The notes under the pieces are model-generated. The model was not told the origin of the DNA. It saw only the letters and a program-made list of their open reading frames with translations, and ran no database searches. From the NCBI RefSeq assembly GCF_900114625.1, contig NZ_FOZL01000001.1, positions 2,236,272-2,268,271 on the forward strand: 32,000 nucleotides of DNA, given 5' to 3'. The position numbers were made by a program, and so were the translations under genes. The stretch comes from Granulicella pectinivorans (lineage in GTDB: Bacteria > Acidobacteriota > Terriglobia > Terriglobales > Acidobacteriaceae). Positions 1 through 32,000 of the stretch are shown in pieces; positions within the stretch are counted from its first letter, which is position 1, and each line of letters begins with the position of its first letter.

Positions 1-1027
1 TCCTTGCATACTTTGAATTGTTCTGCGACGCGTTGAACACCGGCGAGCTCTGCAAGCCGCGTGCATCGATCGGATACACCGCCACCTGCGCTTTTGTCAG
101 CAGTCCGGTCGTCTCGCGAAACTCATCCCCCATATCTGCCATCGCCGCGAACGGATCCTGAAGATCGCCGTCCGGCAGGATCGACAGCGGGAACGAACCC
201 GAGAACCAGATCAGGTTCTTCCGGCCCTGGAACGCCGAGAGATAGCGCGCCAGCACGTTCATCGCGTCCATCGTATAGCGCACCCGAAGCTGCGTTTGGA
301 AGCTCTGCGTCTGAGCCTCGAACTGCTGCACATTCGCAATCGTGTCAGCCGACGCACCCATATCCGTCAGCGTATCCGACACCGCCGTTTCGCTTGACGA
401 GTCCAGCAGAGGCGACTGTCCCGGAAGGTTCTTCTTCGCTTCCAGCGCAGCCAGCAACACCTTCGGATCGCTCGTAAAACCCTGCAGGTACACCAGTTGC
501 CGGTTCAGCCCGAACACCGCCAGCCGCGTCCCCGGCTTCATCGTCTTGATGAACTGCACCAGCTGCTGGTGCAGAAATGCCTGCGAATCCACCGGCGTAT
601 TCAGTCTGTCGATCAGCAGCACATTGAGCGGCCCGCTCTCCGGCACTGCCGTCAGGTTGGTAAATACACCCGGCGGCAGAGGTCCTGTCGGAGCCGTCGG
701 CGGGGCGACCGTCGCCGGCGTATGCTCTTCAAGCGTCTTCACCGTCTGTGCCGTACCCGCCTCGCGCACCTGAAAGTCCGAGGCCTTCAACCCATGGATC
801 GCCTTGTGATTCTTATCCGTCACCACGACATCCAGAATCACAAGGTTCGACTGTGCCTTCAGCGTCGTCACCACACCCGTTCCCGGTGCGGGAGCCTGAG
901 CCACGGGGGCATTGGCCGTAGGCGCCGCCGGCAGCGCCGGAGCAGCGGGCGCTGCAGTCTGGGCCACAGTCGCAAACGGAAGAGCCAGGGTAAAACCAAA
1001 AAGCAGGGCAGGGAACGAACGTGTCAT
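1..1027 (-). CDS. Secreted VWA-domain protein of the Acidobacteria-type 'VWFA-related' family. Only the N-terminal ~342 codons are in the window; the 3' end lies left of it.
   Basis: Absent from the ORF track because its stop is off-window. My own minus-strand translation from ATG 1027 (GGAG 6 nt upstream) reads MTRSFPALLFGFTLALPFATVAQ (signal peptide) ...KAQSNLVILDVVVTDKNHKAIHGLKASDFQVREAG...PLNVLLIDRLNT...GTRLAVFGLN...GRKNLIWFSGSFPL...VAVYPIDARGL, with no stop down to position 1. The + strand ORFs listed at 61-1066 are Arg/Pro-rich antisense artefacts. Confidence 0.75.
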   Translation of the reverse strand, partial: MTRSFPALLFGFTLALPFATVAQTAAPAAPALPAAPTANAPVAQAPAPGTGVVTTLKAQSNLVILDVVVTDKNHKAIHGLKASDFQVREAGTAQTVKTLEEHTPATVAPPTAPTGPLPPGVFTNLTAVPESGPLNVLLIDRLNTPVDSQAFLHQQLVQFIKTMKPGTRLAVFGLNRQLVYLQGFTSDPKVLLAALEAKKNLPGQSPLLDSSSETAVSDTLTDMGASADTIANVQQFEAQTQSFQTQLRVRYTMDAMNVLARYLSAFQGRKNLIWFSGSFPLSILPDGDLQDPFAAMADMGDEFRETTGLLTKAQVAVYPIDARGLQSSPVFNASQNNSKYAR

Positions 1028-1265
1028 CGAATCTCCGGAGCTGGAACCAGCGTGACCCAAGTCTAGACCAACCCGTCACCCCAAGAAAGTCCGGTCGATA
1101 ACCCGCATAGAACCATGCGCTGCCGAACATTGCCCGGCCCTCGGTTGTCCGGAAACAAAACTCCAGGCAACGCGAGGGCCAGAAACGTCTGCGCAGGCAC
1201 CATCCGGAGAACAGTCAGGCACGGATCGCCCTGCGGGCAACGGTCCTCCCTCAGAACAAGCCTTT

Positions 1266-2342
1266 CTAGACCGTAACTGCCCTCAGCCGAGCCGGCTCAG
1301 GCATCTCGCCCATCGCCTTGATCGACTCCGAGAAAGGCGCCCGCAGCACGCCGCGCTCCGTGATAATTGCCGTAATGTACTTCGCCGGTGTCACATCGAA
1401 CGCGGGATTCTCGATCGCCACACCGTGCGGCGTCATCTGCTTCCCGTTCGAGTGCGTGACCTCGAGCGCCGACCTCTGCTCGATCGGAATCCCATCGCCC
1501 GTAGCGGTCGCCTGGTCGATCGTCGACCACGGCGCGGCCACATAAAACGGAATCCCATGCTCCTTCGCCAGGATCGAAACGCCATATGTGCCGATCTTGT
1601 TCGCCGTATCGCCATTGGCCGCAATGCGATCCGCGCCCACGATCACAGCCTGAATCCGTCCCTTGCCCATCAGGTGCGCGGCCATGTTGTCGCACAGCAC
1701 CGTCGTGGGAATGTTGTCTTTCATCAGCTCCCAGGCGGTCAGGCGAGCGCCCTGCAGAAACGGCCGCGTCTCATCGGCAAACACATCGATCTCGTGCCCA
1801 GCCTCGATGGCCGCGCGAATCACGCCCAGAGCCGATCCATACCCGCACGTCGCCAGCGCACCCGCGTTGCAATGCGTCAGCACGGTGCCCTTTTGCGGCA
1901 GCAGCTCCGCGCCGTTCTTACCCATCTGCTTGCACGCCGCGATATCCTCGTCGTACATCAGGCAGGCCTCGGCGACGACGGCGTCCTTGATCGCCGCAAT
2001 CGAGTCCCCCGCGGCCTTGCGCTGCTCATACAGATCCCGAATCTTCCCAATCCCCCAGAAGAGGTTGACGGCCGTAGGCCGAGTCCCCGCCAGATGTGAG
2101 CAGATCTCCGCGACCTCGACATCCAGTTGGTCGAACGAGGTCGCCCCGCTCCTCAAAATCCCGATCGCCACGCCCATCGCCGCCGAAACCCCAATCGCCG
2201 GAGCCCCCCGCACGATCATGTCGCGAATCACGGTTGCGACCTGGATGTAGTCGGTAGCCAGAACGTAGGTCTCTTCAAGCGGAAGCTTGGTCTGATCCAG
2301 GAAATTAACGCCGGTAGGAAGCCATTCAAGGGTAGGAATCAT
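1266..2342 (-). CDS. mtnA: S-methyl-5-thioribose-1-phosphate isomerase (eIF-2B alpha/beta/delta family)
   Basis: 358-aa ORF. The N-terminus ...[41 protein letters not shown] and the [18 protein letters not shown] motif are typical of MtnA. Confidence 0.9.
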
Positions 2343-2491
2343 ATCCCTACCAGTTTACCGCGATAGAGTCATCCCGATGGGGTATCGAGCGAAGCCAGAT
2401 AGCCTTCCTCCACCAGGCAAAAGCATCCACGCGGAACGATCAGCGTCCAAAGCCCGTATCTAAGCCAACAGCCAAATCAAGAGACCCGACC

Positions 2492-2869
2492 ATGCTCACC
2501 CGCCCCGCCCTCCTCATCCGCCTCGAAGCCGCTGCCATCCTGGTCGTAACCCTCGTCGCCTATCACCATCTCCAGGCCAGCGCCGGATGGTTTCGCTTTG
2601 CCATACTCTTTCTCACCCCCGACCTCTTCATGCTTGGCTACCTCGCAAACCCCCGCTTCGGCTCCGCCCTCTACAACCTCGGCCACACGGTATGGGTTCC
2701 ACTCCTCCTCGCCCTCTACGCATGGAACGCCGAGCGCGAGGCCACACTCGCCGTCGCACTCATCTGGATCTCCCATATCGCCTTCGACCGCGTCCTCGGT
2801 TACGGCCTCAAATACCCCACGTACTTCAAGGACACCCACCTCCAACACCTCAATGAGCCGATTGGTTGA
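2492..2869 (+). CDS. DUF4260-family small membrane protein
   Basis: 125 aa and hydrophobic. The C-terminal ISHIAFDRVLGYGLKYPTYFKDTHL matches the DUF4260 signature as I remember it. Confidence 0.65.
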   Translation: MLTRPALLIRLEAAAILVVTLVAYHHLQASAGWFRFAILFLTPDLFMLGYLANPRFGSALYNLGHTVWVPLLLALYAWNAEREATLAVALIWISHIAFDRVLGYGLKYPTYFKDTHLQHLNEPIG

Positions 2870-2989
2870 CGCTCCCGAAGGGAATCTGCGCCTGACTGTC
2901 GCACTTGCCTCTTCTTCCGTCTTTCCGCCCGTTCCCCACAATCTTTTGCTCATCTTTCCAGCAAGCGCAATGCGACAATAGAAACGAGC

Positions 2990-3523
2990 ATGCGCCGCCT
3001 CCTCACACCCCTAGTCCTGATCTCGGCCCTCCTTCTCCCGCTCTCCGGCTGCGGCTACCACCGCGCAGGTTCCGCGACCCACCTTCCCGCCAACGTCCGC
3101 ACCCTCGACGTCCCCATCTTCACCACTCACTCGCAGGCCTATCGCACCGAGATGACCTTCACCCAGGCCGTCATCCGCGAGCTCGATACCCGCACCAAAT
3201 ACCGCATCCTCACCACGTCCAAGGACAACGACGCCGACGCCACCCTCACCGGCTCGATCCTGTCGCAGACCGTGACCCCGTTGACCTACGACGCCACCTC
3301 CGGCCAGACCTCCAGCTACCTCGTCACCATTACCGCCCGCGTCATCCTCACCGCCCGCGACGGCACCATCCTGTATCGCAACGAAGCCCTCACCTACCGC
3401 GAGCAGTACCAGTCCACGCAGGACCTCACGCTCTTCGTGCAGGAAGACTCCGCCGCCGTTCGCCGCCTCGCCCGTGACTTCGCCCAGGCCCTCGTCGGCG
3501 ACATGCTGGAGTCGTTCCAATGA
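2990..3523 (+). CDS. lptE: LPS-assembly lipoprotein LptE-like
   Basis: 177 aa with a lipobox (LLPLSGC). It sits directly upstream of holA and overlaps it (ATGA at 3520-3523), which is the conserved lptE-holA arrangement. Confidence 0.6.
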   Translation: MRRLLTPLVLISALLLPLSGCGYHRAGSATHLPANVRTLDVPIFTTHSQAYRTEMTFTQAVIRELDTRTKYRILTTSKDNDADATLTGSILSQTVTPLTYDATSGQTSSYLVTITARVILTARDGTILYRNEALTYREQYQSTQDLTLFVQEDSAAVRRLARDFAQALVGDMLESFQ

Positions 3524-4701
3524 CCTCGCCTGTAGCGGCAAAGGCCGCCCCCATCAAATCCTTCGCAGCCAGCGACCGCTTCCTCGCCGAGATCGTCACC
3601 TCCGCCCTGCGCCCGGGCTACGTCCTCCTCGGCGACGAGGCCTTCCTCTACCAGCGTTGCCGCGCCGGTGTCCTCGTCGCGCTCGCCCCGCCCGAATCCC
3701 GCGACTTCTCCCTCCACGACCTCGACCTCGCCGAAACCACCATCTTCGACGCCCTCGACCTCGCCCGCACTCCGTCCCTGATGGCCCCCTTCCAGGTCAT
3801 CTTCGTCCGTGGCATCAAGGCCCTCTACGGACGCGGCTCGAAGAAGGAAGAGTTCGCCGCCATCGACAGCTACTTCCGCTCGCCCAACCCGCAGGCCGTC
3901 GTCATCTTCGTGGCCGACCACCTCCGCCTCCCCACCGACCTCCGCAAGATGGACATGACGGACAAGGAGCGCTACGAGAAGATCCGCGAGACCCTCGGCG
4001 ACTGGTGCGGCCTCGTCGAACTGGCCCGCGTAGACGGCCCCGATGCGGTCAAATGGCTGGCCCAGGCTGCCGAGCAGCGCAACATCCAGTTCGACCCCGA
4101 CGCCGCCCGCGAGCTTGTCGACGCACTCGGAGCCGACATGATGATGGTTGCCAGCGAGTTCGAAAAGCTCGCCCTCTACGTCACCGCCCCCCAAATCGAA
4201 TCCGGTGGCACACCGCGCATTACCCTGGGCAACGTGGAAACCATGGTCCTCGCCGCCAAGCAGCGCAGCCTCTACGAGCTCACCGACGCGATCAGCGCCA
4301 AAGACCGCCCGAAGGCCCTGCTTCTCCTCCACGGCCTCTTGAACGCGAGCGACGGAGGCGAAGACTCCTCCATCGGCCACCTCTACATGCTCGCCCGCAC
4401 CTTCCGCCAGATGCTCATCATCCACGAGAAGAACGTGCGCGACTCCCGCGCGATCTGGTCGGTCCTCTGGCAGGGCTTCCGCATGCCGCCCTTCGCCGCC
4501 GAAGACCTCATCCGCCAGGCCCGCCGCTACAAGTCCCGCTCTGCCCTCACCCGTGCGTTGCGCCTCGTCGCGAAGGCCGACCTTGAGCTGCGCTCTTCCC
4601 CGGCGAATAAGCTCCTGGTCCTCGAGCGCCTCATCCTGGCCCTCGCCAGCGACCCACCCCGCACCTACGAGAACACGCACCAGTTCGCCATGGAGCTCTA
4701 A
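3520..4701 (+). CDS. holA: DNA polymerase III delta subunit
   Basis: 393 aa. The position after lptE and the overall delta-subunit layout (N-terminal ...YLLLGDEAFL...) support the call. The 504-aa antisense ORF at 3394-4908 is rejected. Confidence 0.75.
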   Translation: MTSPVAAKAAPIKSFAASDRFLAEIVTSALRPGYVLLGDEAFLYQRCRAGVLVALAPPESRDFSLHDLDLAETTIFDALDLARTPSLMAPFQVIFVRGIKALYGRGSKKEEFAAIDSYFRSPNPQAVVIFVADHLRLPTDLRKMDMTDKERYEKIRETLGDWCGLVELARVDGPDAVKWLAQAAEQRNIQFDPDAARELVDALGADMMMVASEFEKLALYVTAPQIESGGTPRITLGNVETMVLAAKQRSLYELTDAISAKDRPKALLLLHGLLNASDGGEDSSIGHLYMLARTFRQMLIIHEKNVRDSRAIWSVLWQGFRMPPFAAEDLIRQARRYKSRSALTRALRLVAKADLELRSSPANKLLVLERLILALASDPPRTYENTHQFAMEL

Positions 4702-4906
4702 GAAACTTCTCTCAACAAAGTCTTCTTCGTTGCCTGTTCTGTCCGTTCTGTGCATTTTTCCGCAGAGGATCTGCTGTCCGTTCGCTCTTCCGGCCCTCCG
4801 TCGCCCAGCGCACATAATCCGTCCGGGGGACAGGGCAGCCCTGTCATCCTGCATCCAATGGACTGGAACGTTCGCACGCAAACCAGAATATCCAGGGCCA
4901 AAACTC

Positions 4907-5755
4907 ATGTATCACCACGTCAAAAAACTCATGTACACCGTTAATATCGGTGAGCCGAACGTCCGCTTTGGCAACATGCTCCTCGAGCAGTTCGGCGGAG
5001 CCAACGGCGAACTCGCCGCCGCCATGCAATACACCATCCAGGGATGGAACTGCGTCGACGATCTCGCCCGCCGCGATCTCCTCCTCGACATCGGCACCGA
5101 AGAGCTCTCTCACCTCGAAGTCGTCGGCGCCCTCATCCGCATGCACCTCGCCCCCCTCAAGACCAACCGCGAAGCCGCCGAGGCCGACCCGCTCGTCACC
5201 ATCGCCGGCGGCGGTGGCGTCGCCCTTTTCGACTCCATGGGCAACGCCTGGACCGCCGATTACCTCAAGATCACCGGCGAACTCGACGTCGACCTCCGCT
5301 CCAACATCGCCGCTGAGGCCCGCGCCAAGATCGTCTACGAGCGCCTCATCGACCACACCGACGACCCCGGCTCCATTGACACCCTGCAGTTCCTGATGAC
5401 TCGTGAGATTACCCACATGAAGGCCTTCTCCGCAGCCCTCGAGTCCCTCGAAAAGAACCCCTTCTCCATCGGTCGACTCAAGCCCACACCCGGTATTGTC
5501 GACGAGTACTTCAACGCCTCCACCGGCGACGGCAACGAGCGGGATCACGATATGCGCGGTCCCTGGACCTCGTCCTTTGGTCTCCACCCCGTCGACTCCG
5601 AGATGGCAGGCGGTAAGGGCCTCTCCGTAGGCGACATCAACGGAGCCATCCCAGGCGAAGATCGCGGTAAGCAGGATTCCGCCCAGAAGGCCCGCACCTC
5701 GGTAGCCGAGAAGTCCATCGGCAAAACCAAGGCCCCTGTCGCAAAAAAGAAGTAG
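4907..5755 (+). CDS. Manganese (non-haem) catalase
   Basis: The in-frame ATG at 4907 gives MYHHVKKLMYTVNIGEPNVRFGNMLLEQFGGANGELAAAMQYTIQGWN...EELSHLEVVGALI, a Mn-catalase/CotJC-type N-terminus. The upstream part of ORF 4553-5755 looks non-coding. Confidence 0.85.
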   Translation: MYHHVKKLMYTVNIGEPNVRFGNMLLEQFGGANGELAAAMQYTIQGWNCVDDLARRDLLLDIGTEELSHLEVVGALIRMHLAPLKTNREAAEADPLVTIAGGGGVALFDSMGNAWTADYLKITGELDVDLRSNIAAEARAKIVYERLIDHTDDPGSIDTLQFLMTREITHMKAFSAALESLEKNPFSIGRLKPTPGIVDEYFNASTGDGNERDHDMRGPWTSSFGLHPVDSEMAGGKGLSVGDINGAIPGEDRGKQDSAQKARTSVAEKSIGKTKAPVAKKK

Positions 5756-5774
5756 GCATGCGCATCGGAAAACA

Positions 5775-5800
5775 AAGAGGCGGCCGGAAGGCCGCCTCTT
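5775..5800. terminator. Bidirectional rho-independent terminator between the convergent catalase and ftsH genes
   Basis: AAGAGGCGGCC-GGAA-GGCCGCCTCTT is an 11-bp perfect stem. It is followed by a T-rich tract on both strands (TTATTTTCTTT on +, TTTGTTTTCC on -). Confidence 0.75.
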
Positions 5801-5825
5801 TATTTTCTTTCCATATCGATCTGAA

Positions 5826-7742
<1,917 letters not shown>

Positions 7743-7996
7743 GGGTATTTCCTCAGTTTAATCCGGTCGAAACGACCCGGCCATGCGTGTGCGTGGTGCG
7801 TTGCCGGGAGTTCAGCCCAGGCCCTTCCCGGCACCATGGACCCAGCTTCTTAGACGAGCAATCCGTTCGAAGGTCCCACCGGCCGGAAACACCGTGCCGT
7901 TGGGAGCGAAGGCTCCCGCTAAGTGATTAGATTCTACTCTCAAGACTGGGGATTCAGGGCTTTACGATGCGATTTGTTGACCGCACGATGCACGCT

Positions 7997-9058
7997 TCAA
8001 GTTACTTTTGGGGCAGTCCTGCCCCCACTCCCCGAAAACCGCAGCTCCCGCACGCTCCGCTCCGCGCGCAAACCCTGTGAAAGCGCCAGCACCGTCCCCG
8101 GCTTCGACGCCACCGTCGCATCCACCCGAAATCCACACAACGCCAGCAGCCGGTCCGTCTCATCGAACGAGAGCCGAGCTCCGGCCTGCCGCGCGGCCGC
8201 CCTTAAAACCCTGCGCCGCGTCGCCCCATCCATCGTCTTCAACCGCTCCACCTCGATCGCCACCCCGGCCTCACCCGGAGCCGTCCCCACGGCCCGCCCG
8301 CCCCCGCGCACCGGCTTCCCTGGCAACAAGACCTGCGGCAACAAACGTCCCAGGTCCGCGGTCCACTTCGCCTCTTCCTCGCGAGCCAGCTCCGCCAGAT
8401 TCGCCAGCGTCCGGTCCAGCGAAGGATTCTCCTCCCGCAGCATCGGAAGCACATGATGCCGCAGCCGGTTCCGCGTATACGCCGGGTCCACGTTGCTCGC
8501 ATCCTCGCGCCAATCCTGCCCCGTCTTCCCCAGCCACGCCTCGACCATCGCCCGCGTTGTCCCCAGCAGGGGCCGCACGATCTTCCCCTTCGCCAGCGAC
8601 ACCACCGGATGCACTCCGCTCAGCCCCTCGGTCCACGCTCCACGCAGCAGTTTCATCAGCACCGTCTCGGCTTGGTCGTCCAGCGTGTGCGCGGTGCAAA
8701 TCACATCCGCCTTGCCGTCGCTCAAATACGCGGAAAACACCCCATACCGCAGCGTCCGGGCCCCTTCTTCGACGGTCTCCCCCGTCCGCGCCACATGTCC
8801 CGGCGTATCCACCGGGGACACCTCCAGAGGAACCCCAAGCCGCTCACACAGCGCCTGAACAAACGCCGCATCCTCCGCGGCCTCGGCCCTCAGCCCATGA
8901 TTCACATGCACCGCCGCCAGCCCGATGCCAAGCGCATTCCGGGGCAGGGAATTGGCCGCATGCAGCCCCGTCAACAGAGCCACGGAGTCCGCCCCGCCCG
9001 AAACCGCCACACAAACCCTCGTCCCCGGAACCAGATACGTACGATCGAAAACCAACAT
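7997..9058 (-). CDS. tilS: tRNA(Ile)-lysidine synthetase
   Basis: 353 aa with the PP-loop VAVSGGADSVAL near the N-terminus. It lies upstream of ftsH, a conserved neighbourhood. Confidence 0.85.
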   Translation of the reverse strand: MLVFDRTYLVPGTRVCVAVSGGADSVALLTGLHAANSLPRNALGIGLAAVHVNHGLRAEAAEDAAFVQALCERLGVPLEVSPVDTPGHVARTGETVEEGARTLRYGVFSAYLSDGKADVICTAHTLDDQAETVLMKLLRGAWTEGLSGVHPVVSLAKGKIVRPLLGTTRAMVEAWLGKTGQDWREDASNVDPAYTRNRLRHHVLPMLREENPSLDRTLANLAELAREEEAKWTADLGRLLPQVLLPGKPVRGGGRAVGTAPGEAGVAIEVERLKTMDGATRRRVLRAAARQAGARLSFDETDRLLALCGFRVDATVASKPGTVLALSQGLRAERSVRELRFSGSGGRTAPKVT

Positions 9059-9115
9059 GACCTCATCTTAGAACCCGGTCCTGCTGCACGGGGCCGCTGC
9101 CCACGCATCGCGCTC

Positions 9116-10258
9116 TTAGACCCCACCGCTCAAATGCGATCGAAGCTCCTCCGGATGATGGCAATGCGCCATCGCCATCTCCCGTGAGATCCGCCCCGCC
9201 AGCACCATCTCCGCAAGAGACTGGTCCATCGTCACCATCCCCTCGCGGCTCCCCGTCGAGAGCTGCGAGCGAATCTGGTGATCCTGCCCCGTCCGGATCA
9301 GATTCCGGATCGCGTGCGTCGCGACCATCACCTCCACCGCCGGATACACCCCCGTCTTGCCCGCCGCCGGAACCAGTTGCTGCGCTACCACCGCCAGCAG
9401 CGCCAGGGAAAGCTGCTGCCGGATCTGCGACTGACTGTTGCCGGAGAAGCTGTCCAGCAAGCGCGACATGGTCTGCGCCGCATCGTTGGTATGCAGCGAC
9501 GACAAGACCAGATGGCCTGTCTCCGCTGCCGTCAAAGCCGCCGCCATCGTCTCCGTGTCCCTCATCTCGCCAATCAGGATCAGATCCGGATTCTGTCGCA
9601 GCACCGCCCGCACCGCCTGTCCGAAGCTGGGCGTATCCCGCCCCACCTCAATCTGCTCCACAATGGAATTCTTGTTTCCATGCTGGTACTCGATCGGGTC
9701 TTCGATCGTAAGGATGTGGTCCCGCCGCCGCGTGTTCACCCGGTCGACCATCGCTGCCATCGTCGAAGTCTTGCCGCTGCCTGTAGGTCCCGTCACCAGA
9801 ATGAGCCCCTGCTTGCGCTCCATCAGGCGCGCCAGCACCGGGGGCAGATGCAGCGATTCCAGCGTCGGCACCTGCATCGAAAGCAGACGAATGCTCGCCG
9901 CCAGGGTTCCCCGCTGATAGTGCAGATTCGAGCGAAACCTCCCAGTCGTCCCCTGCACAAAGCAGAAGTCCACCGACCTGTCCCGCTCCAACTCTTGCGC
10001 CTGAGCCGCCGAGAGCAGAGGGAGAAGCATCCCCCGCAGTTCCTCCGTGGCAAGCGCCTTGTCGGAGGCCACCGTGAGCGACCCATCGATCCGCAACGTC
10101 ACTGGCGATCCCGCCACCAGCAGAATGTCCGTGGCGCGCCGCTCGGCCGCAAGCTTCAGCAGCGCCGTCAGCGAGCCACTCCGCTCCTTCTTCGCCTTCG
10201 GCTGCACCGCATTCAGCTCATACACCAACTGCGACAGATCGTTCTCATACCCCGCCAT
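9116..10258 (-). CDS. pilT: Type IV pilus retraction (twitching motility) ATPase, PilT family
   Basis: 380 aa with Walker A LVTGPTGSGKTST, ILIGEMRD, and the LVLSSLHTNDA His-box typical of PilT/PilU. Confidence 0.85.
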   Translation of the reverse strand: MAGYENDLSQLVYELNAVQPKAKKERSGSLTALLKLAAERRATDILLVAGSPVTLRIDGSLTVASDKALATEELRGMLLPLLSAAQAQELERDRSVDFCFVQGTTGRFRSNLHYQRGTLAASIRLLSMQVPTLESLHLPPVLARLMERKQGLILVTGPTGSGKTSTMAAMVDRVNTRRRDHILTIEDPIEYQHGNKNSIVEQIEVGRDTPSFGQAVRAVLRQNPDLILIGEMRDTETMAAALTAAETGHLVLSSLHTNDAAQTMSRLLDSFSGNSQSQIRQQLSLALLAVVAQQLVPAAGKTGVYPAVEVMVATHAIRNLIRTGQDHQIRSQLSTGSREGMVTMDQSLAEMVLAGRISREMAMAHCHHPEELRSHLSGGV

Positions 10259-10368
10259 CCAACTGTCCTCATTTCATCCGATGCTCCATGCCACGACTAG
10301 ACTCTCCCTGGCCAAAGAAGGTTACCTGTCCACGCCGCGGGCTCACATCTTGGTATACTTCGACCCTG

Positions 10369-11085
10369 ATGCGAGTCTTTTGTATTCTTCCAGCAGCGGG
10401 TATCGGCACGCGCATGGCGGCGGGTTCGCCTGCGCCTCTCGCGCCCAAGCAGTTCCTCACCATCGCCGGAACCCCCATCCTCGTCCACTCCCTTCGCGCC
10501 TTCGCCGCCGTGCCCCGCATCGAGAAGATCTACGTCGCGGTCCGCCAGCAGGAGATGGAGCGCGTAGCCGCCCAGGTTGCCGAATTCGGCCTCACCGGCA
10601 AGGTCGTCGTCGTCGAAGGCGGAGACCATCGACAGGACTCCGTCTCGCGCGCCCTCCACGCCCTGGATTGTGCCGACGACGACATCGTCCTCGTTCACGA
10701 CGCCGTCCGGCCCCTCATCGATCCCGCCACCATCGAGCGCACCATCGACGCCGTCCTCAAGCACGGAGCCGCCATCGTCGGTGTCGCCGCCGTCGACACC
10801 ATCAAGCAGGTTGAGCGCACCGCCGACGGAGCCATCATCACCTCCACCATCCCACGCGAGCGCGTCGTCCAGGCCCAGACCCCCCAGGGAGCCACCTGCG
10901 GAGCCATGAAGCGTGCCTTCGCCGAAGCCGAAGCCGACGAGTTCGCCGGCACCGACGAAGCCTCGCTTCTCGAACGCGCCGGCGTCCAGGTCGCCGTCGT
11001 CCCCGGATCCCCCCGCAACTTCAAGGTCACCCAGCCCGGCGACCTCGAACTCGCCGAGTTCTACCTAGCAGCAGGTGCCAAATGA
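10369..11085 (+). CDS. ispD: 2-C-methyl-D-erythritol 4-phosphate cytidylyltransferase
   Basis: The internal ATG at 10369 gives MRVFCILPAAGIGTRM...PKQFL..., the IspD P-loop-like motif. The 27 codons upstream in ORF 10288 look non-coding. The stop overlaps the ispF start (ATGA at 11082-11085). Confidence 0.85.
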   Translation: MRVFCILPAAGIGTRMAAGSPAPLAPKQFLTIAGTPILVHSLRAFAAVPRIEKIYVAVRQQEMERVAAQVAEFGLTGKVVVVEGGDHRQDSVSRALHALDCADDDIVLVHDAVRPLIDPATIERTIDAVLKHGAAIVGVAAVDTIKQVERTADGAIITSTIPRERVVQAQTPQGATCGAMKRAFAEAEADEFAGTDEASLLERAGVQVAVVPGSPRNFKVTQPGDLELAEFYLAAGAK

Positions 11086-11699
11086 GCCTTCGTATCGGTT
11101 ATGGCTTCGACTCCCACGCCTTCAAGCCCGGCGTTCCGCTCGTCATCGGCGGCCTCAAGATCGACCATCCCGAAGGTCTCGCCGGACACTCCGACGGCGA
11201 CGTCCTCCTCCACGCCATCACCGACGCCCTCCTCGGAGCCGTCTCCGCCGGCGACATCGGCAGCTTCTTCCCGCCCTCCGACCAGCGCTGGAAGAACGCC
11301 GATTCCAGCATCTTCCTCGCAACAGCCCTGGAGGAGATCGCCGTAGCCGGCTACAAGATCGTCAACATCGATACGGTTCTCGTCCTCGCCAAACCCAAAA
11401 TCGTTCCCATCTCCGGTGAACTCCGCGAGCGCGTCGCCGAACTCCTCGGCGTCAAACCCGGCGAAGTCGGCATCAAGGCCAAGACCCCCGAAGGTCTCAA
11501 CCAGGACCACGTAGCCGTCGCTCACTGCACGGTCCTGCTCGAAAGCGTCGCAGCTCCCGAAGGCCTCGCCCGCATGGCCGCCACCGCCGAGACCGAAGAC
11601 GAGCTCAACGCGGTCGTCAAAGGCCTCGTCGACGAGCCCCGCAGCGTCTCCGCCCTCGGCCGCAAGCTCCCCACCTTCGACACCAATGACCTCACCTGA
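11082..11699 (+). CDS. ispF: 2-C-methyl-D-erythritol 2,4-cyclodiphosphate synthase, with a ~45-aa C-terminal extension
   Basis: RIGYGFDSHAF...GHSDGDVLLHAITDALLGA is the IspF signature. At 205 aa it is longer than the usual ~160 aa. Confidence 0.9.
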   Translation: MSLRIGYGFDSHAFKPGVPLVIGGLKIDHPEGLAGHSDGDVLLHAITDALLGAVSAGDIGSFFPPSDQRWKNADSSIFLATALEEIAVAGYKIVNIDTVLVLAKPKIVPISGELRERVAELLGVKPGEVGIKAKTPEGLNQDHVAVAHCTVLLESVAAPEGLARMAATAETEDELNAVVKGLVDEPRSVSALGRKLPTFDTNDLT

Positions 11700-11717
11700 A
11701 GCAAAATCTGTTCGGCA

Positions 11718-11752
11718 AAAGGCCCACACCTCGATCCGGGGTGTGGGCCTTT
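11718..11752 (+). terminator. Rho-independent terminator after ispF
   Basis: AAAGGCCCACACC ... GGTGTGGGCCTTT. The stem core is 11721-11730 / 11740-11749 and is followed by TTTCCTTT. Confidence 0.65.
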
Positions 11753-12079
11753 TCCTTTGCCATGGAAGTCCTTCGCTGTCGGGAGAGGAGTGGAGCTTCA
11801 GCGCTTGCCGGAGCCCGGTGCGTCTCCCAGGTTGCGCGATAATCGAAACGAAAACAGACCACTTTCTCGGACCGGAAAATGGCCGCGTTTTCCATGCTTT
11901 TTACCACGTTTTACCAGCCCAAACAGCATCGCAAAGGTTCTGGTGAAACATGGGAAAAATCACTTGCACCGCTCGTAACCTCATTGAATCACCATAGATA
12001 CAGACACCCACGAAGAACCCGGAAAACAGACCAATTTGCAGGGTCTATCTCCCGGGTGGTCCGTCCAATCGCCCTGGGT

Positions 12080-13351
12080 TTACCGCGGAACAGAAGCATT
12101 CTGCGTCGGCACCGGCTCTGCCAGCAACTCTCCAATCAGAGCCGTCATCTCCTTCACCAACTCCTCATGCGCCTCCGGATTTGCCGGTCCCGCAAACCCC
12201 GCGTGTACCTGCTTCACCCGCCCATCGCGCCCCAGGATAAAGCTCGTAGGCCACGAATTCAGATGTTCCGCGTCCGGAATCTTCTCGTTCAACTGATCCG
12301 TCGTCCCTGCCAGAAGCACAGTGTAATCAAGGTGATAGCGGGCAATAAAAGCCCTCAGCCGAACCGGATCCTTCAACTGGTCTTCGTCCTCTTCAAAGGA
12401 GAGGTTTACGATCTCCAAACCCTTCGCGTGAAACTGCTTGTACAGGCTCTCCAGAAACGGAGCCTCGTCGTGGCAGTTCGGGCACCACGATCCGCCCACC
12501 GTCACAATCACCACCTTGCCGTCGAACTGCCGGTCCGTGTTGGAAACGACCTTCCCCGCCAGGTCAGGAGCGCTGAAAACAAAGCGCTTCGTCGGATCTT
12601 TCATCGTCGTCTGCTGCGTGGGATCAGTCGGCGGGGCCAGCTTGGCCGCACGCGCCGCCTCCGGCCGCCGCGCCACAAGGTTCTGCTGGTCCGGAGGATT
12701 CAGGTCCGCACGCAGCAGATTCGTCAGGATCAGCGTGCCATCCTCCTTCGGCGTCAGTGTGTAAAGTGCCGGTCCCGCTGCGGTGAAGTGCGAAACCCGG
12801 TAGGTATGCGAGGGCGCCGCCATGCCGGGCGCCGGCTGGTCCCAGGTCCCGTAGAGCGAACCCGTATCCCCATCGATCCTTTGGATCACGGCCTTCACAT
12901 TTTGCCCTGTCTGGGCGACGCGAAGCTGCCAGGCGGACTCTCCCTTGGCGCTCTTCACCGCGACCTCCCAGTCGCCGTCGATCTTCGGGGCCACGCTGCC
13001 CTTCACCACCTGCACGGGCGCCTTGCTCATCGTCAACGGATAACGGACCGTCTTCGTCCCATAGCTTCCGGTCAGCGTGCCATCCGCGATCGTCGCATCC
13101 AGCGTCTTGTCGTAGTAGTTGAACTTGACCAGCAGATGGTTTCCAGCGACCGAAACACCAGTCGCCGGCGAGCTCTCCGGACCATTGATCAGAGCGGCGT
13201 TCAGGGACTTTGCCGTACCGGTAATCCGCAGATGGATCGGAACCTGTTGGCCATGCGATGTCGCCGAACCGGTCCAGTCGCCGGTGACCTTGGCAGGTGT
13301 CTGGGCAAGGGAAGTCAGAGAAAACAAAAGAAGAGCAGGAAGCAGCTTCAT
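12080..13351 (-). CDS. Secreted TlpA/ResA-like thiol-disulfide oxidoreductase (thioredoxin fold) with a ~240-aa unknown N-terminal domain
   Basis: 423 aa with the signal peptide MKLLPALLLFSLTSLAQ and the redox motif GGSWCPNCHDEAP in the C-terminal third. It is the last gene of the ECF sigma operon. Confidence 0.8.
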   Translation of the reverse strand: MKLLPALLLFSLTSLAQTPAKVTGDWTGSATSHGQQVPIHLRITGTAKSLNAALINGPESSPATGVSVAGNHLLVKFNYYDKTLDATIADGTLTGSYGTKTVRYPLTMSKAPVQVVKGSVAPKIDGDWEVAVKSAKGESAWQLRVAQTGQNVKAVIQRIDGDTGSLYGTWDQPAPGMAAPSHTYRVSHFTAAGPALYTLTPKEDGTLILTNLLRADLNPPDQQNLVARRPEAARAAKLAPPTDPTQQTTMKDPTKRFVFSAPDLAGKVVSNTDRQFDGKVVIVTVGGSWCPNCHDEAPFLESLYKQFHAKGLEIVNLSFEEDEDQLKDPVRLRAFIARYHLDYTVLLAGTTDQLNEKIPDAEHLNSWPTSFILGRDGRVKQVHAGFAGPANPEAHEELVKEMTALIGELLAEPVPTQNASVPR

Positions 13352-13573
13352 GGAACGTACTCGATTCTATGGAAAAAGATAAGGGCGGGGATGCGCCTGG
13401 AGGAGAAGGGTAAGACTAGAGAAGACGCGCGTCTGCGTGGGCCGTCAGGACGAGGCCGCAACAACAGCGAACTGGGTACATCTTCATAAAGACAAGGTTA
13501 GGCGATTCCAGCCCCGCAGGTCAAACCGGAACCGAAGCAGCGGCCCGGCCAAGAGCTTTGCATCGCTAACCCT

Positions 13574-14272
13574 CTAGGGCTGCTGCGGATCGCTTTGGAA
13601 CCGCGATAACAAGGGCTCGACTGCAATCAGGCTGTTGATCGTTCCCCGCTCCTGGTCGTTGAACTGACTCCGGTACGCGGCGGAATTCATATACTGCTGC
13701 CTCTGAGCATCCGGCATCGTGTGCAGATCCCGGTACGCCTTCCGCACCGCCTTGCGGCGATCCTCAGGAAGACTCGCGAGCTGGACCGCGACCGAGCGAA
13801 CCTGCTGGCGTTGCGGGACGCTCAAGCGCTCCATGGCTTCGTTGCGTTCGAGGAAGCGGCTCCGCTCATCCGGCTTCATGCTGTTCAACTGGCTCAGTTG
13901 GTCGCGCATCCTCTGCTGAGTCTGTGCAGGGAGTTCACGGAACCCGGGTTCGGATTCGAGCGCCCTCTGCTGCTGCTCCAGAGGAAGATCGCGGTGGCGG
14001 TTCATCCATTCGTTCAGGTGAGGATTGTTGCGCGCGCCCGTACCATTATTCAGATTCTGATTTCGCGGCGCCTGATTCGAAGGGGTTTGGTAGTTATTCG
14101 ATGGACGGGGTGCCGGAGCATTCTGCTTCGGCGCGCGGAAGATCGGGGCGTGCTGCGCTAAACCACTTATTCCAAACAAGAAGCAAACAGCGGCACCCTT
14201 CACCGCCAACGCAGAGACTCCCCTGCCGGCTTCGCGATGCCACGAACGACGAGTTGGGAGAGAGGTTTGCAT
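13574..14272 (-). CDS. DUF3106-like periplasmic protein
   Basis: It has repeated (L/M)P-x-x-Q/R-R-x helices (LPLEQQQRAL, LPAQTQQRMRDQL, LSVPQRQQVR, LPEDRRKAVRKAY, MPDAQRQQYM). I prefer ATG 14272 (MQTSLPTRRSWHREAGRGVSALAVKGAAVCFLFGISGLAQ, signal-like). The ORF-track start at 14401 is a TTG, and the extra 43 codons lie in A/T-rich sequence with atypical codons. Confidence 0.65.
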   Translation of the reverse strand: MQTSLPTRRSWHREAGRGVSALAVKGAAVCFLFGISGLAQHAPIFRAPKQNAPAPRPSNNYQTPSNQAPRNQNLNNGTGARNNPHLNEWMNRHRDLPLEQQQRALESEPGFRELPAQTQQRMRDQLSQLNSMKPDERSRFLERNEAMERLSVPQRQQVRSVAVQLASLPEDRRKAVRKAYRDLHTMPDAQRQQYMNSAAYRSQFNDQERGTINSLIAVEPLLSRFQSDPQQP

Positions 14273-14412
14273 AGGGTGCAGGGATAGAGGCAGATGCGAC
14301 TGGGACGTAGTTGGTTTCAAAACTGTCTGATATGTTTTCGCCCGGCCCAGTGTAAACGGTATACCTCCCATATGTAGGACAAAAGCATGGGGAAACGGCA
14401 AAAAACTATCGG

Positions 14413-14910
14413 CTAGCTCGGTGCCTTGTCATCGCTCGAGTCGTCATCCTGCAGGAACTGGTCCATCTGCTGGATCGTCGTGGCATTTTTGTCCAGAATC
14501 TGAAGATCTTCCACCGTCGCCGAAACCTGCGGCGTGGACACCTGGTTCATCTTCATCATGCTGGAGTAGCTGCCGCCACCAAGGATTAGCACCAGAGCCA
14601 GCGCACCCGCCACCGCGGGACGAAACTGACGACCGGTGTTGAAGAGAAGGTGGTCCCGCAGACGGGCAAAGAAGCCAAGCTTGGGCTCTGCCTGCTCCTC
14701 GCGGAGCAGAACCGCCATCTTCTGGTCAAAATAGGGACTTACCTCGGGCGCCGTCCAGGAATCCATGGCGGAGATCGTGGATGCCAGGGAGGTGTACTCC
14801 TCTTCGCAGGGAGGGCATGTGATCATATGGGCCATCGCGGCCGCGTTCGACGGGGCAGCCGGGTTCAGCAGAAGCTCGGGGAGTTCGTTCTGGAACGTTT
14901 TGCAGTTCAT
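14413..14910 (-). CDS. Anti-sigma factor, zf-HC2 type, single TM
   Basis: 165 aa with an N-terminal C..F...L......H..C..C pattern (MNCKTFQNELPELL...HMITCPPCEEEY) and one TM segment (AVAGALALVLILGGG). It lies directly downstream of the ECF sigma gene. Confidence 0.7.
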   Translation of the reverse strand: MNCKTFQNELPELLLNPAAPSNAAAMAHMITCPPCEEEYTSLASTISAMDSWTAPEVSPYFDQKMAVLLREEQAEPKLGFFARLRDHLLFNTGRQFRPAVAGALALVLILGGGSYSSMMKMNQVSTPQVSATVEDLQILDKNATTIQQMDQFLQDDDSSDDKAPS

Positions 14911-14968
14911 CTTCGCTTCCTTTCTCGTTCGACGCTCGCAATGCGCGTCCGTATCTCGTCAAAACTCA

Positions 14969-15796
14969 TTAAACAAAGCCCTTCAGCTTTTCCCGCAGCG
15001 TCTGGTACGCGCGGAAGAGAAGTGATTTGGTGGCAGACTCCGACAACTTCAGCACGTCGCCGATCTGGCGGTAGTCCATGCCTTCATACTTATGCATCAG
15101 GACCGCCATCTTTTGGCGTTCGGGAAGCCCCATGACAAAATCGCGAATCGCATGCATCCGCTCGCTCTTCAGCAGGTCCGCTTCGACTGTGGGCGTGGAA
15201 TCAGCCACATCCGGCGTCGAACCGGTCTCCGGATCGGGCTCGTCGAGGTAAACCGTCGAGGCGGAGCGCTCGTGGCGCGTATCCCGGGCGTGGTTCACCC
15301 CAAGGTTCGTCGCAATCCGGTAAAGCCACGTGCTGAAACGAGCCTCCGCGCGGTACGTCTCACGCGAACGGTAGACCCGCAGGAAGACCTCCTGCGCCAA
15401 CTCCTCGGCAACCGCCTGATTGTGCGTCATCCGGTACATGAAGCTCACGATTGGCTTCCGGTACTTGCGCAGCAGGTAGTCGAAGGCCTGCATATTGCCC
15501 GCACTGAGCTCGAGCATGATGGCAGAGTCTTCCATGGCGGCGAAGTCAGTCGGCGCGTGATGCGCAGCGACTTCGGGAGCGTCTTCAAGCATTCCGGGAT
15601 GGATCGCAAGCGTGCCCATATCTGTCGTAACCCGGTCTTCGCCGTCAGGTTGCGCGGGAGATAACTTTTCCCCTTGATTTTCGCCACCGTTCCTGGAATC
15701 CGGGAATGAATCTGCGCTCAGCGACGCGTCGCCACCGGGGGCCGGTATCGTCGGGTCGGGTTTCTCGGACTGCGGAATGTGAGAGGCGGATGGCAT
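14969..15796 (-). CDS. ECF-type RNA polymerase sigma-70 factor. The start is uncertain and the ~95-aa Pro/Asp-rich N-terminal extension may not be translated.
   Basis: Region 2 reads AFDYLLRKYRKPIVSFMYRMT.N..VAEELAQEVFLRVYR...FSTWLYRIATNLGVNHARD. Region 4 reads QKMAVLMHKYEGMDYRQIGDVLKLSESATKSLLFRAYQTLREKL. There is no SD before ATG 15796. Internal Met codons (MGTLAIH.., MEDSAIM..) are alternative starts. Confidence 0.85.
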   Translation of the reverse strand: MPSASHIPQSEKPDPTIPAPGGDASLSADSFPDSRNGGENQGEKLSPAQPDGEDRVTTDMGTLAIHPGMLEDAPEVAAHHAPTDFAAMEDSAIMLELSAGNMQAFDYLLRKYRKPIVSFMYRMTHNQAVAEELAQEVFLRVYRSRETYRAEARFSTWLYRIATNLGVNHARDTRHERSASTVYLDEPDPETGSTPDVADSTPTVEADLLKSERMHAIRDFVMGLPERQKMAVLMHKYEGMDYRQIGDVLKLSESATKSLLFRAYQTLREKLKGFV

Positions 15797-15861
15797 CGTG
15801 CTTGATCGATACTACTTAGGATGCCGCGGAAGGGGAATCGAGAGTTTTGCACGCACGATTT

Positions 15862-15890
15862 TTGGACGGCTTCTTTTGAAGTGGTATGAT
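15862..15890 (+). promoter_or_regulatory. Candidate sigma-70 promoter for tRNA-Val
   Basis: TTGGAC (15862-15867), a 17-nt spacer, then TATGAT (15885-15890) preceded by a TGn extended -10. It lies ~55 nt upstream of the tRNA 5' end. Confidence 0.4.
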
Positions 15891-15949
15891 CACAACAGTC
15901 GGGCGGATCTCCGAAAAGATTTCCTGCGACGACGACCCAGTCCAGCATA

Positions 15950-16024
15950 GGGCGCATAACTCAGCGGTAGAGTGCCACCTTCACACGGTGGAAGTCGTAG
16001 GTTCGAATCCTGCTGTGCCCACCA
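15950..16024 (+). tRNA. tRNA-Val, anticodon CAC, with encoded CCA
   Basis: Hand-folded cloverleaf: acceptor GGGCGCA/TGTGCCC (one G-U), D stem ACTC/GAGT, anticodon stem CCACC/GGTGG with loop TTCACAC, 5-nt variable loop, T arm GTAGG-TTCGAAT-CCTGC, discriminator A, then CCA. Total 75 nt. Confidence 0.9.
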
Positions 16025-16090
16025 TCAAATCAACAACTTAGCGGTGAGAAACAGCCGATTCGGGGCCAAGCGAAGGTCCAGAAGGGGCCA

Positions 16091-17290
16091 CTAAGCTGAA
16101 ATGGCCAATTCTGCCTTTGCGGAATGCAGTCCCAACAGCGAACTGATGCGGCCTTGCGCTACCCGTTTGTCGTTGTCGATTGCCTGGGCATAGACACCCA
16201 AGGTCATCGCCGGAGATGCGTGACGCATGAGTTCCTGAGCCGTCTTGACGGTTTCCCCGTTGGCCAGCAACCACGTTGCGGTTGTTCTCCTGAACGTATG
16301 CCATCCGATACGCTTTAGTATTCCAGCTTCGCGCGCGGCGGGCTGAATCACTTTTTGCAGCACCGTGGATGGCCAGTAGGGTTTCGCGCCCAGGTCGTAC
16401 GGCGATGCGAAAACCCAATCTCCAGGTTTGATGTACGGGGTTTTCTCACGCCAGGACTGTAACGCATGGACGAGAGCAGGCTCCAGCGGAATGGGTCGCT
16501 TAGACGTTTCCGTCTTCGGCTCCCCTGCTATTTGATCGACCAAGGAGCGGCGAATTTGAATCTTGCCGTTCTCAAAGTCAACATCCTCCCACCTTAGACC
16601 GACAAGCTCGCCGCGCCGCAAACCGGTGACGGCTGCCACGACGACCATTGTTCGGGCGTAGTCAGGGAGCAGGCTGAGCAATCTGCCCACTTCCTCCGGC
16701 GTCAGGATATCCGGGGTCTCGCGACGCTTCGCGCTTTGCCTCACCTCTCGGATCGGATTGCGTGTAGCCCACCCGTATCGCAATGCGTGTTGATAGACGA
16801 CACTGAAGACAGCCTTCGTTTTGGACTTGGTGCCATCTGCTTTGTCCAGACCCTCAAGCCAAGCCTCTACACGGAACGCCTTCACGTCTCCAATGCGCTC
16901 GGCTCCCCATCTCGGCAAAATGTAGTCGTCAAGATGCTGACGGTACGTTTCCCGTGTCCTGGGCGTTTTGCCGCGTCCGTCGCAAAGCTCCTTCTCTACG
17001 TAATGCCCAACAACTTCGCGGATGGTCATTGGAATTGTGCTGACGGCTTCGGCGTTGATGTCCAAACGAAGCGCGTCAACAGCCTTACGCGCCGCCGTCT
17101 CCGTCTTGTACTCCTGCACGGTGCCGATGATGCGCTTACGCCTGACGCTCTGCCCATTACCGGATGGCTCGCGCCACCGGTACGTCCAGACATCCGGCCC
17201 GCTGCTTCTAGATTCGGTTGTCAAATAGCCGCGTTGGTATCGCTCTCTGGAGAGCTTGAGGGTTGGAAGTGATGTGAGAGCGTTTGTCAT
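16091..17290 (-). CDS. int: Tyrosine-type site-specific integrase (phage/P4-like family)
   Basis: 399 aa with a catalytic-domain pattern: ...TGLRRGELVGLRWEDVDF... (Arg box), ...GWHTFRRTTATWLLANG... (H-x-x-R), ...LMRHASPAMTLGVYAQ (His and the Tyr nucleophile). The stop is 66 nt from the tRNA. Confidence 0.9.
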   Translation of the reverse strand: MTNALTSLPTLKLSRERYQRGYLTTESRSSGPDVWTYRWREPSGNGQSVRRKRIIGTVQEYKTETAARKAVDALRLDINAEAVSTIPMTIREVVGHYVEKELCDGRGKTPRTRETYRQHLDDYILPRWGAERIGDVKAFRVEAWLEGLDKADGTKSKTKAVFSVVYQHALRYGWATRNPIREVRQSAKRRETPDILTPEEVGRLLSLLPDYARTMVVVAAVTGLRRGELVGLRWEDVDFENGKIQIRRSLVDQIAGEPKTETSKRPIPLEPALVHALQSWREKTPYIKPGDWVFASPYDLGAKPYWPSTVLQKVIQPAAREAGILKRIGWHTFRRTTATWLLANGETVKTAQELMRHASPAMTLGVYAQAIDNDKRVAQGRISSLLGLHSAKAELAISA

Positions 17291-17523
17291 GCTGCCTTCT
17301 CCTGTTCGGTTGGGGCAGTACGACCTGCGTTATCAGTGTATCCATTGCGCGATTCCAGCCAAGTCCTAATCTTGGACGGCAGGAAGACAACGCGGCGGGC
17401 GCTGAGGCGTACACAGGGGATTTTGCCTTCGCGTGCCCATTTTCGGATGGTCTCTGGGTGGAGGGGAAGGATGCCTGATAATTCCTCGGCTGTCAGGGGT
17501 GCTTCGATTGTGGGATTGTCCAC
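17287..17523 (-). CDS. xis: Excisionase / AlpA-type helix-turn-helix DNA-binding protein
   Basis: 78 aa with a GTG start. LTAEELSGILPLHPETIRKWAREGKIPCVRLSARRVVFLPSKIRTWLE matches the Xis/AlpA wHTH layout. Its stop overlaps the int start by 4 nt. Confidence 0.7.
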   Translation of the reverse strand: MDNPTIEAPLTAEELSGILPLHPETIRKWAREGKIPCVRLSARRVVFLPSKIRTWLESRNGYTDNAGRTAPTEQEKAA

Positions 17524-17702
17524 GTTTCAACCTATTGCGCCTGGGCCTTACAGGCTTGCCGCTCGATTGCTTTACGGTGTGCAGTCCATCCTTCTTGGCT
17601 TGCATCATCGCTGGAGAGCAACGAGGTCAGGAGCAGACTGCCCCCGACGGAAGTAGTAAACTGAGCTATTGATCTTAGTTCCAATGCTTGAGGTCGTCCC
17701 AT

Positions 17703-18344
17703 ATGAACAACGCAACGTGCTACGCCTGCGACCAGCCCGCAACCACCAAGGAACACACGCCTCCATATTCGTTCTTCCCTGAAGGGCAGCGGCTGAACCT
17801 TATCACTGTGCCTTCATGTGAGGCGCATAACAATGCGAACTCCAAAGATGTCGAGTATGCGCGAAACGTCATCACCACCATGTTCGGCACGAACGATGTA
17901 GGTCAGCAGCACTTTGCCGATAAAGCACTGCGCTCGTTTGATCGTTCGCCCAAGCTGCTGAATATGACTTTCGCGGATATACGTCCCGTCACGCTGCACG
18001 GTCAGACTGTCGGTGCATTCACCATGCAGACGGACCGCATCGAGGCCGTAATGAATGCTTGCGTCACGGCTCTGCACTTCCGCGATACGAACGAACGCAT
18101 TCCTAACTGGGAAGTCATTCTCCCCAACCTGTCATTCCAGGGCGACACGACGGAAGCTCAGGCGGCGGGTTGGTCTGGATTCCTCTCGATGTTTGGGCAG
18201 GTTCAGTACAACGTAAAGCCAACTGATTCGCCTGATGTGTTTCAGTACGCCATGGCTCAGATTCTAGGAGGCTGGATTTACAACCTGTGTTTCTACAAGG
18301 CGTTCACGGTCTTTGCATTCGCACCGTCTGTATCTCCTGAGTAG
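17703..18344 (+). CDS. HNH (HNH_5-like) endonuclease-domain protein with a ~160-aa unknown C-terminal domain
   Basis: ATG 17703 (GAGG 9 nt upstream) is preferred over the TTG at 17688. The motif spacing is C6-x2-C9 ... E17-H18 ... N32 ... C39-x2-H42-N43 (MNNATCYACDQPATTKEHTPPYSFFPEGQRLNLITVPSCEAHNN). It is the only + strand gene between xis and the long minus-strand operon, and G+C is visibly lower here. Confidence 0.65.
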   Translation: MNNATCYACDQPATTKEHTPPYSFFPEGQRLNLITVPSCEAHNNANSKDVEYARNVITTMFGTNDVGQQHFADKALRSFDRSPKLLNMTFADIRPVTLHGQTVGAFTMQTDRIEAVMNACVTALHFRDTNERIPNWEVILPNLSFQGDTTEAQAAGWSGFLSMFGQVQYNVKPTDSPDVFQYAMAQILGGWIYNLCFYKAFTVFAFAPSVSPE

Positions 18345-18389
18345 AAAGAGAAAAGGCCCCCGTCCAGGCGGTGAGCCTAAGACGGGGCA
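18345..18389 (-). terminator. Terminator of the long minus-strand operon
   Basis: On the minus strand, GCCCCGTC..(inner AGGC/GCCT stem)..GACGGGGG is followed by CCTTTTCTCTTTCT. It lies between the convergent stops at 18344 and 18466. Confidence 0.5.
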
Positions 18390-18465
18390 TGACTTCACTT
18401 GGTCGTTTCGCAGGTACAGAGCGTACTCGATACGGGAAAGCGAATTACAACAATCTGCATAAGCC

Positions 18466-20319
18466 CTACTCCTCCGGCTCTTCGAGCGCCGGAGACAGCG
18501 GAGCAGCCTGAACATTCTTCCCCGCTTGTTTCCACAACGTCAGCGCCGTATGCCCTGCCTTCGGATTGAACAGCAGCTTATCCGCGATGGCAGATACCGG
18601 AGCCTTCGCAAGTTCGCCTGTATGGAAAGGCAACTTGCCCACCCATTCGGCCAGCCCGCTACCGGTCTCTGGGGTGGCAAGAGCGCCCAACACGTCGTTG
18701 TAATTTTTCAGGCCATCAGATCCGAGCAGCTTCGCGAACGCTCCGGCACCAAACTTGTTGTCGAAGTACGCGGGGAGCTTATTCAGAGCCGTACGGTTGA
18801 TAGAAGCCGTTTCCGCGCCGAAGCTACTGCCGTCTCCGGCACCCTGCAACATCGGGCGTATCCGATTCGCGAGCCACTGATAACGAATTCCCTGGGAGTA
18901 GGTGCGGTTCGCTGCATCCAGTTCTCCAGGCTTCACGACATCGGCGTGCTTATTGAGGAAGGCATCCATCTCGCGCTGGTACTCCGGCAGGTTCGCCTTT
19001 GCAGTAGCCTTATCCGTCTGGCTCGATACGCGGCTCTTGAGGGTGCTCTTCGCGTCGGTGATCTGGTCCTGCAACTCGGTGAAGAGCTTAGGCCGTGGTG
19101 GGACATCTGGAGTCGGGAGCGGCTTATCATCCGCTCCGTAAAGGGTGGGCTGTTTTTCCGCATCCCCGTACTTCTTGTCCCAGGCGGATACCTCTGGCTC
19201 GGCTGCGTCGTCCAGGATGCTATAGGTGTGGGATGCCTCTTTCTTGAGCAGACTCGCGATGTCATCGACAGAGGTCAGCGAAGAGGGTATTCCTGCGGTC
19301 GCCGGGGGCGGGTTCTCCCCACGGACTTTCCGAAGTTCCTTCACGGCATCCAAGGCAGACTGCACGAAGTTCGATTGCGCGGCCTTTCGGGCCGCTGGCG
19401 CTACGACATCATTCACGAAACCCTTCGCGCCCTGCTCAGTCGCGACGGATGACGCCAAGCGGGATGATACGGACTGGGTGGGCAGTTGCGGATTGTTGGA
19501 CGCGACCGGCACATCCTCTCCCGCGATCTTTGCGGAGGACGGCTTGGCGGTGTCTACAGCGCCCTCAGCGGCTTCGCCAAGCGAACTGATAGCCTTACCT
19601 ACCCCGAACGTCAGGAGCGGCCCCAGGATGTCACCGGCGACGGCCCGGTAGTTCTGCGCGTGCAGGTCTTCATCCAGGTTCGATCCAATCTGACGAATAG
19701 CGGGACCCATGAGGGGAATGACCCCGGCAGCATGGGAGTCAAGCGTCCCGGCAAGATCGCCAACGACACCGGATGCGCTGCCCTTGGCAGCGTCGGCCTG
19801 CACGCGGTCCTTGAGGTCGTTGTAGGATTTTGCAAGTCCTTTCACGCTACCCCCGGCTGCACGATCCGCTTTGTATGCGGCAGCGACCTCGTGAACGGGT
19901 TGCATGATGATCGCCTTCGCAGCTTGGACTATAGGATGGTCAGCGGTGAAGGCCTGACCGGTGATGATGTCGGTCGCCAGACTGGTAGCTGCCTTCCAGT
20001 CACCGGCCTTCGCGGTCTCGATCATCTGGTGGTACAAGTCGACGGGGCGCTGCACGGCGTACTTCGCGGACTGCGTTCCGAGGTCTACGATGCCCTTGAG
20101 GCCGGACGTTTCATAGGCGCGGTTTATAAGACCATGCTGCTCGGGCTGAGAGACGGGAGCAGAGTCAAAGACCATGCCGCCGTCGGGTGCCGCGCTAGGT
20201 GATGGCGAAGGCTTGGCTGGTGCAGACGATACCGGGGTTGGAGACGATACAGGAGACGAGTCGAAGACCATTCCTTGTCCGGCTTGCTGGTCCATGTCAG
20301 GTTGATTTGTGTCGAGCAT
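18466..20319 (-). CDS. Large hypothetical protein (617 aa), last gene of the island operon
   Basis: A long ORF with normal coding composition. Its start is coupled to the upstream stop (TAATG at 20317-20321). The N-terminus carries two copies of GMVFDS(S/A)PVS(S/Q)P separated by a Pro/Ser/Ala linker. I recognise no family. Confidence 0.8.
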   Translation of the reverse strand: MLDTNQPDMDQQAGQGMVFDSSPVSSPTPVSSAPAKPSPSPSAAPDGGMVFDSAPVSQPEQHGLINRAYETSGLKGIVDLGTQSAKYAVQRPVDLYHQMIETAKAGDWKAATSLATDIITGQAFTADHPIVQAAKAIIMQPVHEVAAAYKADRAAGGSVKGLAKSYNDLKDRVQADAAKGSASGVVGDLAGTLDSHAAGVIPLMGPAIRQIGSNLDEDLHAQNYRAVAGDILGPLLTFGVGKAISSLGEAAEGAVDTAKPSSAKIAGEDVPVASNNPQLPTQSVSSRLASSVATEQGAKGFVNDVVAPAARKAAQSNFVQSALDAVKELRKVRGENPPPATAGIPSSLTSVDDIASLLKKEASHTYSILDDAAEPEVSAWDKKYGDAEKQPTLYGADDKPLPTPDVPPRPKLFTELQDQITDAKSTLKSRVSSQTDKATAKANLPEYQREMDAFLNKHADVVKPGELDAANRTYSQGIRYQWLANRIRPMLQGAGDGSSFGAETASINRTALNKLPAYFDNKFGAGAFAKLLGSDGLKNYNDVLGALATPETGSGLAEWVGKLPFHTGELAKAPVSAIADKLLFNPKAGHTALTLWKQAGKNVQAAPLSPALEEPEE

Positions 20320-22469
20320 TAGAACTTCACCACTTTCCCATCTGCCGTGCGGTAGCCGAGGATAACGCCGGTCTTCGGATCACGTCCAGGCGTTGCGCCT
20401 ACAGGCACAACACGATCAGGTTGCCCGCTTCCTTGCTGAGGCTGAGACTGGAGACTCGACGCGTTCTGCTGTTGCTGTCTGAAGCTCGCCACGGTCGTAA
20501 GCTGATCTTCATTGGCGTAACGGCCTGCAACATCCTTCAGGCTATCCATCGCGCCCGCGAATTGGTCATTATTCATGCCAGGGAAGATCAGGCTGCCGGA
20601 CTTCTTGAGAATCTCGCTTGAGAATCGGCCTGTGTGCATTTTGGTCACTGCCGACTGTAAAAGGCTCACATTGTCGAGCATCTTCTGGGCCGCCTCGGTG
20701 CCGATGCCGAACGGTGCGAATGCCTTCGCAGAGTTCCCTGACAGAGGGCCGATGAGTCCGGGATTTCTCGCAATCTGTGCCTGAAGATCAGAGCTGATCG
20801 CGAGCACCTGACGGGCCGTGTCTGCGGTCTGTCGCTCCTGGGCAGTAGGTTTGTAGAGCGCTTGCTGATTCTGCGGAACGACGTTCCCACGCGGGTCTAC
20901 CAGCATGGAGTCAGGTGCGTTCTGTAACGTCAGCTTCTCCCCGCTGATCGGGTTGACGCCGGTCTTCATCATTGCCTCTCGGTCAGCGCCGGTCGCAATG
21001 GCATGGGCGCGGGCTTCCGCAGTCGCTTTGGTTATGCTTTCACTTTGCGAGATACGGACGAAGTTGGATGCCGCGCTGAGCTGATCCTTTGAGAATTTCT
21101 GGGGCGCGGCTAAGACGGCCTGGGCCTTCGCCTCGGAGTCGATGATGCTGAACTGCTCGGCACTCTTCTGGTTGGCCGCGAGCTGATCGTGTGCCGCCTC
21201 TAGAACTGACCACCCACCGAACACGGACGCAACGGCGTCAACGTATTTGGCGTCAGGGTTCGGCTGTATCTGACCGGTCTTCGGATCACGCTTCGCTTGG
21301 CCCATCGCCTGAAGTGCAGCGAAGGGGTCTTGGAGATTGGCCGCGTCATGCGAGACGTACGTCTGAAAGCGCTGCATCGCGGTATTCACACCGGGCTTCG
21401 AGAAGTCGATGGACTGAGGAACCTTCGATGCGTACTGGGTACCATCGAGCACGTTACTTAGATCGTGAAGACGCTGAGCTGCCAAATAGTGCGAGGCAAG
21501 CTGCTCATTCGCGTTCACCTTCATCCGCAGCGGGATCGTGAGACCTCCACCGACTTTGGTTCCCTTTGGAAAGCCAGGGACGCCGCCGTCTGCGTAGCGG
21601 TTCCAATCGTCCTGAGTGAGTGCGACCGGAGCGCCGGGGTCCTTGATGATGAGATGAGTTGCCTCCCACCGTTTCGAGCCGTCGGGGTTCGTGATCTCAA
21701 CGCGACCGGCAACGGGACCAAGCTGATCGGTCGGCGATAGCTTCCCGGTCTTCAATGAATCAAGCAACTCCGCTTGGGTCATCGGCGTACCACCGTTGTC
21801 TAGGAGGTCTGGGCTAACGTCCAGAACGCCCGAAGCCCTGTTAATGTCGGTGAGCTTATCGAGCGCGTCCGCACCCCTTGCCTCGGCCTCGCTGGTATTC
21901 AAAATCCCGCGAGAATTGGCTTCGTAGATGGACGCGCGTCTGGCGAGCTGCTGGGACTGGTTTTGAAAATCTTGCTGGGCCTGTTGTTCCTGCTTCTGCT
22001 GCGCTTGCTGTTGCGCCTGCGATACCTGCTGATAACCAGCGGCGGCGGCACGACCCGTAGCTCCGGGGCCGGTGACGGCGAGACCGCCGAGAGCACCCGT
22101 GACAGCCTCCATCGCAATCGCGAGGCCGATGTCGCGGCTGGAAAGGGGGACTTTCGTGCGCGTGGTTGCGCCGGTTGTAGCGTCGATGCTCGTTGTAAAG
22201 CGAGGACCGCCAGCTAGGGTTTCGGCAACAGAGCGAAGAACGCTCGCCTTTTGTATTGCAGGATGCGCTTGGGCCGCAGGCACAGCGGCGGCATTGCTGA
22301 CCACCGCTGCATTGTCCTGTTCGTTTGCGGGCTGAGGCTGGGTAGGCTGCTGCACCGCAACAGTTGCGACAGACTGGTCTTGGGTAGTCTGCTGAGGCTG
22401 CGTATTATCGTCGCCTGTGTCGGGGACGCTGGAGACCGGCTGCTGGTCGTCGGGTGTATCGAATGTCAT
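20319..22469 (-). CDS. Large hypothetical protein (716 aa), Gln-rich
   Basis: I prefer ATG 22469 (AGGAAA upstream; MTFDTPDDQQPVSSVP...). The 51 codons upstream in ORF 20319-22622 are Arg/Pro/Ser-rich and span hairpins. It has a disordered Q/T/P-rich N-terminus, a Gly/Ala-rich hydrophobic stretch (IGLAIAMEAVTGALGGLAVTG) and a poly-Q coil (QAQQQAQQKQEQQAQQDFQNQSQQ). I recognise no family. Confidence 0.8.
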   Translation of the reverse strand: MTFDTPDDQQPVSSVPDTGDDNTQPQQTTQDQSVATVAVQQPTQPQPANEQDNAAVVSNAAAVPAAQAHPAIQKASVLRSVAETLAGGPRFTTSIDATTGATTRTKVPLSSRDIGLAIAMEAVTGALGGLAVTGPGATGRAAAAGYQQVSQAQQQAQQKQEQQAQQDFQNQSQQLARRASIYEANSRGILNTSEAEARGADALDKLTDINRASGVLDVSPDLLDNGGTPMTQAELLDSLKTGKLSPTDQLGPVAGRVEITNPDGSKRWEATHLIIKDPGAPVALTQDDWNRYADGGVPGFPKGTKVGGGLTIPLRMKVNANEQLASHYLAAQRLHDLSNVLDGTQYASKVPQSIDFSKPGVNTAMQRFQTYVSHDAANLQDPFAALQAMGQAKRDPKTGQIQPNPDAKYVDAVASVFGGWSVLEAAHDQLAANQKSAEQFSIIDSEAKAQAVLAAPQKFSKDQLSAASNFVRISQSESITKATAEARAHAIATGADREAMMKTGVNPISGEKLTLQNAPDSMLVDPRGNVVPQNQQALYKPTAQERQTADTARQVLAISSDLQAQIARNPGLIGPLSGNSAKAFAPFGIGTEAAQKMLDNVSLLQSAVTKMHTGRFSSEILKKSGSLIFPGMNNDQFAGAMDSLKDVAGRYANEDQLTTVASFRQQQQNASSLQSQPQQGSGQPDRVVPVGATPGRDPKTGVILGYRTADGKVVKF

Positions 22470-22661
22470 AGTTTCCTGAAGGAGTGGGGACCGCCTTGGA
22501 TGGCTTCGCGGGCCTCTGCCCAGCGGTCCCCTTTCGTCGGCAGACGAAGGGCAGAATCGAATTTTGATGCGGTCCCGCCGGTAGAGGAGAAGGCCGGAGC
22601 AGTCGGCATGGCGGGACCGCAAAGCGGCGCGGAAGAAGAAGGAAGACCGCGCCGAATTGGG

Positions 22662-23705
22662 TTATCGTGTATCGGACATCGCGGTGAATAACTCAGCGAC
22701 CGTCGGAGCAATTGAGAAGGTCCGTCGGTAATCTTCGGAAGACATGCGGTCAACCTCCCAATTTGAGAAGTCGCGCATCTCGCCGGTGAGTTGATCGCGG
22801 CCTCGATAGACCTTCGGGCCTGATGGCGTAGTGGCGTTTGCCCGTTCTGGTGGGACGGCGAGGTTCACAGGCTCGGGCCGCTCTGCTGGCGGCTGAAGGG
22901 CTGTTTTTTGCTTCAACAACCCAAGGTCACGAAGGCGTACGAATGCCGCACGGATCGTTTCAACGTCGGCAATGAGCACGCCGTTCCTGCGGAGATACCC
23001 CAGAATGACATCGGCATTTTCTAAGGTTCGATAGGCCGCGTATTCAGGCTCACTCGCGAACTGCGCGGCTGCCTTTGCCGTGAACGCCTCGGCGTCCTTC
23101 GTCGGCATGGAGGCCGCACGCATGGCGTAGCTGACCACGAGCTTAGGGTCTGCATCCGCTTGAATCCAGTCAGCCCAGTACGCCTTCTGTTTCTCGCCAC
23201 GTTCGTGTAGCTCTGCTTCTCGCTCGGCCTGCTCTTGAGCGGCTTTGCGTTCTGCTTCGCGTCGTGGACGTTCGGCCTCTCTCTGGGCAGCTTCCTCAGC
23301 TTCACGACGCTCGCGGGCCGCGATGACTTCACGGGCGGTCATCGGGCGGGGTGATGGTGTAGGGGCGTACTTTGTGGGACGCTCCCAACCATCGGTTTCA
23401 GCATCCATGCGTGCGGCTGACGCCTGAAGTTGGGCAGCCTCAAGATCAGCTCGACGCTGGGCGGCGATGCTCTCGGATTCGTTGAGGCGTTGACGTTGCT
23501 CTGTCAGTTTGTTGTGGGTGGACGACATGCACTTGGCCGCGCCGGACATAAGGCGGTCGTGGCTTTCCGTCGTCGAACTGCCGCACGCACACGTCACCTC
23601 GTAGCGAGGCCGTGGATGTCGGGCAACCATGTCGCCAACCTTCAGCGTTCCTACGGTGCGACCCTCAAGATTGATGAGGCCGGGCATTACGCGTGTCGTG
23701 GACAT
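22662..23705 (-). CDS. Hypothetical protein (347 aa) with an N-terminal Cys-cluster (phage-like L.G..vG.L.V...C.CG...C) and an E/R/A-rich coiled coil
   Basis: The ATG at 23705 has GGAGAA 9 nt upstream. An alternative ATG at 23687 would give a TAATG junction with the upstream gene. Residues include ...INLEGRTVGTLKVGDMV...YEVTCACGSSTTESHDRLMSGAAKC..., followed by REAEEAAQREAERPRREAERKAAQEQAEREAE. Confidence 0.7.
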   Translation of the reverse strand: MSTTRVMPGLINLEGRTVGTLKVGDMVARHPRPRYEVTCACGSSTTESHDRLMSGAAKCMSSTHNKLTEQRQRLNESESIAAQRRADLEAAQLQASAARMDAETDGWERPTKYAPTPSPRPMTAREVIAARERREAEEAAQREAERPRREAERKAAQEQAEREAELHERGEKQKAYWADWIQADADPKLVVSYAMRAASMPTKDAEAFTAKAAAQFASEPEYAAYRTLENADVILGYLRRNGVLIADVETIRAAFVRLRDLGLLKQKTALQPPAERPEPVNLAVPPERANATTPSGPKVYRGRDQLTGEMRDFSNWEVDRMSSEDYRRTFSIAPTVAELFTAMSDTR

Positions 23706-23989
23706 AAGTCAGTTCTCCAATGTTTCCCGTCCTGGATTGCAGCCGTAAGCGTGTGCCGAGTCGCAATGAACTCGTCCAGAAGGGTCTTCGGGTCTTCGAT
23801 TGGAAAGCCTGGGCCGTTGTCGTCGCGGTGGTAAGCTCTCGCAATCTCAGCACATCTTCCTTCCACATCGTCAATGAGGAAGGTCGCTCCCTTCGGCTGC
23901 TCGATGAACGTCGCGATGTGAACGGCTGGTCCATACACGTAACGCATGATGGCGCAGACACCCTGATTCCGCGTGCGGTAAAGGCTCAT
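23687..23989 (-). CDS. Hypothetical protein (100 aa)
   Basis: It is linked to both neighbouring genes (ATGA overlap at 23986-23989; its stop overlaps the next gene). I see no motif. Confidence 0.55.
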   Translation of the reverse strand: MSLYRTRNQGVCAIMRYVYGPAVHIATFIEQPKGATFLIDDVEGRCAEIARAYHRDDNGPGFPIEDPKTLLDEFIATRHTLTAAIQDGKHWRTDLCPRHA

Positions 23990-24396
23990 GGTTTCCTCCG
24001 GTGGGCATAGCGATCACGCAGCCAGTAGCGGGAGGGTGCTAAATTTCGGGCGATGTATAAGCGACCGCAGCGAAGAAAAAGCTCTTTCTTCGGAGCAGCG
24101 ACAACCGGTTCGCCAAACGCCAGTTGAAACCAATTTCGTTGCAGGTCCGGTCTACCCTCAAGAGCTTTCTCGGTCGCCTTCTCAATGTCCACGGCGTAGC
24201 CTACGAGGTCGAAGGTGAGCTTCTGGGGTTGGTTGGTTGGTTCGGGGTCGATTTGACTCGCGATGATCGGCGAGAGGCTTCTTATGCGGACGTACTCGCA
24301 AATGACTGCCATGCACGCGTTTTCATAACGCTCAAGCAGGTCACGTTTTGACATGGACGCAGGACGCGCCGGGTCATTGGGTTGTAATGCTTCCAC
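23986..24396 (-). CDS. Hypothetical protein (~136 aa from GTG 24396, or 122 aa from ATG 24354)
   Basis: GTG 24396 is preceded by AGGAGA. The further 83 codons upstream in the ORF-track model (to 24645) are Arg-rich and look untranslated. Confidence 0.55.
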   Translation of the reverse strand: MEALQPNDPARPASMSKRDLLERYENACMAVICEYVRIRSLSPIIASQIDPEPTNQPQKLTFDLVGYAVDIEKATEKALEGRPDLQRNWFQLAFGEPVVAAPKKELFLRCGRLYIARNLAPSRYWLRDRYAHRRKP

Positions 24397-24671
24397 TTCT
24401 CTCCTGATTGGATTTTTGCTGCTACAGCCCAGGGAACACAACGGGCGCGATGCTGCGACCGTCTGATGTGGTCGATTCGTGGCATTGCGAGCGTGGATGA
24501 TATGGAACTGCCCCGGCACGACGACGGAAACGTACCGTGTACGTTCGGCCTTTTGAAGCTCTGTCGTTGGTCGTCGGATACCGATAAGAAGGCCGTAATC
24601 AGGGCGGCGGGTGATTCCCGCTCTGTGCCCCGATTGATGCCTCACACATACATAGAGCGGCGACGATTTTT

Positions 24672-25679
24672 CTAGGCTGCCAAGAGCGTTTGTTCACAGG
24701 TCTCCGCGTCGTAAACCTCGTCCGCACGAAAGGGACCGGCACGGCGTAACTCGCGTTCAAGATCAGCGTAGGTCCAGGGCAGGTCGCGGATGACAATCGG
24801 ATTGTGATATTGCTCAAGGTCGATGGCCCCTGACCACATTCTCACCTTGCCTTCATCCCCAAGCCCCTCTTTGTACGCGTCGTTTGCGTGCTCATCGCCG
24901 GGACCAAGGACGATGGGACGTGGTGAGCATTTTCCCTGCTCTCGCAAATATGCAAGCTCAGATTCGGTTTCTTCGATTCCGTCAGTTGATGCGGGTTTTG
25001 GGGCGTCGCCCTTCTTTAGAAGCCGGATTCGTTCCGTCTTCCAGGCGCGTGCCCGCCAGTACGCCCTCCAATGGAGTTCGGCTCTAAGGCCTTCCGTATC
25101 TGCAAACTTTGCCGCATGGTCCGCTACATACATCCACATCTCTGAGAACAACTGGTCTTCCACATCGTCAATGCAGCCTTCCAGGTCACGACAGTCCACC
25201 AGTACGCGCCGGATACCGGACCTGACTGCTGCGGCATGAACCTTGATCCAAGTTGCCAATGCTTCGATGCCCTCAGTTTCTCGGCGGGCAATAACCTGCG
25301 TCCACACCTGGAGTGCGTCGGCATCATTCACGCAGCCTGCGAACTCCGGCAGCCGAAGGAACAGCATGGTGTCAAGAACATCGCGTTCACGTCCACTCAG
25401 TATCTGACGCAGTTTTACGACGAGTTGAGCTTGCCGCGATGCCCAGGCAACAGCCTCAGCTTGGAACAGCCTGGCGTATGCAACACCTTTCGGATAGCGA
25501 TGGTCCTGAAGGCGCTCGAAGAGCTGTCCAACGATGCGCTGCACATCGAACACTGTTGTTCCAGATACTCCAAGAATCGCTTCCTTCAGCGCGGCTTGTA
25601 CCTTCTCCGCATGGAACCTTTCTCGCGCCCGCTTGAGGTCTTTGTCGTATTTCTTCTTTTTCTTGATTTCGTCCGTCAT
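24672..25679 (-). CDS. Hypothetical protein (335 aa)
   Basis: A long ORF with coding-like composition, starting 16 nt after the upstream stop. The segment DDVEDQLFSEMWMYVADHAAKF...LHWRAYWRARAWKTERIR faintly resembles sigma-70 region 2, but I cannot support that call. Confidence 0.7.
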   Translation of the reverse strand: MTDEIKKKKKYDKDLKRARERFHAEKVQAALKEAILGVSGTTVFDVQRIVGQLFERLQDHRYPKGVAYARLFQAEAVAWASRQAQLVVKLRQILSGRERDVLDTMLFLRLPEFAGCVNDADALQVWTQVIARRETEGIEALATWIKVHAAAVRSGIRRVLVDCRDLEGCIDDVEDQLFSEMWMYVADHAAKFADTEGLRAELHWRAYWRARAWKTERIRLLKKGDAPKPASTDGIEETESELAYLREQGKCSPRPIVLGPGDEHANDAYKEGLGDEGKVRMWSGAIDLEQYHNPIVIRDLPWTYADLERELRRAGPFRADEVYDAETCEQTLLAA

Positions 25680-25695
25680 TCCGTCCCATTCTGGT

Positions 25696-26136
25696 CTACT
25701 GCCGCGTAGCGTTATGCTCAGCGAGGATCGCGTTTACATCGCTGATGGTCGTCTCGGTCGTAACGTTCCCTGAGCGGAGACCCCCTTCGGCTATGTCGCG
25801 ATAGTGGTTTGGTGTGGATGCATAGGTGGCTTCCAGATGCGAGGTCACCCCCTCGGAGAGGGGTTGTTCGTGGTTCATGTTTCCCTTTCTGAGAGCAGGT
25901 GCTCTCATCTCTTCGTCAAGCAGGTTGAACAGCAGTTTTGTTACATACCGATACGCTCGGTCCGAATCTGTACCTGTACGGTGGAACTTCGCGGCGGCCT
26001 TCATGATCGCTTTCTCAAGAAGCTCGTCATCGAATCTGAGACACCATCTGATGAACTGTGCCAGCTCCGGCGGCGGGACATCTGAAACCGCTTTCCAAAG
26101 AGCTTGAAACTTTGTAGCTCTATCCGATACAAGCAT
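25696..26136 (-). CDS. Hypothetical protein (146 aa)
   Basis: The ATG at 26136 is preceded by AGGAGA, and the gene overlaps the upstream stop by 17 nt. The ORF-track start at 26292 would overlap the Rep-like gene by 173 nt. Confidence 0.6.
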   Translation of the reverse strand: MLVSDRATKFQALWKAVSDVPPPELAQFIRWCLRFDDELLEKAIMKAAAKFHRTGTDSDRAYRYVTKLLFNLLDEEMRAPALRKGNMNHEQPLSEGVTSHLEATYASTPNHYRDIAEGGLRSGNVTTETTISDVNAILAEHNATRQ

Positions 26137-27022
26137 TGGTGATCTCCTGTAGTCCGTGCTGAGTGCCTGCGCCCATGTAAGCCCGAATCGCGGTGAGATC
26201 GAACTCCGGCTCCTTCCAAAGCTGAAAGCTCCGGAGAGCACATAGCTTTGCTGAGTCACCTGAGCGGGAACACGCGAAACATTTCCAGGCATCGGCTGTG
26301 TCGGTCGCGGTTACTCTGAAGGTTCGGTCGGGGTTTAGACATAACGGGCAAGTGAGCCGCATTCCGCTGTCTGCGGTGAATCCGTGGACATAATCGAGCT
26401 GAGGCTTCAGCGCGAGACGATATCGAGTCAGCACATCCAGTTCGTTGACCCGGTTGCGGAAGAACCAGCCGAGATCGTTGAGGGATGCACCTGACGCTAC
26501 GTCGAGCAGTTGGATCAATGTTCCGTGAGTCCATCGGGAACCTGCTTCCCTCAGCGACTTCGTTTTGAGGATGCCTTTATTCGCGAGTTCTGCGAGGGCT
26601 GCCCCCACTGCTTGACGGCTGACTCGCGCCACTTTCGCCAGCTTATCTCGACGACCCTCCCACGAGAAATACGGTGCTCGCTGGTGCTTAGCCGAGGCAT
26701 ACAACGCAATGCAGACTCTCAGCTCGGCCAACGACAATTCATCCCACGGTAAGTGTGTCGGAATCTCCGCAAGCTTGTTCGCGGGGATGGCGGTAGCTTC
26801 GGGAGTGCCTTTGTCATCCAGGGATACAAGCTCCCTCTGGGCCAACTCCGCTAGTGTCTCGCGCCGCCTGCGGTGGGTGTACGGTGTTCCGCGTTGCAGG
26901 CTATTCAGCGCGAATGCGCCGCCATACAGACGCAGCAACTCCAGCACCGAAGCACGGGAATGCAAGTGCAAGATATCCGTGCTCAACTTCAAGTAGGGGA
27001 TGCCTAGTTCAAAGAGTTTCAT
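26120..27022 (-). CDS. Replication-initiator-like protein: winged-helix HTH plus a C-terminal CHC2-type (primase-like) zinc finger. It has no catalytic primase or helicase domain.
   Basis: The wHTH-like segment is LAKVARVSRQAVGAALAELANKGIL. The C-terminal CPLCLNPDRTFRVTATDTADAWKCFACSRSGDSAKL parallels the DnaG/P4 zf-CHC2 pattern CPFH..ktPSf.v......y.CFgCg..GD. It is the first gene of the operon, downstream of the iterons. Confidence 0.7.
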   Translation of the reverse strand: MKLFELGIPYLKLSTDILHLHSRASVLELLRLYGGAFALNSLQRGTPYTHRRRRETLAELAQRELVSLDDKGTPEATAIPANKLAEIPTHLPWDELSLAELRVCIALYASAKHQRAPYFSWEGRRDKLAKVARVSRQAVGAALAELANKGILKTKSLREAGSRWTHGTLIQLLDVASGASLNDLGWFFRNRVNELDVLTRYRLALKPQLDYVHGFTADSGMRLTCPLCLNPDRTFRVTATDTADAWKCFACSRSGDSAKLCALRSFQLWKEPEFDLTAIRAYMGAGTQHGLQEITNACIG

Positions 27023-27189
27023 GCGTGCATCATTCTTTCTTCCTTATTGCAATGCCACCCATGAGCATTCACCCAAGGGAGATGCCTACCATCCACAATG
27101 GAGACGACCGTCAGGACACAGGGGCATACACCATCTGCCTCTAGCTGTGTATCTCCGTTTCCGGTGCAGTGTGCCCTTATACCGAAATA

Positions 27190-27300
27190 GAACTTTCAAT
27201 GTCAGAAAGTTCACCGGACGCGCGTCACCATTGGAGATTCGCATGAATATCAATGTCAGCGTTTCGCAAGAAAACGAGCATCAATGTCAGATAGTTCGCA
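27190..27300. repeat. Three direct ~19-bp iterons, the first embedded in a 23-bp palindrome
   Basis: TCAATGTCAGAAAGTTCAC (27196-27214), TCAATGTCAGCGTTTCGC (27250-27267) and TCAATGTCAGATAGTTCGC (27281-27299). GAACTTTC-N7-GAAAGTTC spans 27190-27212. An A/T-rich stretch follows at ~27300-27420. Confidence 0.65.
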
Positions 27301-27435
27301 AACCCCAATAAAGACGAGGCTTTTGTAGACCTAGATTGTGCACTAAAAATGGTGCAACTCAAGCTCCTAAACTACTGGTAAACATTCACCAGCAACTCAT
27401 ACTCTTTTGATTGGGTGCTCTGATGGAGCTTGCTT

Positions 27436-27459
27436 CAAAAACCGCCCGAAGGCGGCGGG
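27436..27459 (-). terminator. Rho-independent terminator of the 99-aa/168-aa cassette
   Basis: The minus strand reads GCCGCC-TTCG-GGCGG-TTTTTGAAG: a short all-G/C stem, a UUCG tetraloop and a U5 tail. Confidence 0.5.
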
Positions 27460-27609
27460 TCGGGGAACCTTGTCAGGCTCAACCTATCCCATGGCTACAA
27501 CTACATCGTATCACGATTTCCTGAATAAGTCAAGCATTATCTACTACTTGCAAGACTTCCTGGTGAACACTTCCCAGCTTCTCGACGCCGTACCAATCAC
27601 GTCGAGCAA

Positions 27610-28116
27610 CTATAGTGCCCACACGTCTTTGAGTTCGAGCGGCGGGCGCTCTACTGGCAGCTTGCCGTCGTAGGTCCATTTCGTCGCGGTCGGAAACGAC
27701 ACCTCTGCAAGCAAGTTCTGTGCGCCGTAGTTATTCGCCCTCCACTTCGAGATGTGTCCGTAATTCGCTAGGACCCACTGGCAAGCCGCCAGCCGTTCCA
27801 GGCGATGCGCGGACTCATCGACTACGACCGCGAGGACAGAGCGGAGGCGGTGAACTTTTTGAACTTCCGATATCGCGTCGGCTAGGTTCTCGCCCAATGC
27901 GGCCTTCGCGAAGCTGATCCCAAGCACAAGGGACTTCACCGGACCATCTGACCACGGAGTCATCCTCGCCAAGACTTCCTGGTCATCGTTCCTTGGTTCC
28001 GGCACACCCTCGACGGCCATTTCGATTAGGTGGTCGGCGGCGTCCCGGCGCTTCTGCATCGGCACTTCGTCGTTTTCAACGACGCTGTGAAGTTGATCTA
28101 ACTCGGGATTATGCAC
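27610..28116 (-). CDS. Hypothetical protein (168 aa)
   Basis: The ORF overlaps the upstream gene by 8 nt and has acidic, helical composition. I see no motif. Confidence 0.6.
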   Translation of the reverse strand: MHNPELDQLHSVVENDEVPMQKRRDAADHLIEMAVEGVPEPRNDDQEVLARMTPWSDGPVKSLVLGISFAKAALGENLADAISEVQKVHRLRSVLAVVVDESAHRLERLAACQWVLANYGHISKWRANNYGAQNLLAEVSFPTATKWTYDGKLPVERPPLELKDVWAL

Positions 28117-28408
28117 TCGGTATTGTTCCTTTCATTGCGGTGGGTCTCACCGACGCGAGGAAGGCTCTTGCGCGTTCCTCAGCACTCGGTGCTGGGGCCA
28201 TTGGCGGAATCACGCTGGCTTCTGCCTCAGCTTTCCGTGCTGCTGCCCGCTCCACGGCGATTGTCACCCGCTGTTCTGCATCCAGATGGGCTAGGAGAAT
28301 GTCAGTCATCCTCATCGCTGCTTGGAGTCTTACGCGTTCACTTCTTGAGTTCGCCAGTTCGCGGAGCACCTTCATAGGTGCATCGAAACGGCGCGGCAAT
28401 CTGCTCAT
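28109..28408 (-). CDS. Hypothetical protein (99 aa), helical, Arg/Ala-rich
   Basis: The ATG at 28408 has AGAGGA 8 nt upstream. It is coupled to the 168-aa gene. Confidence 0.55.
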   Translation of the reverse strand: MSRLPRRFDAPMKVLRELANSRSERVRLQAAMRMTDILLAHLDAEQRVTIAVERAAARKAEAEASVIPPMAPAPSAEERARAFLASVRPTAMKGTIPSA

Positions 28409-28451
28409 CGGTTGGTCCTCTACTATCTATGAGCGACGACGAAAAATGGCC

Positions 28452-28678
28452 GTTAGCGGGCCGCTTACTTACACCGTAGCGGGCTGGTAGCGGGAGGTTG
28501 GGACTCCTAGCCCCAGTGTCGGACGGACCGAGGGATGGGAATCATGGCCCCTTTTTGAACGGGGGGTGGGGGAGGTTTGATTCGCTGGCCGCGTCAGCTT
28601 CAGCCAAGTGACCGTCGGGGCCGGAGACTCCCTGCCGGGCGGCCTCGGGAAGCATGCTTCAGGGACTCCTAGCCCCCA
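28452..28678. repeat. Cluster of short direct repeats in a 390-bp GC-rich non-coding block
   Basis: TAGCGGG occurs three times (28454-60, 28477-83, 28488-94; the last two form the tandem GTAGCGGGCTG/GTAGCGGGAGG). GGGACTCCTAGCCCC occurs twice (28500-28514, 28662-28676). GTCGGAC occurs twice (28518, 28728). A 12-bp palindrome GAAGCATGCTTC lies at 28649-28660. Confidence 0.7.
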
Positions 28679-28798
28679 GGGACGTTGGGGGCGCACGGCA
28701 GCCGCACCTTCCCATCCTCGCGGAAGGCGTCGGACCAACGAGCAGCTACCCCAGCAAACACAGGTGCTCGTGCAACAGCAGCTAAGAATTTCGTACTT

Positions 28799-28930
28799 CT
28801 ATTTGGTGACTACGCCGACAACCGCACCACAGCTTGTGCAGTAGATCAGCAGACGAGCAACGCCCGCCTGGGTGCTCGTTGAATAGCTGAAAGATGTGCC
28901 TTCGCATCGCGGACAGTTAGGGTTTGCCAT
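28799..28930 (-). CDS. Unlisted 43-aa zinc-ribbon micro-protein
   Basis: My own translation is MANPNCPRCEGTSFSYSTSTQAGVARLLIYCTSCGAVVGVVTK*, with a CPxC...CxxC pair and AGGA ~10 nt upstream of ATG 28930. It is below the ORF-track length cut-off and is divergent from the recombinase gene. Confidence 0.45.
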   Translation of the reverse strand: MANPNCPRCEGTSFSYSTSTQAGVARLLIYCTSCGAVVGVVTK

Positions 28931-28978
28931 AGTGGGTGAATCCTACACCCATGGACCGTTCTCTGAGGAGTTTCGACC

Positions 28979-29068
28979 GTCAGAAAAGTACACTTTGTGA
29001 CACGATGCCGTGGTGCCTGTAAGTGCTTGATTTTCGTTTGTCAAAAAGGTCCTATTCAGTTATTGACA
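28979..29068. promoter_or_regulatory. Candidate res-like serine-recombinase binding sites
   Basis: Two imperfect palindromes share TGTCA half-sites: GTCAGAAA-N7-TTTGTGAC (28979-29001) and TGTCAAAAA-N12-TTATTGACA (29039-29068). The second overlaps the -35 of the recombinase promoter. A degenerate tandem copy follows (AAAGGTCCTA / AAAGGTCTAG, GTTATTGACA / GTTTATTGTAC). Confidence 0.4.
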
Positions 29069-29091
29069 CGCAATCTATAAAGGTCTAGAGT
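29063..29091 (+). promoter_or_regulatory. Candidate sigma-70 promoter of the serine recombinase gene
   Basis: TTGACA (29063-29068), a 17-nt spacer, then TAGAGT (29086-29091). GGAGG follows at 29101-29105 and ATG at 29113. Confidence 0.45.
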
Positions 29092-29112
29092 TTATTGTAC
29101 GGAGGCAGGACG

Positions 29113-29679
29113 ATGACAGCAGCAAAAGGCGGGCAGAGGGTTGGCTATATCAGAGTGAGCAGCGCGGACCAGAACACGGCACGGCAGCTAGATGGCGTTG
29201 ACTTAGACGAGCGGTTCGAGGATAAAGCGTCCGGCGCAAGCACTAACCGGCCCCAGCTCCAGGCTGCACTCAGGCATGTCCGCAAGGGTGATGTGCTGGT
29301 TGTCCACTCAATGGACCGCCTTGCCCGTTCCCTCGCCGATCTGCTGGCGCTCGTCAAAGAACTGACCGGGCGTGGCGTGACTGTAGAGTTCGTGAAGGAG
29401 GCCCAGACGTTCACCGGCGACGACACTCCCATCGCGAAGATGATGCTCGGCGTGATGGGGAGTGCTGCTGAGTTCGAGCGCGACATGATTCGACAGCGCC
29501 AGCGTGAGGGAATCACAGCGGCGAAGGCACGTGGCAAGCACTTGGGCCGCGCCGCGATACTGAAACCCGCCCAAGTGAAGGAGTTACGGAACCGTGTGGC
29601 TGCCGGTGAGGATAAGGCCACCATCGCCCAAGCGTTCGGCATCAGTCGCGCTAGCGTCTACAACTACGCGGCGTCCTGA
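29113..29679 (+). CDS. Small serine recombinase (resolvase/invertase family)
   Basis: The ATG at 29113 has GGAGG 7 nt upstream. The catalytic region VGYIRVSSADQNTARQ carries the Ser nucleophile, followed by DVLVVHSMDRLARS, the E-helix AEFERDMIRQRQREGI, and a C-terminal HTH TIAQAFGISRASVYNY. Confidence 0.9.
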   Translation: MTAAKGGQRVGYIRVSSADQNTARQLDGVDLDERFEDKASGASTNRPQLQAALRHVRKGDVLVVHSMDRLARSLADLLALVKELTGRGVTVEFVKEAQTFTGDDTPIAKMMLGVMGSAAEFERDMIRQRQREGITAAKARGKHLGRAAILKPAQVKELRNRVAAGEDKATIAQAFGISRASVYNYAAS

Positions 29680-29706
29680 TCTACTTCCCCACCTCCCCCC
29701 ACATCT

Positions 29707-29731
29707 GCCCCGGCTCCGGCTGGGGCTTTTT
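29707..29731 (+). terminator. Rho-independent terminator after the recombinase gene
   Basis: GCCCCGGC-TCCG-GCTGGGGC is an 8-bp stem with one G-U pair, followed by TTTTT. Confidence 0.7.
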
Positions 29732-29874
29732 CGTGTCTGCACGGGGGGAAGTCATGGAAAATTCAGGGGATAGGCGTCGTTGTGAGTATTACGAAACATT
29801 CAGCGATTCGTTGTGGGTGGGATTGGCGATGGTGGGTTTGGGCCTAGCCCAACGTTCCGGCCACCTTCGGCTAA

Positions 29875-30102
29875 CTACTTCTGGCACCGGGCGAAGATAT
29901 ACGTTTGATAGAACTCGCATTGACTCAGAACCGTCGCAGGCAAGCCTTCGCATAGCAGATACACGGTCAGGTCGTACCCGGACAGACCTTCAATCCGTCG
30001 GTCGTCATAGTCGAGAACGTAAGAATCTTGCGCATTTGGGTCAACGGATTTTTTGACCTCATATCCCCAGTATTCAAAGACATTCTCTTCGGCGTGCTTC
30101 AT
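29875..30102 (-). CDS. Hypothetical small acidic protein (75 aa)
   Basis: The ORF lies in low-G+C DNA and has a plausible composition (MKHAEENVFEYWGYEVKK...). It has no SD and no motif I recognise. Confidence 0.35.
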   Translation of the reverse strand: MKHAEENVFEYWGYEVKKSVDPNAQDSYVLDYDDRRIEGLSGYDLTVYLLCEGLPATVLSQCEFYQTYIFARCQK

Positions 30103-30175
30103 ATCGCGATTCTACGTTGTAAGCCTGCTCCAGACGGCATAGGCTGGATTTCACATCACACCTTCTGGAGAGACT

Positions 30176-30741
30176 ATGCGCAAGATCATCGGTGTTCTAT
30201 TTCCTTGGCGGAAGACGTTCAGGCGTCTTGAGCTTGAGAAGCGATGGTGGCATCGGTTGGTGGTCGTAGTGCTTTTCTTGGCTTTGACTCCCGCGTTTTT
30301 CTGCTGCTGGGCTATCGGAAACGAGGCAGCCCCGCCTGTTCACCCGTCTGGTGACGATATTCAATACTGGGAGCTACTGACACCACCACCGAATGGCGAC
30401 ACATTGGAGCAGGCGGTCTCTCCGATGACCGACCCACCAGACCCGAGATGGATCGGTCAGGGAAAGATAGCGGCACCACTCAAAGACATATTTGATATCT
30501 TGGCAGCGTCCGACCGAAGGCTAACCTGCTCAAAACGGTACAGATGCCTAATGGAAAGACAATCACCTTTCCCGGCGCAACCTCTGACGACACCATCAAA
30601 GCCGAGTGGAACCACAAACTGAAGATCGCGACCGCCGAAGCAGCGTCGTTGGGTTTTGGGACAGCTTGCTTGGTGACATTGATTCTCAGTTATCTGCTTC
30701 AAGCGGGATACAGAGCTGCGCAGTACCATCTACGGCTCTAA
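30176..30741 (+). pseudogene. Membrane protein gene that appears split by a frameshift near 30496-30510, or two overlapping ORFs (30176-30622 and 30544-30741)
   Basis: ORF1 (GGAGAG 3 nt before ATG 30176) has a TM segment (LVVVVLFLALTPAFFCCWAIG), but its last ~35 codons look out of frame (..RRLTCSKRYRCLMERQSPFPAQP..). The -1 frame is open from 30496 and reads a protein-like sequence: YLGSVRPKANLLKTVQMPNGKTITFPGATSDDTIKAEWNHKLKIATAEAASLGFGTACLVTLILSYLL (second TM). Confidence 0.4.
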
Positions 30742-30760
30742 CGCCCCAGATGGTACTGCG
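30719..30760. repeat. 13-bp perfect inverted repeat (stem-loop) over the stop codon of the 30544-30741 ORF
   Basis: CGCAGTACCATCT (30719-30731), a 16-nt loop, then AGATGGTACTGCG (30748-30760). There is no flanking T-run on either strand. Confidence 0.7.
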
Positions 30761-30909
30761 GCTGCAAAGGTGTATGACTAGAACTTCCCAGGCATACGAG
30801 CGCCTTCGACCTACGCTTATTTATGGCTTGGACAATGGGGGGGGAGCACGCTCCAGGTCGATTCCAGTCAACGGCGTATTCGATGCGCTTGCTTTTTCTA
30901 TTGACGCGT

Positions 30910-31872
30910 TTATTTCGACGGGTTTCTGCCTGTTGCCGCCGAGAGTCGTTTAGTCAACAACTCTCTCAATTGGGAAAGGTTCTCGTACTCAGGGCAGTTG
31001 CGGTAAGCAAGATCGAAGTGAACATAGGTGTCTTTTTTTCGATAGAGCATCGGTGCCTTCCCGATGGCGTGCGCATAACCTATTTCGTAGTAGACACTAG
31101 GCCGCTCATGAGTCAGGTCTGCAAACAGATGTTCAGAATCCTGTATCTGCTGGATGATGCGCTCTGTTATCCCGTCAGAGTGTTCGAGGTCATCGGCCCG
31201 AACAGCGGTTATGCCGAAGGTCTTGAACACATCGACTACTGTGTCACGGACGTCCTTCAATTCTGGAAGCTGAGGGTTGATGCGCATCATGATAAAAGCT
31301 GTGCCGGGCCGGTACGTCTTGAGGTTCGTTGATGTAGCGGTACCAGCCGTCGCGGTCTCATTGCGGGCACCGAGCACTTGCAATAACTCGAACGTGCCGT
31401 CCACGGCTTCGATGAATTCGCTACGGCACACATCTACTGGGACATCGGTTTCCGACTGCCCCGGCGGGTCTGACCCGATGTAGCTACCTTCATCGTGGTG
31501 GATGTACACGCCCCAGGAATTGAATTTACGGAGCCTCATAGACGCCGCTGCTCGTTTGGAACTTTGACCGAGTGCTATAAGGTCTGCTCTATCAACGAGC
31601 ACGGCCCGCTGTGCAACCGAGGCTATATCGGCCATGACCTGCCGAGCTTCGCCCCGAAGTTGCAAGCCTCTCTGTTTGTAGCCCTCAGAAAGAAGCGCCC
31701 AATAATCAGGGTCCGGCATCTGAGATTGTTGCCAACTCAAAAAGCTAACCTCTGGGGGCGCAATGGAGGCGTCCTTTAGAGCACGCTCAGCATGGGTAAG
31801 GAATTCGAGACCTTGATCTCTCAGGGTCGTCAATTTGGTTCTGAGCTGCATCACTGTTTCGTCGATTGCCAT
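30910..31872 (-). CDS. Two-domain protein: unknown N-terminal ~185 aa plus a C-terminal nucleoside 2-deoxyribosyltransferase-like / TIR-like Rossmannoid domain
   Basis: Residues ~188-310 read GTAFIMMRINPQLPELKDVRDTVVDVFKTFGITAVRADDLEHSDGITERIIQQIQDSEHLFADLTHERPSVYYEIGYAHAIGKAPMLY. This gives a beta1 hydrophobic strand, an ...aDlt...p.V.yEiGyAhA.GK block, and the conserved Glu (E263, codon 31084-31086) that is the catalytic nucleophile position in NDT-fold enzymes. Confidence 0.7.
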   Translation of the reverse strand: MAIDETVMQLRTKLTTLRDQGLEFLTHAERALKDASIAPPEVSFLSWQQSQMPDPDYWALLSEGYKQRGLQLRGEARQVMADIASVAQRAVLVDRADLIALGQSSKRAAASMRLRKFNSWGVYIHHDEGSYIGSDPPGQSETDVPVDVCRSEFIEAVDGTFELLQVLGARNETATAGTATSTNLKTYRPGTAFIMMRINPQLPELKDVRDTVVDVFKTFGITAVRADDLEHSDGITERIIQQIQDSEHLFADLTHERPSVYYEIGYAHAIGKAPMLYRKKDTYVHFDLAYRNCPEYENLSQLRELLTKRLSAATGRNPSK

Positions 31873-32000
31873 GTATGGGCAATAGCATACCTGATCGTGT
31901 GCTCCTGTTGTCCATTACGCCACGATTGGTCTTTGCCAAATTTCTAGACCTCCCAGGCGTGCCGCAAATGACTTTTTATCAATGGTTTGCAGATTTCTAT

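Follow-up and report, generated by a model that had tools for sequence, protein, structure and literature searches.

A mobile island of Granulicella pectinivorans carries homologues of two podovirus genes and may belong to a new family of satellite-like elements

Background

Phage satellites of the described kinds (P4-like elements, PICI/SaPI, cf-PICI, PLE and PICMI, the classes being used here as defined in PMC10085698 and PMC10803314) are elements of 10-20 kb found at tRNA genes, with an integrase, an AlpA-type HTH protein and a replication module of their own. Their morphogenesis set is incomplete, they carry genes related to virion genes of a potential helper, and a slot for defence cargo lies beside int. 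The P4-like core consists of psu, delta, sid, alpA, epsilon, alpha (a primase-helicase) and int. PICI and SaPI are defined by int, a regulator, a primase-replicase, a capsid-morphogenesis gene and a small terminase, other structural genes being typically absent and tail and holin genes "forbidden", while cf-PICI have HK97 capsid, portal, protease, connector and terminase genes of their own. The 2023 satellite census makes no mention of Acidobacteriota.

The ejection (internal virion) proteins of podoviruses form a second point of comparison. T7 gp14-gp15-gp16, P22 gp7-gp20-gp16 and the internal virion proteins of phiKMV are encoded in clusters of three adjacent genes (small, medium and large) distal in the structural module of short-tailed phages. 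The proteins are helical, with hydrophobic helices and disordered ends, and a peptidoglycan hydrolase domain on one of them is an optional feature that varies from phage to phage. They are usually recognised by size and synteny only (PMC8954989), the ranges given there being ~200 aa for the small protein, 431-982 aa for gp15-like and 609-1337 aa for gp16-like proteins, in the order gp14/15/16.

We describe here a mobile island in the soil bacterium Granulicella pectinivorans, whose central operon is a block of eight genes, g1 to g8. The island resembles the satellites in the general respects listed above, its replication module being a candidate one. The phage homologues of g7 and g8, which form a cluster of three genes with a protein of ~250 aa, resemble the ejection-protein clusters in gene number, position, sizes and the helical features named.

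Borders of the island

The window is the whole 32,000-nt stretch of the G. pectinivorans genome that was analysed, and all positions are counted from its first letter. At its integrated end we identified the following features.

15950-16024, plus strand: tRNA-Val(CAC), the integration target (ARAGORN)
15981-16010, within tRNA-Val(CAC): attL core of at least 30 nt, TTCACACGGTGGAAGTCGTAGGTTCGAATC
16091-17290, minus strand: tyrosine integrase, 399 aa (Pfam Phage_integrase, E 3e-26; PHROG 1, E 4e-65)
17287-17523, minus strand: excisionase or AlpA-type HTH_17 protein, 78 aa (Pfam HTH_17, E 1.6e-10, above the curated cut-off)

The excisionase reading frame overlaps the start of int by 4 nt. A preliminary description of this DNA had recognised both genes correctly, and its comparison with phage satellites was apt, although the size and borders that it gave (11.4 kb, from 16.0 to 27.4 kb) were wrong. 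The 30 nt of the tRNA-Val 3' half, TTCACACGGTGGAAGTCGTAGGTTCGAATC, are repeated ~18.6 kb away at the end of Logan contig SRR4235416_63, approximately at window position 34607-34636. This copy marks attR, ~2.6 kb beyond the window end, and the element, from tRNA-Val to the attR copy, is ~18.6 kb long and exceeds the window. The integrase, excisionase and att sites by which satellites are recognised are thus all found in the island, and att repeats also occur in its relatives. For an integrative conjugative or mobilisable element, Pfam, PHROGs and NCBIfam gave no match to a relaxase, a coupling protein or type IV secretion genes, and there is no NTPase motif; an orphan oriT is conceivable.

The eight-gene block

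All eight minus-strand reading frames of the preliminary description were confirmed, and they make up one block at 18466-27022, bounded by the two hairpins listed last.

26120-27022, minus strand: g1, 300 aa, wHTH and C4 zinc ribbon
25696-26136, minus strand: g2, 146 aa, faint lambda P-type likeness
24672-25679, minus strand: g3, 335 aa, present in only some islands
23986-24396 (to 24645 as the longest ORF), minus strand: g4, 136 aa as called on the Logan contig, read from a GTG behind an AGGAG ribosome-binding site
23687-23989, minus strand: g5, 100 aa, kept in several related islands
22662-23705, minus strand: g6, 347 aa, the hallmark of these islands
20319-22469, minus strand: g7, 716 aa, homologue of the podovirus gp24 type
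18466-20319, minus strand: g8, 617 aa, homologue of the podovirus gp25 type
18356-18389: GC-rich hairpin where g8 and orf218 converge, read directly as GCCCCCGTC...GACGGGGC; on the minus strand a T-rich run follows it
27442-27458, minus strand: terminator-like hairpin downstream of u168, from a consensus scan, separating the u99-u168 unit from the block

The junctions previously given, of -17, +16, -4, -19 and -1 nt (the last a TAATG), hold. Most junctions had been called tight, which is true of these five and not of g3-g4, where the gap is +275 nt from the GTG start with its good ribosome-binding site (+26 nt if the longest ORF is taken), or of g6-g7, where it is +192 nt. The reported absence of a P-loop was borne out, since [AG]xxxxGK[ST] is missing from all six frames over 13000-32000. 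A terminator had been placed near 18345-18389, and the hairpin and T-rich run found there are likely a bidirectional terminator. The consensus scan missed this hairpin, and its sites in the window are no more numerous than in shuffled sequences, so that what it finds is weak evidence.

Candidate replication module

The first gene had been described as encoding a wHTH and a CHC2 zinc finger. This is supported in part: a g1 family profile matched a Crp-family wHTH in the PDB (E 7.5e-4, residues 90-154). The zinc motif is a ribbon of the form CxxC...CxxC and not CHC2, and the likeness to primases is weak (primase zinc fingers, E 0.015-0.9), as is a match to O-like initiators among the PHROGs (E 0.0027). 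For g2, the likeness is to the lambda P-type helicase loaders of PHROG 109, and only at E 0.07; g2 homologues occur in four related loci (L001, L009, L010 and L011). With E values of 7.5e-4 to 0.07, the assignment of g1 and g2 to replication is weak. Upstream of g1, the preliminary description had pointed to an iteron-bearing AT-rich region, and three exact repeats are indeed found there.

27196, 27250 and 27281 (27196-27290): TCAATGTCAG, three exact copies spaced 54 and 31 nt apart

The repeats lie inside an AT-rich intergenic region of 587 nt (27023-27609, 48% GC). With one mismatch allowed, TCAATGTCAG has 5 matches in the window, the three exact ones included, as against a mean of 1.6 in shuffles, which never reached 5. 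In L011, a related locus whose g1 is 64% identical, CTCATTGAT repeats occur upstream of g1, likewise 31 nt apart. We regard the TCAATGTCAG repeats as putative iterons or operators for g1, and g1 as a candidate DNA-binding protein that could be a replication initiator or a regulator.

A wHTH protein beside clustered direct repeats in an AT-rich region is also the arrangement of lambda O/P modules and iteron plasmids. As in lambda O/P, a small protein with a faint P-like match follows the putative initiator, and the element has no helicase, which is consistent with recruitment of that of the host. Unlike in lambda O, the repeats are upstream of the gene and not within it, all of the matches are near or below significance, and the origin is putative.

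Relationship of g7 and g8 to podovirus genes

Pfam, PHROGs, NCBIfam and PADLOC gave no significant match for g2-g8, and to this extent the earlier view that the operon has no recognisable virion genes, formed by eye, agrees with the family libraries. It fails for g7 and g8, which have homologues in a phage structural module. Tunturi_3 (PP885686.1) is a 97.6-kb isolated podovirus (by EM) of virulent type that infects Tunturiibacter, a member of the Acidobacteriaceae, and its genes are ordered TerL, portal, MCP, tail genes, gp23, gp24, gp25, endolysin, with the trio gp23 (243 aa), gp24 (797 aa) and gp25 (1070 aa) distal in the structural module. g8 is 37% identical to gp25 over 647 aa (E 6.5e-114) and 43% identical over 600 aa (E 9e-151) to a 691-aa protein of the IMG/VR contig L016, while g7 is 29% identical to gp24 over 464 aa (E 1e-14) and 31-52% identical to the gene directly upstream of the gp25-like gene in L014-L024. 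These 11 uncultured IMG/VR phage contigs, of 21-99 kb, have adjacent gp24 and gp25 homologues, and the gp23/gp24/gp25-type trio recurs in them. Judged from their sequences, g7 and g8 are true homologues of the adjacent gp24 and gp25 of Tunturi_3. The gene order and adjacency are the same, and the hosts belong to the same bacterial family, but Tunturi_3 has terminase, portal, capsid, tail and lysis genes, of which the island has none, and the island proteins are shorter.

Several features suggest what these proteins do. The phage trio (~243, 797 and 1070 aa) follows the gp14/15/16 size order of PMC8954989, and g7 and g8 fall inside the size ranges given there. A profile search with g7 collected 831 clusters; Pfam SLT (lytic transglycosylase) was found in 8 of the 10 long relatives tested, and relatives also match the PHROG "internal virion protein with endolysin domain" (E 6e-21). 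An SLT HMM of our own was positive in 4 of 8 phage versions and in none of the 60 members of alignment A1, and the domain is absent from g7 itself and from Tunturi_3 gp24. The AF2 model of g7 (pLDDT 82.6) is mostly helical; one of its helices is hydrophobic, Gly/Ala-rich and conserved, and another is 62 residues long. g8 begins with a disordered region that contains a duplicated GMVFDSxPVS motif. Because of position, size, order, helical architecture and the SLT domain (this last in relatives only), g7 is probably a gp15-like and g8 a gp16-like ejection (internal virion) protein, as candidates for that role. A tail-tip role is also possible for gp24, since it is annotated as a "lytic tail fiber protein".

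The candidates differ from the known ejection proteins in several ways. Similarity in sequence or fold to T7 gp14, gp15 and gp16 or to any solved ejection protein was not detected: Foldseek with the g7 model found no match below E 0.01 in the PDB or BFVD, and the g7 and gp23-like profiles, when compared by hhalign with the three T7 proteins, gave probabilities below 2%. The missing similarity is weak counter-evidence, because such proteins are usually matched by size and synteny (PMC8954989). The transglycosylase of the phage homologues is in the middle protein and not in the last, and g7 lacks it. Finally, g7 and g8 sit in a small island without the remainder of a phage.

Island versions are shorter than those of phages, at ~700-790 against 754-958 aa for g7-like proteins and 442-617 against 650-1070 aa for gp25-like proteins. 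g8 is nearer to phage versions than to the gp25-like genes of other islands, which implies ongoing gene exchange with phages.

g6 and the small genes

g6 consists of an N-terminal Cys-rich beta domain, a charged helical hairpin of ~100 residues and small C-terminal domains. Its 26 homologues have no Pfam domains or names, and the few from named genomes are from Acidobacteria. They are always upstream of a g7-like gene, at most one or two small genes intervening. A tblastn search of the phage collection with g6 gave zero matches, and the AF2 model (pLDDT 81) had no fold match in the PDB. Relatives of g5 are 40-80% identical by tblastn in L005, L007, L009, L011, L030 and L031, g4 homologues occur in L001, L008, L009, L010 and L011, and g3 has relatives in L010 and L033 (40-42% identity) and nothing in Pfam, PHROGs, the PDB or the phage collection.

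The preliminary description had offered two readings of the block: extremely diverged structural or hijacking proteins, or a new functional system as the main payload. The first is supported for the two largest products and not for g3-g6, to which none of the library or fold searches used assigned a function; the profile and structure searches placed only two of the eight products, not most of them, and brought up no hidden ATPase or terminase. These unassigned genes could be taken in favour of the second, that is, a novel non-phage system. We find this reading unsupported and highly improbable, given that g7 and g8, with their homologues in the structural module of phages, account for half of the coding length (1333 of the ~2700 aa), that the unassigned genes sit between the initiator-like DNA-binding gene and the phage block, and that g3 is not conserved across the family.

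Related islands

The synteny of g6, g7 and the gp25-like gene was observed in at least 13 loci (numbered L001 and so on), with an integrase wherever the contig is long enough and often with a resolvase and variable defence cargo. All are from Acidobacteriota where the taxonomy is known, and none has a capsid, portal, terminase or NTPase gene. Repeats derived from the tRNA gene are 12.6 kb apart in L004 (tRNA-Pro) and 18.1 kb apart in L005 (tRNA-Ser), while L006 adjoins tRNA-Pro and L007 tRNA-Ala. Two of the loci, L001 and L003, additionally have a gp22-like and a gp23-like gene (43-56% identity), arranged as in the phages.

A block left behind by a decayed podovirus prophage, the other reading frames being leftover early genes, would also place ordinary phage structural-module genes such as g7 and g8 beside an integrase at a tRNA, and L031 has apparent frameshifts in g6 and int. 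However, these loci repeat the compact architecture at a variety of tRNAs and with their att repeats intact, over 130 g7 clusters of 40-69% identity have kept their full length, and g6 is missing from the phage collection. In a neighbour-joining tree, the phage sequences group in a clade to which 55 of the 60 A1 members (island context being verified for only part of A1) do not belong. Remnants of neighbouring phage genes are undetectable in the window, and the Tunturi_3-like phages, at 60-100 kb, have a quite different gene content. A prophage remnant is therefore an improbable explanation.

The size of 12-19 kb, the unidirectional operon without an NTPase, the confident but unmatched folds of g6 and g7 and the proteins without assignment could also suggest an autonomous small virus or vesicle-forming element that makes its own particle from g3-g8, comparable to enveloped viruses of the plasmavirus or pleolipovirus kind, which have no packaging ATPase. 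The proteins that can be placed are, however, accessory virion proteins of tailed phages, which need a portal, a tail and a capsid, none of them encoded here. No strongly hydrophobic segment was found in any of the eight products (the highest 19-residue Kyte-Doolittle mean being 1.78, in the Gly/Ala-rich helix of g7), the IMG/VR viral collection yielded no island-type locus that would represent a free genome, and the island contigs are not circular. We consider such a virus very unlikely indeed.

Cargo and flanking genes

The remaining genes of the island within the window lie on either side of the block.

17688-18344, plus strand: orf218, cargo, 218 aa with CxxC...HNN motifs, in the variable slot that separates the gp25-like gene from xis/int
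27610-28116, minus strand: u168, 39-42% identical in L005 and L033
28109-28408, minus strand: u99, 61-65% identical in L010 and L033
29113-29679, plus strand: serine recombinase (resolvase), transcribed away from the long operon (Pfam Resolvase, E 1.3e-38)
30910-31872, minus strand: TIR-like effector, 320 aa (PADLOC TIR effector, E 1.2e-8; Pfam Nuc_deoxyrib_tr, E 1e-4, below the cut-off)

u168 and u99 keep their relative positions in the related loci, and the resolvase is found also in L004, L005 (92% identical), L006, L009 and L010. orf218 has no match in Pfam or PADLOC; its place is taken in other islands of the family by Thoeris ThsA/ThsB, SDH_protease/NfeD, a Laminin_G_3 protein or a phage tail-protein homologue. 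By its similarities the TIR-like gene is defence-type cargo within the element. Variable cargo of this type beside int (Thoeris, Abi_alpha, TIR-like) is also a feature of P4 and PICI hotspots.

Such cargo, TIR-like here and Thoeris ThsA/ThsB and Abi_alpha in relatives, could mean that the island is an integrative, plasmid-like defence or exclusion element, in which g7 and g8 would be decoys, dominant-negative ejection proteins or entry blockers directed at Tunturi_3-like podoviruses, and which would spread by other routes, for example mobilisation or generalised transduction. The island versions of g7 do not have the catalytic SLT domain of several phage versions, nothing in the element was recognised as a pac or cos site, a TerS or a factor for capsid size, and an integrase, a resolvase and a replicon suffice for an integrative plasmid. 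It is the phage-derived block with g6 that forms the conserved core, however, and the recognised defence genes that vary; some islands have three or four co-linear phage genes, beyond what a decoy needs; and no relaxase or oriT-associated gene was found with Pfam or PHROGs. We consider this reading unlikely as the main explanation, and it overlaps with satellite interference, so that both may hold.

Comparison with described satellites

Searches of Pfam, PHROGs and NCBIfam detected no capsid, portal, terminase, tail or lysis genes in the island and gave no assignment for g3-g6. From the P4-like core it has only int and the AlpA-type HTH protein. It lacks a match to the primase-replicase, TerS and Ppi/Cpm of PICI and SaPI and, contrary to the PICI definition, carries genes of a phage structural module, whereas the capsid, portal, protease, connector and terminase genes of cf-PICI were not detected. 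A block of candidate ejection-protein genes together with g6, as a hallmark, is in no described satellite family. Points against a satellite are that no helper phage is known for G. pectinivorans, that no packaging determinant or capsid-size factor was recognised in the element, and that the IMG/VR viral collection yielded no locus of the island type.

The explanation that we prefer, and to which we give about even confidence, is that these loci are a new family of helper-dependent, satellite-like islands, in Acidobacteriota where the taxonomy is known. The core of such a family would consist of a tyrosine integrase and an AlpA-type excisionase, usually with a serine resolvase; a variable, NTPase-free module for replication or regulation, here putatively g1 with its upstream iterons followed by g2-g5; and g6, followed by two to four genes apparently copied from the structural-module end of Tunturi_3-like podoviruses. 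Within it, the gp24-like g7 and the gp25-like g8 would most likely be functional counterparts of T7 gp15 and gp16.

Proposed life cycle and significance

Lacking genes for capsid, portal, terminase, tail and lysis, the element is unable to build a particle. Its anatomy and att sites, the phage homology and the conserved synteny are seen directly; the role of g7 and g8 in ejection, the dependence on a helper and the modes of replication and packaging are our inference. Upon entry or induction of a related podovirus, Int and Xis would excise the island, which may then replicate as a circle with the helicase and polymerase of the host, g1 acting on the iterons and the resolvase resolving multimers of the circle. 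The island DNA would be packaged in capsids made by the helper. The shorter island ejection proteins could replace those of the helper, being loaded through N-terminal docking motifs, and might serve to match a capsid or core of reduced size, or else to secure the delivery of island DNA. In doing so they would probably spoil the progeny of the helper.

More tentatively, and with considerable doubt on our part, these islands may be the first satellites known from Acidobacteriota or with podovirus helpers of such a kind. In place of capsid-remodelling or terminase genes they would bring g6 and an ejectosome or internal core of reduced size, made of gp23/24/25-like proteins. If this is true, replacement of the core would set which DNA is delivered, or the capsid size, and would sabotage the helper as well. 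With its island-specific N-terminal docking motifs and a g6 of unmatched fold, this would be a strategy of piracy that has so far not been described.

Borders and setting of the element

The element begins at a tRNA-Val gene and includes the eight-gene block (g1 to g8). Its features are as follows.

15950-16024: tRNA-Val gene, the element's left edge
17287-17523: ORF for an HTH_17 (AlpA/excisionase) protein
17688-18344, plus strand: orf218
18466-20319, minus strand: g8
20319-22469, minus strand: g7
22662-23705, minus strand: g6
23687-23989, minus strand: g5
23986-24396, minus strand: g4
24672-25679, minus strand: g3
25696-26136, minus strand: g2
26120-27022, minus strand: g1
27610-28116 and 28109-28408: u168 and u99, two more genes on the same strand as the eight
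29113-29679, divergent: serine resolvase
30910-31872, minus strand: TIR-like effector (PADLOC E 1.2e-8; Nuc_deoxyrib_tr sub-threshold)
Beyond the window, right arm (13166-15273 of the same-strain contig L026): DUF5677 protein and a 409-aa protein

GC content is 62% left of 15.9 kb, where an ECF sigma factor gene lies, versus 57% from tRNA-Val to the end of the window. The attL core at 15981-16010, TTCACACGGTGGAAGTCGTAGGTTCGAATC, is identical to the end of an 18,642-bp contig from a short-read assembly of the same strain (Logan contig SRR4235416_63, L026), which begins within tRNA-Val at about window position 15995 and ends about 2.6 kb past the window, at about 34636, with TTCACACGGTGGAAGTCGTAGGTTCGAATC. 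Because this contig spans tRNA-Val to the repeated TTCACACGGTGGAAGTCGTAGGTTCGAATC beyond the window, the element is about 18.6 kb long; the borders of 16.0-27.4 kb given in the preliminary description were wrong. Searches of the window for a copy of the tRNA 3' end, using 25-mers (up to 3 mismatches), 18-mers (up to 2) and exact 11- to 16-mers, found none, since attR lies outside it. The short-read assembly breaks exactly at both att copies, leaving the island as a contig of its own; the repeat alone would explain this break, as would a mixed population of integrated and excised copies.

The integrase of the element is a solid assignment, and u99, u168 and the resolvase occupy equivalent relative positions in related islands. 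The TIR-like effector, the DUF5677 protein and the 409-aa protein of the right arm are probably defence cargo; the TIR-like protein had no exact-sequence match among recorded proteins, probably owing to a different start in the record. Between xis and g8 the plus strand carries a single gene, orf218, with CYAC...PSCEAHNN motifs that are possibly HNH-like; it had no match in Pfam or PADLOC, and its exact sequence is absent from the protein collection.

Anatomy of the eight-gene block

All eight minus-strand ORFs were present where the preliminary description had placed them, with the five tight junctions exactly as it claimed (-17, +16, -4, -19 and -1 nt). Two junctions are looser: g3-g4, at 275 nt from the ribosome binding site-bearing start or 26 nt with the longest ORF, and g6-g7, at 192 nt (22470-22661). 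Related loci hold in the latter gap either an ORF of about 50 aa (L010, L011) or genes like phage gp22 and gp23 (L001, L003); remnants of gp22/gp23-like genes were sought in the window's gap and none were found. An internal, perhaps late, promoter may lie in this gap, so that the eight genes are not necessarily one transcript.

In an exact-sequence look-up the products of the region corresponded to locus tags SAMN05421771_1845 to _1853, all annotated as hypothetical and each a singleton at 90% identity. Searches of Pfam, PHROGs, NCBIfam and PADLOC returned nothing significant for g2 to g8, with only weak hints for g1, g2 and g6, and the element had no megablast or blastn match in the phage collection. 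The reported lack of a P-loop was borne out by a regular-expression scan, which found no Walker-A motif in any of the six frames from 13 kb to 32 kb. The wider claim that nothing in the block is recognisable does not hold for half of its coding length, where profile-based searches place g7 and g8.

Phage relatives of g7 and g8

Homologues of the g7 product (716 aa) number more than 130, at 40-69% identity; all are unnamed and lack Pfam domains, and the few from named genomes are acidobacterial. A g7 profile search of 1.84 billion representatives found 831 clusters, many of them with proteins of 900-1060 aa whose similarity to g7 is confined to about 350 N-terminal positions; eight of ten long relatives tested carry the Pfam SLT lytic-transglycosylase domain. 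Tblastn of g7 against plasmids gave no match, and its profile found nothing useful among PDB sequences. Single-protein scans of IMG/VR with g7, g8 or the SLT-bearing relative P0213 found nothing, and only the profile-guided scan with g7 succeeded, yielding 11 viral contigs of 21-99 kb. In all 11, the gene directly downstream of the g7-like gene (754-958 aa) encodes 650-1054 aa, and upstream lie genes of about 135 aa and about 270 aa as well as tail-fibre-like genes.

The g8 product is 43% identical over 600 aa to the downstream gene product of one of these contigs (L016; E 9e-151). Its identity to gp25 of the Tunturiibacter phage Tunturi_3, an isolated 97.6-kb podovirus with an acidobacterial host, is 37% over 647 aa (E 6.5e-114). 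The adjoining gp24 is 29% identical to g7 over 464 aa (E 1e-14). The Tunturi_3 genes run from terminase through portal, major head protein and tail genes to gp23 (243 aa), gp24 (797 aa), gp25 (1070 aa) and endolysin. This homology supports one option of the preliminary description, that the products are diverged structural or hijacking proteins; its other option, a new functional system as the main payload, was not supported, and a non-phage system is a less likely reading of the block.

The deposited annotation of gp24 (24270-26663 of Tunturi_3, L025) is 'lytic tail fiber protein'. No transglycosylase domain was detected in it by Pfam or by an SLT HMM made from gp24 relatives, and the annotation may therefore have been transferred from SLT-bearing relatives.

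The SLT domain is found in none of the 60 members of an alignment of g7 relatives, versus four of eight phage versions, and the g7-like and gp25-like proteins of islands are consistently shorter than those of phages. When the 60 members were compared with Pfam, matches to PT-TG and RHS repeats at C-terminal beta hairpins were sub-threshold and were judged to be noise. In a neighbour-joining tree of the common region, 55 of the 60 sequences fell outside the phage-containing clade and five inside it. The g8 product resembles phage proteins more than it does the gp25-like proteins from other islands. Because of these placements, g7 looks like an old acquisition and the gp25-like gene like a more recent exchange with phages.

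Possible role as ejection proteins

Podoviruses encode three internal virion (ejection) proteins in a small operon at the position of gp23-gp25. Measuring about 200 aa, 431-982 aa and 609-1337 aa, these proteins are helical, with membrane-active segments and sometimes a transglycosylase on one of them, and are so divergent that they are usually recognized by size and synteny (PMC8954989). The gp23/gp24/gp25 trio agrees with this description. Our preferred reading is that g7 and g8, like phage gp24 and gp25, would be ejection proteins; the alternative is a lytic role at the tail tip. SLT-bearing relatives of g7 match the PHROGs families 'lytic tail protein' and 'internal virion protein with endolysin domain', in both cases through the SLT domain only.

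Structure searches, which the preliminary description had called for, gave confident models for g7 and g6 and no fold match. The AlphaFold model of g7 (pLDDT 82.6) has a disordered N-terminus of 65 residues, a conserved hairpin, a Gly/Ala-rich hydrophobic helix (at 60% identity to phage versions, the best conserved part), a 62-residue helix and a helical body. Foldseek found nothing below E 0.01 for it in the PDB or BFVD, and hhalign found no likeness to T7 gp14, gp15 or gp16. The weak matches that came up in Foldseek searches with the g7 and g6 models, namely pleolipovirus VP5, alpha-pore-forming toxins and pre-ejectosome entries, had a TM of about 0.1 and were discarded.

All gp25-like proteins examined, from phages and islands alike (L001, L003, L009-L011, L014-L019, L021, L025 and the window), start with a disordered stretch in which a short peptide motif occurs twice. 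Its sequence depends on the lineage: GMVFDSxPVS in g8 (window 20170-20319), PEALDMSTAQP in Tunturi_3 gp25 and DQYSTPxPQGAT in the phage contig L019. The pattern [IV]x FD[SAG]P is common to most island versions, even when the remainder has no detectable similarity, and g7 begins with MTFDTP (window 22446-22469). The doubled motif looks like a putative co-evolving docking or capsid-targeting peptide.

A ClpP-clan SDH_protease/NfeD-like gene lies just after the gp25-like gene in some related islands (L001, 8854-10098; L009, 16679-17314) and is absent from the window. Since proteases of this clan are prohead proteases in many phages, its product might process the N-terminal motifs of gp25-like proteins.

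The early genes and the repeat array

The AT-rich intergenic region 27023-27609 (48% GC) contains three exact copies of TCAATGTCAG within 95 nt. Repeats of CTCATTGAT lie upstream of g1 in an island with a 64% identical g1, and this match in position and in the 31-nt spacing supports a conserved putative binding array. The g1 family profile matched a Crp-family winged helix (E 7.5e-4), and its CPLC...CFAC segment bears a weak likeness to primase-type zinc ribbons; given the upstream repeats, g1 is a plausible, tentative candidate for an initiator or regulator. The faint match of g2 to a P-like loader (E 0.07) hints at that function. Both g1 and g3 occur in only some islands, and PDB sequence searches with them found nothing useful. 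In a related island (L010), four tandem 11-nt units (TGCxCxxCAAC-like) lie in the early region at 5531-5590 and may be the iteron array of another replication module.

The hallmark specific to the islands is g6, which has 26 homologues, none of them in the phage collection; phage sequences gave no tblastn match to g1, g3 or g6. In the g6 model (pLDDT 81), a Cys-rich beta domain is accompanied by a long, charged hairpin of helices and by small terminal domains; Foldseek found nothing below E 0.01 for the model in the PDB. A correspondence of g6 to the phage gp23-like (gp14-like) protein was rejected (hhalign probability 0.2%).

A family of related islands

The search for a conserved gene order proposed in the preliminary description was productive: the order g6, g7-like gene, gp25-like gene recurs in at least 13 independent loci (counted among L001-L012, L027, L030, L031 and L033), and every related locus examined has the g6 homologue before and the gp25-like gene after the g7-like gene. 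An integrase, often adjoining a tRNA, is present in every related locus whose contig reaches far enough, and these loci frequently also have a resolvase and a variable early region. Direct repeats derived from a tRNA bound 12.6 kb in L004 and 18.1 kb in L005. All five matches in the species-level genome collection were from Acidobacteriota.

Two islands (L001, L003) also carry gp22-like and gp23-like genes in the phage order, 43-56% identical to phage proteins, and L010 has a homologue of another phage tail-region protein. The variable slot from the gp25-like gene to xis/int is occupied by orf218 in the window, by Thoeris ThsA/ThsB in L009, by an SDH-type protease/NfeD in L001 and by a LamG (Laminin_G_3) protein in L011. 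The Abi_alpha gene of L010 is at the far end of that locus, past the resolvase.

In the metagenomic locus L031, g6 (5852-6894) and the integrase (9431-10596) each align in two frames; this copy is either decaying or misassembled. The idea that metagenomic contigs of 10-12 kb are circular free genomes was rejected, as they have no terminal repeats.

A proposed satellite-like island

The element shares several features with phage satellites in general: an integrase and AlpA-type excisionase at a tRNA, what appears to be its own replicon without a helicase, no morphogenesis set, homology of some genes to virion genes of phages that infect the same bacterial family, and a slot for defence cargo. 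The analogy with satellites drawn in the preliminary description is supported. The element does not match the gene sets by which P4-like elements, PICI, cf-PICI and PLE are defined (PMC10085698). Because the hallmarks of satellites are present and those defining sets are not, we rate the element as one of a satellite-like island family with a hallmark of its own, the podovirus ejection-protein block together with g6. Within this reading, helper dependence, packaging and the role of the captured proteins are what we infer. Its chief competitor is the view that the island serves defence or exclusion by means of phage-derived decoys, which would be compatible with interference by a satellite. A prophage remnant and an autonomous virus are less likely. 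A full-text literature search for satellites, helper phages or integrases in Acidobacteriota returned no paper.

Implications

Acidobacteriota rank among the most abundant bacteria of soil; to our knowledge, hardly any work has been done on their mobile elements and phages, and the first phage isolates date from 2025. The island family comprises hundreds of sequence variants in soil metagenomes. With g6 and the SLT-less type of g7 it adds two well-populated protein families with confident predicted structures, g7 being unmatched in the PDB and BFVD and g6 in the PDB. The cultivable pair of Tunturi_3 and Tunturiibacter is tied to a testable satellite hypothesis. If the islands are a satellite family, satellites would extend to a new phylum and to podovirus helpers, with a new hijacking logic in which ejection or internal-core proteins are supplied instead of capsid-size or packaging factors, and the family would be a natural vehicle moving defence systems (Thoeris, TIR, Abi) among soil bacteria.

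Follow-up and report, generated by a model that had tools for sequence, protein, structure and literature searches.

Candidate ejection protein genes, the second encoding a twin N-terminal motif, in a tRNA-Val integrative element of Granulicella pectinivorans

Ejection proteins of short-tailed phages enter the cell ahead of the phage DNA. For the cores of T7 and PhiM1, the octamer-to-tetramer stoichiometry of these proteins is documented, as is the gp16 'molecular tape' that lies on gp15 (PMC11440229, PMC8954989). In the relevant passages of Iyer et al. 2017 (PMC5512222), effector domains of the types reported below are assigned to virion-packaged, injected polyvalent proteins. The two genes described here belong to an integrative element at a tRNA-Val gene of Granulicella pectinivorans; the element measures at least 13.7 kb and lies within the 32,000-nucleotide stretch of DNA that was analysed (the window). 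Besides the gene pair, the element and its boundaries comprise the following:

15950..16024, (+) strand: tRNA-Val, which serves as integration site and forms the element's left end (ARAGORN)
16091..17290, (-) strand: tyrosine integrase (Pfam Phage_integrase, E = 3e-26)
17287..17523, (-) strand: excisionase-like DNA-binding protein (phrog_66, E = 2.6e-9)
22662..23705, (-) strand: Zn-ribbon/coiled-coil protein, family 2 (weak HNH PHROG match only)
23986..25679, (-) strand: two conserved genes, families 3 and 4, possibly regulatory (in 15/21 and 13/21 loci, respectively)
26120..27022, (-) strand: replication-initiator-like protein (weak match to phrog_345, O-like)
29095..29679, (+) strand: serine resolvase, the rightmost gene assignable to the element (Pfam Resolvase, E = 1.3e-38)

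The family 2 gene stands directly upstream of the pair and is present in 16 of the 21 related small-element loci, and the family 3 and family 4 genes had no Pfam or PHROG matches. The protein at the replication-initiator position in L019 matches phrog_391 (3.7e-6), and the family, position and orientation of the resolvase are kept in seven related loci. Related copies of the element are bounded by att repeats and measure ~18 kb. No capsid, portal or terminase gene was recognisable in the window's element. Phage satellites (P4-like, PICIs and capsid-forming PICIs) are likewise small tRNA-site elements with an integrase, an excisionase and a replication initiator, and they too lack the full virion gene set; to our knowledge, the known ones carry capsid-size, packaging or capsid genes, without ejection proteins and tail fibres.

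The gene pair and its features, in the order of transcription, are:

20319..22469, (-) strand: 716-aa protein, first of the pair (ORF)
22422..22469, (-) strand: N-terminus of the 716-aa protein, MTFDTPDDQQPVSSVP (family pattern M-x-[FIL]-D ... V[ST]N-x-P)
22293..22301, (-) strand: second V-S-N motif of the 716-aa protein, at aa 57-59; the folded core follows 12 residues later
22068..22130, (-) strand: hydrophobic Gly/Ala helix of the 716-aa protein, aa 114-134, IGLAIAMEAVTGALGGLAVTG (Kyte-Doolittle mean 1.78)
20317..20321, (-) strand: TAATG stop/start overlap, translational coupling, ...TTCTAATGCTC... (sequence read)
18466..20319, (-) strand: 617-aa protein, second of the pair (ORF)
20239..20274, (-) strand: motif copy 1 of the 617-aa protein, aa 16-27, GMVFDSSPVSSP (sequence read)
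20143..20178, (-) strand: motif copy 2 of the 617-aa protein, aa 48-59, GMVFDSAPVSQP (sequence read)

Both ORFs and the TAATG overlap were read directly from the sequence and agree with an earlier note on this DNA; in most related loci, between 0 and 15 nt separate the stop of the first gene from the start of the second. That note had called the two proteins giant, which overstates lengths of 617 and 716 aa. Its description of them as Ala/Gln/Gly-rich was borne out (A 14-15% and G 8%, with Q 10% in the 716-aa protein), and so was their dissimilarity, no homology between the 716 and 617 families being detectable (hhalign probability 0.1%).

The 716-aa protein has at least 139 homologues, none bearing a name. 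Its AF2 model (mean pLDDT 79.5) is a multi-domain helix/strand fold with aa 1-67 disordered. The Gly/Ala hydrophobic stretch pointed out earlier is a single helix, placed by AF2 at aa 111-131, and its residues are nearly invariant in the 716-family alignment A1. V[ST]N occurs 72 times in the family against 5.1 expected, a 14-fold enrichment, and M-x(0-3)-[FIL]-D is present in 30 of 69 members, whatever motif class the partner has. The N-terminal core of ~330 aa is common to phage proteins of 820-975 aa, in several of which an SLT domain is inserted after it; five IMG/VR relatives carry a Pfam SLT domain after this core (E = 5e-15 to 7e-30) and also match phrog_342, 'internal virion protein with endolysin domain'.

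The 617-aa protein has 11 close homologues, and by profile search its family comprises 151 representative clusters. Its AF2 model is poor (pLDDT 55.9), with aa 1-89 disordered and a low-complexity leader rich in Pro, Ser and Gln. One relative, P0144, has an SLT domain, family giants of 1350-1870 aa bear GNAT, DUF3293, DUF7178 and ART-PolyVal effector domains, and P0009 in L091 stands in a phage tail/ejection context. In the window's own 716-aa and 617-aa proteins, Pfam found neither an SLT nor an effector domain.

Relatives of the 716-aa protein on 15 IMG/VR viral contigs stand after tail-fibre genes and before endolysin-like, holin-like and exonuclease genes, and the related phages encode, in conserved succession, three proteins of ~250, ~800-970 and ~700-1050 aa. 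Both families are part of the tail/ejection module of uncultivated Acidobacteria phages, in which the 716-aa protein corresponds by position to the octameric ejection protein of T7, gp15, and the 617-aa protein to the tetrameric one, gp16. The ~250-aa first component is absent from the window element and present in its closest relative, L092. Both families are homologous to phage proteins with fused SLT or effector domains; this relationship and the phrog_342 matches give backing to what had been drawn before only as an analogy with ejected or internal virion 'pilot' proteins. Neither protein shows homology in sequence or fold to a solved ejection protein: PDB profile searches gave no match, and Foldseek returned nothing with E < 0.2 in the PDB or < 0.025 in BFVD, the closest relevant PDB row being the cyanophage A4 pre-ejectosome (E = 1.4). 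There was no match among 50,697 cultured-phage records, which leaves gene order as the sole guide to the morphology of the related phages. That both genes encode podovirus-type ejection (internal virion) proteins, the second with a bivalent docking leader, has about an even chance of being correct; the proteins would then be present in virions and be ejected into the cell, and the leader would serve in docking.

The leader of the 617-aa protein has a two-copy anatomy that is conserved in the family, with selection acting on both copies. The motif copies reported earlier at aa 16-27 and 48-59 (DNA 20143-20274) are confirmed by the sequence; they have the form GMVFDS-x-PVS and a spacing of 32 residues, and copy 1 is lost under the NCBI annotated start, M49. 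The best 9-mer repeat score of the window pair is 43, and 2000 composition-preserving shuffles of partner leaders gave a mean of 21.8 (sd 3.3) and a maximum of 40, so the internal pair is far beyond chance. The same codon is used at only 2 of the 7 identical residues, and the pair is therefore no fresh duplication. Two tandem copies are present in 40 of 40 distinct genes downstream of a 716-family gene (repeat scores 27-53; 99th percentile of the shuffles, 31). Whole-protein scanning of the wider 617 family covered 149 proteins, and in 110 of them the best internal repeat falls within the N-terminal 130 aa; exactly two copies are found in 107 of these 110 and three copies in the other 3, with a median spacing of 26 aa and a median start of the first copy at residue 8. 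Copies agree with each other at 7.2 of 9 residues, and the following 9 residues at only 1.9. Codons are identical at 135 of 278 identical residues (93.7 expected if independent), and both copies are under purifying selection because the residues are alike while the synonymous sites have diverged. The motif differs among lineages and the two copies inside one protein remain alike. The classes are limited (GM[TV]FD..P, DIFDQ[LV]A, LDFSKAQP, WQVV..TP, PPPPPG[FY], YSTPIPQGAT, [IV]P.GAT[IF]G and others) and turn up again on protein bodies, and next to upstream proteins, that are unrelated to one another. The possibility raised in the earlier note that the motif is not conserved in homologues thus fails, the twin architecture being conserved.

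Three copies had been counted on the two proteins; the two in the 617-aa protein stand, and the third, with which the 716-aa protein would begin, only weakly resembles the motif (p about 0.01-0.07). Its alignment to the partner motif (MTFDT..PVSS to MVFDS.PVSS) requires a 4-residue gap. The gapped local score is 25.5, where shuffles of the entire disordered region average 20.7 (p = 0.07, not significant), and p = 0.01 is reached when the comparison is limited post hoc to the first 20 residues; judged from these scores it may be called a marginal resemblance, not a demonstrated copy. A single N-terminal signal on both proteins, recognised by one machinery for packaging, secretion or processing in the manner of the T4 capsid-targeting sequence common to several internal proteins, is rather improbable. 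This alignment speaks for it, as do the M-x(0-3)-[FIL]-D starts of the 716 family, some of which (e.g. MPFDDSPTAQPSQP) match the window motif better still, the 617-family proteins that open with the motif itself (e.g. MTFDAAPVS in P0162) and the occurrence of N-terminal capsid-targeting peptides in T4 (PMC9026906). However, the 716-family N-terminus is no closer to its own partner's motif than to those of others (35 cognate pairs, permutation p = 0.15), which tells against a motif shared by both proteins; it keeps to the MP[FIL]D type in loci where the partner motif is DIFDQLA, LDFSKA, WQVV or PPPPPGY, and the other ORFs of the ~20-kb loci hold no further motif copies. The T4 sequence (IPI-III, Alt) is a short N-terminal peptide that directs incorporation of internal virion proteins, is present in single copy on several proteins encoded by the same phage and is removed by cleavage, whereas the window has two copies on one protein and none on other ORFs. 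The 716-aa N-terminus (MTFD...PVSSVP) is its own family's conserved leader and no cognate third copy.

Motif similarity correlates with similarity of the upstream 716-type core (Mantel rho 0.18, p = 5e-4) and, slightly less, with that of the protein's own body (rho 0.11, p = 0.01); between the window and L023, similarity is 0.82 for the motif, 0.68 for the upstream protein and 0.00 for the body. Between L044 and L045 the motif class has changed though the upstream core and downstream body are still 55-75% similar, and the motif does not covary with the protein at the gp14 position, so a simple model in which the leader binds its cis neighbour is unsupported; the leader's partner may be in trans. 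An unlikely reading that nevertheless merits some weight directs the twin motif at a host protein: the ejected disordered leader would hook an envelope or cytoplasmic factor, with the classes fitting different host pockets, like the TonB-, TolB- and OmpF-binding boxes in disordered colicin N-termini. It is favoured by the recurrence of the limited classes on unrelated bodies and beside unrelated upstream proteins, by the absence of covariation with any of the neighbouring genes examined, by the disorder and extreme N-terminal position of the leader, and by several strand-like motifs with alternating hydrophobics (e.g. NDTNVVAV), which recall TonB boxes. However, L044 and L045 are close elements with presumably close hosts and very different motifs, unexpected for a conserved target; no tool matched a known colicin-type box, and known Ton or Tol boxes do not have two identical copies. 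It is very unlikely that the pair are tape-measure or tail-length proteins with a periodic motif, or that the repeat is neutral slippage in a Pro/Ser/Gln-rich tail. SLT domains occur in tape-measure proteins too, the leader is of low complexity and one BFVD row (E = 1.1) is a tape-measure fragment, but Pfam and PHROG gave zero tape-measure matches, which also speaks against the tape-measure family that the earlier note had named as a possible explanation of the repeat. The 716-aa model is not one long helix, related loci have no tail tube, sheath or chaperone genes, and the repeat occurs exactly twice and at the N-terminus only; neutral slippage is excluded because amino acids are conserved while synonymous sites and flanks have diverged. 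Removal of the leader as a propeptide during assembly, with the motifs as maturation-protease or chaperone sites, is quite improbable. In T4 and in giant phages, internal proteins lose an N-terminal propeptide by cleavage (PMC9026906, PMC10052503), and in the closest element (L092/L093) an S49/SDH-type protease with weak 'head maturation protease' PHROG matches follows just after the pair; but the protease gene is missing from the window and most related loci, the motif classes have no common cleavage-type consensus, and a single cleavage needs no two equivalent copies.

If the two genes encode ejection proteins, the 716-aa protein would be the gp15-position counterpart, without the transglycosylase insert of the larger phage versions, and the 617-aa protein the gp16-position counterpart, so that the pair would be components two and three of an ejection set of the podovirus type. 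The disordered leader would display its two equivalent motif copies as a bivalent docking peptide, the hydrophobic and acidic core of each copy inserting into one of two like pockets, each on an equivalent subunit of an oligomeric partner. Docking would fix the 617-aa protein in place within the virion core or, once ejection has occurred, staple the periplasmic channel.

Like T7 with gp14 (EP3), gp15 and gp16 (gp50, gp49 and gp48 in PhiM1), the related phages have three consecutive genes of increasing size beside tail genes. As in the window's relatives, the transglycosylase domain of T7-type ejectosomes is on the second or third protein depending on lineage, and the swap of a lysin domain between the positions of gp15 and gp16 homologues (PMC8954989) matches the 716 and 617 families. 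The T7-type ejectosome shares a hydrophobic helix with the 716-aa protein and, with the 617 family, a third protein extendable by large C-terminal modules; the extended N-terminal segment of its third protein binds the second. Unlike these similarities of arrangement, similarity to it in sequence or fold is not detectable for the window proteins, and the window element has the second and third genes only, both without a lysin domain. A tandem, lineage-variable N-terminal peptide pair was not found in the T7, P22 and PhiM1 literature examined, and the 617 N-terminal module and twin leader are undescribed in the relevant passages of PMC5512222. The polyvalent proteins of those passages, for which packaging in the head and injection are predicted, have the same domain repertoire as the 617-family giants, whereas the window 617-aa protein is the N-terminal carrier module alone, without an effector domain. 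Its twin N-terminal motif is a conserved trait that marks a large protein family and has apparently not been described before.

The pair of large genes lies on the minus strand, with coordinates counted within the window:

20319-22469, minus strand: 716-aa ORF, first gene of the pair
18466-20319, minus strand: 617-aa ORF, second gene of the pair

ORF and sequence checks placed the genes and motif copies exactly where the earlier note had put them. The stop codon of the 716-aa gene overlaps the start of the 617-aa gene (TAATG), the 716-aa protein begins MTFDTPDDQQPVSSVP, and the 617-aa protein carries QGMVFDSSPVSSP at aa 16-27 and GGMVFDSAPVSQP at aa 48-59. The pair is identical to SAMN05421771_1846 and SAMN05421771_1845, respectively. 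The public annotation of the latter is 569 aa long and begins at M49; it omits the first 48 codons (20175-20319, minus strand), with the practical consequence that one motif copy, copy 1, is lost. Because the family has a two-copy architecture and the genes overlap at TAATG, we favour the 617-aa start over the annotated one. AF2 modelled the 716-aa protein as several helix/strand domains, and a hydrophobic helix is located at aa 114-134, whereas the 617-aa protein has no hydrophobic helix at a Kyte-Doolittle value of 1.4 over 19 residues and its leader (aa 1-89) is predicted to be disordered. Profile-profile comparison did not relate the two families to each other (probability 0.1%).

The two copies within the 617-aa leader have a 9-mer BLOSUM score of 43, compared with a mean of 21.8 (SD=3.3) and a maximum of 40 among shuffled leaders (n=2000), and their likeness is clearly beyond chance. 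The gene 3' of the 716-family gene was taken from 15 viral, 7 genome, and 68 metagenome loci and from the window, and all 40 distinct genes in this position (40/40) carry two tandem N-terminal motif copies. The motif itself differs widely from locus to locus (GMTFDAAPV, DIFDQLA, LDFSKAQPI, PWQVVSETP, PPPPPGF, YSTPIPQGAT, IPQGATIGD, DFVDNPNY, and LNDTNVVAV), but the copies within one protein are nearly alike. A repeat scan over the whole length of 149 proteins (the 40 partner genes and 109 full-length representatives from a profile search) placed the best internal repeat within the first 130 residues in 110 and elsewhere in 12, the remaining 27 having no repeat above threshold. Among the 110, exactly two copies are present in 107 and three copies in 3, the first beginning at residue 8 (median) and the copies spaced by a median of 26 residues (range 11-76). 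Copies agree at a mean of 7.2 of 9 residues, compared with 1.9 in the nine residues following each copy, and codons are identical at 135 of 278 identical residues, where 93.7 are expected under independent codon choice. Because residue identity is high but codons and flanks have diverged, both copies are, judging from this pattern, kept by selection on the peptide and not by recent duplication. No further motif copy was found in any other ORF of the 40 loci.

The earlier note had counted a third copy at the start of the 716-aa protein and proposed one signal common to both proteins. Aligning this copy requires a four-residue gap, and the similarity gives p = 0.07 when the entire disordered N-terminus is shuffled and p = 0.01 over the first 20 residues, a restriction chosen post hoc. 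The N-terminus of the 716-type protein and the motif of its partner were compared for covariation with ungapped and gapped scoring, neither of which was significant (cognate mean 23.4 vs 22.8 permuted, n=35 pairs, p = 0.15), and MP[FIL]D-type N-termini are paired with DIFDQLA, LDFSKA, WQVV, and PPPPPGY partners alike. A single shared signal thus fails both the covariation and the third-copy tests. The 716 family instead has its own conserved features: an M-x(0-3)-[FIL]-D start in 30 of 69 full-length members and a short-motif pair, V[ST]N(x)P (window 22293-22469, minus strand). In the family's disordered N-termini, 72 V[ST]N occurrences were counted where shuffling predicts 5.1; they cluster around residues 8-20 and in a second zone that lies 5-12 residues ahead of the core (P0012-P0131, individual homologues). 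The MTFD...PVSSVP and VVSNA (aa 56-60) segments of the window's protein are these two features. The resemblance arises because the partner in the window happens to carry the GM[TV]FD class, which is similar to a 716-family N-terminus such as that of the homologue P0078 (MPFDDSPTAQPSQP). The common chemistry (a hydrophobic residue, Phe, Asp, and then Pro) may hint at a related type of pocket.

Loci with similar motifs tend weakly to have similar upstream 716-type cores (Mantel rho 0.18, p = 5e-4); the correlation of the motif with the protein's own body is lower (Mantel rho 0.11, p = 0.01). Between the window and the related locus L023, similarity is 0.82 for the motif, 0.68 for the upstream protein, and 0.00 for the body; the motif is likewise kept with the upstream gene while the body is replaced between L016 and L026 and between L024 and the window. 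The motif class also switches where both proteins remain 55-75% similar, as in L044 (LDFSKA) and L045 (GMTFDSAPV), whose bodies are 71% identical. Covariation of motif class was not found with the protein in the gp14 position nor, by inspection, with the third gene of the small elements. From these comparisons and class switches, the leader behaves like a rapidly evolving cassette. Candidates for its partner are the 716-type protein, contacted through a small, fast-changing surface, a head component encoded outside the fetched loci, a component of a helper phage, and a host protein. A reading of QLDFS and DIFDQL as beta-clamp-binding motifs was dropped, as most motif classes are unlike the beta-clamp motif.

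Searches of Pfam, PHROGs, and PADLOC with the pair and eight neighbours gave zero matches for the pair, the protein families are nameless in every library used, and the window's two proteins, having no Pfam domain, carry neither an SLT nor an effector domain. Relatives of either protein are absent from cultured phages (tblastn, 50,697 records). At least 139 proteins belong to the 716 family, and every one comes from an Acidobacteria genome or from a soil or peat metagenome. More distant relatives were picked up by an alignment-based scan on 15 viral contigs in IMG/VR, which range from 21 to 99 kb. These viral proteins are 820-975 aa long and share a core of ~330 residues after the disordered N-terminus; in five of them (L001, L002, L008, L012, and L015) a Pfam SLT lytic transglycosylase domain directly follows the core (E = 5e-15 to 7e-30), and PHROGs gives "internal virion protein with endolysin domain" and "lytic tail protein" for these. 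The genes on the viral contigs run in a fixed order from tail-fibre-like genes, a ~930-aa protein, small genes, and a conserved ~250-aa protein to the 716-type protein, a second large protein, and endolysin-like, holin-like, and exonuclease genes. One contig followed for 2.8 kb more contained fibre-like genes only and did not reach head genes.

The 617 family has 11 members at close range; when the word-indexed search was run again with the 617 alignment, no new members appeared, and profile searching across 1.84 billion representative proteins retrieved 151 clusters (E down to ~1e-260). One member (P0009) stands in a phage-type row after 243-aa and 802-aa proteins, and another (P0144) has an SLT domain after its 617-like module. 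Many of P0152-P0202 are 1200-1900 aa long, with the twin leader and 617-like module at the N-terminus and GNAT, DUF3293, DUF7178, or ART-PolyVal domains after them; the giants with these domains measure 1350-1870 aa. PDB profile searches with both proteins returned no relevant match, and hence none to solved gp15/gp16-type proteins. The AF2 model of the 617-aa protein was too poor for Foldseek, so fold searches used the 716-aa model alone: the best PDB match was unrelated (E = 0.2), a cyanophage A4 pre-ejectosome chain scored E = 1.4, and the best BFVD match was unnamed (E = 0.025).

The window pair lies in an integrative element with the following flanking features:

15950-16024: tRNA-Val gene; a tyrosine integrase gene and an excisionase-like gene come next
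29095-29679, plus strand: serine resolvase, an element gene besides the tyrosine integrase

To the right of the pair, genes for a Zn-ribbon/coiled-coil protein, two conserved proteins, and a replication-initiator-like protein precede the serine resolvase, whose family keeps its position and orientation in 7 related loci. Clustering of ORFs gave a common gene order across 21 related loci: resolvase, small genes, replication initiator, families 4, 3, and 2, the 716-type gene, the 617-type gene, a variable and often fibre-like third gene, and the integrase. No capsid, portal, or terminase was matched among the genes of the window element or the families of the 21 loci, and no head genes were found in L019. 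Direct repeats of tRNA 3' ends lie ~18 kb apart in two relatives (46 bp of tRNA-Met at 948 and 18928 in L020; 20 bp of tRNA-Ser at 120 and 18258 in L019). An attR repeat of the tRNA-Val 3' end was sought within the window and not found; the element reaches at least the end of the resolvase (29679). Metagenome contigs of 12 kb showed no terminal overlap in a circularity test.

The closest relative of the window element, L092, has genes for 121-aa and 249-aa (gp14-position) proteins before the pair (4004-5123), both common to large phages also, and an S49/SDH-type protease gene after it (8854-10098); the window element is without these three genes. The small element L094 carries a tail fibre, and L019 a "virion structural protein".

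Several further genes were observed in passing. A 218-aa ORF on the opposite strand (17688-18344, plus strand) separates the pair from the excisionase, at the place where related elements have the fibre-like gene; it matches no family, and its Cys/His pattern (CYAC...EH...CEAHNN) is suggestive of an HNH-type nuclease. A 320-aa protein (30910-31872, minus strand) matches the PADLOC TIR-effector model (E = 1.2e-8) and, weakly, the Pfam nucleoside 2-deoxyribosyltransferase; it is a possible defence gene, located either at the element's right edge or past it. A domain of ~110 aa (GGxFQDxxGNxLxNG) is a stand-alone gene in large phages and in L016 (L009 4480-4818; L016 8990-9322) and forms the N-terminus of the 1018-aa tail-fibre protein of L094 (7844-8150).

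Two equivalent peptides in a flexible leader suggest a partner with two equivalent sites. We favour a structural docking role, by analogy, because an extended N-terminal stretch of T7 gp16 tapes gp15 subunits together (PMC8954989) and because the cores of T7 and PhiM1 place a tetrameric protein on an octameric one, one subunit facing two (PMC11440229); two peptides per chain are what such a 1:2 interface would need. A host-directed motif resembling the Ton, Tol, or porin boxes of colicins may fit in part, since a limited set of classes recurs on unrelated bodies, but it does not fit the diversity of motifs among close relatives. One observation, the S49-type protease gene of the closest relative, hints at a role as propeptide or protease site. 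Identity as a tape-measure protein and neutral slippage of the repeat are both contradicted by the family searches, AF2 model, gene context, and selection pattern. The marks of a tape measure (a family match, an extended all-helical form, and a position between tail chaperone and distal tail) are lacking in the pair: neither Pfam nor PHROG gave a tape-measure match, and the related loci contain no tail tube or chaperone genes.

Together with its relatives, the window element represents a set of integrative elements of Acidobacteriaceae of ~14-18 kb, without a capsid, portal, or terminase gene, whose cargo comprises an integrase, a resolvase, a replication initiator, regulators, often a tail fibre, and two or three putative ejection proteins. 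Capsid-less elements with these genes are possible satellites. A bolder proposal, which we consider rather unlikely, is that they form a novel class of phage satellite that borrows the head and tail of a helper and brings its own cell-entry machinery, with the hypervariable twin leader as the adaptor into the helper's virion core and its classes matching different helpers. Little is known of how heads take up ejection proteins, or of how these proteins meet again once they have travelled unfolded through the tail. A short, transplantable two-copy leader is a concrete handle on this process: it can be mutated, swapped between lineages, or used as bait for partners, and it can be checked against the 4:8 subunit mismatch of cryo-EM cores. 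The same leader is the mark of a large, as yet unnamed protein family, effector-carrying giants included. The finding also draws attention to capsid-less integrative elements in soil Acidobacteria that encode entry proteins and might represent a new type of satellite.

Ejection proteins, polyvalent proteins, and N-terminal capsid-targeting peptides are already known; a description of a tandem, lineage-variable, internally matched leader pair was not found in the literature searched. The capsid-targeting sequence of T4, which the prohead protease removes, is one peptide carried by several internal proteins, whereas the leader motif has no copies on other ORFs. Polyvalent proteins with a domain repertoire such as that of the giants are predicted by Iyer et al. 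(PMC5512222) to be packaged in heads and injected, but effector domains occur in the distant giant 617 relatives only. As in phage satellites, which a helper phage mobilises and packages, the window element has a tRNA, an integrase, and an excisionase and no capsid, portal, or terminase match, and att bounds are found in the relatives L019 and L020 and not inside the window. The pair itself is best described as homologues of uncharacterised phage proteins and, by analogy to T7, as candidate ejection proteins. The tail-proximal, consecutive position of the T7 and P22 ejection genes, whose products travel in the virion and enter the cell ahead of the DNA, is occupied in the IMG/VR relatives, whereas the window pair stands in a capsid-less element. 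The likeness to T7 gp14, gp15, and gp16 lies in the sizes of the proteins, the three-gene order in related phages, the hydrophobic helix of the 716-aa protein, and the movement of a lysin domain between the second and third protein, which is seen among the relatives and is a kind of swap noted in review (PMC8954989).

Follow-up and report, generated by a model that had tools for sequence, protein, structure and literature searches.

Swarozyc is a single-gene system that combines a TIR-like NADase with an auxiliary domain and is activated by the phage portal; the auxiliary domain is needed for defence and binds the portal (bioRxiv 10.64898/2026.05.01.722283). The NDT-like effectors of type II retrons are toxic and stay inactive until a phage triggers them (bioRxiv 10.1101/2023.08.16.553469; PMC7736814), and that of retron Ec86 depletes adenine derivatives (bioRxiv 10.1101/2023.08.16.553469). 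In Thoeris type VIII, the protein ThsI carries a CMP-hydrolase domain together with TPR (bioRxiv 10.64898/2025.12.03.692087). Here we describe a gene at the right edge of a 32,000-nucleotide stretch of the Granulicella pectinivorans genome (the window), whose product joins an NDT/DNPH1-like domain to an N-terminal domain of a different kind (Table 1). We consider it probable that this gene is cargo of an integrative island and encodes a self-contained, single-polypeptide defence protein of the abortive-infection type.

The open reading frame encodes 320 aa from its first ATG, and the closest homologues begin at the equivalent start (MAIDE/MATDE). Conservation spans the full length of the protein in the 30 aligned homologues, and the two-domain architecture is fixed. 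The full-length AF2 model has a mean pLDDT of 84.9 and a pTM of 0.53, with uncertain packing between the domains; the linker that joins them is the sole segment under pLDDT 50 and varies in length and sequence across the alignment. The source genome's own call for this gene (P0003) is only 209 aa long and starts at an internal Met112, so most of the conserved N-domain is cut off. Truncated internal-start calls of this type occur in many genome annotations and conceal the N-domain. Genes that seemed to encode the C-domain on its own, or a split form of it, were rejected, as they are frameshifted or internal-start gene calls. The short source call, along with the numerous short database entries in the NDT-fused family, might be taken to mean that the window copy is a decaying remnant. 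This is extremely improbable and effectively already refuted: the 320-aa frame is uninterrupted by any frameshift or stop codon, all family-invariant residues are kept in both domains, and the short database calls reflect internal-start choices or frameshifted assemblies.

Table 1. Positions of the gene, its domains and motifs, and the mobile-element features of the window
Feature	Coordinates	Strand	Basis or remark
Whole gene, two-domain 320-aa protein	30910..31872	-	Stop codon 30910-30912; ORF list
N-terminal domain, residues 1-176, putative sensor/regulatory module	31345..31872	-	AF2, cluster search
HHDEG motif, residues 125-129, in β-meander	31486..31500	-	Alignment invariants, translation check
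Flexible inter-domain linker, residues ~173-184	31321..31356	-	pLDDT, alignment variability
C-terminal NDT/DNPH1-like α/β domain, residues 185-320 (~135 aa), putative N-glycosidase effector	30913..31320	-	Foldseek, profile, PADLOC
Catalytic-loop motif RPSVYYEIGYAHA, residues 257-269	31066..31104	-	Glu263 codon 31084-31086
Island left boundary: tRNA-Val (15950-16024, +), then tyrosine integrase (16091-17290, -)	15950..17290		ARAGORN; Pfam Phage_integrase E=3e-26
Serine recombinase (resolvase)	29095..29679	+	Convergent with the target gene; Pfam Resolvase E=1.3e-38 and HTH_7

An earlier note on this DNA had given the C-terminal part an NDT/TIR-like fold and placed Glu263 at the position of the NDT nucleophile. 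The motifs that it quoted (TAFIMM, FADLT and RPSVYYEIGYAHAIGK) are all found in the translation, and structure and profile searches put the domain in the NDT/DNPH1 superfamily rather than in an unrelated fold. Against the PDB, nearly all of the top ~40 Foldseek matches are NDT or DNPH1/Rcl structures (probability 1.00; TM-score normalised to the target, 0.55-0.77; weak full-length E-values of 5e-3 and upward), and the SARM1 TIR appears in the list only from rank 43 down. The C-domain profile agrees, matching T. brucei NDT (E=1e-4) and Rcl (E=8e-4). In these alignments E263 falls on the catalytic Glu, that of GTAFEVG in T. brucei NDT and of GVGYELG in rat Rcl, and D252 falls on the preceding conserved acidic residue; hhalign likewise sets E263 over E104 of human DNPH1 (E=1.4e-5). 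Across the 30 homologues, R257, P258, V260, Y261, Y262, E263, G265 and H268 are invariant, and alignments show ~20 residues near the catalytic site to be invariant across phyla.

Family labels for this domain vary with the source. The Pfam model PF05014 matches the window protein at E=1.1e-4 with 22.8 bits, under its gathering cut-off of 28.8 bits; a precomputed PF05014 label is attached to many homologues, and with 33.9 bits a remote relative from a plasmid exceeds the cut-off. No TIR family (PF01582/PF13676) was found in the Pfam scan at E<=10. One family member is named 'TIR domain-containing protein' by NCBI, and some sources name members 'nucleoside 2-deoxyribosyltransferase'. The PADLOC model PDLC00733 ('Effector', described as TIR) matches the window protein at E=1.2e-8 and all 30 of the aligned members at E-values from 7e-13 to 1e-8. 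A single-sequence search of the PDB gave merely chance matches to malate dehydrogenase (E ~0.15). A Tyr in the β1 region of NDT and DNPH1 is linked to 2'-deoxy specificity. In the hhalign alignment to DNPH1, this region is unaligned, and the Tyr-versus-Phe residue beside the catalytic Glu, which would be a clue to the substrate, is therefore unassignable.

The N-terminal part was called unassignable in the earlier note, and it still is: it has no match in Pfam or NCBIfam and no structural neighbour in the PDB or BFVD, where fold searches returned generic helical-bundle noise only (E>=0.065, TM<0.5). The AF2 model builds it from three long helices and a four-strand β-meander (residues 115-143), with one more long helix after these, and when modelled alone it reaches a pLDDT of 90.7 and a pTM of 0.83. 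In the NDT-fused family, the HHDEG motif keeps H126 and D127 without exception and E128 almost without exception; deaminase-fused variants have the His replaced (LNDED, LSDED) and retain the D-E pair. Taken by itself, the N-domain delimits a set of 377 clusters at 50% identity. It is rarely joined to other enzymes (~6 among the best 150 of the 377 representative clusters): a dCMP/cytidine deaminase is attached in 3 clusters, and a further variant is fused to GGDEF (E=4.6e-33), its gene adjoining hsdS and a gene whose large product matches Piwi weakly and Schlafen-like proteins faintly. A fusion to DUF4062, seen in one rare relative, is weak (E=5.7e-4, under the Pfam cut-off). A 317-aa 'NDT' protein from a Bacillus mycoides plasmid, considered as another N-domain relative, was rejected (hhalign probability 0.2%) and has just the C-domain in common.

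The occurrence of the N-domain next to other nucleotide-acting enzymes agrees with the proposal that it is a separate sensor or regulatory module. We tentatively suggest, as a possibility that goes further, that this domain (helical bundle and β-meander, with HHDEG and DPPGQSE motifs) is an unrecognised portable infection sensor that switches at least three, possibly four, enzyme heads: an NDT-like N-glycosidase, a cytidine/dCMP deaminase, a GGDEF cyclase and, weakly, a DUF4062 NADase. The window protein would then be the founder and main representative of a new single-gene anti-phage family that is spread over many phyla of bacteria and reaches at least one archaeal MAG. If this is true, a sensor domain without structural precedent joins the nucleotide-depleting immune effectors of the NDT, TIR and deaminase types, and because the domain is coupled to several enzyme heads, its trigger, once found, would explain the whole set of systems.

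The accessory, mobile setting proposed for the gene is borne out by the window. The gene lies in a tRNA-Val/integrase island of lower G+C, in the A/T-richer patch that had been pointed out (G+C of 0.52-0.53 at 30-32 kb versus 0.60-0.68 in the first 13 kb), and the recombinase reported beside it is a resolvase. No repeat of the tRNA-Val att site was found inside the window, so the island extends past position 32000. The large ORFs of the island have no Pfam or PADLOC match and only marginal PHROG matches, the two largest have no sequence relative in the PDB, and plasmids yielded no megablast match to 26-32 kb. The contig of the closest homologue also has a resolvase, which is 34% identical and differently oriented; the two contigs have only the gene itself in common (72% nucleotide identity). 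The resolvase is context and not a functional partner of the gene.

The earlier note also described the protein as an orphan, which does not hold: 656 homologues were found at E<=1e-3, most of them covering 95-100% of the protein. The family is widespread and previously undescribed, with loci on mobile DNA and in apparent defence islands. Its 204 loci among 185,579 species-representative genomes are spread over very distant phyla. In IMG/VR, 3 loci were found in 2.9 million viral contigs; 50,697 phage genomes contained no full-length copy, and both these genomes and the plasmids searched yielded remote C-domain relatives only, without full-length members.

This patchy, low-frequency spread bears on whether the protein might instead be an accessory enzyme of nucleotide metabolism, serving salvage or modified-base processing under a regulatory N-domain and playing no role in conflict. 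On the one hand, the closest relatives of solved structure are enzymes of metabolism (NDT, and DNPH1, an hmdUMP hydrolase), members are sometimes annotated accordingly, and housekeeping genes, for example those for ThiC and glutamine synthetase, are present in some flanks. On the other hand, the surroundings are nowhere conserved and in no case form a salvage operon, the gene occupies locations of foreign composition, islands, plasmids or restriction-modification (R-M) loci, and the sister fusions of the N-domain (deaminase, GGDEF and the below-cut-off DUF4062) are typical of conflict systems. We therefore regard a purely metabolic role as unlikely. The housekeeping-context check named in the earlier note left the defence reading standing, as homologues are in variable, mobile or defence contexts.

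Neighbourhoods of the homologues show that the gene is autonomous. The commonest neighbour is an integrase, present in 9 of 83 loci, and no conserved neighbour was found across 83-87 loci, even when ORFs of at least 40 aa were included at relaxed thresholds. ORFs of 40 aa or more that closely abut the gene in the same direction form no clusters, save for hsdS in one clade. With no neighbour common to more than 9 of the 83 loci, a partner gene beyond position 32000, as had been suggested, is unlikely. Six loci lie within type I R-M operons. A clade in Chloroflexota and Latescibacterota has the order hsdM - x - gene - hsdS - hsdR, with the gene overlapping hsdS by 11 nt, and this embedding may be one ancestral event spread by horizontal transfer. 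Elsewhere, the gene adjoins ApeA and a resolvase, follows an MTase/Vsr/HNH cassette on a conjugative element, or is accompanied by SIR2, CAP12-TIR, FRG and RT genes or by ImmA/DUF4411; Mrr, MmeI, TIR_2 and mad genes are also found among the flanks, and relaxases and integrases are frequent neighbours. The association with defence is one of qualitative cases from sampled loci.

The same mobile settings could fit an enzyme that serves the mobile element itself, either as an anti-defence factor degrading immune signals derived from nucleotides or NAD or as an addiction (stabilisation) toxin. Several loci are indeed on conjugative elements near relaxase and coupling-protein genes or in integrase-bounded islands, and hydrolases of the NDT/TIR fold could in principle destroy nucleotide signals. 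However, the near absence of the family from viral contigs and phage genomes, the embedding in R-M operons, the ApeA, SIR2 and TIR neighbours, which are typical of defence genes, and the lack of a conserved antitoxin-like partner make such a role improbable.

Guilt by association points to a stand-alone anti-virus role, which is probably the function of this protein and remains a predicted one. In a defence protein of this kind, the C-terminal domain would be an N-glycosidase with Glu263 as its nucleophile, cleaving the base-sugar bond in a deoxynucleotide, in ATP or another adenine nucleotide, or in NAD+. The helical-bundle/β-meander domain would hold the enzyme off until an infection cue arrives, perhaps a small molecule or a protein of the phage, and a change in oligomeric state would probably be part of the activation. 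Substrate depletion would then stop phage replication or the infected cell. If confirmed, this would make a new defence family of single genes, found in at least 0.1% of the species-representative genomes and in very distant phyla, and its NDT-like head could bring to light a novel chemistry of depletion that acts on dNMPs, on modified nucleotides of phages, on ATP or on NAD+.

Since NDT-superfamily domains serve type II retrons and Thoeris type VIII (bioRxiv 10.1101/2023.08.16.553469; 10.64898/2025.12.03.692087), the protein might alternatively act as effector in a signalling or retron-type system of several genes and have its partner outside the window, for example a CBASS cyclase, a TIR sensor like that of Thoeris, or a type II retron RT with its ncRNA. 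The 'Effector' model that PADLOC matched belongs to a multi-gene system, just 128 nt upstream of the gene lie within the window (no sigma-70-like promoter was detected there), TIR_2 accounts for 2 of 148 sampled flanking genes, and an RVT_1 gene, the only RT seen, lies 3.4 kb away in one locus (L091). Against this, RT, cyclase and TIR genes do not recur among the flanks, no family of neighbours is conserved, and the gene travels alone between contexts. No Rfam RNA was matched at E<=1 in 27000-32000, a search in which retron ncRNAs are poorly covered. Domain architecture differs as well, and we consider an effector of this sort very unlikely.

The comparison with individual systems makes these differences explicit. 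PDLC00733 has 388 positions, of which only 235-352 match, and they match the enzymatic domain; its N-terminal two thirds are unrelated to the N-domain of the window protein, and no cognate signalling gene is near the window gene. For CBASS, family counts of the flanks gave no CD-NTase cyclase among recurrent neighbours. ThsI resembles the window protein in coupling a domain of the NDT/CMP-hydrolase superfamily, proposed to manipulate the nucleotide pool, to a ligand-sensing domain; however, the NDT-fused family has no TPR match and no conserved adjacent TIR gene and stands alone. The type II retron effectors (Ec86/Eco1 and Sen2 RcaT; bioRxiv 10.1101/2023.08.16.553469; PMC7736814) are, like the window protein, two-lobed proteins of ~300 aa whose NDT-like domain carries a catalytic Glu. 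In the Ec86 effector, however, that domain is in the N-lobe, whereas it is C-terminal here; PDB sequence searches brought up no detectable match to the Ec86 effector, and an RT is not a conserved neighbour of the window family.

Enzymes of the NDT/DNPH1 (Rcl)/CMP N-glycosidase superfamily have the same α/β fold as the C-terminal domain, the catalytic-Glu motif (V/G)(Y/G)(Y/F)E(I/L)G, in which the Glu residues align, and the acidic residue on the preceding strand. They lack the 176-aa N-terminal domain, and the window family differs from them in additional invariant motifs that are peculiar to it (RADxxEH, HFD and NCPEY) and in being encoded by accessory, mobile genes rather than metabolic ones. 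Swarozyc differs in its opposite domain order, the enzyme domain of the window protein being C-terminal, in its auxiliary domain, which is of the HTH/winged-helix type instead of a helical bundle with a β-meander, and in its DUF4062 (PF13271), for which the Pfam scan gave no match in the window protein; the weak DUF4062-like fusion of one rare N-domain relative is a point of contact. Nevertheless, both are single genes that combine a glycohydrolase domain of the TIR/NDT superfamily, with a catalytic Glu, and an auxiliary domain, and Swarozyc is found in defence-island contexts, as are a number of the sampled loci of the window family.

The target gene is an uninterrupted 320-codon ORF whose earliest possible start is its ATG, and its nearest homologues begin with equivalent residues (MAIDE/MATDE). 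A translation check recovered all of the motifs quoted in the earlier note: TAFIMM, FADLT, and RPSVYYEIGYAHAIGK. In the source genome's own annotation (P0003) the gene is called at just 209 aa, with the internal Met112 taken as the start, and most of the conserved N-terminal domain is thereby lost. Among the family's short database entries, many are comparable start artefacts or frameshifted, low-quality assemblies with split genes. A terminator-like hairpin lies just past the stop codon, between convergent ORFs; the count of such hairpins in the region is not above chance expectation.

The C-terminal domain was matched by the Pfam nucleoside 2-deoxyribosyltransferase (NDT) model PF05014 over residues 226-283, under the curated threshold (E=1.1e-4), and by the PADLOC effector model PDLC00733, described as "TIR" (E=1.2e-8), which also matched 30 of 30 aligned family members. 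The AlphaFold2 model of the target protein has a mean pLDDT of 84.9. Its first ~40 Foldseek matches are almost entirely NDT or DNPH1/Rcl structures (prob 1.00; TM-score, normalised to the matched structure, of up to 0.77), and SARM1 TIR domains rank below these. When broadened with remote relatives from plasmids and prophages, the domain profile matched the NDTs of T. brucei (E=1e-4) and Leishmania, rat Rcl (8e-4), and human DNPH1. The assignment of Glu263 to the nucleophile position holds: it falls on the catalytic Glu in all alignments made, and hhalign pairs it with E104 of DNPH1, on which the glycosyl-enzyme intermediate forms. D252 aligns to the acidic residue conserved in the strand that comes before. 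These fold matches and alignments make the domain a member of the NDT/DNPH1/TIR-like glycohydrolase superfamily with an intact active site, in line with the NDT- and TIR-like pattern described in the earlier note. The motifs RAD227xxEH231, H285-F-D287, and N292-C-P-x-Y are invariant and specific to the family. The β1-segment Tyr of NDT and DNPH1 is associated with 2'-deoxy specificity (PMC11204291); hhalign did not align this segment of the target to DNPH1, so the substrate is not readable from sequence.

The effector subfamily is wider than the family of the target. Remote relatives on Bacillus mycoides plasmids (L084), in Staphylococcus phage P630 (gp47; L085), and on a Bradyrhizobium plasmid (L086) have the motifs R.D..EH, IT..I, DLT, VYYE.GYA, and HFD, and their N-terminal regions are unrelated. 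The matching PHROGs (3634, 16139, 26406, and 10872) carry no functional annotation.

The N-terminal domain (residues 1-176) is indeed unassignable: no Pfam or NCBIfam family matched it, and Foldseek against PDB and BFVD returned generic helical bundles at best. In isolation it is nevertheless predicted with confidence (pLDDT 90.7, pTM 0.83) to consist of three long helices followed by a four-strand β-meander (115-143) and one further long helix; the meander contains both "HHDEG", with invariant H126-D127-(E128), and the "DPPGQSE" motif. An exhaustive profile search of 1.84 billion representatives found the domain in 377 clusters, nearly all of which do not exceed 335 aa and so have the target's architecture or are pieces of it. 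Six of the best 150 of the 377 differ: the partner is a dCMP/cytidine deaminase in three clusters (Pfam E about 1e-15 to 5e-17) and a GGDEF cyclase in another (E=4.6e-33); a fifth has a DUF4062 match that is weak and does not reach the threshold (E=5.7e-4), and the last carries an unassigned domain that by eye resembles TIR. The HHDEG His is gone from the deaminase fusions, where the acidic pair is retained. Next to the GGDEF variant are a type I S subunit and a large protein that matches Piwi weakly and Schlafen-like models faintly. The N-domain is thus a portable module joined to nucleotide-acting enzymes, and this portability better fits a sensor, the role suggested earlier, or a regulator than a second catalytic domain.

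The protein is no orphan: a word-indexed search returned 656 proteins at E<=1e-3, most of 300-330 aa with 95-100% query coverage, and 204 loci were confirmed in a pattern scan that took a single genome from each species. Carriers include Acidobacteriota, Nitrospirota, Pseudomonadota, Chloroflexota, Verrucomicrobiota, Planctomycetota, Bacillota, Latescibacterota, and one Bathyarchaeota MAG, with Vibrio parahaemolyticus, Pectobacterium, Agrobacterium, Sinorhizobium, Mesorhizobium, Massilia, and Paraburkholderia among those in culture. One 426-aa full-length homologue (P0025) has an additional N-terminal DUF2513 domain (E=1e-15), a hint that modules may be gained at this end. Full-length members were found in none of 50,697 phage genomes and at only 3 loci in IMG/VR, which argues against a phage-side function.

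The earlier note also suggested that partner genes may lie beyond position 32000. When the ORFs up to 6 kb to each side of the gene in 83 loci were clustered all against all, no neighbour family occurred in more than 9 loci, and the commonest (9/83) was a tyrosine integrase. A looser test, of co-directional ORFs of at least 40 aa abutting the family gene, yielded hsdS alone (4 loci) plus sister-genome pairs. The window and the closest relative's contig have only the target gene in common (72% nucleotide identity). The family gene therefore behaves like a self-sufficient unit of one gene, and it is unlikely that a partner lies unseen past 32000.

Nor is the context that of a fixed housekeeping gene; where homologue contexts are open to annotation, they are mobile or defence-related. 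At six loci (L021, L029, L034, L042, L043, and L052) the gene lies within a type I R-M operon (hsdM, a further gene, the family gene, hsdS, hsdR), overlapping hsdS by 11 nt. The further gene (about 290-390 aa, no Pfam match in L029 and L042) could likewise be an accessory or defence gene inserted in the operon. The closest homologue (L094) follows ApeA and a resolvase. In Agrobacterium (L089) the gene stands behind a C5-MTase/Vsr/HNH cassette, and the conjugative element on which both lie has HEPN and IS110 genes as well; in Pectobacterium (L091) it is on a conjugative element with SIR2, CAP12-TIR, FRG, and RT genes. Other settings are DUF4365, VspR, and a helicase in Vibrio (L087), ImmA/DUF4411 with an integrase fragment (L002), and a prophage-like region (L001). 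Type I S subunits, N6-MTase, Mrr, MmeI, TIR_2, FRG, mad genes, and transposases recur among 148 immediate flanking genes, which also include a few housekeeping genes.

The window's entire right half is an integrated element. No att repeat was found within the 32,000 nt, so the element extends beyond 32000. As first noticed, a serine recombinase is nearby and G+C is low (0.52-0.53 in the final 2 kb versus 0.60-0.68 in the first 13 kb). Between the integrase and the resolvase lie seven ORFs with no Pfam or PADLOC match and only marginal PHROG matches. The two largest have no sequence relative in PDB, tblastn of the 767-aa ORF against phages gave no match, and the 300-aa ORF encodes a zinc-ribbon motif (CxxC...CxxC) resembling primase Zn fingers. 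The two small ORFs beside the target, of which the 148-aa one includes a TM-like run of hydrophobic residues, match no family, are not conserved beside homologues, and may not be real genes.

Features of the window and of homologous or related loci
Sequence	Feature	Position	Strand
Window	tRNA-Val, start of the integrated element	15950-16024	
Window	Tyrosine integrase next to tRNA-Val, left end of the element	16091-17290	
Window	Seven contiguous ORFs (617, 767, 347, 219, 335, 198, 300 aa)	18466-27022	-
Window	Serine recombinase	29095-29679	
Window	Small ORF between resolvase and target	29875-30102	-
Window	Small ORF between resolvase and target	30176-30622	+
Window	Terminator-like hairpin	30873-30889	+
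Window	Target gene	30910-31872	-
Window	Glu263 codon	31084-31086	
L029	Gene between hsdM and family gene	7975-9135	
L042	Gene between hsdM and family gene	~8945-9823	
L084	C-domain-only relative	3422-4375	
L085	C-domain-only relative	2881-3531	
L086	C-domain-only relative	3674-4492	

On balance, we consider it probable that the protein is an autoinhibited sensor-effector that aborts infection by glycosidic cleavage, the anatomy alone being demonstrated. Sensor and effector would be held inactive in one polypeptide; the N-domain would sense an infection cue or govern oligomerisation, and the NDT-like domain, via E263, would cut the glycosidic bond of a nucleotide or NAD+, depleting an essential metabolite and aborting infection. 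The case rests wholly on inference; it is coherent and open to direct testing. Each element has a precedent in another system: the NDT-like effector of retron Ec86, which depletes adenine derivatives (bioRxiv 10.1101/2023.08.16.553469), the CMP-hydrolase effector of Thoeris type VIII (bioRxiv 10.64898/2025.12.03.692087), and Swarozyc, a single-gene TIR-like NADase activated by portal (bioRxiv 10.64898/2026.05.01.722283).

The target protein would resemble these three in its mode of working, but it appears to be a member of none. No RT is conserved beside family members and no Rfam RNA matched at E<=1 in 27000-32000, although Rfam covers retron ncRNAs poorly, so it is probably not a retron; it lacks a conserved TIR partner and the TPR domain of Thoeris VIII, and the DUF4062 of Swarozyc, and so is neither of these, and with no cyclase among the recurrent neighbours it is probably not CBASS. 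PADLOC 2.0 has no matching model except the generic effector model PDLC00733, and we found no description of the family or its N-domain in the open-access literature. Judged against these systems, the proposed chemistry of the effector and the logic of a sensor and effector in one gene are familiar; what is new is the sensor domain and the family.
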